A DNA stretch of 64,000 nucleotides from Schmidtea polychroa (taxonomy: Eukaryota): assembly GCA_044892525.1 (NCBI GenBank), contig CM097885.1, positions 21,268,001-21,332,000 of the forward strand. The letters are read 5' to 3'. The first letter of the stretch is position 1; each line of letters starts with the position of its first letter. The translations under genes and the position numbers were made by a program. This document shows, in pieces, positions 1 to 64,000 of this stretch. The notes beneath the pieces are model-generated. The model had not been told where the DNA came from. It worked only from the letters and a program-made list of their open reading frames with translations, and did not search any database.

Positions 1-2287
1 AAATGTTTAGCAGCAACTTAGCTGGAGATGATTCTATATCAAAGTTTACTTCAAAAATATTTTTTAAAAATATTATTTCATCACATATTTCAGTTGAAAT
101 TTCTTTTGGATATTTTAAGTGCATATTTTTTGCTCTCGATTTTATTTCCTCATCTGATGAAGTTTGAAAAGTCCAAAGGAATCCAAAAGTCTGGCAAATT
201 TTGCGTAAAGACTCAAAGCGACGTGTCAAGCCTGAAATAACCGAATCAATAAAAAACATTATATAAAAAAACATTAATAAACATTAACTCTATAATGTTC
301 TTCAGCATCAAACTGTGACCTAATATGACGAGTTAATTGAAAATCAGTTGAAATTTTGGAAAGTACGGCAATCTCTTTTGAACTTAAGAGTAATCTGCCC
401 ACTCTCCACGCATTATCTTCATCCTTGCAATAAGATTGTTAACATTTTCCATTTCTACGTCAAGTGTTGCATTGCGTGCTTCAATAATTAAATTAGTTTG
501 TTGCAATAATGTTAATATTTCAAGCCATATTGTTGTCAACACAATGCATTCGAATGTATCCAAATATTGAAAAATTGACTGAAGTTCGGTACGTGCGTGC
601 GGTGGAAGGTTTAGTGACTTACACTCCTCTAAAGCAGCCAGAATATTTGACTGATTATTGTAAATTGGTTTAACAGCATCAATTCGAGCAGACCATCTTG
701 TCTTTGATATTGTGTGAAGTGACACAGCTAAATATTTCTTTAAAATCTCCCACTTTATAGGACTGCTGCTAAAAAAATTATACATCTGTTGAATTCTCCC
801 AAAATATGTAACTGCTTCTTTACATGATTCAGCAGAGTCAACTCCAACAAGATTAAGAGTATGATTTCCACAACTGGAAAAATGCAATTCGGATTACGCT
901 CAAGCAGCACAGCTTGCACACCGTTATACTGTCCTGCCATATTAGCACCATTATCATATGCTTGCCCAAAGCATAAATTAAAATCAAGGCCAAAATTTTC
1001 AAGAATTTCAATAATTCGTGTAGCGATTTCGATTCCTCTTTTTTGTGTAAATTCAAATGTAATAAATCTTTCCTCAATTGAATACGATGCATTATTTATT
1101 ATTTTTACATAACGAATTACAAGACACGTTTGTTTTTGGTGTGAGCAGTCTGGTGTCGCATCCACAATAATAGAAAAATATTTAGAATCAAGAATTTCTT
1201 CAATAATTTTTCTTTGCACAAATTTTCCACAAATCTGAATGAATTCATTTTGAATTCTTGATGATAAATAATGAACTTGAAGACGTTTGTGCTTGTCTTG
1301 TGACTCACGAACACTTTTTACATGTTCGTATAAAACTGGATCATACTTACTGAGCAATTCTATGATACCTAAAAACTTTCCATTCCGCGAATTTCCAATA
1401 TTCTCATTAGAACCAAATAATGCCAAACCACGCTCACTTAGGAAAAATATAACATCCAAAATTCTGTGAAGAACTTTCTGCCAATTACTTGACTCACAGT
1501 TTAGTTGTTTCAGTAGAGATGATCCTAATGACGACTTTAATAATGCAGATCTACTTGCTGATTTCCAATGGACATAATTTTTTTTATGAATAATTGAATT
1601 TTCATGTGCGGGTACGCGATCTTTCAATTTCCTCCATCCTCTTAAAATATCCCATCCTGATTGGCTACCGAGAACTGATGCATCAAATTTCGTATCTTGT
1701 AGGAAGCACGGAAAACAAAATAATGATTTTTTTGAATTGCTCCAGCATAGCCAATCTCTGTTGCAAATTTCTCCATTCGCTAAAACATTCTTCGTCAGAC
1801 GATATGGAAATTTATTGTTTTCAGCATCATTTGGGATGTTTTCAGGTATTTTAAAATGTTCAATTTTCAAAAAATCTTCTATTTGCATTATATTTTTCTT
1901 GTTAAGTAAGGCGACGTCATCGTTGAAAACAGGTATCGAAGTTGTTGCTTCAATTCCTTGAATATTGGGTAGATTAGATGACACGTAATTTTCTTCCATG
2001 TTTGTATCATCAACAATTATCTGTAATGGTGACAAAGAATCTTCTATTTGTTCTGAAGTTATATTTTCAACCACCGAAATTTGAGTATCAACATCAGCAA
2101 TAACATTTGCCATTTGTGAAATAGCATGAGTAGTTTCATTTTCAGGATTGACTGTTTGATGGATAATCTGTGCAGTGATATTTTTTTTATTAAAGAATTT
2201 CGTTAATCGTGGCAGACTTTGTTTGGCTTGTTCTTGTTCTTTTTTCTGTCGTCTCTTGCTTGCGCTACTCGGATATGTTCTTTTCAT
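1..2287 (-). pseudogene. ZMYM1-like hAT transposase, frameshifted
   Basis: 755..2287: RDWLCWSNSKKSLFCFPC (TTF-type Zn finger), YLSSRIQNE, FSIIVDATPD, GQAYDNGANMAG. 384..887 continues in another frame with CGNHTLNL and KTRWSAR. Further disrupted toward position 1. Confidence 0.9.
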
Positions 2288-2829
2288 TATATTCCTAAAA
2301 TTAATTACTTATGAATTAAATAGAACTATTTTTAATATTAACTCCATTTAAACTTACAGATTACAAATATCACTAAACAATAAAAAAATACTAATTTTAT
2401 AATCACTAAAATTTATAGTACGGAACTAAAAGCTATACTCAATAGGAAAATTAAAATTGTACTGAATAGGAAATATAGTTAAATTTTTAATAATTGAAAA
2501 TTAAATATTCTTTTTTATGCAATTGGCCTACTACGTTAAAATTTTTTGAATTTTTCAGAGTTCAACATATTCTTTTTTATGCAATTGGCCTACTACGTAA
2601 AAAAGTTTTATACATACATATAACAATAACTTGAAATTTTTACTATAACTTTTGTATCGTTATATTTTATAAATCTTTGGTTAAAATAAAATAAATTAAT
2701 ACTCAAAATAATATTTCAACTTAATTTTTCCGCACCTACTGTGACCAAATTAGGAAATAAATAGAGGCCCTTTCACAACTCGGGGCCTGAGCCAAATGGC
2801 CCTCATGGCCCACCCTCTGTTATGGCCTG
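1..2829 (-). mobile_element. hAT DNA transposon (ZMYM1/Tip100-like), 3' end runs off the window
   Basis: Transposase ORFs below. A GC-rich subterminal block at 2765-2829 ends in ...CTCTGTTATGGCCTG (rev. comp. CAGGCCATAACAGAGG, hAT-like terminus). Confidence 0.8.
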
Positions 2830-4219
2830 GTCTTACCTAACTATCCATGAGATATCAGCGTGTGGCTAATTTGATTCTATGTAAAGCTATATTTCAGGTT
2901 GAGCGCGATTAGACCGGTTGGAATACATGTATCTGATTATGTATTTGCTAGCGGATGCAAAAATTTGTGGGTGTGAATTTCCAATCGCATGCGTTCGACT
3001 AGTATTATGACCGGATGGTCAATAGTACCAAACATTATCAAAAATCATGATAAGATTGACTCTTACGGTGTTCACATCGCCTAAAAAAATTCGATTCAAC
3101 CACGGGTAATAATTTGTTAAAAGTACAACTTTAACTATTAGAAACTCGTTTTTCCTGGCGAGGTGAGTTTAGTCGTACTGAGATGTGAAAACTCTGCCGT
3201 TTCTCCGGCTCTGATTGATCCTCAGGATGAGTCTAAAGAGGCAAAACTATTTTAGTTTGAATTTCTCAAGTTCGTTGTGACGTGATTTATCAGAAAACGA
3301 TTTTTAGTCTAAATAGCACTGTTTGCCGTATTTACAATTTTTATCGTTATGTGATGACGAGGAATCTTACTGATAAAGTTCGCGAATCCTTGTACCGGAA
3401 TTTCTGCGAGAACGAACTGACGGTAAACGCGATTTTCGACGATCAGAAATGACGACCTGCGAGATTTATGTTCTTGGAATGACACGAGACGAACGATGAT
3501 TCGGCCACCCTAATCATTGCGAAAAACCCACGAGTAACGTTTTCGAAAAATTCATATTCATTTTAGTCCAAAATAATTTTATTTGATCGACTCAAGTCCC
3601 TTTCTCGCTCCTGTGGCGACAGATCAGTGAGGAAACCCCCACAATGATTTTTGGGCGACTAATAATGATTTTGGGTCGCTATTTATACCATTTTTGTGTT
3701 TATGAGAATTAAATTAATATATTTTATAAGTGTACTCAAATGTTATTATTGTAAATTGTGTGATTATAAGAAGTATGATTAGTTATTGTAACAATTGCTA
3801 AAAAATTAATATAAAATTATTATTCATTATTACTGATTATAAGGCATATATTTTTTTCTTAATTACAATTGTTAGAAATTAAATTTTAAAATATGTTTTT
3901 TGGATTACAATTGTTGAAAATTACTTATGTTTTCTCTTGATTATAATTGAATTATTTTCCAGTGGCATTTACAATTTTTTTCGTTGTATCAATTTTAAAC
4001 CATATGCTTTTTTAGACTTATATTTTTTAATTAGTAATAATTAATTAATTCCCAATATATATTTTTATATTTGAATGTACATATACATTAATAAAAACAT
4101 AACCCAAAATAAAATATACATCAAAACATAAAATAAATAAGATACAACGATAAAGTATTAAGCCAATAATCAAGGATAATTGCAATAATTTAAATTAAGT
4201 AAATTATTACACATAATTG

Positions 4220-6237
4220 TCAATATAAATGTTTTGAATTGTTTGAAGGATCTGGCTCATCTGGCTGATTTGATTGTTTAGGCTCCACATATATGTTTAC
4301 TCTAAATTTGTTGCTGCCCGTTCTATAATAGTGGGTTAGCTCAAATTCTTTAATTTTTCTTCCTCTGTCATCCAACACTCCTCCTAGGGCCGATAAAGTA
4401 ATGTCCTCATTACCTTTATCGCTGAGGACCAATTCTATTTCACAGCCGTTTATGTACATTGTTGCCCTCTGAAATCCTTTTTTCAATGCCAATTTCAACA
4501 CATCACCATCAATAATTCGTCTACCGAAGTGTTGGTGTATTTCCTTTTCCGAAATAGTGGATCTTCCGTCTTTAATGATGAAATTTGGCTCTGGTCCTAG
4601 TTCGTCATCTACCTGCATTGCTTCGTTTGATGAGAAATATTCTTCATCCGAGTCCAAATCACATCGTGGATCTGCATAGTTATAACTACTTGATGCCTGA
4701 GGTTCTTCCTTGATTGTGATTGATTGTGGTTTTTTGTCCTCCTTGACGAATATGATATCATCATCGCTGTCCATTAGTTCATCTTCAAAGGTACGTCTGC
4801 TTCCGTCTTTATTGAATTTTAATTCTCTTTGTGAGGGTTCGATATATATATCTTCTTTAAATTCCTCTGGCTTATCGCTGTTTTCTTCTATTGGACTGAG
4901 TTGATGGCCATTATTTTCCTTTTGGAATGCTGTCATGTCCCACTTTATGACTTCTTCCCATTGCTTTTCGACTATGAGGTAAATGACTTTTACGATTAAT
5001 GTTGTATCTTCTGCTAAGAATGGTTCGGGCTTTTTGAGGATGTTGTTGATTGCTTTGTCTTTCTTCCATTTTGGGTGTGCTGCGATTACTTTATATGCGA
5101 GATTTGATAATTTGATTCTGTGTGGTGCTACATTTTTTACAAATGAACACATGAACACATCTTCAGCTAACTCTCTGATTCCCATGACATTGTACAGATC
5201 TAATGTCAGCGTCTTGAGTTTCTTTATTATTTCGTATCCCACAATGATTTTTCCTAGTAGCAGCTTCTGTATATCGATTAGTGCTTGATATTCATCTTCA
5301 TTTCCTCTTATCGAATCTCTGTCTGCTCTTGTCTTTTCTGGGTAATAGTGTTGGATTTTGGTGCGTGGAGTCACCTTTTTATTGTACACAATTTCTCCTC
5401 TAAAATTTCTAATGTATATCTCGACTGGTCTAAGATTGTTGTTGATGTCACATACCTCTTTGGCATCGACGAACATGATTGCTCTTTGTCTTTCGGGGAT
5501 TGACAACTGCTGATGTGTGAATGACATTCGTTTTGAGATGAAATCTTGATGTATTACGATTTCTGACTGTATCATATCTAATTCTCTGAAAGGATTGGGT
5601 ATAGTTGGAACATATAGAATTTCTATCGCCATCACACAGGGTAAGTTGTTCATTTGAATGACCAAATTGTTGAAATCGTTTGGTACGCTTCGATTAGTTT
5701 TCATTTTCTTGATCACCACCGTGCAGTTGCTCGTTGTTATGATTGGAATTCGTTGTTGACATAATGAGACCTCTGTTCTGATCATGTGGAACAGCAGTCT
5801 ATGTGGGACTTTTCTTCCTTCACTTGCTGCTATGTCTGCATTTTCGAACGTATCATAGGTGCCTATTATATCTCTCAGCTTTATTCTTCGGGCTTCATTA
5901 AATTTGAGCAAGTGCATTTCTCTTTCTTCGATTTCGCACTTCATTTCGTTAGATATGCAGACCTGGTTAGGGAAACCTCTGATGGTGATTGGTGAGCCGT
6001 CTGAGGTGATTTTATTTTGTAGATTTTTGTAGAAGCTGTGGTACAGTTTTTGAATGGAGAGCTGTATTGTTGGACTGGACGTTGCATAGGGTTGAATTGT
6101 TTGGGATTGATTCTGATATTGTTGGATTGCATTTTCCTAAAAAGACAATATACATATACATATTTACAGCGCATTTGAGGCTTTACCTTATATGCTTCAA
6201 TATAAATATTAATATATATACTTTTATTATATATCAT
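4220..6237 (-). CDS. ISG20/REXO4-like DEDD-fold protein with degenerate active site, acidic linker and novel C-terminal domain; probably two exons (6237-6187, 6136-4220; ~655 aa)
   Basis: 574-aa ORF with FVDAKEV...GEIVYNKKVTP...LLLGKIIVGYEI...IRELA...KLSNLA...AEDT, colinear with the REXO4/ISG20 pattern. The frame is open back to a ttttag acceptor at 6137. An AAG|GTAAAG donor at 6186 gives a 50-nt phase-0 intron. Confidence 0.7.
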
Positions 6238-6245
6238 TGACCAAT

Positions 6246-6959
6246 TTACATAATTTTTAAAATTTTTAAAGTTATTATACAAGTGTGGACAGTATATTGT
6301 CCAGGGATATATTTGTCCAAGTGAAAATGCCCTGGTGCTTCTTTGACCAGTCGGTGCCGATACCGCTGCCTTTTCCACTTGTACTTTTTATAAACTTGTA
6401 CACTAGTGACAATTGCTAAAATCGCGAATGATAATACACTTGTGGCTATTACGTAAAAGGGCCATTGTGATTTATTTGCTTTCTTTTGAAAAACTTGTAA
6501 TTCATTCCAGTTATTTATAATTATCGGTTTTCCTATCATACTGTCTTGGATTTTTCATTATTAATTTTTTATATATTTGTCTAACCGCTTTAAATGTCGT
6601 TTTCCTATATATATTCGTGGATATTGAATCTACAGTAGTTATGCTGGTTGTTGATATCTTTTTCCCTATTGGTTTTTTTATTCTAGGTCTGATTATTGTA
6701 GTAGTTTATTGTAATATACCGCTGCCTTTTCCACTTGTACTTTTTATAAACTTGTACACTAGTGACAATTGCTAAAATCGCGAATGATAATACACTTGTG
6801 GCTATTACGTAAAAGGGCCATTGTGATTTATTTGCTTTCTTTTGAAAAACTTGTAATTCATTCCAGTTATTTATAATTATCGGTTTTCCTATCATACTGT
6901 CTTGGATTTTTCATTATTAATTTTTTATATATTTGTCTAACCGCTTTAAATGTCGTTTT

Positions 6960-7026
<67 letters not shown>

Positions 7027-7460
7027 GTGGATATTGAATCTACAGTAGTTATGCTGGTTGTTGATATCTTTTTCCCTATTGGTTTTTTTATTCTAGGTCT
7101 GATTATTGTAGTAGTTTTTATTCTTTTGCACCTTATCTGTGATGTGTCAACTAGTGTATTCCATTGTGCACAAAGTGTGTAATTAGTGTTAGGCTGTAGA
7201 TTTATGAATTCAACATTATCTCCTCTTTCAAATTCATTAGTCGATCTATTCTCAATTTTTTTTATAAGTTTGGGTATATTGTCCCTAGTTTCTAGATATA
7301 AGTCTCTTATTGGTGATTTATTTAGGTTATATACTTTAATCTTATACGGTGAAATGTTGATTAAAATATCTTCAGCCATGTATTCTACTGAGTGTATGTT
7401 CTCAGTTTCTACTTCAGTTGATCTACACAACCCTATAATTATTAGAAATGTCACTGCCAT
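6246..7460 (-). pseudogene. Type I membrane protein: signal peptide, fibronectin type III-like domain, Ser/Thr stalk, TM helix, basic tail (frameshifted, partly duplicated)
   Basis: MAVTFLIIIGLCRS signal-like start; FINLQPNTNYTLCAQ FN3 signature; STTSITTVDSIST stalk. WPFYVIATSVLSFAILAIVTSVQVY-KKYKWKRQR lies in an adjacent frame (6683..6895 and 6246..6539). Confidence 0.65.
6361..7116. repeat. Near-perfect ~350-bp tandem duplication; second copy has an expanded (TA)n
   Basis: 6361-6707 matches 6717-7116 (both start taccgctgccttttcc). The short TA run at ~6606 is expanded to ~60 bp at 6963-7023. Confidence 0.95.
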
Positions 7461-7534
7461 TATCAGTGCTTTTTGTGATCGTAATCCATATTTGTGAGGT
7501 GGTTTTTCTACTCACTCTGTTATCATTTTTATAT

Positions 7535-7855
7535 CTATGTCATTATCCTGATTTTTTGGAACTTCTTGCTCATGTTATTTGCAATATCTCTTAAAGGCTC
7601 TGCTGCCTTTCTGTCATCTGAATTTTCGGCTATTTCAGATTTTCGAGGCCTTCCTCTACCTCGTCTCATCGTCTCTGCATCCTGCATATTTGCTTGTTTC
7701 GAGATTTTTTCTATTGTCTCATGTAAGTTATCATATTTAGTATCGATAGGTTTAAAGATTTCATCGCTAACTGTTGGTGATTTCATTGGCCCTCCTGAAG
7801 AAGCATCCCACAACCTAAATAATTTATCATAGTCATTTTCGTCGTTTATACTCAT
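7535..7855 (-). CDS. Small AT-hook protein (106 aa)
   Basis: RRGRGRPRK AT-hook; ATG in a ccaccATG context directly abutting the structured motif. Confidence 0.6.
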   Translation of the reverse strand: MSINDENDYDKLFRLWDASSGGPMKSPTVSDEIFKPIDTKYDNLHETIEKISKQANMQDAETMRRGRGRPRKSEIAENSDDRKAAEPLRDIANNMSKKFQKIRIMT

Positions 7856-8057
7856 GGTGGGTTACTGATGATCAAATGATTAAGTGCTGTTACCAGCGTA
7901 ACCCAAAATACAACGTTAGATTCCGCTTGGTACCCGTTGAGTAATCAACGTTGGTACTGTACCAAGGGGTTGAGTACCCGCGAAAAGTGAGCGCATCGAG
8001 GCACTATAATCGTCGAGCACTCTATGGGTTCACGGACTACCGTTAGGTCCCTTATCA
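7853..8057 (+). ncRNA. Conserved structured motif, copy A
   Basis: Stems TGGGTTAC/GTAACCCA and GCTG-ttac-CAGC; core 7926-7966 CTTGGTAC-C-CGTTGA-gtaa-TCAACG-TTGGTACT-GTACCAAG; then GTGAGC/GTTCAC and GGACT/GGTCC. Confidence 0.65.
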
Positions 8058-8236
8058 AAATTGTTTTCCCAACCTTATGCACAAACTCTCGTTTCTCAGG
8101 CAATCATAAAATTTATCAGACATTATTTTAACGCTACAAAATATGTATTATTTTAACAACAAGCAAAAGAAATATCATTTTAGTACTACCAGGTATATAA
8201 AGCACACTACAGAAATACATAATACGGAATAAAAGT

Positions 8237-8665
8237 TCAACTTGGCCGGTTGGTGGGGCCGGTTAGTCCCGTCGTAGACATTTGCGATGAACCCGCTTGC
8301 CTTTCGTACTCGGCCAGTCTGGCCTTCTTTAATTTTTCACGGATGTTTCGCCCCAGCCGCTTCCTTTTGGGCTTATCTTTCGCGGCCGGAGGGTAAATTG
8401 CTGCCAACTCCACGGTCAACGGCCGGATTTGACTTATTGTGGCTCCATGAACCGCTTGTTCATTGCGTTCGGTTTCTAACTCGCGGAGTTGGAGGACCTG
8501 CGCCAGCTTCTTTTTCATATCCTGGGGACTAAACCAGGTGCTTTCTAGTTCCCGGCACCGTCCCTTGAGTCTGTCCACTCGGACTCGGAGATCCTCGGCC
8601 TGTTTTTGTGCTTCTTCCCTGTCCTTCCGTAGGTTCTCCAATAGTTTGAACACTAAAAGAAACAT
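8237..8665 (-). CDS. Coiled-coil protein with LESTWFSP motif and basic tail (type 1); likely terminal exon starting at 8652
   Basis: Heptad-rich LENLRKDREEAQKQAEDLRVRVDRLKGRCRELESTWFSPQDM; KPKRKRLG tail; tttcttttag acceptor in the same phase as the paralogue at 18267. Confidence 0.65.
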   Translation of the reverse strand: MFLLVFKLLENLRKDREEAQKQAEDLRVRVDRLKGRCRELESTWFSPQDMKKKLAQVLQLRELETERNEQAVHGATISQIRPLTVELAAIYPPAAKDKPKRKRLGRNIREKLKKARLAEYERQAGSSQMSTTGLTGPTNRPS

Positions 8666-9049
8666 TCTTAGATTATGTTATTACATCATGATATTCGCTT
8701 GATAAGATCGATACTGGTTATAAAGACATTTTATCATTATTAAAGACCAACCCATTTTTACGATAATTTATTAAAGAAGAAACTCATTCAAAGTAAAGTT
8801 CATTATCAAATCAAATCTTATTAATTCACTACAGAGGAGATTTGTTCAGAGTAGAGTTCATGTCTATCGCGAGTTAGAATTGAGGACGAGTTAGGCCGGG
8901 TACTTTTTCAATAATGACTAAGGAGATATGGACAACTATATATAACTGAATTATATACGACAAATAACCACATTACTAATAATAACTCAGTGATATATGA
9001 CTACTGATATTAATAGTAACAACAATATTAATGATACTAGTAATGGTAC

Positions 9050-9080
<31 letters not shown>

Positions 9081-9199
9081 GTGATAATAACCATGATATT
9101 ATAATGACCTTATAATTATTATCTATTTGTAATTTATGGCTAAAACTTTTATGCCAAGGGCAAACTATTATAGTTATTTGTATTTTGTATATTTACCGC

Positions 9200-9850
9200 T
9201 AATAGTTAATCATAACCTTTATAATTTATATTTATACCTGGATGGGGATTATTGTATTAATCTTGTAGTTTACATTTATAAGTATTTCATATATAAGTAA
9301 TTACAACTTATAATTTTATCTTCCGCAAGTTACGATTTGATGGTTCATGATGGATAAAAGTGCGTTTTATACTTCCTGATCTTTGATTTTTTCAGTTTTA
9401 TGGCTTTATATTTTACGATTTATAACGTTATTTTCATAATTTATAACTTTGTATTTGGCCAGTTATAACTCTACATTCATGATTTATAAGTTCATAACTT
9501 TCTATTTTATCATTTATGACTTTACATTTACGATTTATAAGTTTATAACTTTATATTTTGCCATTTACAACTTTACATTTGCGATTTATAAGTTTATATT
9601 TTAGGATTTGTAACTTTATATTTTCTAATTTCTAATTTTAGATTTTGTAATTTATAACTCTATATTTTATGACTCATAACTTTATAGTTTATGATTTATA
9701 ACTTTATATTTTATCATTTACAACTTTATACTTCATGGTTTAGAACTTTATATTTTAGGGTTTATAACTTTAAATTTGATAATTTATGATTTTATATTTT
9801 AAGATTTATAACTTTAGATTTTCCAACTTATAACTTTATATTTTATGATT
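9200..9850. repeat. Degenerate 22-bp minisatellite, consensus ATAACTTTATATTTTATGATTT
   Basis: Eight consecutive 22-bp units counted at ~9677-9850; more degenerate units continue upstream. Confidence 0.85.
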
Positions 9851-10490
9851 TCGATTTTTTGCAACTTTTATGAATTATCCAACACAGGTTCCCGGATTTT
9901 TCAGGTTTATTTCGTAACTAACTGCGAGTTCCACGTATATACAGGTTATATATTGTTAGCTATGAGTATATTCCGACACTCAAATTTTATATATCATTAT
10001 TTCCGATCCATAACTTACAATCGAAATTTACCCATTCATAGTTATATTTTCGGGATCGATGTACTTCGTGTCTAAAATTTTAACCTTATTCGCAACTTAT
10101 CTTTCATAATTGGCAGGGAAAATTCTAGTCGAGTGCTTATACATTTCTAAATATTTTAAGTAGGGGTTTAGGTTAATCGATTAATAGTTTAATTTTTTAG
10201 AATCGTAATATCTACTTTTATACTAAAGGAATTCAAAGACCTATTAAGTTCTACTTATACATATGCCGAATATTTTTGTCCTTACTATTACTCTGATTAC
10301 TATAAATTACTGTTACGAAAACCTAATTCGGCATATATCTAAGCATAACTGGTCAACCATCTACATTACTGTGATTTGCATAATTGTGTCAATTTAGGTA
10401 TGAGTTATACTCAATTTATCGACCTTAGGGTATTTTTCGTTGTATCGATTTTAAATGTTGAATTTAAATGTATGTTACGCAAAAGGTCGG

Positions 10491-10665
10491 GAAGAATATT
10501 GCTTCCATGGCCCCACTGTGACCACTTCCACAAACCTTAGTGTTGTGTGCTGAGTCAACCATTTACGGTTGACCTTAAATAAATACAAAGAGTCAGGCGG
10601 AGGGTTTCCTCGACCTAACTCCATGGCAGGACCATGAAGTAGTTTGACCTCCGGCTGACCCGAAC
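10491..10665 (+). ncRNA. Highly diverged relative of the structured motif (copy F)
   Basis: GGAAG/CTTCC and GTCAACC/GGTTGAC hairpins, AATACAA linker, then GTCAG-CGGAGG/CCTCCG-CTGAC enclosing C-CATGG-cagga-CCATG-AAGTA (cf. copy I). Confidence 0.4.
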
Positions 10666-12519
10666 AAAAAGAGCCGTATAATATCGATTAATATAATATA
10701 GATAATGCATGTGGGCATGTCCTATGAAATTTTTCCAAATCGAATGCAGGACTGAACAACGACGCAGGAATATCCATACGCCGTTGAACCTTCGTACATC
10801 GCTTAAAAAGTTAATCTAAGGAAAGTCAAAATATAAAATCGTTAAAAAAAATTTTTAGCATAGATGAGTTAATAATAATAATACACAAATGATAATACAC
10901 CAAAAAAAATGACACAATACTACTTCTATTGATATCCTGTTGACAAAAGGAAATTTTTGGCATAAAATAATGGTTAATTCTGACTGAAACGTGTCAGTAT
11001 ATATACCTATTTTGTACACGTGTATGTATTGATGCATTAAAACAAACTCGAATTCTTTTTCCAGAATTTTCTATTTTGCGATTTTGATATTTTTAATGGC
11101 AATTTTTGTGCCATAATTTTTGTTTTTATTTTTAAATTTTTATTTTTTAATTATTTTTCGTTAATTTGACGTCCATGATGGATTTGGAACGGTTCCAGAA
11201 CATTCTATTTTACTTTTAATTTTTATTCTAACTGGTGTTTTATGAATTTCTTTTTAAGATTTATTATTTTTAATACTAATTTAGTTATTTTCTCTAACTT
11301 TTATTGTTCTAGCTGGCTTTTGTGATGGTCATCGCATTTTAATGGAATGTTCTGGGTTTTTCTGGAATTTTTTCGGTTTTTATCGTCTTTTAAGTTATTC
11401 GAGTCTGTTTTATGTTTATCTGTGTTTATTTGGTTATTTTCGAGTTCTATTTTGCATAACCTCTTGCTTTTGGTATAATTTTATTTAATTTCTGTGTTTA
11501 GGTTTTGTTGTTTTTTCCTTTAATTATTATTGTTTATTTGGTGTAGTTTTTAATATTTAACTATACTTTTTGCGTGCTATGTACTTACACATTTCAGTCA
11601 CAATTAGAAATTTGGGTCTAGAAGTCAGTTCTAGCCCAACACTCAATTCTACTGATGTGTTAGAAGATGGGAGAATCCTAAAAAATTTTAAAATTAAAAT
11701 ATTATACAATAGGGGCAGATAGATATAGAATAAATATACATATTCAGAAATAAGTTAATGAAAATTGATTCGAATACAAGATAACTATGATGATGACAAT
11801 TTGGTGATCTATCGACAATTATGACTATATTGATTAGATTATTTTATTTTGATACATCGATTGTTTCTATTTTTATGGTGATGTGAATTTTTAAATAGCA
11901 ATCAATTTTGAACTTAATTACAGATTATATTGATTATTTTAAGAATTTAATGACATTTTATTGAAAAATATTGTCGACAACACACAAAAATAGATCTCTT
12001 GAAAGCAAATTAATTAATTTATAATTTTATCTTGTTATTTTACTTACAATTATTATTATTATTTCAATGGAAAATGGTGAAATTATTATTTATTATTATT
12101 AATATTATTATTATTATTATTTATTGTTATTATTATTATTATTATTATTATTTATTATTATTATTACTATTATTATTTTTAAGTGCACTGTGGCACAATA
12201 TTTACTTTTTCAACCATCTGGTTGATTATGTTTGTTTTATTTTTGAACTAAGTGCATTTTGTTTATTGCACTGAGTGCATTTTTATTTGTTTTATTTTAT
12301 TTTGCACTAAGTGCATTTTTGTTTGAAAATTATGTTGCAGTGGCAAATTAAGAAAGAAAAAAATAATATATTTCAATAAAAATAATAAATTTATAAATTG
12401 TGGTTAATATTTTCATATATAATAAATATTACCTATCCCGATTATTCGAACTTTTTGTCGTGTCCGTTCTAGTTTAATTACTAATAAGGATTTACCTTTT
12501 TAGTCTAGTACTACGGTTA

Positions 12520-13255
12520 GATTTTTGGGCGACTAATAATGATTTTGGGTCGCTATTTATACCATTTTTGTGTTTATGAGAATTAAATTAATATATTTTA
12601 TAAGTGTACTCAAATGTTATTATTGTAAATTGTGTGATTATAAGAAGTATGATTAGTTATTGTAACAATTGCTAAAAAATTAATATAAAATTATTATTCA
12701 TTATTACTGATTATAAGGCATATATTTTTTTCTTAATTACAATTGTTAGAAATTAAATTTTAAAATATGTTTTTCTTTTGGATTACAATTGTTGAAAATT
12801 ACTTATGTTTTCTCTTGATTATAATTGAATTATTTTCCAGTGGCATTTACAATTTTTTTCGTTGTATCAATTTTAAACCATATGCTTTTTTAGACTTATA
12901 TTTTTTAATTAGTAATAATTAATTAATTCCCAATATATATTTTTATATTTGAATGTACATATACATTAATAAAAACATAACCCAAAATAAAATATACATC
13001 AAAACATAAAATAAATAAGATACAACGATAAAGTATTAAGTCAATAATCAAGGATAATTGCAATAATTTAAATTAAGTAAATTATTACACATAATTGTCA
13101 ATATAAATGTTTTGAATTGTTTGAAGGATCTGGCTCATCTGGCTGATTTGATTGTTTAGGCTCCACATATATGTTTACTCTAAATTTGTTGCTGCCCGTT
13201 CTATAATAGTGGGTCAGCTCAAATTCTTTAATTTTTCTTCCTCTATCATCCGACC
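12520..13255 (-). repeat. Near-identical copy of 3646-4377 (exonuclease 3' end plus LTR-like AT-rich region and TATA/hairpin)
   Basis: Base-by-base match over ~730 bp with only a few substitutions and one small indel. Confidence 0.95.
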
Positions 13256-13769
13256 TTCTGGCAAGTGGTCAGCTGAACCTCAGCTTCGCGGAATGCATTA
13301 AAAATTCATAAAGCAAAATCAGATTTAAATATCGAAAATCATATACATTATAAAAATTCGGTTAATTCATAAAAGGTTTTAAATTTAAAATTTAAATTAA
13401 TGAAATGGCAAGCAAGGAAAACACATCTTTCAAAATATTTAATTTACTAAAAACTTTCATTTAATACACCCGTCATATTTAAACATTTACTTTACTATTT
13501 TATTTTTATTTTACAATATTTAAACAAAGAACGAGGATCTTCTATTCCACGTATTAATATAAACAAAATTTTACTCATTCTTAACAAGTAGTCTTCTTGG
13601 TTTCTAATTTATTTATGATTTTTATACTATTTCTTAGTGTTTTCTCTTTTGATTTTTGATTATCTCAATTTCTTTTCAGCCCAACACCAATATTAAATAA
13701 TCAATAAGTCAAATTAAGCGATCAGAACACCAATATAGTCATTATAATTGTTGATTTTCCTAAATTATT

Positions 13770-14812
13770 CTTTGGATTGGATTGGGTTAGATTGTGGATA
13801 CTACTTATGTTACGAGGACTCTACGTAAATATTCATCCTATATCCATTGGGGCCTGCTCTATTATACTTCGTGAGTTCAAATTCATTAATTGCTCGACCC
13901 ATGTCATCCAACATTCCTCCGGTGGCCGTCAAGACAATGTCCTCATTACCCTTACCGCTGAGGACTAACTATTTCACATACATTTATGTACATTGTTGAT
14001 CTCTGAAACCCCTTTCTCCACGTCAAATTCATAACATCCCTATTACTGATTCTTCTTCCAAAATTTCGGCATATTTCTTTCTCTGTGATAGTTGATTTTC
14101 CTTTACTGATGATAAAATTCGGCTCTTCCAATTCAAAATCCGGTTTTGGTCCTAACTCCTCTACCATGTCCATATGCATTTCTGCTCCTTCTCCGTTATC
14201 TATACTTTGTACATCTTGCATCTATTGAGAAATACTCCTCATCTGAATCTAGATCGTATTGTGGTTTTTCTCTGTTATAACTGCTGCACGCTCTGGGCTA
14301 TTCTGTGATTGATATTGTTTGTGGTTTCTGTCTTCCTTTATAAAGATGAGATCATCATCGTTGTCGCTTCCCATTAAGTCGTCCTCGAAAGTGCTTCTAC
14401 TTCCATCTTTATTGTTGTCCTTCTGAAATGCTATCATATCCCATCTTATAACTTCCTTCCACTGTCTTTCCACGATGTTGTATATAACTTTCGCAATCAA
14501 TGTTGTATCTTCTGACGAAAATGGCTCGAATTTTATGAGGATATTGTTAACTACTATCTTTTTTCCATTTTTATACGCGAGGTTTGAGAGTTTGATTTTG
14601 TGCGGTGCTACATTTTTTTACAAATGAGCACATAAATACAACTTCCGCTAATTCTCTGACTTCCATAACATTCTATAGGTCTAACTTCAGTGTTTTAAAC
14701 TTTTTAATTATCTCATATCCCACGATGATTTTTTCAACTAGTAACTTCTGTACATCTACCAATGCTTGATATTCATCCTCGTTTCCTCTAATCGAATCTT
14801 GATCTTGATGGT
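13770..14812 (-). pseudogene. Diverged, disrupted paralogue of the exonuclease-like gene
   Basis: DSIRGNEDEYQALVDVQKLL, AKVIYNIVERQWKEVIRWDMIAFQK, EPNFIISKGKSTITEKEI, GNEDIVLTATGGMLDDMGRAINEFELTKY across several frames. Confidence 0.9.
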
Positions 14813-15366
14813 GCTCAACCAAAGTGTCCAGTTCAATCGTAAGTAAAGCCCACAATATTTTTACTCAAGCCCACATGTGGGCCCTGAGGTGCACTTTGAG
14901 AAACACTGTTAGACTACGTTTCTCTATCCATTTAAAAGATGTTAAAAAGTTTATTATTTATCAGCAATATTTAAACAAAGAACGAGGATCTTCTAAAGTT
15001 AATTATATCTAGAGCAAGAAAACTTCAAACACTTCATTTTTCAAACATTATATTATTATAAATTAGATAAATTAAAATTCGAAAATTGTCTGTTTTGTTA
15101 TTATTTTTATTTTTTTTTATTTTTTTATTATTTTAAATATTTGTTTTTTTAATTTGTAAAATATTACCACAATATTAAATTAAAAATTATTTTTTTTAAA
15201 TAAAATTTAATGAAAATATGTTAAAAGTGCTATTCCAACAGGTCGAAACGTCTTTGTTTTTGTTCTGGCATATTAATTCATGACTACTGAAGGCAAAATT
15301 ACATAACAGAAACAATGTGTCGAAAGTATTGTATCAATACCTAAAGATGGAGTCTTAGGTCTAAAC

Positions 15367-17317
15367 CAGACCTGGCCAACTCAAATCACTTTGCGGGCCA
15401 ATTTTTTTATCCAAAAATTTCAGCAAGCTATGTATTATATGAAAAAACAATTTTTATTGAAACATTTGTTTGAATTATTTCAGTACATAGATTTATTTGA
15501 ACCATTCCAAGAAAAACATTTATTTTTATATTGGTGGGTTACCAATGATCAAACATTTTACCTTTTCGTGCTGTTTCCAGCGTAACCAAGAATACAACCT
15601 TGTTTTACTGTATCAAATGGGTGAGTGCTCGCAAAAAGTGATTAGGAACCTGCTTCTACTCAATGCTACACTGCAAATTAATTATTTCCACCTGTAAAGA
15701 TTCTGGAACAGTGAAAACGTCAACTTGAAATGATAAAGAAATTATCTGAAACGTTTTGTCATATTTTGTAAGTTGTGAGAAACGACAAGTAAATTCAGCT
15801 GAAAGTTTTCTAATTTCATCAGCGTACTTTGCAAAATTAATAGTTTGACTGCTATTAAATTCTTTTAATAACGGAAAATGGTGAAGATTGTTATTTCTAA
15901 GTTGGGACTCAAATAAAATTAGCTTGGTTTGGAATGCTTTGATATAATTACAAGCATCAATAATTAAACTATCTTGCCCCTGTAACTCCTTTTTAGCTGG
16001 TTAATTTTTTCTACTAAGAAACACAGGTCCAACAACCATATTTCGTCATTTAAATTTGAAACTGGATTTCTCCAGCCATAAAATTTTCTATTTCCACCCG
16101 TAATTCAAAAAGTCTTTTTAAACATGTTCCGCGACTCAACCATCTAACTTTGGTTAAAATAGACAATATCGCCGTATTCCGAACTTAATTCGTCAAGGTA
16201 AGCTTTGAACTTGCGATGCTGAAGCGCATATGAACGAATATAGTTAACTGTTTTTATTACCACATCCATGACATGGTTCGTGGACAATGCCTGGGCACAT
16301 AAATTTTGCTGATGTATCAAACATTGTATTACACATATTTCACTGAGTTTAACAAATGTAGCTTCAAGTTCATTCAACTTTACAGTTCCTTTATTTTTAC
16401 CAATCATAGCAGGCACACCATCCGTTGTTAGTCCAGAAAGCTTCTCTAAATGTAAAGAATTCCAGGATAAACATTTTTTTCTAGCGTGAAGAACATTCTC
16501 TCCCATAGTGGTGTCTTTCAAATTTAAAAGATTTAACATTTCTTGTGTCACTCAGAAAGAATCGTTAACTCCACGAATAAATACAGCAAGTATCTGAAAT
16601 ATATGTACTTTCGTAGAAAGTTAGAGAATATGCTTTGAATTATCGAATTCGCTCTCGTAAAGTCACCACTATTTCATCTGAAATATCATTAATGTGACGA
16701 CAAATAGTTTGACGCGACCAACTTATGCTTGAAATCATTTTATGTTTATCTGGCATAACATCTTCTATGACAGCTGCCAAACATTCTTTTACAAATTCTC
16801 CGTCCGAAAATGTTTTCATGTTCTTAGCGATTAACATTGCGACAGAGTATCTTGCTTTAACAATATTAAAAGGTAGTTGTAATGAAGAACTAAACATTTT
16901 CTGCTGAGATTTTAATTCGGATTTTAACTCGGCTAACTTAATTTTTCTCAATTCATTATTAGATTTCACATACACGTCATGTTTCGTTTCATGATGACCT
17001 TTAACATTGTATTCCTTAAAAACAGCTATTGTATCTCGGCAAATCAAACACGTTAATTTTGAGTTCTGCATTATAAAGAAGTAATTTTCTTCCCAATGAT
17101 CGCTGTATTTTCTGTTTTCTTCTGAAACTTCTTTTTTTGGAATTCATTCAGGCCAAATATAATTAAAATTATGTATAATTATTCAAAATAAGTGCATTTC
17201 TTTAACATTTCATTACATAAAACAAAAATATTTACAATAATTTTATTACGTCTAAAGATATGCAATCAAATAAAAACTAATGAATTGTGGTATGTAGAAT
17301 CGGCTTGGCCACGCCTG
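15367..17317 (-). mobile_element. hAT Buster/SPIN-type transposon (GTF2IRD2-like transposase relic ~15655-17147)
   Basis: 13-bp imperfect TIRs CAGACCTGGCCAA / CAGGCGTGGCCAA. Perfect 8-bp TSD GTCTAAAC (15359-15366, 17318-17325; central TA typical of Buster). Motifs CLICRDTIAVFKEYNV, FSDGEFVKEC, TTDGVPAMIG, CLIHQQNLC. Confidence 0.92.
15531..15645 (+). ncRNA. Partial, internally deleted copy C of the structured motif, inside the hAT
   Basis: TTGGTGGGTTAC..ATGATCAAA..CGTGCTGTTTCCAGCGTAACCAAGAATACAA..TACTGTATCAAATGGGTGAGTGCTCGCAAAAAGTGA matches copies A and B. Confidence 0.7.
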
Positions 17318-17462
17318 GTCTAAACCATAAATAAAATCAATAAGGCCAAAGGTAATTTTATTAAACTTATTTCAATAATTCAATATATATAAAATTAGGA
17401 ACGTAATTTTACAGTTATTTAACCATACCTATTCTTATCTATCTTGTTTTGATTTATTTCTA

Positions 17463-17680
17463 TTGGTGTGTTACAGGTCATCCAAATTTCTACCTACTCG
17501 TGCTGTTTCCAGCGTAACCCAGAATACAATGGAACAGCTGACGCTTGGCACCCGTTGAGCAATCAACGTTGGTACTGTGCTAAGGGTTAGGATACTAGCA
17601 AAAAGTGAGCATGCTCGGCATGCTATAATTGTCTAGCACCCCCTGGGGTTCACAGACCGCCGATAGAAGGCTTATGTCCG
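17463..17680 (+). ncRNA. Conserved structured motif, copy B
   Basis: Core 17544-17584 CTTGGCAC-C-CGTTGA-gcaa-TCAACG-TTGGTACT-GTGCTAAG; GCTG-tttc-CAGC; GTGAGC/GTTCAC. Confidence 0.65.
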
Positions 17681-17809
17681 ATTTCTCTCGGTCCCCGTTA
17701 TGAAATTGACGTTATTGAATAATCAGAATACACGAGCATTAACATAACCACAACATTTTTATTTCGGATTACACGAATCGTATTGGATTACACAAATGGT
17801 AACAGGAGT

Positions 17810-18268
17810 TCATGAGGCTCTTGTAGATCCCTTCGGGGTCGTCACTGGTAAGGTCGGTTGAAGTGGTGTTTGGACCAGGCTGGCCTGTCTTCTAGCCAGA
17901 GCTGTTTTACCCGGTCGGATTTTCTTCCTAGGAGGAACCGAAGAGGCGAGCTCCTTATGCTTACGAAGTATTTCTGCCATAGGTTGGATCCTAGAGATTA
18001 CGTCTTGGTCGATAGCTTGCTGACGAATCTGGGTCTCCAGTTCTCTCAACGTCAGACGGAAAGCTCACAGTTTGACCTGGTCCTGAGCGCTCTGCAACTG
18101 TAACTGCGTAATCAGTTTTAGGCGCTTCTGCATCTCCGCTGGCGGGAACCAAGTGTTTTCGAAGTTTCGGCAATGGGCCTTGATTCGTGATAGTTTAGCG
18201 CGATACTCTTCCATCTGTCGCTGCGCTCGTTCTCGGTCCACCCGCATGTCTTCTAAGAGCTTTATCAC
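17810..18268 (-). pseudogene. Coiled-coil TWF protein, type 1 paralogue (one in-frame stop)
   Basis: KLLEDMRVDRERAQRQMEEYRAKLSRIKAHCRNFENTWFPPAEM ... RELETQIRQQAIDQDVISRIQPM ... PPRKKIRPG aligns with 8237..8665; acceptor ttttgattcag at 18268. Confidence 0.75.
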
Positions 18269-18854
18269 TGAATCAAAAAAAATTAATTAATGATATGCCC
18301 TCTCATCTCCACGCCCTATTGCTACCCCCTTGCTGTGGGGTACGATCACTAAGCCGCCACCTCGTATTAAGGTGTATTTAAACTCCAGATTTAGCCTTAT
18401 GGATCTCACTAGGAGGCATAATTTTTGTTCACATCGATTTAAAATCAATATTAAATGGTATAGATATATGACTTTATCAACCACACTTTAGCAATTCCAA
18501 TTCAAGATACTATTATTAGCATTCAAAATCGTGGCATGTTTACCCCAAATCCGTCCTACCCCTTATAGCAAGATAGGGCTCCTTCAATTTACTTTGAAGA
18601 GTATCAAATCTGTCAAAATTAGATCATTATGACAAGATGGTTATACATTTATATACCCGCCAATAAGCTATTTGGAGAAATCACAGAAAACAATACAATC
18701 ACCACACAAGATGACTGGTTAGTCAGATCACGAACGTTTCTCAAACGATTTCCGATGCGGCCTGTTCGTTAAGACTAGTCAAGTTCATTCAGAAGAGCGG
18801 TAACATCCATCTCCAATTGTGGATCAAGAAGTAACGTAGAGGTGGAAGCAGGTA

Positions 18855-19528
18855 TCACCCGGTAGTGGACTGGACTGCGGTGAGCAGGGTTCCCTTTCTC
18901 CCCGTATCTGGGACAGCAAATAAGGTGGCTTTCATGACAGCGATTTCGTCCCGACGTTTCTTGTAGCGCTCGGCGCGAGTATGGCGTTTACGCTTCCGGA
19001 AGGTTGACGGAACGGGACCGATAGTGGAAGTGATCGGAACGGTCAGTGACGTATTGGCCTTGGCTGGGGTCGACGGCAATACGCTGGTGCCCACGAAGAT
19101 GACATCAGATTTTGTTGGAGAAGACCCCTAAGGTCCATGGTTACGGCAGATCGACGTAAACTGAACATTTGTTTCGTCGGCGCGGTGATGTACTGAGAAA
19201 ATGTTTCACTTGTCGACGATCGAAAATTCGTTGATTCGGCTCTTCAACTCCGACTCCGAGTAAATGCGATGGTGGGCCTCCAACTAGGCCTTGATGGTGA
19301 GGCGCTGACACCGGCTTTCTTCAAGCAAGCTGTCTCGACAGTGCTCCAAACGTAGGATTTTCTTATTGTCTTCCTTCATGAGTGGTGGTGTAAACCACGT
19401 ACCTTCGAGCGTGTCGATTCGCTTCTTTAGAACCCCAATGTTATCGTTTAGCATTCGAATAGTTGCGCTTTTGTCGGCACGCGAAAGACACGGTTTCGGC
19501 CAGATTCTGGGAGATTTGGTTCTGACAT
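18855..19528 (-). pseudogene. Coiled-coil TWF protein, type 2 paralogue (stops/frameshift)
   Basis: Manual translation RIDTLEGTWFTPPLMKEDNKKILRLEHCRDSLLEE...IYSESELKSRI aligns with 28108..28530 and ends in basic RKRKRHTRAERYKKRR. Confidence 0.7.
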
Positions 19529-21846
19529 GTACTAGAAATTGGAAAATGAGTTATTCGGTGACTCAATAGAAAACAGATAAGAATATGAGCGATTGCATAT
19601 CTATTCGTAAATTAAGAAGTCTTGTTAATTTGGATCTACTTAACTTCTCCCCTAAACATTCTACACCATGGTAGAATACTAATCAATTTTTACACATTAA
19701 CTTACCATACTTAAGACAACTTTTCAAACCGTTGGGTCGAGATTTGATCGATAAACAGAGTTTAATTTCACATTTTATTATAAGTCGCTAGCCCAAATGA
19801 AAATAAATTCAAAATGAAGTTCCAACACACGTAATAACTTCAATCAGACGTTATTAATATGAATTATCTATTAATATAAATATGAATCCCCGAAAACTTA
19901 AGTTGAATGATCTTGTAATTAACCCAAAAATTCAATTTGAATAATAGTGCATTTTTATTTCCAGTTACTAAACTGAATAGCTCTTCCTTTAATCAAATAA
20001 ATATTCTGACTCGATTCGCGTGTTAATTCAGGTTGCGGTTTGACTCAAAATTGGCCTAATTAATTTATAGATAATTATTCATAAAATTGTATAGTACGTT
20101 TTATCCATGTATCTGATAGATCCATCATGTTCTAAACAAATCATTTCCGAGGAGTTTACTACTACATCTAATAAATTCAAATGGCATCATATTAATGTGA
20201 ATAAATAAATCTATACGAAGAGAAAAGAGAACGGGACGAAATAATTGTTAATATTTTTAATAGATAAAAATTTGTATTACAGATTCGTAAATATCATAAC
20301 CAATATAAATGAACCTACAAACTAAAAATATAACATAATCATAAAAAATCAAAATTTACATTTCTCCTGGTTCGGTACGAATTAAAATCGAGTGAATAGT
20401 CCGGTAGATTGAAGCTAGGTTGAAAAAATTAACATTGATGAAAATCAGTTAAGTCGATTCTTTATATACTAAATTTCATCCAATCAGGATCCAGTTATTG
20501 TGTAAAATTATATTTTTATATTTTTTATTCTTTTTAATGTTTTTCTTCATGTTATTTATTTTTTTTGTTTTGAAATTTATTTAATGATTTCGTTTTTCTT
20601 ATTTTACTTTCTTTTGTTGGTCATTCTACTTATGATATTATATTTTATTCTCCTTATTTTTTTAATTATCCTTTTTTATTAATTATTTTTTTTTGTTGTT
20701 TTATTATTATTATTATTTTGCTCTTGGTATTTTAATTCCGTTATCCTTTAACTATCTTGTTTTGATTATTGGTTATTGTTATGTATTTTGCTTAATTAAT
20801 GATTATTTGATGTATATTTTTGTTTTTAATGATCTTGCTTATTATTTTATTTTATTTATTTCTTTTTCCTTATTCTTTATTTTTCTTTACTTTAACTGAT
20901 TTTCCCCAAGTTATCACTATAGTTTTTATTTTTAATTACGGTAAAATCAACCATCGGGTCTTCCTGGTTTTAGCCCAACATAGGCAATTATATTATATTT
21001 ATGATGGGTTGATGTTGGAAGTGTTGTTTCCTTACAATAAAAATTTAGAAAATACAGAAAAAATATAGAAGAAATAAATAAGTGCTATAAGAGCGATAAC
21101 ATAGTTCCCTATTGTCATATTTGAATGTTATTTCTTTGAAGTATTTAAAGTAAAACCCTATTAATGTCTTAATATAATTTTCCCATTTGAGTCCTCACAA
21201 TCTAATCCATATGATTTTGTGAATCAAAACGTTTAATAAAATCATTTTTTATTCTTTCAAATACTTATTTTAAATTGAAAAATTTTATTTTATATTATTT
21301 TTATTAACTTATATTCACACAAAACTTGTAACTGATCAATGTCTGTTATATATAATTCATCCTTTAAAGTAAATGTAAATGGTTGATCGAAAGGAAAGGT
21401 TACTTTTAATTTGATATAGTGTTTCAGATCACCTTTTGTATATTTAAGTTTTGTTATCTTAATTGTATCTTGTTCATTCTTGATACTTATTCTTGAATAT
21501 CGAAATCTTTTTGATATATTGAAATCATCGAACGATACATAAAATGTAAATAATAACATAAAACATAGAAAATATTTACCAGCATATAATAGGGAATCTG
21601 TACTATAAGGATTATTTATTTCACATTCATCGTTTTTATTGTTATTTACAATTTTTAATATTTTGAAGTTGCTTCCTTCTTTATGTATTCAATTTTATCT
21701 ATACTATGGATAGAGATTTTGCACGAATGTGATATCTAACTGACGGAAGTCTTGAGTCATAGGCAACCTCGAGTTACTACAAATACTATGCATACTAAAA
21801 ATGTGATGAGGAAACATCAAAAGAAATTGATAACATTTAACAAACC

Positions 21847-21877
<31 letters not shown>

Positions 21878-21924
21878 TCAAAGTAAAAACAAACAAATCT
21901 AATTAAACGCATTAATGTTCATCG

Positions 21925-22560
21925 TATTTTGGCTAAGAGACCAACCATACAGATTATTTATATCAATATATAATAATTCTGGATCATCAGAAGTAGCAAC
22001 TTAATGTTTGTTAATATATGTAAACACACTCCGCATTCTATCGTCATAGAAATTATAAATTTTCATGTCCTGTAAAAGTTCTATGGATTCTGTTAATGTC
22101 ATCAGTGTTGAGGCCATTGACATACCCGGAATACCATAGAAATTTAGAGGTTCAAGGCCATTATATGCAATGGCCTTAGCACGGAATTGCTGAAAATAAT
22201 TTGGAAAGAGGAATACGTCTAATTTTAGGTAAATTAACATATAATCACGCAAATTAATACAGTTTTTCTGAGTCCAAATCATCTTCCGTAACACCAGACC
22301 AAATAGTAGCAACTCATAATTAGTCTCACGAACATCCAAAGAAGTTGCAAAATTTTAAGGAAAAACACCTTTAGAATTTCTTATTGACCCACCAAAAACA
22401 GGTGAAGTTAAAGGAAGGTCTGAATGAGTTTTTATAGCTTTGGCTGAAGAACAATTAACAAATTACATGCTGTCAATAAAACGAACAGCCAATTTGTTAA
22501 TATGCGCATTCATCGATATAAACTTTTCAGTTCTAGGGATGATATCCAATTCCCGAGATG
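21925..22560 (-). pseudogene. Protein-primed family B DNA polymerase fragment (Polinton/adintovirus)
   Basis: IPRTEKFISM..VRFIDSM; YLKLDVFL...FR...NGLEPLNFYGIPG...IELLQD; LLYIDINNLYGWSLSQ (PolB motif A region). Confidence 0.85.
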
Positions 22561-23275
22561 AAAAGCTATTGAGACCATGTTTTAAAATAACAGTTTTAAA
22601 ATAACAGTTCCTACAAGATTGAAATTGGCGTTTCTGTATGACCTATTTTTTCGTAATATACATAATATTTTGAGTTGGTCTACATATTTTTTAGGAGAGG
22701 GCGTTAATCTAGATGGGGTATGGTCTAGAAGAGACACATCCGTCTACTTACAGGCACCGGTATTGCAGAAATATGGTGATTTAGTTCATACATTTAAAAG
22801 AAAATCCTCGATGTATTTCTAATTGTTAGAACTATCGCCCATGCATTGTTTATCTAAGCCAAAATTTACTTACTCATTATAGATTTTATAATTTTCCTTT
22901 TAAATTTTTTCTATGTTAGTAAATTCATTGTTTTCGTCATCAGTCATGAGTAGTCAATTTTAATTGACAGGTGTTTGCTCAGTGTTGCTGTTTATGCGTT
23001 ATATTTTTTGTTGTTTGTATATTAACATAGGTTTAGCTTTATTAAAATAACTATAATAACAATACAATATTTATTCACCTCTTAAGCCGGAAAGGGATAA
23101 AAAAAGCATTTTTCAATTAGATACTCATATCATTCCAATTATAGGTTTCAAATTCTAGATATTCCAATTTTTTCTTTGATCAATAATATTATTTTTAATC
23201 ATTTTTTCTTTTGTTATTTGGCGATATACTATAGAAAATTGATTTTTAACTTTGTTAATTTAGTATAATATTAAA

Positions 23276-23313
<38 letters not shown>

Positions 23314-24119
23314 ATGCACAACCCTATTAATAATAACACATACAAAACACTACATAACTTCCCTCTTTAAAACGGCAGGTTAACCAAAGTTTTCAACAAT
23401 AAATATAAAATATTTGTATTTGCTATTTACATTTGTTTGTATTTTTGTTTTGTTTATGTTTAGTTTGTAGTGTAGCGTGTGTAATACAAACAATAGATAG
23501 ATTAAACATAAAAAGCGTACAGTTTACATTTGTTTACGTGTTTAACTTTAGCTTATTTGTTTATGTTATTTCATTTGAAGCAGTTACTGTACCGTTTTCT
23601 GTATGTTTTTGGAGTATGGGTGTTTTTGTCGGAAACTATTCTGTTAGGACGCCAGATTTTGATCCTACCTGGTTTTTCATCATAGCCACTGTTACCTCTG
23701 TGTGAACAAACCTTTCCAAATCTGCACATCACCACAACGCAGGGAAATACTCGTCTGATCTCATCTCATATTTTTAACCGTCATAGAAAAATAATTTAAC
23801 AATTTAACAATTTATTACCATATCAACCACATAAAATTGACCATAAAAATAACACATAAATAATAAATTAATTACCATTGAACGAGCATAAATTCCGAAG
23901 ATCCGAAAAACTGAGTGTTGAGTTCTCGATAATTGATATTCTCTACCTTACTGGTTCCTATATATGTCTATCAAATATAAAATAACATGAAGATGTTTGT
24001 TTCAAAAATCTATTTATAAATGAAATTAAATGGAATTAAATGAAACTAAATCGTAAACATGACTTTTTTGTTGTGTCTGTCATATATTGAAGTCTAGAAT
24101 GTATTAACCGTACACTATA

Positions 24120-24747
24120 CAGTACTGGTTTAATTTTTGGGTGACTAAACTGATTTTATCAACGCTATTTATACTAAATTTATTGTATGTAAGTTTTATT
24201 TTATTTTATTATCCTATTCAATTTTTTATTTTGTGAGATTATTTATTTTTATTATTATCATATTATTATATGAGATGAAATTATTGTATTACTCCAGCTG
24301 GCTATAATTTACTTTATTATTTTTATCGTGATGTTATTTTATATGAGATCTCTTTTTCGTGAGATTATTATATTACTCCATCTACCATAATATATTTCAT
24401 TGAAATTAATAACAAGAACTGTTTAATAAAGTATAAATTTATATATAAAATATACCCCATCTCTATAAAATATAAAATATACCCCATCTCTAAAACAAGA
24501 CAAAATAATAATATTCCATAAATTATCCCACATTAATAAAACAAAACAAAATGATAATTATACATAAAACAAGGTGATTATTATAGATTGTTAATCACGA
24601 ATTGTGCGGGTAGAAAGAATTGTTATTATGAATTGTCATACATTGCGATTACGAATTATGTGATTTCACATAGATATTCACTCGGGCATGTTCGATAGTT
24701 TTTTGTTAGATCGATTTCTTTAGTAAGCAGACCCCTGTCATCCAAAA
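24120..24747 (-). repeat. Diverged copy of exonuclease 3' end plus LTR-like TATA/hairpin terminus
   Basis: LDDRGLLTKEIDLTKNYRT (24690-24745) vs LDDRGRKIKEFELTHYYRT; TTTTGGGTGACTAAACTGATTTT..CGCTATTTATAC at ~24135-24174. Confidence 0.75.
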
Positions 24748-25515
24748 AGAGCATAAAATTTAACAAGTTGAATAATTCTACCTAGTTGAAATACTGAAAT
24801 ATTGATTGGTATTTATATCAATTTGTGATGTCCACCCACGCATTCTCTGACACTTGGAAATCTAGTTGGAAATTTAGTTGGATGTGCATTCATAAATTAG
24901 TACTGTCAGATCGATGTAATTTAAGTTGAATGCAACTTTTTGATATTTAATTGATTTTGGTGGGATACGAGTAAAGGAAACTTTCTTAGTTCTATATGAT
25001 CTATCCGGTTTAAGCTTTCAGCCTCACTCCTTGCAACTGTGCATAATTATAATCAATGTTTCTCAACCTGTTTTTTTGAAATTTCTTTAAAAAATAGTCA
25101 AAATTACTAGGTTTTTGAACTGTGATACTACACATGTAGCTATTTGGAATATATTTTATAACTTATTGCTGGCGTTCAGTTGAAAAAAATAAGGTTAACG
25201 GTAGATCTTTGGCTCCTTACTCCAAACCCTCATGATTTGGATGTTCGCGATCAGTGTCTTAAAACTATTCCCCTGGCGGGTTAGGGTCCTTGACTGCTGT
25301 TAGGTCTTACATCGATTTATCACTGCTTTATCAGAGACTGTTATAATAGCATCAATTATTGGTTTTTCAAATTGTGTTGTCATATAATTAAAGTTTTGTT
25401 CCTGTATTTTTTTAAGAATTAAATTTTTATTCTAAATATTTTCTGAATATTTGTTAATTTGCAATAATTAATAAATTTATTGATATCATAATCATTTAAA
25501 TTTCTACCCATTTTA

Positions 25516-26243
25516 TTAATGAATTATTTTTTCATAAACTTTTTCATTCTCTTTGTCTAATGCAATATAATTATATTTTTTAGATAGATGATTTTCAAAG
25601 CTATTAAATTCTGTCTTGTCAAAAATATTACTAAATAAATTATAATAAATACAATCTTTATTTCTTTTTCCTAATTGAAAGATGAAAAAATTAGAATTAC
25701 CTCTAATACTTCTAGATGGTAAATCATAATAGTTTTGAGCTAAATAAATTACATAATAATTATTATGTCGATCTCGAATAAAATAAATTTCCATAATTTG
25801 TTAATTTTTCATATTGATGCAATCATTGAAAATTATTAAATTCTTACGAGTACGATTTAGCTTTTCACAAGGAATGATTTCATGGTAATTATTACTCATT
25901 AATACTGTAATTTTAGTGTTGTATTGTTTTATAGAGTATAAATTCTCACAAATCTATAATATATGTATTATCGGGAATTCTATATTGTTCCTGAAATAAA
26001 CTCACAATATATTGCTTTAATATACCACAATTATATCCATGAAAAGTTATTTGTATTTCAGGTTTATCAATATGTTTACTAAAAATTATTAAATTATTAG
26101 TCTAGAAAAACAGGGGCTAAAATCATTTTTAATAATAAAACTGTTTTTCCAGAACCAAAACTTCCAATAATTAACATTCTAAATGAATTTGGTAAAATAG
26201 AATCATGTTTGAATTTCACAAAGTTTTTATTCCAAGTTGGCAT
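25516..26243 (-). pseudogene. Polinton A32/FtsK-like packaging ATPase
   Basis: LPNSFRMLIIGSFGSGKT (Walker A), NLIIFNDC (Walker B), YFIRDRHNN..IYLAQNYYDLP.RSIRGNSN; disrupted. Confidence 0.88.
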
Positions 26244-26343
26244 GAATGACTTTTTATTAATAAAAAATTAGTTCTTGTGTGGAGTAAGATAAATTCCAAG
26301 TTTCTTTAAAAACTCTTTATTTCTATCTATAGATTTAAAAAAA

Positions 26344-26616
26344 TCATTGATACCATGACCTCGAATCTAAATATACTCCTTTTCCCGAACCCTTTTCGCC
26401 AAGTATTTTTGTCTTTAACGCTTCAGTTAATTGTGATTTTACATTTATAACAGCATTTGTTATTCCAGCTGTTGCACCTACAGCTGCTGTTATATCACCA
26501 AATATTATTGGTAATAATGCTGCTAAAGGAAGACATCCTCCTTTCTCTTCAGTAGCTCGGTTAATTTCTGAAATTTTCTTTTTACTAATATATACTCTTA
26601 CCATTTTATTTAGCAT
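26344..26616 (-). CDS. Polinton/adintovirus small virion protein (cupiennin-like, KGG-L ... GKGxYL)
   Basis: EKGGCLPLAALLPIIF..AVGATAGITNAV...GSGKGVYL, adjacent to the ATPase. Confidence 0.7.
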   Translation of the reverse strand: MLNKMVRVYISKKKISEINRATEEKGGCLPLAALLPIIFGDITAAVGATAGITNAVINVKSQLTEALKTKILGEKGSGKGVYLDSRSWYQ

Positions 26617-26779
26617 CTGCAGGTTTATTTGTTTCTGCTGAGGTTGTCAAATATCAACTTTATGGGTCTTATATAAATAAGACCACAAACACTGGTTCAA
26701 TACATTTATTTATTTTTCCACAATTGAAAATTTAAAAAAATATAACAATCACCTCTTGATAGTTTTAATTTGTGTTATA

Positions 26780-26785
<6 letters not shown>

Positions 26786-26862
<77 letters not shown>
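26786..26862. repeat. (TA)n microsatellite
   Basis: Direct observation. Confidence 0.98.
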
Positions 26863-26865
<3 letters not shown>

Positions 26866-28107
26866 TGTGTATGTGTATGTGAATGCTTGTAGCTTCCTGA
26901 GCTCGGATGTATGTATGCTCTAAATTATATTGCTATATCAATTTCTGAATTTGCAATTCTTCTTGAAAGCTTTTATTTCAAGGTGATTTGACTGAGAAAT
27001 CAGTCTGCTTATATACTAAAATTTTTGTTGACTTTGCTTTTAAGAATTGTTAATGATTGCTATTGTGGGGCAATTTCATGTTCTTTAAGAGTACAATTCT
27101 ATTTTTAGTATCGCCACGATTCCCTCGGTCTGTTTTCAGGTTGGTTTCTGTGTATCATCATTTTGTAGAATCCGAAAATGAAGTTCAGTAAAATATTTAC
27201 GATATTTTCGGAATTGCTTTTCTTTTCTGTATTTCGATAATTTACATTAAGCAAAATTATAAATTGAAAGATTTGTGTTTGTGCATTGATGTTTATTACT
27301 GTATATATTTGAAATATATTTAATTAGATATAAAAAGGCTTTATATTTTCTATTTTTTTGATAATTAATGACAGAGTTTATAATAATGTGTTCTTAATAT
27401 TATTTGTCTAATCGAATGATTTCTTTCAGTTTTTTGTAATAAATTTTTTTTAATTGAAATAAAAATCCAATAAATGACCAAAAACAAACACTCTTGCACT
27501 TAGTGTAATGAACAATAAACACAAAGGTAAACTGATTTTAAATACATTTTTTGTTGAGTTGTGCCATTGCGCATATAATAATAATATTTATAATAATAAT
27601 AATAATAAGATAGATGATAATATCAAAATAATAACAAACAACAAATGATTAATAATAATAAATAATAATAAGCAACACAAATAAATATCATCATTTTCTA
27701 TCATTTATTTATTATCGACAAATTTATAAAATATACAGTTTATGTATATTATAATAAACCAATAAATCAACAAACTATAATTATAGCTTAATAAATAAGT
27801 TGATTAATCACATCTAAATTGTTTATAGTCAAATATAAGTTATTACCACAATATAATTATGTTTATCTCATTAATCATATAGATATTATTGATTATTGTT
27901 TACATATATATTTATTGTTTTTATTTGTACCCATTATGTAGTGTTTAAGTTTTAAAATCTTCTAACCTTTCTATTATTTTTCTTATTTTCACTTCAAGAT
28001 CGTTCGATGTTTTTGGTTCTGAAAGCTTTTAAAGATCGTCCTGAAAGAATTTTGCTTCCATCTTAAATACTAGAATTAAAAAAATTAGATAAATTTCTTT
28101 GTTTTGA

Positions 28108-28530
28108 CTAATGGACGACTGAAACAGGTGTCGGAACATTGATGTCGATTAATGGAAAAGGAGCTGGTTTTCGGTTCCTCGGGCTTGAGGTTCGAGCGAA
28201 AGGAGCTGCCATCCACGAGGAACACCCAATATACGAGGTCGGAACTAGAAATCCTGGTGTTAGGTTATGTACGGGAATGACCGTATCTTCACTTACGGCT
28301 TTATACCTGGAGACACGTGTCGACAGTTCCTTGGCCGTATATACTTGGAACACGGCCTGAGATTGCTTCTGTACCAGAGCTTGTGGCGCCCGGTCTTCGG
28401 TTATGATACTGTCTCGACTGTGCTCAAGGTGAAATAATTGTTTGATTTTCTCCATCATCTGGAGAGGGTTAAACCACGTCCCCTCCAGGTGGTCGATCTT
28501 TACCCGGGGTAGACTGTTCTCCTCTCTCAA
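28108..28530 (-). pseudogene. Coiled-coil TWF protein, type 2 paralogue (truncated)
   Basis: KIDHLEGTWFNPLQM..LEHSRDSII..VYTAKELSTRV. Confidence 0.7.
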
Positions 28531-28898
28531 TTTGTTGTTGGCTGCATACTATTCTCAAGATTAATACCGCAATGATGTTTTACCCATAAAAACGGGTGAT
28601 TTGCATAACAATACTGATAATATATATATATGAGGTTTGCTGGTCATAGCGATATACGCGGTAATATTTGAAAGCATTTTGATGCAGTTCTCTTAGAAGA
28701 AAATTTGTTTATTAAGAATAAATTCAAATAGGTAAAAGGTCCCGATGTAATTTGTGAATAAATTATATCAATAAAAAATCTCTTTTTAAAACAACCACTT
28801 TCCAGCAAAATCTAAATCTTCTTTTAAAAAAATCAATTTACAACCACAAAAAATTCCATTAATTAACCTTTTAAATAAAATTCAAATATACCAATTCT

Positions 28899-29009
28899 TC
28901 GCGTCTGTGTGTGCACGTCAATTTGAAAACTATTCCGCACACAGACGCGACAAAAACCAAAGCAAAAACTGCCAGTCAGAGGTAGACGTCATTCCCCCCT
29001 CTGACTGGT
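28899..29009. promoter_or_regulatory. Twin GC-rich hairpins, each with ACGTCA in the loop
   Basis: TCGCGTCTGTGTG/CACACAGACGCGA (13 bp, 28899-28950) and CCAGTCAGAGG/CCTCTGACTGG (11 bp, 28972-29008). Confidence 0.55.
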
Positions 29010-30771
29010 CGAAACAATATTAATTCCAATGACCCTGAACGGCGATAATGATAATGACATTAATTAACTCACAATGGTAACCTACAGCGCCATTAGCAGT
29101 AATATCGGAAGGTAATATACGGATGACGTGGCTGATGAGAGGAAACGTATAATAAATATGAGATTGTTTGAAAATTGCTAAATATTTATTAATAGAAATT
29201 ATTTAAATTATGCTAATCTACCGCGTTCATCTCTCCTTCCTCATTGGTAGGGAATTCCTGTTCATGTATCGCATTCTCAACAATGCAACTTCAGCTTCAT
29301 ATTGAAATAAGAGAATCTCCATCCTTTCGAGCTTACTTTTACATATCATATCCCCTTGTTCCCAAATCATTGATTTTTCTCTCGATTGTTTTTATTTCTT
29401 TCATTTTGTTTCCTTATTCTTTAATTGATCGTCTTCTTGGACCTCCCGAAGTTATTTATAAATAAAATCATCTTAAACACTTTTTATTGCACAAGGCCAA
29501 GCACATCACAACGAATTCCGATCAAACAAAGTAACTAATCTATATGCATATTTTTCCATAAGTATGCTAATTTTATAAAATTTATTAACACGCACTCAAT
29601 TTTATAATATAGTTTTTATATGGTGGTTTCGATCACAGAAAGAATTACTACCGTTACTTGTCTCTTTTGGCACAATACGATTGTTATTGTTATAAATATT
29701 GGTGATATGATAGAAAGGACATTATAATATTCACAGATAATTAAAGTTTGGTTAAACATCAATTCGAAGTAGTTTTGTCGAATGTTGTAAGATTGATTGT
29801 GAGGTGGGAATTTGGTAAAAGGTGAGAATTTGATTGTTGGGTTTGAAATTAGAATTACAGAGAATCGGAGTGTATTCCGAAATCATTAATGATAGCTCTA
29901 AATATTGGTGGAAAAGTTGAATAATTTCAAGAGCACTGGGGAACGTAAAGTTGTCAAAATTACGACGAAAAGCTGCAGAAAAAATGGGAAATAATGGGAT
30001 TATTGTACTGACTTACAAAGGAATGGGGTTAGACGAATATTTAGTTAATTACGGATTTAATCCAAATCACATAAATAATGTTAAATAATGCCAACCAGGT
30101 AATTCCTCGAAAAACTAAATCAGCGTATTATTTACAAGAATATCGATTAAATAACTAAATAACATACTCCATTACATCACATTAAATTCAAGCGGTTTAC
30201 CGTTCTGCCCTGTTCTGAGTTCAGTTTACCTAAATGCTGAATATATTATGGGGTTTAAAAAGAAAAACAACGTGAGTCGATATTTAATAAATGCAACCGT
30301 TGATCGCGCTGCTCACTACAACTGCGCCCAAGAAAGAAGTAAGGAACTCGAGTATAAGACCCGGAAACAATACTTTTTACTCCGATGTAGTTGGGTCGAG
30401 GAACGAAGCATGGGTTAAAAATTTCTTTGACTATCAAGAAATTTAAAAGATTGAAAATTTTATAAATATAATTATGCGTGTTTAAAATTTAAACAAGAAA
30501 AATAAATAAATTGAGGAATTTAAACAATCCGAAATTAATCAAATAAAGAATGTAACTGTTATTTACAATTTTTTTGTAATCATCTGAATCTATGCTACTC
30601 AAGTAAAATTAGCGGGTTTTTTAAGAAATTTGAATTTAAAAAAATTTAATTTAATAAAATATAATATTATATAGTATAGTTAAAATTTCAATAGAAATAT
30701 GATGTAGTGAGAACCCTATGGGGAGCTACTCAAATAAATAAAGATATGAATAAATAAATATGTAATTATAT

Positions 30772-30876
<105 letters not shown>

Positions 30877-31805
30877 CTCGAACTTCGGGATCTAAGACCT
30901 TCAGGGAAAATTACCTCGCCGCCTGCAGCCTGGCGTAACAGCGTAAGAGGTAATTTGAAAAATATTTTTAAAAATAAAAAACTTATATATGAAGATTTGT
31001 AGTGAGCAAGAAGAGTGGATTATAATTATTATTAATAGTTATCATCATTATAATTGCTGTAATTATCATAATAATAATAATATTATTATTATTATTAATA
31101 TTATTATTATTATTATTATTATTGTTATTACATTAAATGAAATTAAATGTGATAAAACTCAATATAGATTCAAAATACTTACACTGTGTAAAACAATCCC
31201 TTTCCAGATATACATCTTTATAATTTATAACGCTAGCACGGATAAAGAATTATCTCTATAAAAACAGATTCGATGCTTTCAATTCAAACAATTCAAAGCT
31301 TTACAATGTGTAGAATATATTGGAAAGTTTCCATAAAATCATCAAATTAAAACAGTCCAGAGCTCCGTGGTGTTTTAAGTGTGTTGGCAAGTTCTAAAAA
31401 AATATCTTTCGTGGTAGATTTTCATGAGACTCATTTTGTGAGGAGTGTTTTGAGTTGGAGGTAGGGGACAAATCATAAATTATAAATTATAAATCATTTC
31501 AAAAAAATAAAGAATAAAATAAGAATAAACCATCTAAATTATCTGGATGGAATGAATGTTGGTAATTGCGGGAGTGGCCTTTGGCGGTTGTTTTGGGAGA
31601 AAATAAATTTTATAAGTAAAAAGTCCAATTTAAAAAGTGCCACTTGACATTCCGGGATCCAATCAAAAAAAAATAATATGCATAATTCGAGAGACACATA
31701 AGTGCCAATGGAATAAAATTTTGCTATTTGGACGATAGCGGGAAAATAAATTAAAATCACTAAAGTGCCGAAATAAAAATAAGAAAAAGGCATTATTGGA
31801 AAAAA

Positions 31806-31898
<93 letters not shown>
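31806..31898. repeat. (ATT)n microsatellite
   Basis: Direct observation; similar AAT/ATT tracts at ~9050, 12090, 23276, 60112 and 62075. Confidence 0.98.
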
Positions 31899-31903
<5 letters not shown>

Positions 31904-32467
31904 TACTGTTACTACAGTTTATTATCACATTTTAGTTAAGGATTTGAAAATCAAGTACTAATTAATTATTATAATAAAGAAATCATGACAAGTATAATTT
32001 GATGGTCCAGGAAAATGCTAGTTGAGTTTGTGTTATGCTCATATGTAAATAGTGGGAATGTGTTATCATTATTGTGATTAGTATTGTTATTAGTACTATT
32101 ATCACTATAGTGGTTGTGAGTATGATTATTACAATTATTGGTGTATTTGGCATTATTAGTATGATGGTTGTCATTTTTAAAATATAATCATTATCATAAT
32201 TATCATTATTATATCAAAATATTATATTACTTTTACGGAATAATTATTGTTATTGGTAAAATACTAACATTATTAGTATTAGTATAATTAGTAGATAGTT
32301 ATGTGTACTACAGATCCATGTGCTCTCCAGATCTAGATACCCCCCTCTACTTTTTTAAAACTTTGTTTTAATTATCGATTATGTAATTATTCTAATTTTG
32401 TTTAAATCATTGATTACATCATAATGTTGGGTAGTCGACTAGGTCCACAAGAGTTTACAAGTTACCA

Positions 32468-32648
32468 GGGGATTATGGTCGAGAAACGAGAAATAGCTCT
32501 ACACCATTTTATGCTGACCGCTAATCAAAAACCCAAAAGATTACTCTCTCATCATGACAGCCATGATATACATCATGTTGGTGCTGTGCCATGATGGCGA
32601 GATAAGATGAAGCAGGTGAGCCCCTGCCTTAAGACTACTCCTTCACCC
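32468..32648 (+). ncRNA. Conserved structured motif, diverged copy E
   Basis: Core 32553-32593 CATGACAG-C-CATGAT-atac-ATCATG-TTGGTGCT-GTGCCATG; GATTA/TAATC outer stem; GGTGAG/TTCACC. Confidence 0.55.
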
Positions 32649-32939
32649 CATCTCGACTTCTTCGTTTTCTGACGGACGATCGAAGGTCTTACGTCACCCG
32701 CGTCGAAATTCAGTGAAATCCATTTTTCTGACATTACGTTGTTCGCCTAGAAATCTTCATTATCAGCATGTTCCATATCAAAATAAATAACTTCAACAAT
32801 AACACCAAAACTATAATTAATTATTACAAGATGTAAAACATTGAAGGAATCTCGTCAATGACGACTACACAAGAACAAAAATCACAAACAGCACACAGAG
32901 TCAAAGACGCATTACACGATTGCACATACGGGATCATAA

Positions 32940-33470
32940 CATAGGCGCAATCAATCACAAAGTAGGCGGAGACGTGCCAGCAAATAGTTCGTCCAAGTCG
33001 AAAAAATCAGCAACATCTTCCCATGAGGTACTAGGAGGAGGCACCATTCAAAACTGGCGAGTCGGCACGGTTGACACCCCTGCCTGGGTTTGTAAAGCTG
33101 CCTGGACATTTCAGCTATCAATCTAGCTTCTCGCTCGCCTCGCGTCGGTTGTTCGCGTTTGGAAGTTTTCTGCGGTATCGGGAGAGTGACCGATTCTGGT
33201 AAGACGACGGGCCTTGGAATCGCTTGACTAGTACCTGTGATGCTGATGTCAGGCGTCGTGGGTAACTCGCTACTATGATCATTATATGCGGTTGCTGTTA
33301 CTCCTACGTGTTGTTGTTGTGGATAACTTTTGAAATTCGATGCGTACTATGCCGATATTTTATGTTTGCCGATGAAATACAGATCTCAATTTTTGGAGAA
33401 ATTAAGCTCCAGTTCTTACAAATGGAGAGAAAATGAAGAAGACCTTCCTTAGCCATTGAGAGATTATCTT
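32940..33470 (-). pseudogene. Probable decayed coiled-coil/basic-tail ORF of the same element family
   Basis: Pro/Thr-rich stretch then KREQPTRGEREAR (cf. KRKRHTRAERYKKR at 18.9 kb); lies ~300 bp from motif copy E as in other copies. Confidence 0.35.
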
Positions 33471-34614
33471 CACGATTACACAATATTATTGTCATTGTTA
33501 CGATTATCAAAAAAAATCTCCTGGCGGTGACAGATCAGGGGGAAACCCCCGCGATGACCCGATCTATTCCGCCGCGATTCTGAAACAATGATTGACCTTC
33601 TCGCAAAAGGAACAACGAATGTCCCTCAAGCTGTGACCTTTCAAGTATCAGTTTCGTGGAATATTAGAAAATATAATACCATTGAGCTTCAATAAAATGT
33701 TTAATTGTTTGATCTTTCTTTTGTAAATAAATCATGATTACGTTTAATAAATATTCAATATGAATTTACTTATGAAATAACAGAAAAGAAAACGATCCAT
33801 TAATGTTTAATATTTTTACGAATCTTTAAATTATTTTACATTTGTAAATGTGTTAAAAAATCATGCAACGTACAAATAAAAAGTTTACTGTCTGCCTGAA
33901 ATTCTGAATGATAATAGAATGGATCTCCTTTCGAAAAATTTGCTCTCAAAATGTTGAATCCTCGAGTGATCTGTTGGATGTCTGAATTTGTAGTGTTCCT
34001 TAAGATCTCGATAGTTAGTTGCTGAATGTGGATTGTCCTAAACCTAAAGTTGGATGGTTTTTTAACACTGAAATTTTCATTTCAGTGCTGTGTTTAAATA
34101 GTTAAATGTGAAATGAGCGGGCCAATCAAAATCGAGGCTCGTTAATTTATTTAATTTAATTAAAATCTATTATATATTTTATTGGTTTTTTCAAGTTTTC
34201 TTTACTTTTCTTATAATTTTATTTATTTTCTAAATTTTTTCCATTAACTGTTGTTTTTCCACTTTGGTCGGCTTTTATATTTTGTTTTAATTCTATGTTC
34301 TATTTATTTATGTTTTTATTTAATTACTGGGCTTATTTTATTTTTATTTTCTAATTTGTTTTTATTTTTAGTGGTATTTTTTATTGTTTCTTATTGTTCT
34401 TTTCTCTTTTTTCTTATTTGCGCTGTTTCATAATTTATTTTTGTCTTCTCAGCCCAGCAATAAATATTTTTTTATAAGAATTTTTTATGTCAATATACTT
34501 GAAATTAAATTCTGTATTAAATGAGACTATGACGTAATCAAAATTCTGAAATTTAATTTTTAGTACACCATTTTTGAATTTACACATCTTTCTAAACAAC
34601 TTGAGATATTTTCA

Positions 34615-34900
34615 CTCAAACAATATATAGATAGCATTTTAATCTCTACAAAATGACATCATTATTTACTTCAACTTCACAATAATAACACCTTAAACAA
34701 TGCCCTTTTCAGCCAACTTTTACATACACACATATTTTCAACTTTAAAAAATACAAATTATTCATCTATACTTAAGAAAACCCATTATGATATTAAAAAT
34801 TATATTAAAAGACATATTAAAAGATATATTAAAAACTAAACATTTATTAAAATATCAGAAAAATTCGAGCACTATCTAATCTTCAAATCGGTGATATGAC
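34615..34900 (+). repeat. Dispersed AT-rich repeat, second copy at ~38520-38745
   Basis: CTCAAACAATATATAGATAG..CTCTACAAAATGACATCATTATTTA..ATCTATACTTAAGAAAACC..GGTGATATGA shared. Confidence 0.8.
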
Positions 34901-35248
34901 ATCTTTCTCATCTATTTTATATCCCTGTATTAAAATATTTACAAACCAACATGTTTTAGTTACAAAAATAGTTATCAATAAAGCGAGTAAGGTAGGACAT
35001 TATTTAGAATCAATAAGTAACACACATACCTTAGTGTAATAGATATTCCAATAAACCCACTCACATGCGTATACATAAATATTAAAACACGCACATATTA
35101 ACATTATCTCATTCACACGCACAAATTAATATTATTCAATACATACAAGTCATATACCTAATTCCGAAAGTTAACATAGCCTATAATCTAAATAAAATCA
35201 ATAAATATATATTATAGGAACACACAAACTCACCTGTGTGTAAAATTT

Positions 35249-36624
35249 GGATCAAGGTCAAAATCCCCCCCCCGTAAAAATATTAATAAAATATACAAAA
35301 AAAATAAAAAAACATAAAAAAAGTTAAAAAATATATATTCGTAAAAATGAACAAAATAAAATAAACATAACAATAAAATGAACATTAAAATTAAAATATA
35401 CATAAAATATACAAATTATATACACTTAATAGCAAAATAAATCAACAACAAAACTAAAAAAACATTAAAAGAAAAAGCAAAACCAAAAACCTTTTAATTT
35501 TTGTCATGAATTTTCCCCAATAAAAGACATATTTGAGCATATGAATCATCTTTGTATAAATCCAAAAAAATAAATTCTGTCAACATTTGTTTTCTTCCTT
35601 GTTCGGTTAACCCTTTAGCTGTCTTAATACATAGCTTAAGTTTATTGTTTGCACTCTCTATGTGCTGCGTGTGAACACCATTTTCGGGTGAAACAAAGTG
35701 ATATTTATGACATACAGTCCTATGCTCATAATCATTAATGGTACCGAGAGAGTTGTATGTAGCAAATTCATCGGTGGCTATTATTGAACCTTGCCTAACA
35801 ACTCTTGAAATTATAGGAATTATTGTACCAGCCTTTCTATCAGGCACTATCTCAAAATAACACCTTGAAGGGCTGAAGGATGTATCAGCAATTCCTAAGC
35901 ACCAGACTTGATCTCGTGGAGCTCTTCCTCTGTGACTCTTAACAAGCATGGTTAAGCATGGTTTCATCAATTTGAACGGTGATGCCAGGGCCGCCAAGTA
36001 AAATTGAATTCTCCAAAAAGTGTGATTCGATTGTTTGTAGAAGTATTTTTCTTATTTTACTGAGAGTGTTTTTACTGATCGTTACGTTTTCCAAAATTTT
36101 GTTTTGAGAATCTCCCTTCGACCAGTATAAAATAACCTTTAAAATCTTTTTTATGCAGATTGATATGCCATTTAACCAGCTACCATTTCTTATCGACGTA
36201 GTGGTTTGATATCTGGAACATGTATAGTTCATACATCTCCAGTTATAACTGTCTTGGGAATCTTTCGATGGTTTTAGCACCATATATTCGTCACAATACC
36301 CGAACTGCATTGTTCTTGCGATGAATCTCATGTCAAATAGTTTTTGAATTACTTGTAAGTCAGTCATTAAAATAATCTCTTCTAGTTTTGATTCTATGCG
36401 CATTTCAAATAATTTGTTTTAAATTTTAATTAATTGTTAGTTAATTCTGATTTTAAATGGCATATATACATTTAAACCGTTAATTTATTGGTTATTAATT
36501 TATTATAATTTTATTAATTTATTATTCATTTATTATTTAATTGTTATTTATTTAATATTAATAATATTTATTTAAACAAGGTCAAAATCCCCCCCCCCGC
36601 CTGGTGGGATTTTGACCTTGATCC
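35249..36624 (-). mobile_element. Merlin (IS1595/ISXO2-like) DNA transposon
   Basis: TIRs GGATCAAGGTCAAAATCCC.CC; perfect 8-bp TSD TAAAATTT (35241-48, 36625-32). Confidence 0.95.
35494..36403 (-). pseudogene. Merlin/ISXO2 DDE transposase with a single +1 frameshift
   Basis: LGGPGITVQIDETMLNHAC / KSHRGR, GSIIATDEFATY, HRTVCHKYHFVSPENGVHTQHIES; one extra T at ~35941 separates the halves. Confidence 0.93.
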
Positions 36625-36687
36625 TAAAATTTTAATGCTTCGAAAGTTAACATATTTATTATAGGAATCTAAAAAGTGATAGAAAAA

Positions 36688-36981
36688 TAATTAAACATAC
36701 AAACACAGCACACATAATGAAAAATACATGCAAATTTAATGTAGTGTTTTCAAATTAACATTGATTAACATTTAATTAACATATTAATATTTTCAAATTA
36801 TTTCAAACGTTATGCACAAAAAACGTTTGATAATTAAATAATTAAACATACAAACACAGCACACATAATGAAAAAAACATGCAAATTTAATGTAGTGTTT
36901 TTAAATTAACATTGATTAACATTTAATTAACATATTAATATTTTCAAATTATTTCAAACGTTATGCACAAAAAACGTTTGA
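36688..36981. repeat. Tandem duplication of ~145-150 bp
   Basis: ATAATTAAACATACAAACACAGCACAC...GCACAAAAAACGTTTGA twice (36688-36831, 36838-36981). Confidence 0.92.
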
Positions 36982-39654
36982 TTCAGAATCTGACTTCTCT
37001 ACCTTGAGCTTCAGAGAAAAAGAAGAAAATACATCGTAAGATTTAATTATAAAATAATTTAGAATATAAACTTTGTTTAGATTTATAGATATTTCTCACA
37101 CACAATTTCAATAATTTACAAATATAAGAAGTATGCAGAAATTCAAAAAAATAAATGTGTTTGGTGATTACTTTATTTATTTATAATTATAAAGATATAT
37201 AACTTACATTTTAACGAAATAATTCCAGATAAATGCATAAAGTATCATAAATTCCTAAAAAAACACCTGAAATTTAATTATCAATGTTATATTATAAATG
37301 ATGACTAACAGTAATATTTAAAAACTTGAATAATAATCTCATAATTATATAAAATCAAAATTCAAGTCTTAAAAGTTACCTAAAATTAAAATTAAAAAAT
37401 GAAATTAAGTTAACATTGTCATATAAATGGTGACTCACCTCAACTGGTGTGCACATCAACGTATATTATAGACAATTTTAACTTTCGGAATTAGGTGTAG
37501 AGGTTAAGCACATACCAATCAAAATCATGCATTGATATTGCATCTTTATTGCATATGAGTAATATTAAAACTGTAAATTTCATTACATCATTAAATAATA
37601 ACTTCTATTACAGTATTTTAAACTATATTGAATCACTAATTATTGCAAAATAATAAATTATTTCAGTTAATGGTTACAAAATTAATAAAAATATTACAAT
37701 AAATCAAACCAACATAACGAAACCCTTCAATAAATTACAATAATGTTATAAAGTATTCATTAAGTTGCAATAAAGTGGGAAATTATTTCGGTAAATGGCA
37801 GCATGAAACTTTTCATTTATGAAACCTTTCATTAAATTACAACAAAGTATTAACATTTTTCATCAAATTGCAACAAAGTAATAACATATTTTGGAAAGAT
37901 TTCAACAGTTGTAAAATATTTAAACAATTTGTAACAAGATTATAAAAATATTGCAGCAAAGTAAATAACATACCGATGACTAGTTAACTATATGTGTTAG
38001 CACTGTATGCAAAACTGTTCATATTTTTATTATAGTATTTTTTAGTTGGTTTATGTGAGAATTTTATATTAGGGTATTAAATATTTATATCAATTCGAAT
38101 TTCTGTTTGTCACGGTAAATATTATTTAATAAAATTTCTCTCGGTCTTATAAACTTAAAAATAAACTATTATTGAAAATAATAAATCTTTTTGATAAATA
38201 TATTATTTTTTAAGTTTGTTCATTTCTCAAATATGTTTCTCAATATTCTATAAATTGATAATATGTTAATGCACTACTAAAACCTACTAATTTCTGCAGT
38301 TAATTCATAATTAATTTGAATAACCTGTTAATTTAGAATTCTAAAATTTAATAAAACTTTGATTTTTATAGCTTAAATATTATTTTAAAAATCCTAGTTT
38401 TAAAAAAAAATTTGTAAGTTTTATTTTAATCTATTTTAAAGAATTAAGATTTCTAGTTATAATAAATGAAATTTTTATAATTTTTGAAAATAATGAATGG
38501 TAAATTAGAATAATTGTCAACTCAAACAATATATAGATAGAATTTAAAACTCTACAAAATGACATCATTATTTATTCATACTCAAAACACCTAAACCAAT
38601 GCCTTTTTCAGGCAAATTTTACATACACATTTAAAAAATATAAATTATTAATCTATACTTAAGAAAACCTATTCTCATATTAAAACTAAACATTTATCAA
38701 AATCCTGAGAAATTCGATCGTTATCTCTATCTATTGGTGATATGAACTACCCTATAGAAATTTGTCAACAATGAAGGGTAAAATTTTAAGGAATTATATG
38801 TCAATTTTGAGTAAATAAAAAATACATTTTGAGCTTAAATCATATATATATATATATATATATGTTTTGCACTGAAAATATGCGTTTTATTAGGGGTAGT
38901 AAATAATTTTAAAATAAAAATTTAATTATCACATGTAAATCCCCCATACTATTTTTATAATTATTTAAACGATAAAAATCAAGACAAGAGAGGACAAGGC
39001 AAAGTTTATGCATTTAGTATTGTCAGGCCTAATGAGCAGTGACCAAATATCTGTGCCTGAAAGACACGGTGGATATTTGTTCGCGTCCATAAGGGTCGTC
39101 TGTGCCTCCCCAAGTAGGGTCAGAAGAACCTGTTCATCATTAGTTCTCCGTACGGAACAATATACCTAGCATGTCTGGGTAGTCAACTACCATCATATTC
39201 GAAACGTATAAAAAATACATTTCAAAATACATGCGTCATTGGCACTATAACCAAGTTAATTAATTCAATGACAAGAAGTTACAGAGGCCTCGCACTAGTT
39301 GGTTTACAACCGCCCACCACGACGATCAGCTTGTATTATTAATTAAGGGATAAAGAGGACCCACCCAACCCTATTATATTTAATTTACAAAATAATATCC
39401 AATGGTTTCTCACTCTTCTGGATTTTTCGGTAATCTATCATTATTTTCTCAAAATGTAGTAATCTCTCCATCGGGCCATTTGATCATGATTTCATGGAAT
39501 AAATCTTGCATAATTGGACGTATTTCTTTGTTTGGTGACATCATGACTTGTGTTTGTTACTTAGGGCTGTGTCATTTTTACATTTTAAATACGTTAGGGG
39601 TGATTTAGATATTCACTTGACTCTTTCCTAAGCACCTCCATGACTATTGCACTT

Positions 39655-39750
39655 TAAAACATTTGTGTACCCATGGCGACGACCATGTTAGTACTGTACA
39701 CAAAGGTGAAAAAACAATGAGCAGGTGAGCTCTATTATCAAAACTACTCC
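39655..39750 (+). ncRNA. Conserved structured motif, copy I
   Basis: TTTGTGTAC-C-CATGG-cgacga-CCATG-TTAGTACT-GTACACAAA (39662-39704), then ATGAGCAGGTGAGC..AACTACTCC as in copy E. Confidence 0.55.
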
Positions 39751-40199
39751 CAATTGTATTTTCTTTTTTCTTACGCCATTAGTCATTTTCTATTTCTACT
39801 TTCCACTTTTCTATTTTATTCATCTATGGTCCTCATTTCTGGATGTTTTCTATTGTTCCTTTTCAAAATTTTGTGCAGGGATGCGCCCATATTCTCTTTC
39901 GCAATTTTCGCCATTTAACTTATCTTTTATTTCTAAATCGGCGGTTACCCTTTACTCGGTTCTACTCTGGAACCAAAAAAATTATCTTTACCCGGTTTCG
40001 CTTTTAAAACCAAAAAAATATTATTCCAACCTTGTGGAACTTTCTTTACCTTTTTTTATTTATTTATTTTCCTCCTTTGTGTTACTTGTTTACTTTCATT
40101 TATCCTTTATTTTCATTATCTCATCTAATTCATTTTATTCTCCTGTTTTCTCTGATTGGCTAGCACTTCTCACAACTCAGTCTTAACATGACCGGCTGG

Positions 40200-40876
40200 C
40201 ACTTTTCAACACCACCATTTTCTTCACCATTAAAATCAATCACTTGTCCATTTTCATCAACAATTTTAAAATTAATATTACATATATTTTTTCTACACAA
40301 GGGTAAATAATTTGGAGGATTCATTCTTTCGATTATTTTGTATAAAATGTTTGTTTGTTTTCCATTATGATATGATCCCGTTATACAATTACACTCTATA
40401 TTTATTGAATTTGTATTTGTTATTTTTATAATATTTTTGGATTTTATAATTGCAATATTTGGAATGACACTATATTCTTTGGATTCAAAACTCAAAATAG
40501 TATGAAAGAAACTAGAATTATCAAAACTAAGTGTAATATTTTTTATTGTCAAGATACATTTTGATGTTTGTACATCTGCTTTTATTTCTACATTTCCACT
40601 TGTTTCTTTTAAAATTATTTTATTTAAATCTATTACTTCATATGACCCTGGTTCAATTGTTATAATTTTTTTTTGTCATATTTCATTAGTTGTAGTAAAA
40701 TTATTATTAATATTTATATTGAAAACAATGTTGTAACAACTAAACCATAATAATCCTAATTCATAATTTAAATTCTGATTTAAGTTTATGGAGTCTTCAA
40801 AATTTATTATAAAATCAGATTCGGTAGAATTAATTAATAGGGTTCTTGAATATTTATCAGACATTATATTTTCCAT
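40200..40876 (-). pseudogene. Polinton minor capsid (penton) protein
   Basis: SDFIINFEDSINLN..YELGL; ITIEPGSYEV; SINIECNCITGSYHNGKQTNILY; IVDENGQVIDFNGE; frameshifted. Confidence 0.85.
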
Positions 40877-40973
40877 TTTTTTTAAACTTTCTTCAATTTT
40901 TATAGATCTTAATATCTAAACAGAATTTTAATATCAAAACAAATCAAAATAATATTTTTAAATCATTATATAT

Positions 40974-43825
40974 TAGGGTGGAGTGAAAATTTTTTTTTCT
41001 TAATATCTTGTTTGGATAGCTATAAAAACTTGGTAACACATGCAATTAGTAATGTGGCAAACAATTAGACAATTTAAAGCATATCTTGAGGTTCCACAAT
41101 TGACCTAAAGTATAGGCATATTTCGATAAAAAAGCAATAATCTTTAAAAAAAACATTTTTTTATAAGTAACATATTTATGTTATGGTTTAACTTTTTAAC
41201 AGTCTGTACATAACATTACAAGTAATAAGAACCATATCTGTGAAGGGAAACCACATGCAAACTGTCTAACATGTTTTTATAGCTACAAATGATGTTGGGC
41301 TTTGGTGTCCATTTTTGGCATTTTCAATCTCGATTCCAAGCGTGCTCTAATGAATCCGTCGCGTTTTTCTGGACCACACACCATTTCGGATGCTTCTGTC
41401 ACTAGCTTGAAATGTCTCTCTACTGCCTGGGTGTGACAAGGATAGCGGGCGAAATCCAGTCTTGGCGTTTCTTCTTCCCGGATCATGGTTAACAAAGTAT
41501 CTTCGTCAATGTCCACTACGATTGGAGGCTCTGTGATCGGAGTTTTCTACCAATCGATCATGTCTATGTAGCTAGTAGCTTCAAAGTTGATTACTGGCAC
41601 GCAGAAAGATCTAACTGAAGTCGTACGTTTCTGCTTTCTGGATTTCAGTATGCGTCGCAGAGCTAACTCGCGTATATCTGATCTTTCATCGGTAAGCATC
41701 GCAAGCAACAGATTTTCTGGATGACTAAAGAATGCGTTGCGTTGAATTACCGGGTCAACAACTTTCTTCAGCTCGTCTGTGAGGTAGCGTGATTTCAGTA
41801 TCGTACTGTGGACATGTCGAGCGCCGTCTTTACACGAAGGAGTATTCTTTATTTCAAACCATGCAGGTGCATAAACTGTTACGATGAAGGTAGCAAGCGT
41901 CTTTAGTTCATCCGACGGGCTTCTTGTGGCAACATACAGACGTAGTATGCGATTAGCCGTGGTTAACCATCTCGAATGGTTGATAAGACCAGGATTGCGA
42001 AGTGAATGGTCGACAGGACAAATACCAACACTTACAGCAGTACACAAATCGAACAGGTATTTCTGATCTGTACTTAAATCGTCGGAATTTGCACTTGACG
42101 GTAGAACACAGTTTATCGGCATGTAGTCAACGATGGGAAGCTTCTCACAATTCAACAATGACTTTCCAATGGGACCAGAAAATCCTTTTGGACCATTGGT
42201 AGGTCCATCGAGATACTGAAACAAATGTCTTAACGGTAATTCGTTTGCATGCAACTGACATACGAACCACTGTAGCGGTCTGTGTAACGTCACTTCAAGT
42301 AATCGAATGATGCCTCCTCGAATGCCCGTATTAGTGGCTGTCCCATCACAACCTATTGCTTTTATGCCACTCGTGTCAACATTTCTTTTATTCAAATATG
42401 CAATCAACTCAGCCGTGATAACTTTGCTTGACCCTGCAGTTGGTGTAATGTGACCGAAATATGTAGCTCCTGGTTCGGCTATAATCGATATATGTTCTTC
42501 AGTTATTATTTTCCGATGAAATTTACCATCGCATTCTTTAATTTGGGTCATTGTATTGTCTTTTCTGCCGTCAAAATATAACCCAGTGATTGTGTTACTG
42601 ACTTCGGCACATAATGCGCCACGCTTATTACAACGTTCTCGACGCACTTTACTTCTGTCAATCACTTTAGAAACATCATGTTCGTGGATTATTCCAACAT
42701 CTTGAAGAACAGCACTGGCGATTCCTGCTGCCGCCCTGTCGGATACGCCATGTCGATCACACGCTAAAGCCAACGACGGTAGCTTAACTCTCATCTGCTT
42801 GTCATTCAATTTTCGCTGTTGTTTAATTTGGCTTACACAATCGTCATCAGAGTCATCATCGCCGGTATCCATTTCCTCTTCCATTCCAGAAATCTCGTCA
42901 CAGACATCCGACTGTTTATCACCGATGTCATCAATGGCAGATTTGGTACACATCTGCCTCTGTGTCGACTCTTTACGGATATACCGCTTTTGTAATATAC
43001 TGGATTCAAACTCATCAACTCCAGCTATGATCATACAGCGTGAACCCCGCTGATCTTCTAGAAAGTCACGTTCAATTGTGGGTATCTTTCTTGACTTCTC
43101 ACAGTGACACTGAGACATACAAGAGCACTTGCAGGAGCAAATGTCAAAGAGTTTAATCGATTCATCTTTAAACTGCGATATTTTCTCTCTGTATGGTTCT
43201 GAGTCCTTCCTAGATTTATACGGCTTCAGCAATTTCATGAACGTCTCCTGGTACACGTTCAACATTTCATGAACACGGCGGTGGCTTACATGTGGTATGG
43301 AAGCTTTGTCCCATATTTGTTCTACTTTCATTGACACTGTTTCTGCCACGTTGCGATGTGAAGGATCTTTATTGTTCAATTCGCATTTCAGTCTCTGCTT
43401 TGTCAGGTTGTAGAATTTCATAACATCTGCATAAGTCGGTAGTTGATTGTCGGGCATCTCGGATGGACCACCAAAGATGACACAAGACACTTTCTTTCTG
43501 GTTACAGCCATTGCAACTCTAAAAAGGAAAACCAGAGGCATTTAAAATCCATAGTGTATGGGTGGCAAATATTTTGCTATTAAAAGTAATGAAAATATTA
43601 TTTAAATGCCATCAATGACTTCAATAATATGTCAATAATAGCAAATACATTATCGTTTTCTTATCAATGGTTACATTTTAAAGTTGGTTGTGGAACCTCA
43701 AGACATTATTTAAATTATTGTTTTTCTTTACAGAGTACTTCATTGGACCTCATAGCAAGTTTTTATAACTATCCAAAGTCTACTAAGTCAAAAAATTTTT
43801 TTTCGGTCATTTTCACTCCACCGTA
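40974..43825 (-). mobile_element. hATm-type hAT transposon, near intact
   Basis: Termini TAGGGTGGAGTGAAAAT / ATTTTCACTCCACCGTA with ~130-bp imperfect TIRs; perfect 8-bp TSD TTATATAT (40966-73, 43826-33). Confidence 0.92.
41283..43541 (-). pseudogene. hATm transposase, one in-frame TAG at 41547
   Basis: GLYFDGRKD, EEHIS, IGCDGTATNTG, LQWFVCQLHANELPLRHL, HSRWLTTANR, YPCHTQAVER; 664 aa + 77 aa in the same frame. Confidence 0.88.
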
Positions 43826-43833
43826 TTATATAT

Positions 43834-44244
43834 TTCTTGGATTATATTTATAAAATTCTATTTGATATTTTCTTTTTCTTGTTTGTCGAGATTATCTAAT
43901 TTGTTCAAAACATATAAACACAAAATTCCACATATTTTAGTATTATCGGGTTGTACTTGTCGAGTATTATAAATATATTCTTGTCCCAAATATTCCTCAA
44001 CTTCTTTTGTTGGTTTAATTCCATAAGAATCAAAATATATAATTTTATTATAAACCCCAACCCAATGAGATCCTTTTTCATTAGAGTTTTGATAATTGAT
44101 AATTATATTATTTTTCTTGGTTTTACCAATCTTGTGCAATTCATCATTCATTAACATTTTAATTGGTAAATTTAAATAATTTGCATAGTCTTTTAAATCA
44201 GAATTTGTTTTTGTATCAATTCCAAATGTTTTTAAAAAGTCCAA
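43834..44244 (-). pseudogene. Adenain-like cysteine maturation protease
   Basis: IINY....KGSHWV (His), YFDSYG (Asp), QVQ....ICGILC (Gln/Cys). Confidence 0.9.
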
Positions 44245-44329
44245 TATTCAATACTTTGTCATTTTGTTTTAAAAATTTTGGAAAAATTTTAAAAACTTAA
44301 AGTGTATATTTATTAAATATAATTATTTA

Positions 44330-45200
44330 TTAATGAGTATATTTATTAAATATATCTTGTGAAATTATTCCATGTTTTAATAATTTTTTAGACATGTTTA
44401 AAATATCGCCATTCAAATTATTATGACCTGCTTTCTATGCTGCTAATAATTTTCTTGGTTGAATAAAAAGATTAATAAAATCCTTTCCCCCTATTCCCTT
44501 TCCTTCTTTAACAATATAGCCCTTTTCATTTTGATTTATATAATTCTTTAAAGTCTGTATATGTTTTGCATTTCATCTACCCCCTATTAATTTTATTAAA
44601 TGCAAATATTTTTTAATTTCATTTTTATTATCTGAAGAATATCCTTTAATTAAATTATCCAAATCTTGTGTGTATTCTATATTTATACGTTGACTGTTGA
44701 AACTATTTTCATAACGAATATATGGTTCAGCATTATTATCATACAATAGAAATTTTTGTTTATTAATTATTATAATTTGAAATCCATTCTCAATAGAAAA
44801 AGTTGGTTTAATTGTTTCTGCAGTCAAATTTTTATTAGGTTCTGTGTTGTCAATAATATATGGTTTCATATCTCGATTAATTTCTATTGGACTAATAGCT
44901 TGTTCATCTTCAAATGGTTCAATTGATTCAATTGGTTCCATATCCCAAAATTCTAAATCTTTAGGTGATTCTAATTATTTGGGTTTTAAATATCTGGGTT
45001 CTAATTCTCTTTTGGGTGGTTGGATAAAGAGGGTTTCAATTCTTTCAAAGCTTTAAGAGTTGGTTGTTGTTCCATCATTAATTCATTTAAAATTATGGAT
45101 TCAGTATGTTGACTTAAATCTTTTTTGTTATACTTGTCTTGTTCAATATGTAATTTTTTAACAAGGCCAATCTTTCTTCATTAACCATTTTTTATACCAT
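44330..45200 (-). pseudogene. Polinton conserved protein of unknown function (C-terminal LLAA.KAGHNN...L...GII motif)
   Basis: ORF 44573..44941 plus flanking frames; the C-terminal motif resembles the AGN(N/T) motif recurrent in Polinton ORFs. Confidence 0.5.
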
Positions 45201-45430
45201 TTTATGGTATATGTTCCATTATTAGTAAAGAAGCTTTACTAATAAAGTTCTTTCCAAGGTTTCAAATATAAACCTTTACCATCTTTTGATTTACAAATAC
45301 AACCATTTTTCAAATATTGAACCTGACAAGTAGATTTTTGATGTGTTGGAAAAAAAATACAATTATATTTATTTGGATAGAGAAAAAGATGAGTTAAAGA
45401 AAAACTTGTTTTAAACTTGTTTTTAAAATA

Positions 45431-47027
45431 TTAAAAACTTGGTTTCTGTAATTCATTATTGTAAAATCTACCTAATATTTCTTCATTATTTTCATCGATG
45501 ATACCATATGTCATTGGAATTGTATGATGTATTTTATTTATAATAAAAATTTCATTTATCCATTTCGTTGTGAATCCTTTTTCAAATTTATTTTTATATT
45601 TAAATATTCTTACTCTATCACCAATTTTAAACTTTGGTTTTTCTATTCTTGTTTTAGAGCCAAAACTTGTTTTGGTTCTAAAACGGGGTTTGTGGAAGCA
45701 TTTAAAGGTGTTTCTTTAATTGAGCTATGTACATCATTATTATATTCATTTACCATCTTGCAATAATTCATTGTTCCATTTTTGTTTACCAATAGCAGTA
45801 AAATATTTCCACATTTTATTTTTTAACGTTCTATTTAATCTTTTAACTACGACTGCTTTTCTTTCATTTTCTGTTGAATATAATTTAATATCATTTTCTT
45901 GCAAATATTTTGTAAAAACTTTGTTATAAAATTCTGTTCCTTTATCACACCATAAATATTTTGGAATTCTTTGATGTTCTTCAAATACATTTTCAAATGC
46001 TTATGTAATAGAGTATCCTGTTTTATTTTCTAAACATCTTGCAAAAGCAAATCTTGTATATAAATCTATTACAGTTAAAATTATTTTATATTTTTCAGGG
46101 TCTGATGATTTGGTTAGCATAAAGACTAAATCTGCAGAACAAGTATGATCTTTTTCATAAACTTGAACTTTTAGATATTTTTTATTTTTTCTAAATTCAT
46201 GGTGTAATTCGTTAGCATATTTTATTTGTGATTCTGTTGGGATTAATAAACTTTTATTAGCAAAACTTGTTTTGCTAATAAAAGAATCAGTCTTGGATGC
46301 ATTCTCGAGGTGTTTTTCAGTGTCTACTTGTTCAATAATCTTTTTATTAGCAACATCTTTTGCCATTCTTGGTACTCCTGCACCTATGAGAATCATAAGT
46401 ATAGGAGGTAGACAAGCACCCATGAAGATCTTACCCTTCATTACTAATTTAACTAGAGCTCTTTGAATCTTTTCTTGGGTTGATGGATTTTGTATATTAT
46501 TTAAATCATGTATTAAATTAACATCAGCAACATGTCTATCTTTAAGAATTTTTGAATTGTAAGCAATGTCATGTTTTAAAGTTGCTTGGTCAATTCTATT
46601 TATTGGTTCCACTCCTTGTTTGGGATTATTATTTTCATCAAGTCTAATATCTAATCGTGTTCCAGGTCCAGTATAGTTGTGTTTAAATAAATGTCTTTCA
46701 CCTGGATATTTTTCAGTAGTAAAGGGTTTCAATAATGCTGACGTTAATTTTGAAAATTGTAAATCACCACCAATTTGTTGTTTCTCTAAAGCAAATCTAC
46801 TTGAAGGATTAAAATCTAACCATGGAATATTATTTTTTGAAGATGAAATTATTTCATCTTCAAAATTATTTGATGGAATATTATTATTATTTGATTGAGT
46901 TAAATTCTCTCTCTAAAGCAAGTTTAGATCGAGAGAGGTGTTTTTTAGTTTTAAGATGACTCGCTTTATGGTGTGTTGTAACATCACAATGACAAATTTC
47001 ACATGTCCAATAGCGTTTAGTAGTCAT
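45431..47027 (-). pseudogene. C2H2 Zn finger - parvovirus-like phospholipase A2 (PLA2X) - retroviral-type integrase fusion
   Basis: CEICHCDV..HLKTKKH; HNYTGPGT..PINRIDQATLKHDIAY..RHVAD; SADLVFM..LTVIDLYTRFAF..PKYLWCDKGTEFYN..VVKRLNRTLK..FKIGDRVRI..FYNNELQK. Confidence 0.85.
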
Positions 47028-47096
47028 TTTTAAAAAGTTAAAATTTAATTATAATAATTTTCTTTTATTACTAAAACATGCCTTAGTAATAAAAGT

Positions 47097-48378
47097 TAAT
47101 CTCCTCTAACATTCTCAATTATTGAAATCTTTCCACCAAATAACTTTCTATCTTCTTTTCTTCAAGAATTAATGTATATATTTTTGCTTTAAAATTAGAA
47201 TCCTTTGTTATATGAAGAGTAACATCAACATTATTTATAGCCAATCTATCATCTTGATCTGAAACATTTATTCAGAATATAGAATACAAATTTTTGAAAT
47301 CTTCTAAACTTAATTGTGGTTTTATTTTGAAGTCTTGGCATGTTTGAATATAATTTTCATATGGGAATATATTTCGTTGTTTTCTATGTTAAACTCCATT
47401 CTATTTACTGGATAATAACTATTATTCAATTGAATTTGAATTGATTTTAAATTATCATCTCCAATCTTTTGAATAAACAAGTTGGTATTTTTTTGAAAGG
47501 ATCGATCTAATCCTTTGAATCCAATTAAAATATATCTTGGTCGATATGCTAAATTTGCAATCTTTATAGAGTATGTTGAACCCTTTCTCATGTCAAATAC
47601 ACTACAAATTCTATTTAAATAATTAACATTTATAGACTTTTTGGAATTTAATCTTTCAAGGAGTTTAATTTAAGCGTGTGGATTTAATGCCCATTCGGGT
47701 ATGTGTAATTCAATCGTTGTTAATTTTAATTTACCTTTTGTATCTGCAGCTCTATAAAATAATACTTTATCATCTTCTATTCTATTACAAAGTAATTCTA
47801 TGAAAACATTATGGAGTTTACGATTATAGTTTTGAAGAATCCAAATAAATATTTTAATTCAAAATAACCTTCAAATTTTTTAGACTTGTAAAATTTAAGA
47901 AGTTTATTATAACCATAATTTGTATCTAAACCATCTTTGTCTGTATCACCTTTATTTACATCAGAGATCCAACCAGTTGATTCACTATATTCATTTTTAT
48001 AATCACAACATTCAATACAAAATTTAACATTGAAGAATATACACCTGGATATAAAATATTTTCAATTTCTGATGATCCTAATTTTAATCTCATGTTGGAG
48101 AAGAAATTTGAGAAGAAATTATTTTCTGGGATTATATCTTTGTTTGCTTCAATCTCTAATTCAATATTGTAATATAATTTTGCATTACAAATATCTATAG
48201 GGTTTGATATTTGAAGAGATTGAAAAACTATATCACCTGAACGATTTAAATTTGAAATGGAACCAGAGGTTGGACAGATTTTAAGTACATCATTTTTCTT
48301 GATTTCATGAATAAACTGTTTATCATAATCAAGATTTAATTTATTTTTTTCTGAAATCTCAAGATTTATATTGTTCAT
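47097..48378 (-). pseudogene. Polinton major capsid protein (double jelly roll)
   Basis: NLNRSGDIVF..NNFFSNFFSNMRLKLGSSEIENILYPG; RPRYILIGF; LKSIQIQLNNSYYP; FKNLYSIF.INVS; multiple frameshifts. Confidence 0.85.
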
Positions 48379-48549
48379 TTTTATAATAAAATTTTTACAT
48401 TTTTATAATTTTATATTTTTCAATTTTTATATTTGTCTTTTATTGTTAAAACTTGTTTTATCAATAAAAGTTACTATTCATAATGTGACCCTCTAATTTT
48501 TAGAATTTTATAAATATAAAATTTTAAAAAATGACAAAAATCCGAACCC

Positions 48550-49000
48550 TGATAGCGTAGTGGGAATTGACTCAATCAGTAGTAAGAATAGGCAGCGGTT
48601 CAAATCCCAAGTCAAACTATTTTTTTATAAATATTATTTTCATAATATATTCTACTACTTTAAGTTTTTTAAAATATTTAATTTCCTATGTTAAATGGGA
48701 AAAAATAAATTTTAAAAACAAGATTGCTGGCTCAGTGGGAATAGACTGGCACAGTGGTTCAAATCCCAACTGAATTAGTTATTTTACAACATAAAATAAT
48801 ATTAAAAATTTGAAAATAATATTGAAAATAAATATTAAAAAAATATATAGTGTGAGTTTCTTAGGAAATACATCTTGTATATTTTATTTTTTTATTAATT
48901 AATTAATATTTAAACATAAATGTCAAAAAAAATTATTGAAATGGTTGTGGTTGGCGAACCGGGAACTACCGCCACCCATGGGATCGATCCCTACTGCAGT
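48550..49000 (+). promoter_or_regulatory. Three tRNA-like Pol III A/B-box units
   Basis: TAGCGTAGTGG (48553) + GGTTCAAATCC (48597); TGGCTCAGTGG (48728) + GGTTCAAATCC (48756); weaker TGGTTGTGGTTGG (48942) + GGATCGATCCC (48981). Confidence 0.55.
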
Positions 49001-49224
49001 TGACTTATTTGTCTTTGGTTTCCTCTTTCGAATTCATTTGTACTTTCGGTAATGCTGATAATAACACCATTGAGATGCATTACAATTATTGAATTGATTC
49101 TGATGTATGAGTCTGGATAGCTTGTATATTGGAGGAGATTCGATAAACGAAAGAGGTTAAAATTGATAAATAATAAAATGATCCGGATCAAAAAAAACTG
49201 TTGAGAGGAAAAAATAAATACCAC
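48991..49224 (-). pseudogene. Truncated paralogue of the FN3-TM gene
   Basis: STNEFERGNQRQISQLQ vs STNEFERGDNVEFINLQ in 6867..7460. Confidence 0.6.
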
Positions 49225-49516
49225 TGTCCTCTCAGAGCAGTTTTACTATTTCATAAAAAAAGACATCATGATTACAAATAAAAAAAATAATTAATTATTA
49301 ATTTCTTCAATAAATATTCACACAATAACAAATTATATTTTAGTAGATATAGCAGTAATAGCTTAGTGGTAATAGCAATAACCCATTCCGGTCACTTTTT
49401 TTTCAAATTTTTGTAAAGAAATATTGATCAGCATACTTTTAGTACCTGTACAAATTTTTAAGGTAATTAGTCAACGACATTCCTTAGAAATTTTTATATT
49501 TTTCAATTTTCATCTT

Positions 49517-49709
49517 AAAGTGTATATAATGAGAACACCTGCTTACCCTCACCTATTTTAGAAATCACTAGATAAAAAAATCCTTAGAATTCAACAATGT
49601 CAACTTCACCCTACTTCAATGTTAAAAATTATTAAATATAAAATTTGAAAAATTAGTAAATACCTTAGAATGGTGGGGTGAGCCGATGTTCCCATTATAT
49701 AGACTACCT
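49517..49709. mobile_element. Small MITE-like inverted repeat element
   Basis: AGTGTATATAATGAGAACAC..CTTACCCTCACC vs rev. comp. AGTCTATATAATGGGAACATCGGCTCACCCCACC. Confidence 0.5.
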
Positions 49710-51159
49710 AAATGTATAATTACTAAAAGGTCTGTTTAATTAAAATTTACCTATTTTCCCGGCTATACTGAGCTCGGTAAGGTAGGCCCAATTCTTATAT
49801 GGTGGTCGGCGGGTACAACAAAAAGCGTTCTAATGCCGAACCCTTTATTTACAATAATTTTCTAGCCCGCATAGTCGCAATGACTATACCAGTCACCAAT
49901 TGAGGAGAGTACTCCATAACTCTAGAGTTTTTAATATGTAGGTTATGGTGTCCCCTGGTAAAATGAATTTCATTTTAATTGCCTGCCATGTCATAGACCA
50001 ACAATGACGATGTTGAAATTAATTAGACGGAGGGCTGGCTCGGTTCATGCGTCTTTTAACAATCGCCACGACACTCTTGCTCAAAATAAAGCTAAACAAA
50101 CAACAAAAAAACTTCATTAAAATCATTTAGTTTAAATAAAACATATTATCATTTTTCATATTTAGATATGATTTTCAGCCTAATTCTATTTATAAAATTA
50201 TTTTATACTTTATGAATTTTATATATTTAATTTATCTCATTTTGTGTTTAATTTTGTGTATTTAATTTATTTTATTTTGTGTTATTAATATATTGCAAAA
50301 CTAACATTTTTAAATGAATAATTAACACCATATCATATATAATTTCTTGTTTAATTTCGTTAATTTATTTAAAATTCATTTTAAAATGTGTCAAAGATGT
50401 TATCTTAATTTAATACATCTACTGGTTTAATGCTAAGTATGAAAAGATGGAATGTATGAAATTCATATATTGAAAACGTATATTCTAGAAATACTAAATT
50501 AAGTATATTTTTTAACAAACAAATTTATTTTAAAATTGAATTTAGATTGGAAATTTAATAGTCTTGTTTAATAATTTATTTCGATGACAAATTTGGAGGT
50601 ATTAATAAAAGGTAAGATAAATAAATTATTGACTTTTTACACCTTTGATTTACAAAACTTGTGTCGTATATTTGTGTTTCAAAATTAGAAACATTAAATA
50701 GAAAATTAAATGTTGAAGCATCACTTATTATTATGGTTTTCCTATTAAAACGTTCGAATTATAATTTCTCTGAAAAAAGATGATAAATTTTTTGATTCAT
50801 AAATTTATTGCGAATTATTAATTTTATGTTTTAAATTATTTTTAACTTAAATTCTTTACCAAAAATCTGCATTCTGAAAATCAGTAAATTATTTTTGAAT
50901 GTAATTAGACTAACGTTTATATTTAAGTATATTTTTGTATTCGCATTATGTTATTAATTGAATGAATCTGACCCACCTTCAACAGCACTGCCTAAATTCC
51001 CTTATTAGCTTTGAATTCGCAGTCTTTCAAATTTTGCTAATTAATGTAATATTCAGGGCATATTTTCAATTCACAATCTATGTAAGAATCAGTGTAAATT
51101 CACGAAAATATATTACAGAGAATACACTTATTTTTATGATGTATTATCGCTAGAAATAC

Positions 51160-51332
51160 ATAAGTATGCCAAAATTCAGGTCGATTGAACATCAATTACA
51201 AGCGCGATTACCACTTGATGCCGGTTGAGTAATCAACGTTGGTAATACACCAAACGGATGAATATTTACAAGAAGTGAGCACTACACAAGTTTTCAAGCA
51301 TTCGTAAGGGTTCATAGGCTAGCATTTGGTCT
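51160..51332 (+). ncRNA. Conserved structured motif, copy D
   Basis: Core 51214-51254 CTTGATGC-C-GGTTGA-gtaa-TCAACG-TTGGTAAT-ACACCAAA; AAGTGAGC...GGGTTCAT; AGGCTA/TGGTCT. Confidence 0.6.
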
Positions 51333-51379
51333 GATTTTCACATTGCTCCCTTGTTATTTTCTATGTCATTTTCATTGTT

Positions 51380-51845
51380 TAAGAACAAAACACCAGTAAT
51401 ACTGTATATTGACCTATCACGTTCGATTCTGTGTGACATTCACGGCAATCAATCCCGGTATTCCCAACATATCCACTTTGTCTGCACTGTGTGCCTGTGC
51501 CTTGTGCTCGTTGGCAAATCCGCTCACGCTTGTAAGGTTTGAAACATTTGTCGGTTTGAGATGGGGTTACAACCGGCATGACAACTCGTTGATAATATAG
51601 CTTTGTTCATCGTTCATATTCTGCCGTACCACTATCGAGTAGACATATATTCAACTTCATGGCAAAGCACGGATCTCAATCTGATCGCTTACCGCTTGCT
51701 CTTGAAGTTGTGAGTTAATAACTTCTATTTACGCATCATACCCGACTTAGATGATACAGCTTCCAGATCCCTACATTCTATATTAGAAGCTGCTAACACA
51801 TCTTCTAAATTATTTTTTAAATCTGGTTCAAAAGTTAACGTCATA
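51380..51845 (-). pseudogene. Decayed coiled-coil type 1 paralogue
   Basis: ECRDLE (cf. CRELE) and INSQLQEQAVSDQIEIRAL (cf. ITQLQLQSAQDQVKL.AF); immediately precedes motif copy D on the minus strand. Confidence 0.5.
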
Positions 51846-52195
51846 ATTCCAAGTATTTATTTAATGAAATATTGTCTAATTTCCAAATAAATTTTCATCA
51901 TTGAATAAAATATTTTAAAAACCATTTAAAATTTCGATATTTAAAATATATTTATTTAAAAATGTTTTACTAATAAAAGCTTGTTTAATTTTTTAATTTA
52001 GAAATTTCAATTTAAAAAATCCAATTTAAAAATGTTTTTTTAAATAGTCAATTATTTATCATTTAAAATTATTTTAATAAATCATTGAAATATTTAAATC
52101 TCCGCTGAAAACACATCACATTCCAATTTAACCCATTCAGCTCGCAGTCGGTATAATTCGGTTTATTATTTCGCTCGAGCTAGATTAGTTCAATC

Positions 52196-54480
52196 CAGGG
52201 CCGGTGCTAGACTTTTTGCTGCCACAGGCAAGGTTTATTTTGCCGCCCTACGGCCTAGTGAAAAAGTAAAAAACAGTTTTCTTATGAAATATAAAACATA
52301 AATACTACAAGTAGAAGAATTAAGTACAATAAGAAAAACACAGATTTAATTGTTAATTATTCATTTGCAAATACACAACAAAAAAGCAAATTTATAATAA
52401 ATAAAAACTATAATAATAATCAGGAATAATTACAGTAACAACAACTTTAAATTTTATGGTTTTGTTTCAAATAGATGACCTTTAAACAAAGAAAAAACTT
52501 TTACTTTCTTTAGCCACTATTCACTAACTTATACAAAATAAATATAGTGGCATTACATATAGAAAAAATTGGACACCTTAATCTATAATAAAGTTCATAA
52601 TAAAGTATGATAAAGTTTAAACTTTTGTGTTGAATCTTCCATTTGTTCGTTTTCGTTAATTCGAATTTCCTCAAATTTGGGTTTCAAATCAATCATTTCT
52701 GCTAATTCATGAGCAGTGATAAAAAGGTTTTGAAACTCTTCGTCGGTTCTGAACTTTATCAAATTATTAAAAACGGACTGCGGCACAAATAGAAAATTTT
52801 GGATTCTGCATTAGAAGATTCACTCTATTAACACATTGTACCAAAGCACTGCAGTACAAATAAATTGATGATTTTTCAATTTTTGTGCCAAATTTTTTTG
52901 CATCAATTTTCGTTTTGTTTCCATGAGAACCCATTAACGATGGATCTTCCATGATATCAATTAGCGCGTCATAAATTTCTCCAATTTGGTATCTAATTGG
53001 TCTTATGGCATTGAACACACAAGCTTTAAAATCAAACTAGATATATGTTTCAATAATTCAGACCATCTGTGTGTTGATGCAGAAAAAAAATTATATAAAG
53101 CTTGTACCGTTCAAAAAAATTTCATCATTTCAATATTCGATTCTGCCGCATCATTTAAAACAAGATTCAACGAGTGGCAAGGACAAAGAACGAAAAAGCG
53201 CGAGAATTTATATTCAAAATTTGTCTCAGAAGCCCAACATTTTTGCTCTCATATTAGCTTCATTGTCATATCCTTGGCCTCTGCAATTTTTAATGTCTAA
53301 TCCTAAATTTTTAAGCTCAGCCAAAAATTTAGATGCTAATCCATATCCTGATGCGTCATATATTTCTGGAAATCCTATAAAATGCTCCTCCACTAGATGT
53401 GCACTATTGGAATTCGTATTTACAAATCTAATAATTAAAGTCAGTTGTTCTTTATGACTGATGTCAGGAGTCCATAATGACAGAAAAACCCTGCGTTTTT
53501 TGCCATTTCAATAATCTTGTTTTTTGTCTTTTGAGCTAATAATTCTATTAATTCATTTTGAATATCTTTGCTCAGGTAATGTACGTTAGTTTTTTAGATG
53601 TTATTCGACGTAGGTGTTCTTTTATAAGAGGATCGTATAGACCAAAGCATTCGACAAACTTTAAGAAAACTCCTTTATTATTTTTATATATCGCATCAGA
53701 TGACCCACGAAATGGTAAATTAACTTCAGCCATTGTCAAAATAATTTACGTTACTCTTTCAAAAACATCACGCCAATGTTGTTTTTCATTCTGCAAAAGC
53801 CGTTCATATTCTGCATTGATGGTTTTATTTAATCGTTTTTTTTGAGAAGCTCCGACCAATCATTAAATGATCTTAAGTGGAAGAAATTTTTCTCATGATT
53901 ATTAATGGCATTACTCAAATTTTTCCAATCATTATAGGCTGTAACAAACTTTGCTTAATGAAGAAAATAATTTACAACAAAAACAGTAAATTTTATCTTC
54001 CGAAACAGAATAAACGAGCCATGTCCTTTTAATACGTTTTCTATTTGATAAAACCAACTAGAAATGTTTCGATGAAAAATGTCTCTCATTTTCATCCACA
54101 GGATATGAAAAGTTATTAGGAATATCTATGGGGCCTTTTTCCACAATGATTTGCTTAATTTGGTTTGACAATACCTTCAGCCATTTGGCAGGATCGAAAT
54201 CAACATCCGTATCTACTTTATCGTTGGTTTCCTTCTCCTTCTCATGTGATTGGAATATTGCATCTGGTAATTGGTTTTCAATTTCGCTTTGATCAACAGG
54301 AAAATCAACTGTTAGTGAATCATCAGCTGCCATTGGAATATTGGAACAACTTTCTTGGTTTTTATGACTTCCCAGAAATTTTTCTAGCGCCGCTTTTTGT
54401 ACTTGCAGTTCCTCTGCTTTCTTAGCTCGCTTCTTTTTGTAGAAAGCTCCAGATTCCCTCTTTGTTTCTCTATCCGACAT
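52196..54480 (-). mobile_element. Decayed ZMYM1/Tip100-like hAT transposon
   Basis: TIR-like CAGGGCCGGTGCTAGAC..GCCGCCC at 52196; MSDRETKRESGAFYKKKR..DPAKW..IVEKGP..YPVDENERHFS; TWLVYS..IYCFCCKLF; FVPCHSLNL; heavily frameshifted. Confidence 0.85.
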
Positions 54481-55189
54481 TCTAACAATAGGAAAAATAA
54501 AATTATAAATATTTAGTATATATTTTGTAAAGAAAGAAGTCAAAAGTTAACTTAATTATTATATTTTTTTTACATTTAAGAATATTTAACTATCAATCAA
54601 TCTATTACTTTTAAGTTTTTAACCAGTCGACTAAAGAATATTGTAATAGATGAGTTAATGTACATTACTTAGCATATGAAGTAGCACACGAAATATCGAT
54701 AGCTCGCTCTACTAAATAATAACCAATATAATTTGAGCTGACCACTCGGAATCCTTTGTTTCACAACTCCAATGTGAATTTCGCCCATATCGTGCAATCT
54801 AATCAATCTCGTTCCTCCTGCTTCTAACCAAGCTTCTTAAATTTAATAAGGCATTTATAACAAACATGTGGTTCATTGAGATACAGGTTCATCCCATCGT
54901 TACAATCAATGCATTCTGGTGGGTTCCAGGTAATTCATATTTTACACTGTTAGGTTGTTGCCAACGCAATTTAGAATAAAATGTTGCTATACCATTTGAC
55001 ATCCATTGCGTGAACAACGTTGAAAATGTGGTGGATGTGTGAATACTCGTGAAAAGTGAGTTTATCGACAAATATTAAACCATCGTTAGAAGTTAATTTC
55101 CCATCTTTATTTTAGGTTCCTCTACTCGTAATTTCAGAAATTTAAAACCATACTAAACTAAATTTTATATAATTACAATAAATGACACG

Positions 55190-55538
55190 TAGGGCCTAGG
55201 AGAAAGTGCGGAGCCCTGGGCCAAATTGATTTTAATGAAAAATAAAAAAATAGTTAACAGCAAAATAATATAAAAGCAAATTTTGAAATTGCAAATTTAT
55301 CAATTATTTCACTAAAATTGAGGTTTCTTCCTGTGTCGTTATTAATATGCAGCATTGGAAATCCCTTTAGCCGCTCTTGTGCCATTGTAGATCTCAAGAG
55401 ATTCTTAATACGATTTTGAGTTGAAAACGTACGTTCAGACTCGGCTACAAAAACTTGAATTGTCAAAAAGATTCTTAATACAACTACAAGAATTGGAAAA
55501 ATTGATTTCAAATTCATTTTAATTAAGGATTTTAGCAC
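55190..55538 (-). pseudogene. hAT C-terminal dimerisation-domain fragment
   Basis: LRIFLTIQVFVAESERTFS..RIKNLLRSTMAQERL; GC-rich subterminal GGGCC motifs at ~55190-55222. Confidence 0.85.
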
Positions 55539-55749
55539 TTTTTTGGCTTTGATTATTTAAAGTTATGTTGATGCCTCACTATTTGACATTCCTGTTGCAC
55601 TGGTGATTATATAGGTCTATTGAATATGAAAACAAAGTCGGGTTAGTAAAATATTTATTTCAAAACACAAAATATTTACCGATACAAATTTTATTTTAAA
55701 AATGATTTCACTGAAAAGAATGATGCGTGTTATGTTGCTTGTGAAATTT

Positions 55750-56637
55750 GGACGTTTTTGTTTTGTCCTGTTCCCTTTTTTGTTTACTGTAGAAGTGGTA
55801 AAAATATTTGGGCGACCATTACTGATTTTAGGTCGCTATTTATACTATTTTTTATGCTCGTTAACATATGAAAATTTTATTTATTTAAATTATTGACATG
55901 CCGTTGTATTAATTTATGTAATTGATTTATTATTAAAATATCATTTTGCAGTTATTATTAAAGAATTTATGTTTTATTTCTTGCTTCTTGCTAATAAAAT
56001 GATTGTTTTTATTACAATATTTATGTTTTAAATGTTTTTGTATTATAACATGTTTCCTTATTTTAATTCTTATCAATTTTTAATTCAATTATTTCAGAAA
56101 AATTATTGTTTACTTCCTTCCATCTGTTATCTGTTAAAAATTATTCCTTATTTGCTTGACTGTTTTCTCAACTCAAGCTGTTGTTTATTCTCAGAACAGG
56201 GTTTTCTAAAATTATTTTTAAGTTAAAAATTATTTTATTATTTTAAGTTTTTGTTATAATTTATATTTCGAATAAGTTCAAAAAAATTTCCCCTTTTAAA
56301 ATATGTATAATTAAGTGTACACTGATAAATTCATTAACAACATAAATAAATAAACAATTTTAAATTTGTTCATAAATTTTACACAGATAAACATAACGAG
56401 TTAATTGTTCACAAGTTAAAAACGAGTTAATTGTTCACAAGTTAAAAACGAGTTAATTGTCTATATACACCTTAATTGTTTATCGGGTAGATTTGATGCT
56501 GGACCTGGATTGAATTGTCTGCTTTTGCCATTTTACTTTATCTGCAATCTGCATATATATTTAGTCTATATTTTTTAGCCCCTGTTCTGTAATACTTTGT
56601 GAGCTCAAAACTTTTGATGATTCTCCCTCTGTCTAAC
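55750..56637 (-). repeat. Diverged copy of exonuclease 3' end plus LTR-like terminus
   Basis: DRGRIIKSFELTKYYRTGAKKYRLNIY; TTGGGCGACCATTACTGATTTTAGGTCGCTATTTATAC at ~55808-55845. Confidence 0.8.
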
Positions 56638-56834
56638 CGTTAGTGGCGTAAATGCTTTTAAAAAATATTATTTCATCATACAGGTCTGATTAAATGTCAT
56701 CGTTCCTTTCAATCTTGTCACACTGATTTTTCAGTATGGCATCATTTATGCTATTGAATATCCACAGGAATTTGAACTCATTACAAATTTCAACCATTCT
56801 ATAAAAGCGAGTTTGTAATGTTATTGATATATAA

Positions 56835-59416
56835 CAGGTGTGGCCAAACATTTAGCTTTTAGGGCTTCTTTTTCCTGCGGTCGACTATGGATATGGGCAA
56901 ATAATTTTAAAATTTTAGAAGATAATTAAAGAAGTCATTATATCGCCGATTTAAATTGCAAACCTCCACTTTTGGTCAAAATTTCACACTATTAGAAAGA
57001 GAAAAACACCTTACATTGGCTATGAAAACCGCTATTATGCACCTATTTTATTGAAATCACGTGACAAGCAAAAAATTTATGCGTTTTAAGAAAGTTGTGC
57101 AAAATATGCTGAATATGAGTTAGCAGGTTTTCAATCTAAGCCTACGATATATTTTTTATTTTATGAATTCCAACAATATTTATTAAAATTATAAAAAAAA
57201 CAATGTCAAGAAATAAATACGAACAAAACAAATTTTTGCATACAAGTTTTATTTGGATGAAACCTGGCATTGCATAAGAGCAGCAAGTTTCTCAAAATTT
57301 GGCTCATATGAACTTAAAGCAATTCTTAAGCATGACTCTAAATGTAGATCCGTTATTTGCGATCGCTTTTTTGTTTTGATCGCATTCATATAAGAAAATG
57401 CTGATTCACATAAATATGTGGAGCCAAAGAAGGCATTGAAGCGAGCAACAATTGTCCAAATATTTGGATATTTATCTTTGCTTATTAGTTTCCAAAAATT
57501 GCTATCTGAAACCATTGATTTTAGATTTATATCGCATTTAATATTTAGTATTTCTTCTTCTAATTCTGCTATATTTGTAGTATTAAGAAAATTGTGAAGT
57601 TTCTGAGCAAGACTTTCAACGTCGATGTCATTAAATGGGTAAGATAAAAAACAGGCAATATCTTCAAGTTCACTTAGTTTGAGAAATCTTTTATCAAATT
57701 CATTTAGAAGCATTCCAATAACATCAGCATATTTGTCGTAAGCAACTGTCTTGTTATTTTTAGATTCATCTGCCAGATTTTGATAGTGTTTTAAATCACG
57801 ACGCTTTAGTTGCATTGCAAGCATATTTAATTTTTCTTTAAATGACTTCAAAATGCTAATCATGTATTATTGTTTTACCTTTACCCTGAGTTGCTGATTT
57901 AATTGGTTTAATTTTTCAGTAACATCACAGAAAAAGCAAGATCGAGAAGCCATTCTTGATCATTTAATTGCGTATATGAATCACCTTTAGATTGTAAATA
58001 TGAGGTTATTTGTGACAGAAGTTCTCTAAATCTTGCTAAAAATGTAGCACGACTTAACCATCTTACATCAGTATGAAGTAACAGTTCATTGTGTTCTTCA
58101 CCGCATTCATTCAGCAAAGCGCAAAACTGACGACGTGACAAACTTTTAGATCTTATGGAATTTACAATTTTAAATGCAACATCCATAACATGATTGAATT
58201 TTAACACTTTTGAACATAATCAGTGGTTATTGATACCAACTTGCAGATTGGAAAATTTGTTCGTGCAATATAATTTTTAAATAAATCAAAGATAACTTGA
58301 CCTCTTGTGCGATCATGCATTGGAATAATAGTTAATAATTCTTCTGTAGATTTTCGGTTGGATTATTTAAACCACATCGAAAACCATTCGAATAAAACAC
58401 ATAATTGTGCAGTACCGATATAGTCCATAGATTCGTCAAACTGCAGTGATAATACAACGCATTTATTAATGTTTTCATGTAAAATGTCTTCAAGATTTCG
58501 GCTCATTCCTTCTGTTCTATGCATAACTGTATTTCGCGATAACGACATATTTTTGATTGATGTCATTATTTCAGATTTATTTTTAAAATTCTGAAACAAT
58601 TCTTCTCCAGCTTTAATGAATGCCTCTTTCCATATTTCCTCATCTTGAAACGGTTTGTTGTGTTTAATCAAAGTTTCAGCAACTTTGAATGACGCAATCG
58701 TAGCTGTCTTCGAATTTGTATTGTATTTTAAAAAACTATTTTGCTGTGCAGTTATTTGTGCCTTCAGTTGTTGCACTTTTGTTTTTCTTAACGCAGTGCA
58801 CGTGGATAATCTTCTTCGTAATTTTTATGATTTGTTAGATAATGTCTTTTAACGTTTTCTTTCTTAGACAAAGCTACTGTTGCATTGCAAATAAAACAGA
58901 TACATTTATCTTTCATAATAGTAAAGAAATAATCTTCCATCTACTGTGATAATGATACGTTTTTTTTCGGCTTGTACTTGGATTATTCATTCTAAAATAA
59001 TAGGGTTAAATATTATTTTAGAATTTACCTACTAAAGATATTATTACGGAATATTTAAAACAATAACATACTTACTTCTGTTCGCTATCACTGACTGTCA
59101 CTTCACTATCTAACTCTCTAACACACACTGATACTGATATGCGCCCTGTCTATGTTCGCTACAGAGAAAAAGCAAGTTGAGACACACGACCACACAGCTA
59201 CCAACTAGCGCCGACAGAGCGCGTTCAGTATTACTAGATTGTTTATCTTATCAGGATAAATATAAATAGTATGTGTATGTTTCACAAATAATTTATTATT
59301 GTAAGATTAAATTATAGAATTAAGAATTTCAAACATTTATTTAAGTTAGAACAAATTGTTTAACTTTGGCTTCGCGGGCTACTTTTAAAGCTTTTGCGGT
59401 CGACCGGTCGACAATA
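56835..59416 (-). mobile_element. hAT Buster-type transposon (GTF2IRD2-like), decayed
   Basis: Left TIR CAGGTGTGGCCAAAC; ATATATAA at 56827-34 and 59417-24 (possible TSD; right TIR lost); LSRNTV, SLQFDES, LLLHTDVRWLSR, FGSTYLCESAFS. Confidence 0.85.
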
Positions 59417-59626
59417 ATATATAACAATAACATTTTGATCAACTGACCACTTGACCAATCGTCCCAGATTCCTTTATTCTAACTCGCTGGGTGGGGGAGT
59501 ACCTATTAATCATTTTAGGTCGGGGGGAATCGTACCGATTTTACTATGCTGTCATTATCTATCTATTTGAGTGGAATGATAAACTTAGTAGGTTTTAGCG
59601 TTTAACGCCCATGATTTGCGAATTCT

Positions 59627-59677
59627 CGATCAGTTTACCCATGACAACCGCCATTGTGGTACTGTACATGGTCGTTG
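59627..59677 (+). ncRNA. Core-only, decayed copy H of the structured motif
   Basis: CAGTTTAC-C-CATGACAACCGCCATT-GTGGTACT-GTACATGG (59631-59671), colinear with copy I. Confidence 0.45.
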
Positions 59678-60110
59678 AAAATTTTTTAACTACTTTTAAT
59701 GGAAATTTTCAAAGTTTTTTACAGCTTTTAAAAATACCTTGAAAAATTTTTCTTATTATTTTATTATAATGATAGTGGTAATTGTAAGATTTTATCATTG
59801 TCCTTATACTCGAATAATTCATCGTCTTCTAGATAGTTTTTGTCTTTGAAATTAAGATACAAATCGCAATTAATTATACAAAAAGGGCTTTAGAAATTGA
59901 CTAATTTTGATTCTTTTGACTAATATTATCTATTTACAAAGCATCAACGCCGAGCGGAGAATCGGTCAAATGTAACTTTGATTATTGATTGTAAAGTGGT
60001 GAAAAAAGATTGTGAATTTTGTTATTTCAAAATACCATGTGTCGTTATTGTTTTGATTTAAAGGACACGAGGAGTCAGAGGTAACCGACTTAAATTAACC
60101 AAAAACCCAA

Positions 60111-60146
<36 letters not shown>

Positions 60147-60749
60147 GGTAGTGATTGCAATTTCGATATTCATAAATATTACAGTAAATGAATGAAAGAT
60201 AACAATTAATATTTAACTTCACTGTTTGATGAAAATATTTGACACGAAATCTAGGTAAATGACAAATTTAATTTCAGTTTTTTTTGGTTAATTAACATAG
60301 ATAAGGAAACATTGCTATCAAATATACTCTTATTGACAAATTTATCTTAACATTCATAATTGGTATTTATTTAGATTATTAGTAAATTGATTAAAATTAA
60401 ATAAAAACAAAAAGAGATAAAAACCTTTTTGCTAGCGCTTTAAATCCACGAAGAACAAATGGTCCAACAGTCCGAACTGAATAGATCCCCGTTGATAAAT
60501 TCCGCAAATATGAAATAAAAATTTTAATAAACGAACGAATGCAAACTTTATATCTCTTGTTATATCGGTGATTTTTCCCGTTTCTTCAACCATGGTAACT
60601 TAATTTCAAATGGGTAGATTTTCGGTTGGATTATTTAAACCACATTTAAGGTCAAAAGTAGTTTAATAATATTAATTTTTTTATGAAATATTTCTGAATA
60701 TATTATATAAAAATAAATTTACAATTATAATAAATATGTACTTCATTTT

Positions 60750-61855
60750 AAAATGTTTTTCAAGGGAATTTTTCTTTCATCACAAAACTTTTCCAGTGTT
60801 TTAAATACGGTTTCTCCTTTTGTGCCTGTCTCTAAATTTCTAGCAAATAAAAGTTCTTAACATATTTTTTCATCTTTAATAAACCTCTCGTAAGACAACA
60901 ACAATGCTTTATTAGTTGGTACAGTGGAATCATCCAACTGAATTGAAAATTGATTAGTCTTCAGATGATTGTACAATGACTCTTCAATGTTTTCAGCCAT
61001 TTCATCAATTTTTCTTTGCACAGAACTATTGCTCAAAGAAATTTTTCGAATTATATCTGCCGCTGGTTTATGGAGCACAATAGTTATAACTTCTTTTATC
61101 GCCGGCAAAATTAATTTTTCTCCGATGGTGTGGTTTACCTGTTTCAGCAATTAACAGAGAGATATTGTATGAAGCTCAAAGTCCCTCATCGTCTTGCTTA
61201 GCAGCCATCGAAAAAAGTTTCAATACACTTGGCTGAACATTATGCTTCTTTTCCAGATCCTGAAAGTAGGCTACATTTTTGTCCTTTTTATCTGGATGCA
61301 TTTTATTCAAATGATCTTGAAGTCTTGAAGGCTTCATCGCTTCGTTTGAAAATGTTTTTGAACAAAGAAGACACAAAGGCAAAAATGAGTTTATCGAATT
61401 TTCTATAAATCCATATTTAATATATTCTGCACTGTATTGCCGTTTATTCTTTTTTACTTCCGACAAAATATGTAAATAAAGTGAACTTAAATACTTGTTT
61501 AAAGATAGTGCGCGAAACCACTAATGAAAATATAAGAAAAATTAAGAGCTTTTATATGGGATTTAAATACAGCAAGTACCGACAGGAATAAGACAAACAC
61601 GCACAAACTCGTTTATCTCTTTTGACGCTCAATCGTACTGAGCAAGTTAGGACAAGTATCGAAGAACCAGCGGATTGCGATCGGATTGCTCCAATAGCGT
61701 TATTTAACAGAAACTTGTTACAACTTGATTGCGTAGGGCGTGCGGGCTATCCTACGAAATCTATGTTAAGTATTTTAAGTTTTTATACCATCATACAGGG
61801 TAGAAATTGTCATCGGTTGCTTTGATAACGGTACCAGAGTGGTGTCGCTATAAAT
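60750..61855 (-). mobile_element. 5' fragment of SCAND3/ZBED8-like Buster hAT
   Basis: KRQYSAEYIKYGF..PLCLLC..SNEAMKPSRLQDHL; HTIGEKLILPA; ISLSNSSVQRKIDEMA; FSIQLDDST. Confidence 0.88.
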
Positions 61856-62085
61856 AGGTATAACACAGAATTATTTTTCTTAGTATTAAAATTGAAAAAT
61901 AAAATTATTCATAATATTAACTATTTTAACTACTTATACATCTATAAAAGTCATGACATTATTTTTTTTTATATGCCTATTTTTAATATAGAATATAGTG
62001 TTAAAATTTTCGAATTTTTAGTTTTTCAAAAATGATTAATAATAATAATAATCTTAATAATATAAATAATAATTATAATAATAAT

Positions 62086-62143
<58 letters not shown>

Positions 62144-64000
62144 GTTATGTTTTAATTCTTGAAATTTAATTATAATGTTTACTATTGTTTGTATATTAAT
62201 TAATATTGGTGTGTATAGGAAAGGTTTGTTAGAACCTAACAGAGTCTCCTGTAAAAATCTGTGTCGGGACTGCTAGGGTGTGTGTATGTAATGCGAAAAA
62301 GAATGATAATAATAATAACTGTAACACAATTAACAAAATGATCAACGAATTAACAACTTCAAAGTTGAAACTTTATTAATAAACGAAAGCTACTTCGAAT
62401 TTACAATAAAATGCTGAAATGTTCTAAATCTGTAGATGAGATTAACTTTGGGGAATTCTCAATAAAATTCTAAAATATTCTAGATCGGCTGATGAACTTA
62501 ACATCGAATTTTCTTTTACAAGTTTTAGAAACTCCAATTTCGTGTTATAATTTTATTCTTTAATCTTTTATCGATTTTTATTCTTTTGAATTTACTATTG
62601 TAAATTATCGCTATATAGTTTTTATTTTCTTACCCACGCACGCGACGAGTGACAATAATTAATAAAGAAAGTTCGTTACGATTTCTAATTACAAATAAAA
62701 GAAAATAACATAACGCTACAATACAACAATAATAATAATAATAATAAAATGAATTGAAATGACTGCCCGACATCTCCGTTCTCAAGTTCTGGATAACTGT
62801 CGACTGAGGGAATTGATTTATATCAGCAAACACAATTTTTTGTTTAGGTTTTCATTTTTGTATTTGGAATGCTATACAGTTTGCGTTAAGATTTTGAACA
62901 AGAAGTTATCTATTCAACGTTTCTAATTCCTGTTTTTAACTTCGTGTTTATTAGTAGATTTTAAATCTTACTTAGATGGTGTTCGGATCTTGGTTATGAA
63001 TATTTATGCCATGGGTGCAAGCGAACAAAATTTACACTTAATGTCATAAGAAATTGACATTAAGTTGACATAAGATTGAAACATTCTGGCACTGCAGCAG
63101 TTCGTTCATATATCTATTATTAATTTGCATTTGAAGTTAATTAATTTTATTTGAGCAACAATTCTTGGCATTTTCATAAATGTTAACGGATAATAAATAT
63201 TCAAGGCTGTTCAAATTTTAAAACTGACATTTTTTGTTATATGAATTGAAATGATAATTAAAAAAAATCATTGGTGTCATTATGATTGTTATGATGGTTC
63301 GTATTGTGACACAATATATAGAAATTGATAATGTTAAAATTAACTACTGTAGCCATCCGATCACATTACTATTTCGAATATATTAAAGCTACAGCCGAAT
63401 TTGAAATTTTAAATGGTGGCTAAAGCCGATTTGTCTGTCAAATTATTAATTTCATTAAAATTTTTAATTCATCCATATTATATACTTTTTTGTTTATGTT
63501 TGGCTATTAATTATCTGAGATTTACTATATATTATTAATTATAATAAATTCAATAAAGACCACAATTTTTTGAATCAATTTTAGATAATAAAACACACAC
63601 TAATCCACAATTTCACAACCTAATTGAATCATTGGACGTGTGCTCACACTCGACCAAAAGTAAAATGGAAGGTGCTAACATAAATTTCTTCCACAATCTG
63701 TGTATAACTATTGTGACCTCAATTTTGAGCATACAAAATGCTATATTTTGAGATAATTATATGTGTGATTATACATGTAATTATGTGTTGTAATTATATA
63801 TGTTTAGGAGATTTGTAGGACCCAGTCGAGTCACCTTTAAAATGAAAATGTCTCAGGATAGCTGGGGTGTTTGTGTGTGTGGTTTAAGTTATGTCCAAAT
63901 ACAACAAAAATAATAATATAAAGTTTATTAACCTGAATAATTAAATTTCACAATAATAAATTTTCTGTTCCTTTTAATCAAATAAATATTCGATTAATAA

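Follow-up and report, generated by a model that had tools for sequence, protein, structure and literature searches.

The five-module gene cassette proposed for positions 3646..11641 of the window, the 64,000-nucleotide stretch of Schmidtea polychroa DNA analysed here, is almost certainly a chance nest of two minus-strand LTR retroelements, in which a solo LTR from a giant element of Burro type lies inside a copy of a second gypsy element. As a unit the cassette is refuted, and its component modules are real. The boundaries and TSDs of the elements, the structures of their families, a 6.0-kb deletion in the outer copy and both unique junctions are demonstrated (Table 1). Both lineages are already known, one as Burro and the other as the published GAG-ENV-POL element 'Smed_errantivirus_3'. 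The literature searched held no description of the FN3 tail, the pseudo-exonuclease, the LTR ORFs or the LTR RNA, and Grohme 2018 with its supplements and Repbase, which lay outside that search, may cover part of these.

Table 1. Features of the nested retroelements in the window
Feature	Position	Strand	Evidence
Remnant of the outer 3' LTR; TG start at 4377, cut at 3646	3646..4377	-	family LTR match
ORF2, 638 codons; ISG20/REX4-like DEDDh fold, acidic linker, C-terminal domain entering the 3' LTR	4223..6136	-	91% aa to family ORF2
Outer ORF1 C-terminal tail, aa 2759-3051	6276..7520	-	family match, fold model, dN/dS
Outer ORF1 fragment, aa 638-751; AT-hook-like motif at 7640-7666	7515..7854	-	86-89% aa identity to family polyprotein
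Solo LTR with TG...CA ends, 3787 bp long, from a giant Ty3/gypsy element of Burro type	7855..11641	-	shared match ends, TSD, paired copies
Covarying structured RNA at LTR 3' end, U5 position; in 5' LTRs directly ahead of the PBS	7858..8022	-	covariation
Coiled-coil exon with Lys/Arg-rich stretch	8237..8652	-	acceptor-like site, dN/dS
AT-rich tandem array inside the LTR, periods of 7/15/22/51 bp	9400..9851	.	common to other LTR copies
Short ORF1 remnant upstream of the insertion	11642..11657	-	contiguous with the 7854 side in uninterrupted family sequence
Unrelated interspersed repeat in place of leader and gag	11658..12445	.	many separate genomic matches to this interval alone; family unit without match
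Remnant of the outer 5' LTR, lacking its 3' end and the PBS; last ~32 ORF2 codons inside	12446..13255	-	LTR identity, family match

Two nested elements in place of one cassette

A sequence-only reading of this DNA had described a single unclassified mobile element or virus, and many of its individual observations were accurate. The co-oriented minus-strand frames lie where it placed them (coiled coil 8237-8652, AT-hook 7535-7861, FN3/TM 6276-7520 and a 638-codon ORF at 4223-6136), each of its domain calls (coiled coil, structured RNA, AT-hook, FN3-TM and pseudo-exonuclease) is correct, and it rightly suspected the accessory or LTR region of a retroelement and named Burro. The single element fell by the refuting condition set for it: elsewhere in the genome the modules are not linked, and they belong to two Ty3/gypsy families, each with RT, Env, LTRs, TSDs and a PBS. 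Nor is the order of the five modules confirmed as a unit: the junction of the LTR end with the AT-hook piece was seen in 1 of 40 places scored (genome search, 2407 candidates), as was that of the AT-hook with the FN3 piece (278 candidates), and a rare second copy of either may exist because the scoring covered 40 candidates per genome search.

The partial copies reported elsewhere in the window fared unevenly. Exonuclease ends at 13.2, 13.8-14.8, 24.7 and 56.6 kb were all recovered, that at 24.7 kb weakly (iE 0.0015); three of these mark the start of an LTR, as the LTR contains the final ~32 ORF2 codons. The pairing of coiled coil and RNA is clear at 17.5-18.3 kb (iE 2e-54); at 51.2-51.7 kb it is weak (coiled coil, iE 0.006; RNA, E 2e-10). 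It recurs because both belong to one LTR. A further pair, 'CC-like + RNA E' at 32.5-33.5 kb, gave no match in repeated searches, and the 'FN3 fragment' at 49 kb comes down to 17 aa (E 6.4; iE 0.32).

The two copies of the 4-bp target duplication lie at 11642-11645 and 7851..7854. A giant Burro-type element probably inserted into the outer copy, and LTR-LTR recombination is likely to have left the solo LTR. Both parent families would replicate as tRNA-primed LTR retrotransposons; the window copy itself cannot encode RT or Env.

The inner element and its giant parents

The first base of the solo LTR (11641) coincides within +/-3 positions with the start of 38 of the 41 non-self DNA matches at E=0, and a 4-bp TSD accompanies the window copy, all 11 other solo copies with both ends (11/11) and one full LTR pair. 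The giant parents are ~33-36 kb in total, with LTRs of ~5 kb whose paired starts are 27.9 and 30.7 kb apart and which flank gag-env-pol. Frames between these LTRs encode zf-CCHC, the fusion glycoprotein PF24664, PR, RT, RH, IN, ankyrin, TRAF/MATH and BIR-RING domains. PF24664 precedes PR/RT in both giant copies, placing an Env-like fusion glycoprotein between gag and pol, and the single giant copy scanned has all three of MATH/TRAF, BIR and ankyrin. Pfam found no Bcl-2 match in a giant copy at E 0.05 (13 frames), and the region aligns with the Bcl-2-Env stretch of the outer family. A PBS-like motif is kept after the 5' LTR in 3/3 cases; an exact-pattern genome search for the corresponding tRNA matched the element itself and no tRNA gene.

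Sequence comparison indicates that the Burro LTR encodes two ORFs under selection. The window copy is without ~1.3 kb (near 8905) present in full-length LTRs, and the missing part includes the second ORF. The first ORF is the coiled-coil exon, here 18 codons shorter than in relatives, and the pyrimidine-AG acceptor-like site ahead of it keeps its position across subfamilies. Four contig runs (three of guessed RNA, one of unclear type) on 2.3 kb of full-length LTR showed no clean GT..AG joint that would link the two ORFs. Pfam and the protein databases yielded no relatives of the exon, and 0 of 63 candidates passed in a protein search with it (near-length only). Its product is likely a spliced nuclear regulatory protein.

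Four accessory frames are demonstrably under purifying selection: dN/dS is 0.11-0.16 for the coiled-coil exon (11 full-length comparisons, 63-71% identity), 0.16-0.43 for the FN3 tail (19 comparisons) and 0.047-0.07, in round terms about 0.05-0.1, for ORF2, the comparisons sharing ancestry and hence not being independent of one another. Covariation of the LTR-terminal RNA is likewise demonstrated. This element of ~165 nt, whose presence the sequence-only reading had predicted, has 43 pairs with 97.2% of cells paired, compensatory changes in 12/43 pairs (0/500 shuffles; slid controls 30-43%) and a single-sequence z of -2.67, and one variant of it returned 2737 first-look candidates in the genome. 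We see about an even chance that it is a cis-acting U5 leader signal, for packaging or for the primer-dependent start of reverse transcription, this being the most likely role.

The RNA also bears on the suggestion, raised at the outset, of a Penelope-like Terminon or a non-retroviral endogenous virus with a ribozyme. Co-oriented coiled-coil, TM and DEDD frames do resemble the Terminon inventory (PMC6431247), and the plus strand carries a CTGATGA stretch at the LTR end, as a hammerhead might. This heptamer is, however, not kept among 32 copies and lacks a following GAAA; G-U occurs in 83 cells against A-C in 14, a bias that favours the opposite strand; and Rfam returned no relevant family and no ribozyme for the window and three LTR-end loci. 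Moreover, both parents have true TG...CA LTRs, 4-bp TSDs, a PBS and a gypsy-order PR-RT-RH-IN pol, so we accord this reading next to no probability.

The outer element, an envelope-bearing gypsy family

In its relatives the outer element is 13.4 kb long and has one 3051-aa frame, ordered Gag-AT-hook-Bcl2-Env-PR-RT-RH-IN-FN3-TM, and a 722-aa ORF2. Pfam matches in the large frame comprise PF24664 (E 8.5e-90, aa 912-1562), RT, RNase H, integrase, protease and, weakly, Bcl-2 (E 1e-4); none of the 16 Pfam matches is to MATH, BIR or ankyrin. The element works like a compact relative of Burro and, with its 13.4 kb and without that cargo, is not classed as Burro. Relatives have LTRs of ~1.0-1.1 kb, 4-bp TSDs at 6/6 loci and, also at 6/6, a PBS motif matching the 3' end of a genomic tRNA-Phe.

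The domain order PR-RT-RH-IN, found in relatives of both parents, is deleted from the window copy; RT goes unseen there because the 6.0-kb deletion removed Env and Pol, and the remaining pieces of ORF1 map to aa 638-751 and aa 2759-3051. The LTR remnant at 12446-13255 matches family LTR positions 2-271 and 696-862 and is 98.9% identical to 3646-4376 (5 substitutions and one 4-nt indel); its pairing with 3646-4377 rests on this identity and on the layout because the outer copy lost both LTR 3' ends, the PBS and its own TSD. Judged by the family sequence, the AT-hook and FN3-TM modules are not separate genes: both derive from a single polyprotein, in which relatives have them 6 kb apart. The AT-hook fragment stops at the deletion junction, and it resembles a gene because the TSD at 7851..7854 and the terminal CA of the LTR create an in-frame ATG.

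Two readings would give the composite a life of its own. A non-autonomous mobile unit copied whole has a precedent in a real outer subgroup of two 7.3-kb copies, which share an Env-Pol deletion (ORF1 aa ~903 to ~2915), near-identical LTRs and TSDs, and the window ORF2 is open over 638 codons. The deletion in the window nevertheless runs between different points (aa ~751 to ~2759) and, like the LTR/AT-hook junction, was seen once among the 40 places scored, and PBS and LTR 3' ends are gone; we consider such a unit very improbable. We give equally little credence to a domesticated chimeric host transcript driven by the solo LTR through the AT-hook, FN3 and ORF2 remnants: the fortuitous ATG and the largely open ORF2 would suit it, yet frameshifts, an expanded microsatellite and a tandem duplication interrupt the remnants, and there is no sign of locus-specific selection. 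A chance nest accordingly remains our reading of the locus.

The FN3-TM tail comprises a signal-like segment, an FN3-fold domain (7113-7379), a Thr-rich stalk, a TM segment (about 6390-6455) and a basic tail; in the window an expanded (TA)n run and a tandem duplication of ~356 bp break it. The domain model (pLDDT 77.5) has 7 strands, and FN3 domains dominate its best fold matches with Z up to 8.2 (rmsd 2.9, 78 aligned), a Z of about 8 being the level that the search tool rates a common arrangement. An Atlas fn3 score of 0.87 for the tail served as a lead only. At the sequence level neither Pfam on the window frames, where nothing was significant, nor a PDB sequence search with the FN3 alignment matched FN3. 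The C-terminus of the polyprotein is thus a predicted FN3 type-I membrane protein, for which a role in attachment or as a decoy has roughly one chance in two. Two passages of the polyprotein into the ER would leave its Gag/Bcl-2-like and Pol parts in the cytosol and yield a pair of type-I membrane proteins, namely the FN3 tail and the class III fusogen.

ORF2, a probable DEDDh-fold pseudo-exonuclease

In the window the 5' end of ORF2 is out of frame. Several methods agree on a DnaQ/RNase T fold: profile matches to ISG20 (E 2.4e-4) and ISG20L2 (E 5.8e-4), an Atlas RNase_T score of 0.92 and structural matches, each weak by itself (Foldseek E 5e-3; Z 5.9-6.8) and obtained with a model that is poor overall (pLDDT 38). 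Pfam assigned 0 families to ORF2 itself, and 15 of 25 scanned database relatives matched RNase_T PF00929. Three of the five motif residues are lost in the window and five other subfamily copies (in ExoI the second acid, in ExoII the acid and in ExoIII the His), as is the last Asp in 3 of these 6; the ExoI and ExoIII motifs are kept in 17 of 23 aligned relatives and absent in 6. A genome pattern search for more distant relatives confirmed 0 of 224 matches. From these losses ORF2 is likely an inactive nuclease. Our leading proposal, held with slightly less than even confidence, is a non-catalytic RNA-end-binding protein that shields the element RNA from decay or silencing.

Relationship to known systems

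Burro / GYPSM1 of Schmidtea mediterranea are giant Ty3/gypsy elements (PMC6431247). The inner parents resemble them in exceeding 30 kb, in their multi-kb LTRs, in the CCHC knuckles of Gag, in a fusion glycoprotein placed between gag and pol, and in ankyrin, MATH/TRAF and BIR domains; the assignment is to Burro, not to any one of Burro-1 to -4, and was made by structure and domains. They differ in that a giant copy has MATH and BIR in separate frames after pol, whereas published Burro1 has MATH upstream of BCL-2 (PMC6431247). The Burro section of that paper makes no mention of LTR-encoded ORFs, LTR RNA structure, FN3 or an exonuclease. The outer family shares the single-frame order Gag-Bcl2-Env-PR-RT-RH-IN and is 30% (Env region) and 40% (Pol) identical to the giant copies, but is 13.4 kb long, has no MATH, BIR or ankyrin, and adds the FN3-TM tail and the DEDDh-like ORF2.

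The outer Env is of gB/class III type and stands in frame between Gag and Pol, as in GAG-ENV-POL platyhelminth errantiviruses. The Env segment of Smed_errantivirus_3 differs from it at ~39 of 246 positions (~84% identity, by eye), so the outer lineage is already catalogued; Smed_errantivirus_6, which is GAG-ENV-POL with an HSV/gB-type Env, resembles, by eye, the Env of the giant copy (PMC13524379). For its six rows that source gives no LTR or tRNA type, and its main text lacks 'exonuclease', 'fibronectin' and 'burro'.

Like ORF2, ORF3 of the bdelloid Juno/Vesta LTR elements and of Terminons is a 3' accessory DEDD-fold gene, the former in gypsy-like elements (PMC5408684). That ORF3 is RNase D-like, of DEDDy type, with its catalytic residues intact (PMC5408684), whereas ORF2 is a DEDDh-type protein resembling ISG20/REX4, in which three of five motif residues are gone and which accompanies an Env. 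The best profile and fold matches of ORF2 are the DEDDh exonucleases ISG20, ISG20L2 and REX4, from which its catalytic set differs.

Element-encoded regulators acting with LTR or RNA response elements include Rec/RcRE (HERV-K), Rex/RxRE (HTLV) and Rem (MMTV). With these and CERV of Cer1 (PMC10309623) the inner LTR shares, by resemblance only, a spliced-looking basic coiled-coil exon beside a conserved LTR RNA structure; no sequence similarity was found, and the inner structure occupies the U5 position and is not clearly part of U3/R.

Implications

The cassette is a nesting accident, and its parts matter more. For both parent families we infer splicing, processing and all functions. Joined into one picture, which we put forward tentatively and regard as unlikely to hold in full, the planarian Burro clade would be complex enveloped retroviruses: a compact family that frees a class III fusogen and a captured FN3 attachment or decoy protein from one polyprotein and also has a dead ISG20-like RNA guard, and a giant family whose LTR encodes a Rev/Tat-like regulator acting on the LTR-terminal RNA, a pair of which the genome would have hundreds to thousands of LTR copies. 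The parts would extend features of complex retroviruses, namely a second membrane protein, LTR-encoded regulators, a pseudo-nuclease and a covarying cis RNA, to an invertebrate Ty3/gypsy lineage. Control of such elements by piRNAs has been studied in the model planarian (PMC8532177). Since a great many solo LTRs contain the RNA and the LTR ORFs, these could affect host transcription.

Nested Ty3/gypsy elements in the window

The window is AT-rich (~30% GC) and crowded with repeat fragments. The sequence-only reading had taken 3646-11641 for one unclassified mobile element or virus, in which a coiled-coil protein, a structured RNA, an AT-hook protein, an FN3-TM protein and a pseudo-exonuclease formed a cassette. 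All five modules are present on the minus strand where that reading placed them, but they do not form one cassette. That reading is refuted by the recurrence of 3646-4376 at 12520-13254 (98.9% identity) and by where the genomic matches begin and end. A search of the genome (781 Mb, 1012 contigs) with positions 6400-13300 gave 41 non-self matches with E=0; of these, 38 started within 3 bases of 11641 and none extended beyond 7855. Linked reverse transcriptase (RT) and integrase genes, LTRs and target site duplications (TSDs), sought around copies of the modules, are present in other members of both parent families.

The inner element, at 7855-11641, has TG...CA termini and an identical 4-base sequence on either side. 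For this repeat, 14 single loci were examined: 11 are solo LTRs with 4-bp TSDs, and the other three are a 5' LTR with a PBS-like motif after it, a 3' LTR and a copy without a matched 3' end. LTR pairs were recovered at two loci, spaced 27.9 and 30.7 kb apart, and the 13 frames scanned between them include zf-CCHC, fusion glycoprotein (PF24664), protease, RT, RNase H, integrase, ankyrin, TRAF/MATH and BIR-RING domains, the inventory that PMC6431247 gives for Burro/GYPSM1. The window LTR lacks ~1.3 kb of the fuller copies.

The surrounding outer element belongs to a second family, for which a genome search with its long frame (ORF2) gave 93 scored matches among 1296 candidates. Its relatives are 13.4-kb units with LTRs of ~1.0-1.1 kb, a PBS matching a genomic tRNA-Phe, and 4-bp TSDs in six of six loci. 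Their first frame, ORF1, is open for 3051 codons and matches PF24664 (E 8.5e-90), protease, RT, RNase H and integrase, together with a weak zf-CCHC and a Bcl-2 match below the cutoff (E 1e-4); ORF2, of 722 codons, follows it, with ~32 codons extending into the 3' LTR. The only outer coding parts left in the window are ORF1 residues 638-751 (the AT-hook piece) and 2759-3051 (the FN3-TM tail), brought together by a 6.0-kb deletion, and ORF2. Among the scored matches, the linkage of the modules is peculiar to the window: it alone spans the AT-hook/FN3 junction (one of 40 scored matches from 278 candidates), the remaining scored matches covering one side each, with paired cases ~6.0 kb apart, and it alone joins the LTR end to ORF1 (one of 40 scored from 2407 candidates). 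ORF1 sequence resumes beyond the far end of the inserted LTR, and what looks like a start codon for the AT-hook piece is made up of the last LTR bases plus the target site. A count by eye gives ~39 differences over 246 positions between the outer-family Env and that of Smed_errantivirus_3, a published Schmidtea mediterranea element listed in the supplement of PMC13524379; the lineage is therefore already catalogued.

Several further observations concern this family or its tRNA-Phe motif. A long array with a 255-bp period at G000:C1:34.22-34.26 Mb carries the tRNA-Phe 3' motif in each unit, and is possibly a tRNA gene array. There is also a 7.3-kb non-autonomous subfamily (loci L071-L072, G000:C3:26.912-26.919 Mb, and L075-L076, C2:128.247-128.255 Mb), whose two copies share an Env-Pol deletion, retain Gag-Bcl2, the TM tail and ORF2, and have TSDs and LTR identities of 99.3% and 97.6%. 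Module swapping is seen at loci L083-L084, L087-L088 and L077, where identity to the reference copy is 91-99% in ORF1 and only 59-63% in ORF2.

Features of the window
Feature	Position	Strand	Remark
Outer LTR remnant	3646-4377	-	
ORF2	4223-6136	-	
Inner solo LTR	7855-11641	-	Burro-type
LTR-terminal RNA	7858-8022	-	
8-nt palindrome	7930-7945	-	near-invariant, within second hairpin of the RNA
Coiled-coil exon	8237-8652	-	
Outer LTR remnant	12446-13255	-	
Short coiled-coil pieces	19287-19448, 28411-28506	-	motif GTWF.P..M in common with the LTR exon
Polinton/adintovirus-like fragments	21293-22354, 40163-48402	-	
PLA2-like domain PF08398	46004-46912	-	within Polinton/adintovirus-like region
Double jelly-roll capsid PF21738	47325-47669	-	within Polinton/adintovirus-like region
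DNA-transposon fragments (DUF4371/hAT, Spin-doc zinc finger, ISXO2-like) and a 664-codon open frame	387-2308, 15656-17143, 35497-36418, 41550-43541, 54061-54546, 57252-58824, 61179-61520		664-codon frame: no Pfam match
AT-rich hairpin, mir-753 match	37315-37376	-	E 8.6e-8, 48.8 bits, under gathering score of 62

Recurring pieces and other elements

The repeated synteny that had been described elsewhere in the window holds in part. Each of the supposed exonuclease ends has a match: three of them (13.2, 24.7 and 56.6 kb) mark where LTRs of the outer family start, and the fourth, at 13.8-14.8 kb, is what remains of an older ORF2-LTR segment. The coiled-coil and RNA pair does recur at 17.5-18.3 kb and, as a weak match, at 51.2-51.7 kb, both being further Burro-type LTR remnants, while searches of the window gave no support for a coiled-coil/RNA copy at 33 kb or an FN3 fragment at 49 kb. 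The proposed second coiled-coil module amounts to a weak paralogue at 19.3-19.4 kb (iE 8e-5); this and the other short coiled-coil piece probably derive from other LTR families. The Polinton/adintovirus-like fragments also include candidate protease-like and polB-like frames.

Coding and RNA features of the LTR

The coiled-coil exon lies behind a pyrimidine-AG site at the same position across subfamilies, a putative site of splicing into the exon. Its dN/dS is 0.11-0.16 in 11 full-length comparisons (63-71% identity); near-identical copies, with few changes, give 0.5-1.7, as expected from decay after insertion. Fuller LTRs of the giant family encode upstream of it a second ORF of 121 codons with an AT-hook-like motif at its end (L057:6467-6829, plus strand), which is under purifying selection (dN/dS 0.07-0.60 in comparisons with unsaturated dS) and is deleted from the window LTR.

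The structured RNA proposed for this region was borne out as a covarying structure at the LTR end. From 71 near-full matches, 36 remained at <90% identity and 32 were aligned, one near-duplicate and three sequences without the full terminus being left out; all aligned copies finish at the LTR terminus. RNAalifold yielded 43 pairs, 12 of them with compensatory changes, and 97.2% of cells are paired. None of 500 shuffles equalled this structure and slid controls were 30-43% paired, although these controls are lenient, since the alignment tested is also the one that gave the structure. When a tree was inferred from the unpaired columns, pairing was kept in 17 of 19 changes on internal branches (6 double and 11 single) and broken in 37 of 103 across all branches. 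The excess of G-U over A-C (83 vs 14) fixes the strand. No double changes occur in the terminal helices, and no Rfam family matches the RNA. The palindrome in its second hairpin could serve as a dimerization signal.

The FN3-TM tail and the ORF2 pseudo-nuclease

Beyond the integrase, the ORF1 tail comprises a signal-like segment (recognized by sequence reading and under the hydrophobicity threshold), a ~90-residue domain, a Thr-rich stalk, a TM segment whose hydrophobic peak lies at residue 2992, and a basic tail. Five N-glycosylation sequons occur in the ORF1 tail. The domain was modeled with seven strands (pLDDT 77.5), and its fold matches are mostly FN3 (Z 8.2, rmsd 2.9, 78 aligned); the top-ranked match is a designed Ig protein (Z 8.5). 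The tail has a dN/dS of 0.16-0.43 (19 comparisons). The Env segment has signal and TM peaks of its own (residues 908 and 1477), and by this analogy signal peptidase may free the tail to give a second membrane protein.

The recognition of ORF2 as a pseudo-exonuclease is upheld. Its six-copy profile matches ISG20 (E 2.4e-4) and ISG20L2 (E 5.8e-4), and Atlas assigns it to RNase_T (0.92, 176 shared features). Although AlphaFold gave a poor model (pLDDT 38), DEDD nucleases top both fold searches (Foldseek E 5e-3; Z 6.8, rmsd 4.9, 84 aligned). A full scan found 62 relatives, with a PF00929 match in 15 of the 25 scanned; ExoI and ExoIII motifs are kept in 17 of 23 aligned relatives and absent in six. 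The planarian protein lacks the second acid of ExoI, the acid of ExoII and the His of ExoIII, and dN/dS is 0.047-0.07 against three subfamilies, dS being saturated against three more. Taken together, the DEDD-type profile and fold matches, lost catalytic residues and low dN/dS make ORF2 a well-supported pseudo-nuclease under selection, which may bind RNA. The bdelloid DEDDy ORF3s, as described in PMC5408684, offer a precedent, but are catalytically intact and of a different subtype. Database proteins P0005-P0074, related to ORF2, form a broad unnamed family of RNase_T-like proteins of 400-600 residues, some on 15-17-kb contigs.

Our literature search, with the primary Burro paper out of reach, found no published description of the FN3-TM tail, the pseudo-DEDDh ORF2, the LTR ORFs or the covarying LTR RNA, which are likewise absent from the accessible portions of PMC6431247, PMC5408684, PMC8532177, PMC13238120, PMC11410931 and PMC13524379. 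The two parent elements that carry them are both members of known planarian Ty3/gypsy lineages.

Follow-up and report, generated by a model that had tools for sequence, protein, structure and literature searches.

Known retroelement leaders and giant LTR elements

Leader structures of retroviruses, among them the U5-IR, play a role in the initiation of reverse transcription. Structured R and U5 regions, a U5-IR loop and LTR conservation linked to stem-loops have been described in these leaders (PMC3601003), and in the part of the literature drawn on here conserved U5 structures with covariation have received much study in retroviruses and hardly any in Gypsy-type elements. Burro (GYPSM1), a giant Gypsy-like LTR retrotransposon of the planarian Schmidtea mediterranea, is present in thousands of copies, has an internal region of up to 25 kb and a total length above 30 kb, and joins the Gypsy domains PR-RT-RH-IN with MATH_TRAF_C, BIR, RING and ankyrin motifs (PMC6431247); the sections of that paper used here do not describe the structure of its LTR ends. 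The same source gives LTRs of 1.9-6.5 kb for the Ogre LTR retrotransposons of legumes.

The stretch of Schmidtea polychroa DNA analysed here, 64 kb long and called the window, contains a repeated, folded motif of ~200 bases that is real and under selection. There is a high probability that this motif is the conserved U5-proximal end of the LTRs of Gypsy-type retrotransposons, giants among them, with which the genome is filled, rather than a free-standing new RNA gene. Like the retroviral U5-IR, for instance that of Rous sarcoma virus, where an inverted-repeat fold at the 3' end of U5 stands directly upstream of the tRNA primer-binding site, it is a segment predicted to fold, built from inverted repeats and conserved beyond the rest of the LTR. 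In contrast to the U5-IR, the domain is much larger, with a predicted fold of ~230 nt, four domains and 53 pairs, and it belongs to invertebrate Gypsy-type elements with a 7-8-nt spacer before the primer-binding site, without sequence relation to the retroviral structure. Very long LTRs, 5.2 kb here, are shared with Ogre, which differs in its plant lineage, lacks accessory apoptosis or ubiquitin domains and has no known relation to the motif.

Copies and covariation of the core

The original prediction had placed seven to eight copies of the motif in the window. A search of the 64 kb with covariance model R1, in which the core measures 59 nt, and with filters off gave seven full copies, all matched on the + strand at E <= 1.4e-12 and starting at 7916, 17534, 32543, 39653, 51204, 54985 and 59621, with the next-best match in the window at E = 0.43. 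One further copy, found by nhmmer at 15532..15656 (minus strand), is truncated, carrying the terminus TGGTGGGTTAC without the core hairpin. The core was confirmed at the places given in the original prediction. A pattern match at 24897 was rejected as a copy, there being no match to R1 at that place.

The spacing of the core is fixed, consisting of an 11-bp outer stem, one C, a hairpin of 5-6 bp, an unpaired 8-mer (TTRGTRCT on the + strand) and the second strand of the outer stem. In copy A the core occupies 7923..7969 on the minus strand: the outer stem 7923-7933 pairs with 7959-7969 and encloses the C at 7934, the hairpin at 7935-7950 and the unpaired, conserved 8-mer at 7951-7958, which reads TTGGTACT on the + strand and AGUACCAA in sense. 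Covariation was measured on an alignment of 17 diverged copies (A4), in which 85.8% of the cells of the core are paired vs 67.3% in shuffles, the observed value being attained by 0 of 500 shuffles; when the partners are slid, 21-52% of cells pair. Changes on both sides occur in 14 of the 17 core pairs, and further hairpin variants that preserve pairing appear in the genome list (CGTGAA/TTCACG, CATGAA/TTCATG, CATGAC/GTCATG and CATTG/CAATG), which shows at least eight hairpin variants. Searched genome-wide as an IUPAC pattern, the core has 5,156 matches vs 34 for the reversed control. A covarying core with exact spacing is thus present as predicted, and the broader claim of a selected, structured element of ~200 nt with compensatory changes is borne out at ~200-230 nt. 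The analysis also agrees that the motif is non-coding. The GNRA loops that had been pointed out in the core hairpin, by contrast with these claims, are not conserved across families.

The motif at the termini of LTRs

Copy A forms one terminus of an A-family solo LTR (7855..11641, minus strand), which is 3.8 kb long here and 5.2 kb in full copies, starts on the + strand with TGGTGGGTTAC and ends with TCTAGCCCAACA. The full unit of the family aligns to window positions 7855-8905 plus 8904-11641, and a CTCA target-site duplication stands at 7851..7854 on the left and at 11642-11645 on the right. The homology of all 29 other A-type loci begins at 7843-7858 and extends rightwards. The motif had been described as antisense to the ORFs of its element, which holds when the motif is read on the + strand; the ORFs left of 7855, however, belong to another insertion, because the homology of the 29 loci runs the other way and the duplications bracket 7855-11641.

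The same arrangement is found in further families. At the end of the B-family LTR the domain covers 17464..17691 (minus strand), the LTR starting at 17464 with TGGTGTGTTAC and the genome copies of the family at query positions 553-565, equal to window 17452-17464; its other end is possibly 20980, and no matching duplication was found for the LTR from 17464 to this candidate end. The E family is represented by a solo LTR of 2.0 kb (32425..34459, minus strand; core 32543-32601) with ends TGTTGGG..CAGCA and the duplication ATAA at 32421-32424 and 34460-34463, and the I family by an LTR-end fragment (39551..39905, minus strand; core 39653-39711), the complete I-type terminus TGTTGGTTACT being found at another locus (L031). 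Degenerate copies of the domain, all on the minus strand, lie at 51143..51353 (core 51204-51262), at 54917..55134 with the terminus TGGTGGGTTCC (core 54985-55043) and at 59559..59777 (core 59621-59679). The LTR termini are TGGTGGG../..CCCAACA in A, TGTTGGG../..CCCAGCA in E and TGTTGGTTAC.. in I, and have the TG..CA form. Target-site duplications, expected at 4-6 bp for LTR elements, are CTCA, ATAT (L031), ACTG (L033) and ATAA on solo LTRs, ATAT and ACTG belonging to other copies, and TAAT around a complete element.

On the opposite strand, the order in the A family is the LTR end, a spacer of 7-8 nt and a 22-nt site, 22 of 22 nt of which are complementary to the 3' end of tRNA-Pro(UGG) including the non-encoded CCA. 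The usual spacer between LTR and primer-binding site is 0-5 nt, and that found here is longer. Genes for tRNA-Pro were located in the genome and confirmed by ARAGORN; a tRNA scan of the 64-kb window gave no tRNA gene. The flank beyond the motif end is common to 3 of 29 A-type loci (L004, L009 and L020). In the genome the A terminus TGGTGGGTTAC has 3,019 matches vs 66 for the control and is preceded by CCCGGCTGAGCCCCCA plus AAATTTGTA in 14 of 100 among the matches listed, and the same primer-binding site follows 20 of 100 I-type and 4 of 100 E-type termini, again among the matches listed. In three LTR families (A, I and E), a primer-binding site for tRNA-Pro thus lies immediately internal to the 5' LTR. 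Additional complementarity between tRNA-Pro and the domain was at chance level, with duplex energies within or worse than those of shuffles. Two other readings were abandoned: that TGGTGGGTTAC itself is a + strand primer-binding site, given that the E and I families are without it and the true site is on the other strand, and that the 5.2-kb unit, having no internal repeats and at first seemingly unrelated flanks, is not an LTR, which was overturned by the shared flanks and the primer-binding site.

Complete elements and their coding content

Matches to LTR ends number 3,019-3,319 genome-wide, and one internal flank is common to 12 of 100 opposite LTR ends among the matches listed. Pairing of LTR ends by coordinate on one contig (C1) gave 11 elements among the matches listed, with interiors of 25.1-25.6 kb in seven, 27.0 kb in one and 10.9-13.2 kb in three. 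Together with the pair formed by L004 and L007, a complete element of 54.6 kb (C3:48205948-48260534) with the TAAT duplication on both sides, these constitute direct LTR pairs. The 3' interior of the L004/L007 pair is 92.6% identical to that of another copy (L008) over 1,354 nt.

All interior domains lie on the sense strand, in the order RT_RNaseH, Integrase_H2C2 and rve, then ankyrin, zf-TRAF and MATH, and BIR and RING. The RT_RNaseH match (E 1e-39) and the two integrase domains stand 11 kb upstream of the 3' LTR, in a reading frame that is broken by a frameshift in the copy read. At one locus (L069) three adjoining accessory-domain ORFs are a single frame interrupted by single stops. The ~27 kb read showed neither an RT domain proper nor gag, nor any BCL2-like or env-like part. 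A polypurine tract is likewise not apparent ahead of the 3' LTR, where the sense flanks ..ATGGGCCCCCGAGTGTTTTA/TGTTGGG and ..AATTTTATGGGCCCCCGAGTGTTTTA/TGTTGGG (the slash marking the LTR boundary) are not purine-rich. The size of Burro is matched by the seven interiors of the most frequent class with two LTRs of 5.2 kb and a high copy number, and its accessory content by RH-IN, Ank, zf-TRAF/MATH and BIR plus RING on one strand; the ~36-kb giant family is thus Burro-like, matching the published description in size and domains. The L008 copy has no 5' LTR at the site predicted by a 25.4-kb interior. As a separate observation, that stretch instead carries a tandem array of capsid-like/integrase ORFs.

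The identification of the motif as an LTR end draws on the TG..CA ends, the 4-bp duplications, the adjoining tRNA-Pro site and the paired LTRs that enclose an interior with RNase H and integrase, and the earlier idea of an unplaced ribozyme or guide RNA is not borne out. What appeared to be an orphan structured RNA is now explained as part of a mobile element, and a false lead to a new ribozyme is avoided.

Predicted fold of the full domain

Read in sense, the LTR ends with the conserved structured domain, which takes up its final ~230 nt (7855..8085, minus strand), including the 7853-8057 of the original prediction, and similarity between LTR families is limited to this stretch. A consensus fold of four domains, derived from alignment A5, comprises 53 pairs; 96.8% of their cells are paired vs 29-41% when the partners are slid, and nine pairs carry double changes. 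The terminal helix (7858..7905, minus strand) joins 7858-7865, the last bases of the LTR, with 7898-7905 around a small hairpin GCTG/CAGC, the two being helices 7 and 8 of A5, and in 5' LTR copies it directly precedes the spacer and primer-binding site in sense. In helix 7, which engages the last 8 LTR bases, 97.5% of cells are paired and 5 of the 8 pairs never vary; the pairing that had been foreseen as GGTTAC/GTAACC is present as this helix (GGGTTAC/GTAACCC), though nearly invariant inside the A and B families. The AATACAA linker is conserved as claimed in A and B, and only there, whereas the GTGAGC/GTTCAC stem is absent from the consensus fold of either family and shows, among 15 sequences, one compensatory and two disruptive changes.

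Within the E family, double changes are found in only 3 of 80 predicted pairs, so that the covariation lies mostly between families and reflects few independent events. A mixed-family MAFFT alignment gave only five pairs in RNAalifold, due to misalignment, and the folds described here come from per-family and fixed-length alignments.

Sense strand and alternative explanations

The sense strand of the element is the minus strand of the window, from which it would be transcribed. This strand also folds better, consensus energies differing by 16-18 kcal/mol, at -54.4 (sense) vs -38.2 (+) for A/B and -60.8 vs -42.2 for E, and single-sequence z-scores (sense vs +) are -3.34 vs -2.05 for copy A and -1.79 vs -1.01 for copy B. 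The original prediction had preferred the + strand on account of G-T wobbles and GNRA loops. This preference is not supported by the fold energies, while among the 45 pairs that the two strands have in common the wobbles are even, with 14 G-U vs 12 A-C cells, and neither favour the + strand nor settle the question. A selected + strand could nevertheless act as single-stranded DNA, namely the complement of U5 in minus-strand strong-stop cDNA, whose fold could aid first-strand transfer or primer removal. Such a reading is compatible with the LTR identity of the motif and differs only in the strand and molecule under selection. The helices are Watson-Crick symmetric, there are subfamily-level + strand G-T pairs in the copy at 17464 (B17464) and in L037 (pair 14-48 of A4), and pairs predicted on the + strand only hold 20 G-U cells; it is nonetheless unlikely, considering the weaker + strand energies and z-scores and the core pair 15-47, which is A-C on the + strand and G-U in sense in 5 of the 6 E-type rows of A4.

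Selection could also act on double-stranded DNA, the stems being palindromic sites for a dimeric protein (such as integrase or a factor acting in transcription or silencing) whose half-sites co-vary without any fold. Near-palindromes do occur in the core, for example TTGGTAC-T-GTACCAA in A, the domains of the E and I families contain a TGACGTAAG-like box, and an integrase must bind the terminal bases. The nested, long-range helices, with helix 7 spanning ~50 nt, and the 11-bp stem around a hairpin and an asymmetric 8-nt loop make this very improbable, as does the free variation of the hairpins between families around a fixed unpaired 8-mer, a pattern contrary to that expected of a dimer that reads sequence. 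Strong conservation and covariation speak for an independent + strand RNA (a ribozyme, guide or scaffold) merely carried by the mobile element, and the E and I copies have a consensus-like splice donor, CAG/GTGAGC, on that strand. Rfam, scanned over the whole window at gathering score, gave 0 matches, and over 7400-8500 at E <= 10 just two chance-level matches, both outside the motif, so the claim that it belongs to no recognised family stands. Against an independent RNA, the distance from motif to LTR end is fixed in every family examined, the primer-binding site adjoins the motif on the other strand, and + strand folds are worse; a hammerhead ribozyme (CUGAUGA .. GAAA core) was rejected, the CTGATGA of copy A being replaced by other letters in B, G and X and a hammerhead match in Rfam being absent. 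The chance that the motif is such a passenger RNA is accordingly slight in the extreme. Ginger1 and Ginger2 have TGTNR ends, and their Gypsy-like integrase produces duplications of 4 bp (PMC2836005); with similar ends and duplications here, and a short, imperfect inverted similarity between the unit ends (TGKTGGGYTA), the units might be non-autonomous Ginger-type cut-and-paste DNA transposons with the motif as a subterminal transposase-binding region. The probability of this is close to nil: the TIRs of Ginger, tens to hundreds of bp long and put at ~40-270 bp in the part of PMC2836005 used, compare with only ~11 nt of similarity here, and Ginger elements are without the LTR pairs, tRNA primer-binding site and RNase H-integrase polyprotein that mark these units as retrotransposons. 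Origin from a Polinton was dropped once the primer-binding site and LTR pairs were found.

Proposed role of the domain

With the motif read as an LTR end, its most likely role, judged from the modelled fold and its position, would be that of a U5 leader structure for tRNA-primed reverse transcription and integration. It makes up the 3'-terminal ~230 nt of Ty3/Gypsy-type LTRs, which would correspond to U5 and possibly part of R, and in the 5' LTR would give an RNA leader separated by 7-8 nt from the 22-nt tRNA-Pro primer-binding site downstream. Four parts of this leader are predicted: a small hairpin whose CCUUCUAUCGG loop is conserved, a long hairpin that contains GCUCAC, the core, which covaries and would expose an unpaired AGYACCAA, and the terminal helix, which would sequester the last LTR bases. 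Folded in this way, the four domains may hold the tRNA primer and the reverse transcriptase in place for the start of synthesis, with packaging or dimerisation as further possible functions. In the DNA form, integrase would recognise the terminal ~10 bp (TGKTGGG..). That the domain is conserved between families with otherwise unalignable LTRs may reflect selection on these cis-functions by a common reverse transcriptase/integrase/tRNA-Pro system. More tentatively, and with somewhat less than even odds, the four-domain fold can be suggested to be an undescribed RNA element that defines giant invertebrate Gypsy families, a U5 platform for primer loading and packaging co-adapted to tRNA-Pro, in which the invariant unpaired AGYACCAA contacts reverse transcriptase, nucleocapsid or the tRNA; if true, this platform fold could be the basis of a new RNA family and a marker for this group of elements.

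The domain is common to several very abundant families that use tRNA-Pro, the ~36-kb giants included, and offers a defined target for the study of how long retroelement RNAs start reverse transcription. Terminus, core and primer-binding site together make a compact signature with which thousands of LTRs can be annotated and solo copies separated from complete ones.

Among the other reading frames of the window, an ORF of 664 aa has relatives in the protein atlas that are only unnamed, arthropod-labelled clusters. The A-family LTR itself contains a coiled-coil ORF in sense (8240..8677, minus strand), which gave no Pfam match and shares 44% amino acid identity with an ORF in the B-family LTR (17813-18286).

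A covarying core repeated in the window and genome

The structured motif on the + strand of 7855-8085, proposed in the original prediction as a functional RNA or ssDNA structure of no recognised family, is the structured U5 end of LTRs that belong to Gypsy-type retrotransposons, both Burro-like and related ones, U5 being the part of the LTR that adjoins the tRNA primer-binding site. The motif does not represent a new RNA class: it is real, well conserved and explained, a cis-acting retroelement structure of known kind. With about 30% G+C, the window is AT-rich; it lies in a 781 Mb assembly with four very large contigs. In copy A, read on the + strand, the core comprises an outer stem of 11 bp (first strand 7923-7933, second strand 7959-7969), a single C (7934), a 6-bp hairpin (7935-7950), and the unpaired TTGGTACT (7951-7958). 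When a covariance model of the 59-nt core (R1) was searched against the whole window with filters off, seven copies were found at E <= 1.4e-12, all on the + strand, the next match having E = 0.43, and nhmmer added one more, truncated, at 15532. The word TTAGTACTGT also occurs at 24897, where it does not mark a copy. Among 17 diverged copies from the window and other loci, 85.8% of core cells are paired versus 67.3% in shuffles (0 of 500 as high), the value with partners slid being 21-52%, and 14 of the 17 core pairs show two-sided changes. A loose core pattern matches the genome 5,156 times versus 34 for a reversed control, and the first 100 matches listed include hairpin variants that preserve pairing (CGTGAA/TTCACG, CATGAA/TTCATG, CATGAC/GTCATG, CATTG/CAATG). 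On these copies, changes, and matches, the repeated structured motif is confirmed, and no Rfam family was found to match it, in agreement with the original failure to recognise one.

The motif as the terminus of LTRs

At first look, the 205-nt stretch initially noticed has more than 2,600 candidates in the genome. At each of the 29 other loci compared, homology with the window begins at 7843-7858 and extends rightwards, not into the left-hand ORFs. Complete A-type units measure 5.2 kb; the window's own unit (7855-11641) carries an internal deletion, starts with TGGTGGGTTAC, ends with TCTAGCCCAACA, and is flanked by CTCA on each side, other A-type copies being bracketed by ATAT and ACTG. Copy B opens a different unit starting at 17464, and copy E opens a 2.0-kb unit (32425-34459) with the ends TGTTGGG..CAGCA and ATAA on each side. 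The A, B, and E families are alignable over their first ~230-270 nt only, a short minus-strand coiled-coil ORF being a further feature common to A and B. The motif thus forms the conserved terminal domain of a group of mobile units that have integrase-type ends.

These units were at first read as non-autonomous elements, since the 5.2-kb unit has neither a long ORF nor an internal repeat, a reading later overturned by a common flank, a primer-binding site, and LTR pairs. Three A-type loci among the 29 (L004, L009, L020) have sequence in common beyond the motif end, even though their units belong to different subfamilies. On the minus strand, the unit end ..CCCACCA is followed by TACAAATT and then TGGGGGCTCAGCCGGGATTTGA, and the final 22 nt of this flank are perfectly complementary to the 3' terminus of the tRNA-Pro(UGG) gene plus the post-transcriptional CCA, the tRNA-Pro(UGG) genes of the genome having been confirmed by ARAGORN. 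These 22 nt are a primer-binding site and not a tRNA gene fragment. The flank is present on 14 of the first 100 TGGTGGGTTAC termini listed (3,019 matches; control 66), while at the opposite LTR ends 12 of the first 100 listed (3,319 matches; control 11) have the common flank TAAAACACTCGGGGGCCCATAAA, ten exactly and two nearly. Matching both lists on coordinate and strand gave 11 paired elements among the termini listed, with interiors of 25.1-25.6 kb in seven, 27.0 kb in one, and 10.9-13.2 kb in three. The L004/L007 pair is a complete element with outer flanks TAAT / TAAT, and the stretch before its 3' copy matches the counterpart in another element at 92.6% over 1,354 nt. The domain is the LTR end abutting the tRNA-Pro site.

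In the I family (terminus TGTTGGTTACT), a second large family with the same U5 domain and primer, 20 of the 100 termini listed carry this site behind a 7-nt spacer; in the E family, four of the 100 listed carry it. Among the matches listed on contig C1, I-family LTRs form same-strand pairs about 13.7-14.2 kb apart, with the tRNA-Pro site in one LTR per pair. The spacer between LTR end and primer-binding site is 7-8 nt, and no polypurine tract was found before the 3' LTR, where the conserved sense flank ..ATGGGCCCCCGAGTGTTTTA is not purine-rich (L071:1310-1354, opposite ends listed); both features are unusual for LTR elements. Inverted A-type LTR pairs 33-58 kb apart were also observed (L012/L013, C4:27.75-27.78 Mb; L008/L009, C2:108.78-108.84 Mb), the flanks outside L012/L013 being 100% identical over 987 nt, which indicates large inverted duplications.

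Coding content and comparison with Burro

The 5.2-kb A LTR contains two sense-strand ORFs (L032:8387-8833 and 9047-9541). One ORF encodes 148 aa ending in an AT-hook-like GRPRK; the other encodes a 164-aa coiled coil, found in the window at 8240-8677 (-) in the A LTR and 17813-18286 (-) in the B LTR. The coiled coil is 44% identical in these two LTR families, whose DNA is no longer alignable, and this conservation suggests accessory genes inside U3. Within the window's A LTR, about 12-17 units of 22 bp are repeated in tandem (9518-9891).

Upstream of the L008 3' LTR, Pfam domains follow in the order RT_RNaseH, Integrase_H2C2, rve; ankyrin; zf-TRAF and MATH; BIR and then RING finger, all on the sense strand. 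The RT_RNaseH/Integrase_H2C2/rve reading is broken by a frameshift in this copy, five more ORFs have no family, and three neighbouring interior ORFs are one frame split by single stops. The polyprotein frame was seen to run on past the integrase into the ankyrin, TRAF/MATH, and BIR-RING domains. Complete elements measure ~36 kb, a 25.1-25.6-kb interior plus two 5.2-kb LTRs (C1 pairs; L069, L072, L073, L032). Planarian Burro elements are described in a review of giant transposons as Gypsy-like and present in thousands of copies, with interiors of as much as 25 kb, a total length above 30 kb, and MATH_TRAF_C, BIR, RING-type, and ankyrin motifs (PMC6431247). The giant elements here closely match this published description in architecture.

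Fold and strand

The A/B consensus, folded in sense orientation from 15 non-redundant copies, has 53 pairs that form four domains: a small hairpin whose CCUUCUAUCGG loop is conserved, a long hairpin bearing GCUCAC, the core with the unpaired AGUACCAA, and a terminal helix that pairs the last eight LTR bases and encloses a 4-bp hairpin. Its cells are paired in 96.8% of cases versus 29-41% with partners slid, and nine pairs show double changes. The E family (seven copies) has a comparable layout with little covariation of its own (3 of 80 pairs). The GTGAGC/GTTCAC stem, suggested earlier, is absent from the consensus folds; in a set of 15 sequences, one change in it is compensatory and two are disruptive.

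The original prediction favoured the + strand, citing G-T wobbles and GNRA loops. The loops, however, differ between families, and the wobbles do not decide the strand: the pairs predicted for both strands alike (45) hold 14 G-U versus 12 A-C cells, each strand having its own set of wobble-dependent extra pairs. Consensus energies are better on the sense (minus) strand than on the + strand (-54.4 versus -38.2 for A/B; -60.8 versus -42.2 for E), as are single-sequence z-scores. The main case for the sense strand is therefore biological, the primer-binding site, polyprotein, and LTR ORFs sharing one direction; the + strand occurs solely as its complement, in the form of strong-stop cDNA or antisense RNA.

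Proposed role

Retroviral U5-IR and related stems present the primer-binding site and primer to reverse transcriptase. In genomic RNA, the domain would be the U5 leader and its fold would act likewise, possibly holding packaging or dimerisation signals as well, and in DNA form its last bases would serve as integrase substrate. U5-IR and related stems of retroviruses are mentioned in PMC3601003. The A and B families have a TATA-like word at about 369 nt, and an A-rich AATAA-like word at about 300 nt, from the LTR end; at a guess, these positions would put the entire domain in U5. A point against is that tRNA-Pro and the domain showed no complementarity beyond chance.

Other features of the window and genome

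The eight motif copies in the window are all on the + strand, which gives their LTRs a single orientation, and the minus strand carries 24 of the 27 ORFs that have 120 aa or more. The mobile elements nested in the window keep to one strand, as they would in a long intron or in a region resembling a single-strand piRNA cluster. The solo LTR 7855-11641 sits between 100% identical direct repeats (3646-4197 and 12520-13075, 8,878 bp apart) that continue at 70-80% identity and represent either a recent duplication or a further pair of LTRs. One giant element contains, antisense, a tandemly duplicated 2,559-bp unit (L072:1-7008 (-), L074), probably Maverick/Polinton-related, with ORFs for a double-jelly-roll capsid-like protein (262 aa) and a fusion of parvovirus-type phospholipase-A2-like and integrase core domains (470 aa); the capsid-like and phospholipase-A2-like/integrase domains recur in the window at 46004-46912 (-) and 47325-47669 (-). 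A linker-histone (H1/H5) ORF, either a host gene or a captured one, encodes 238 aa and looks intact at L031:8161-8874 (-), with the terminus of an I-type LTR 1.4 kb away.
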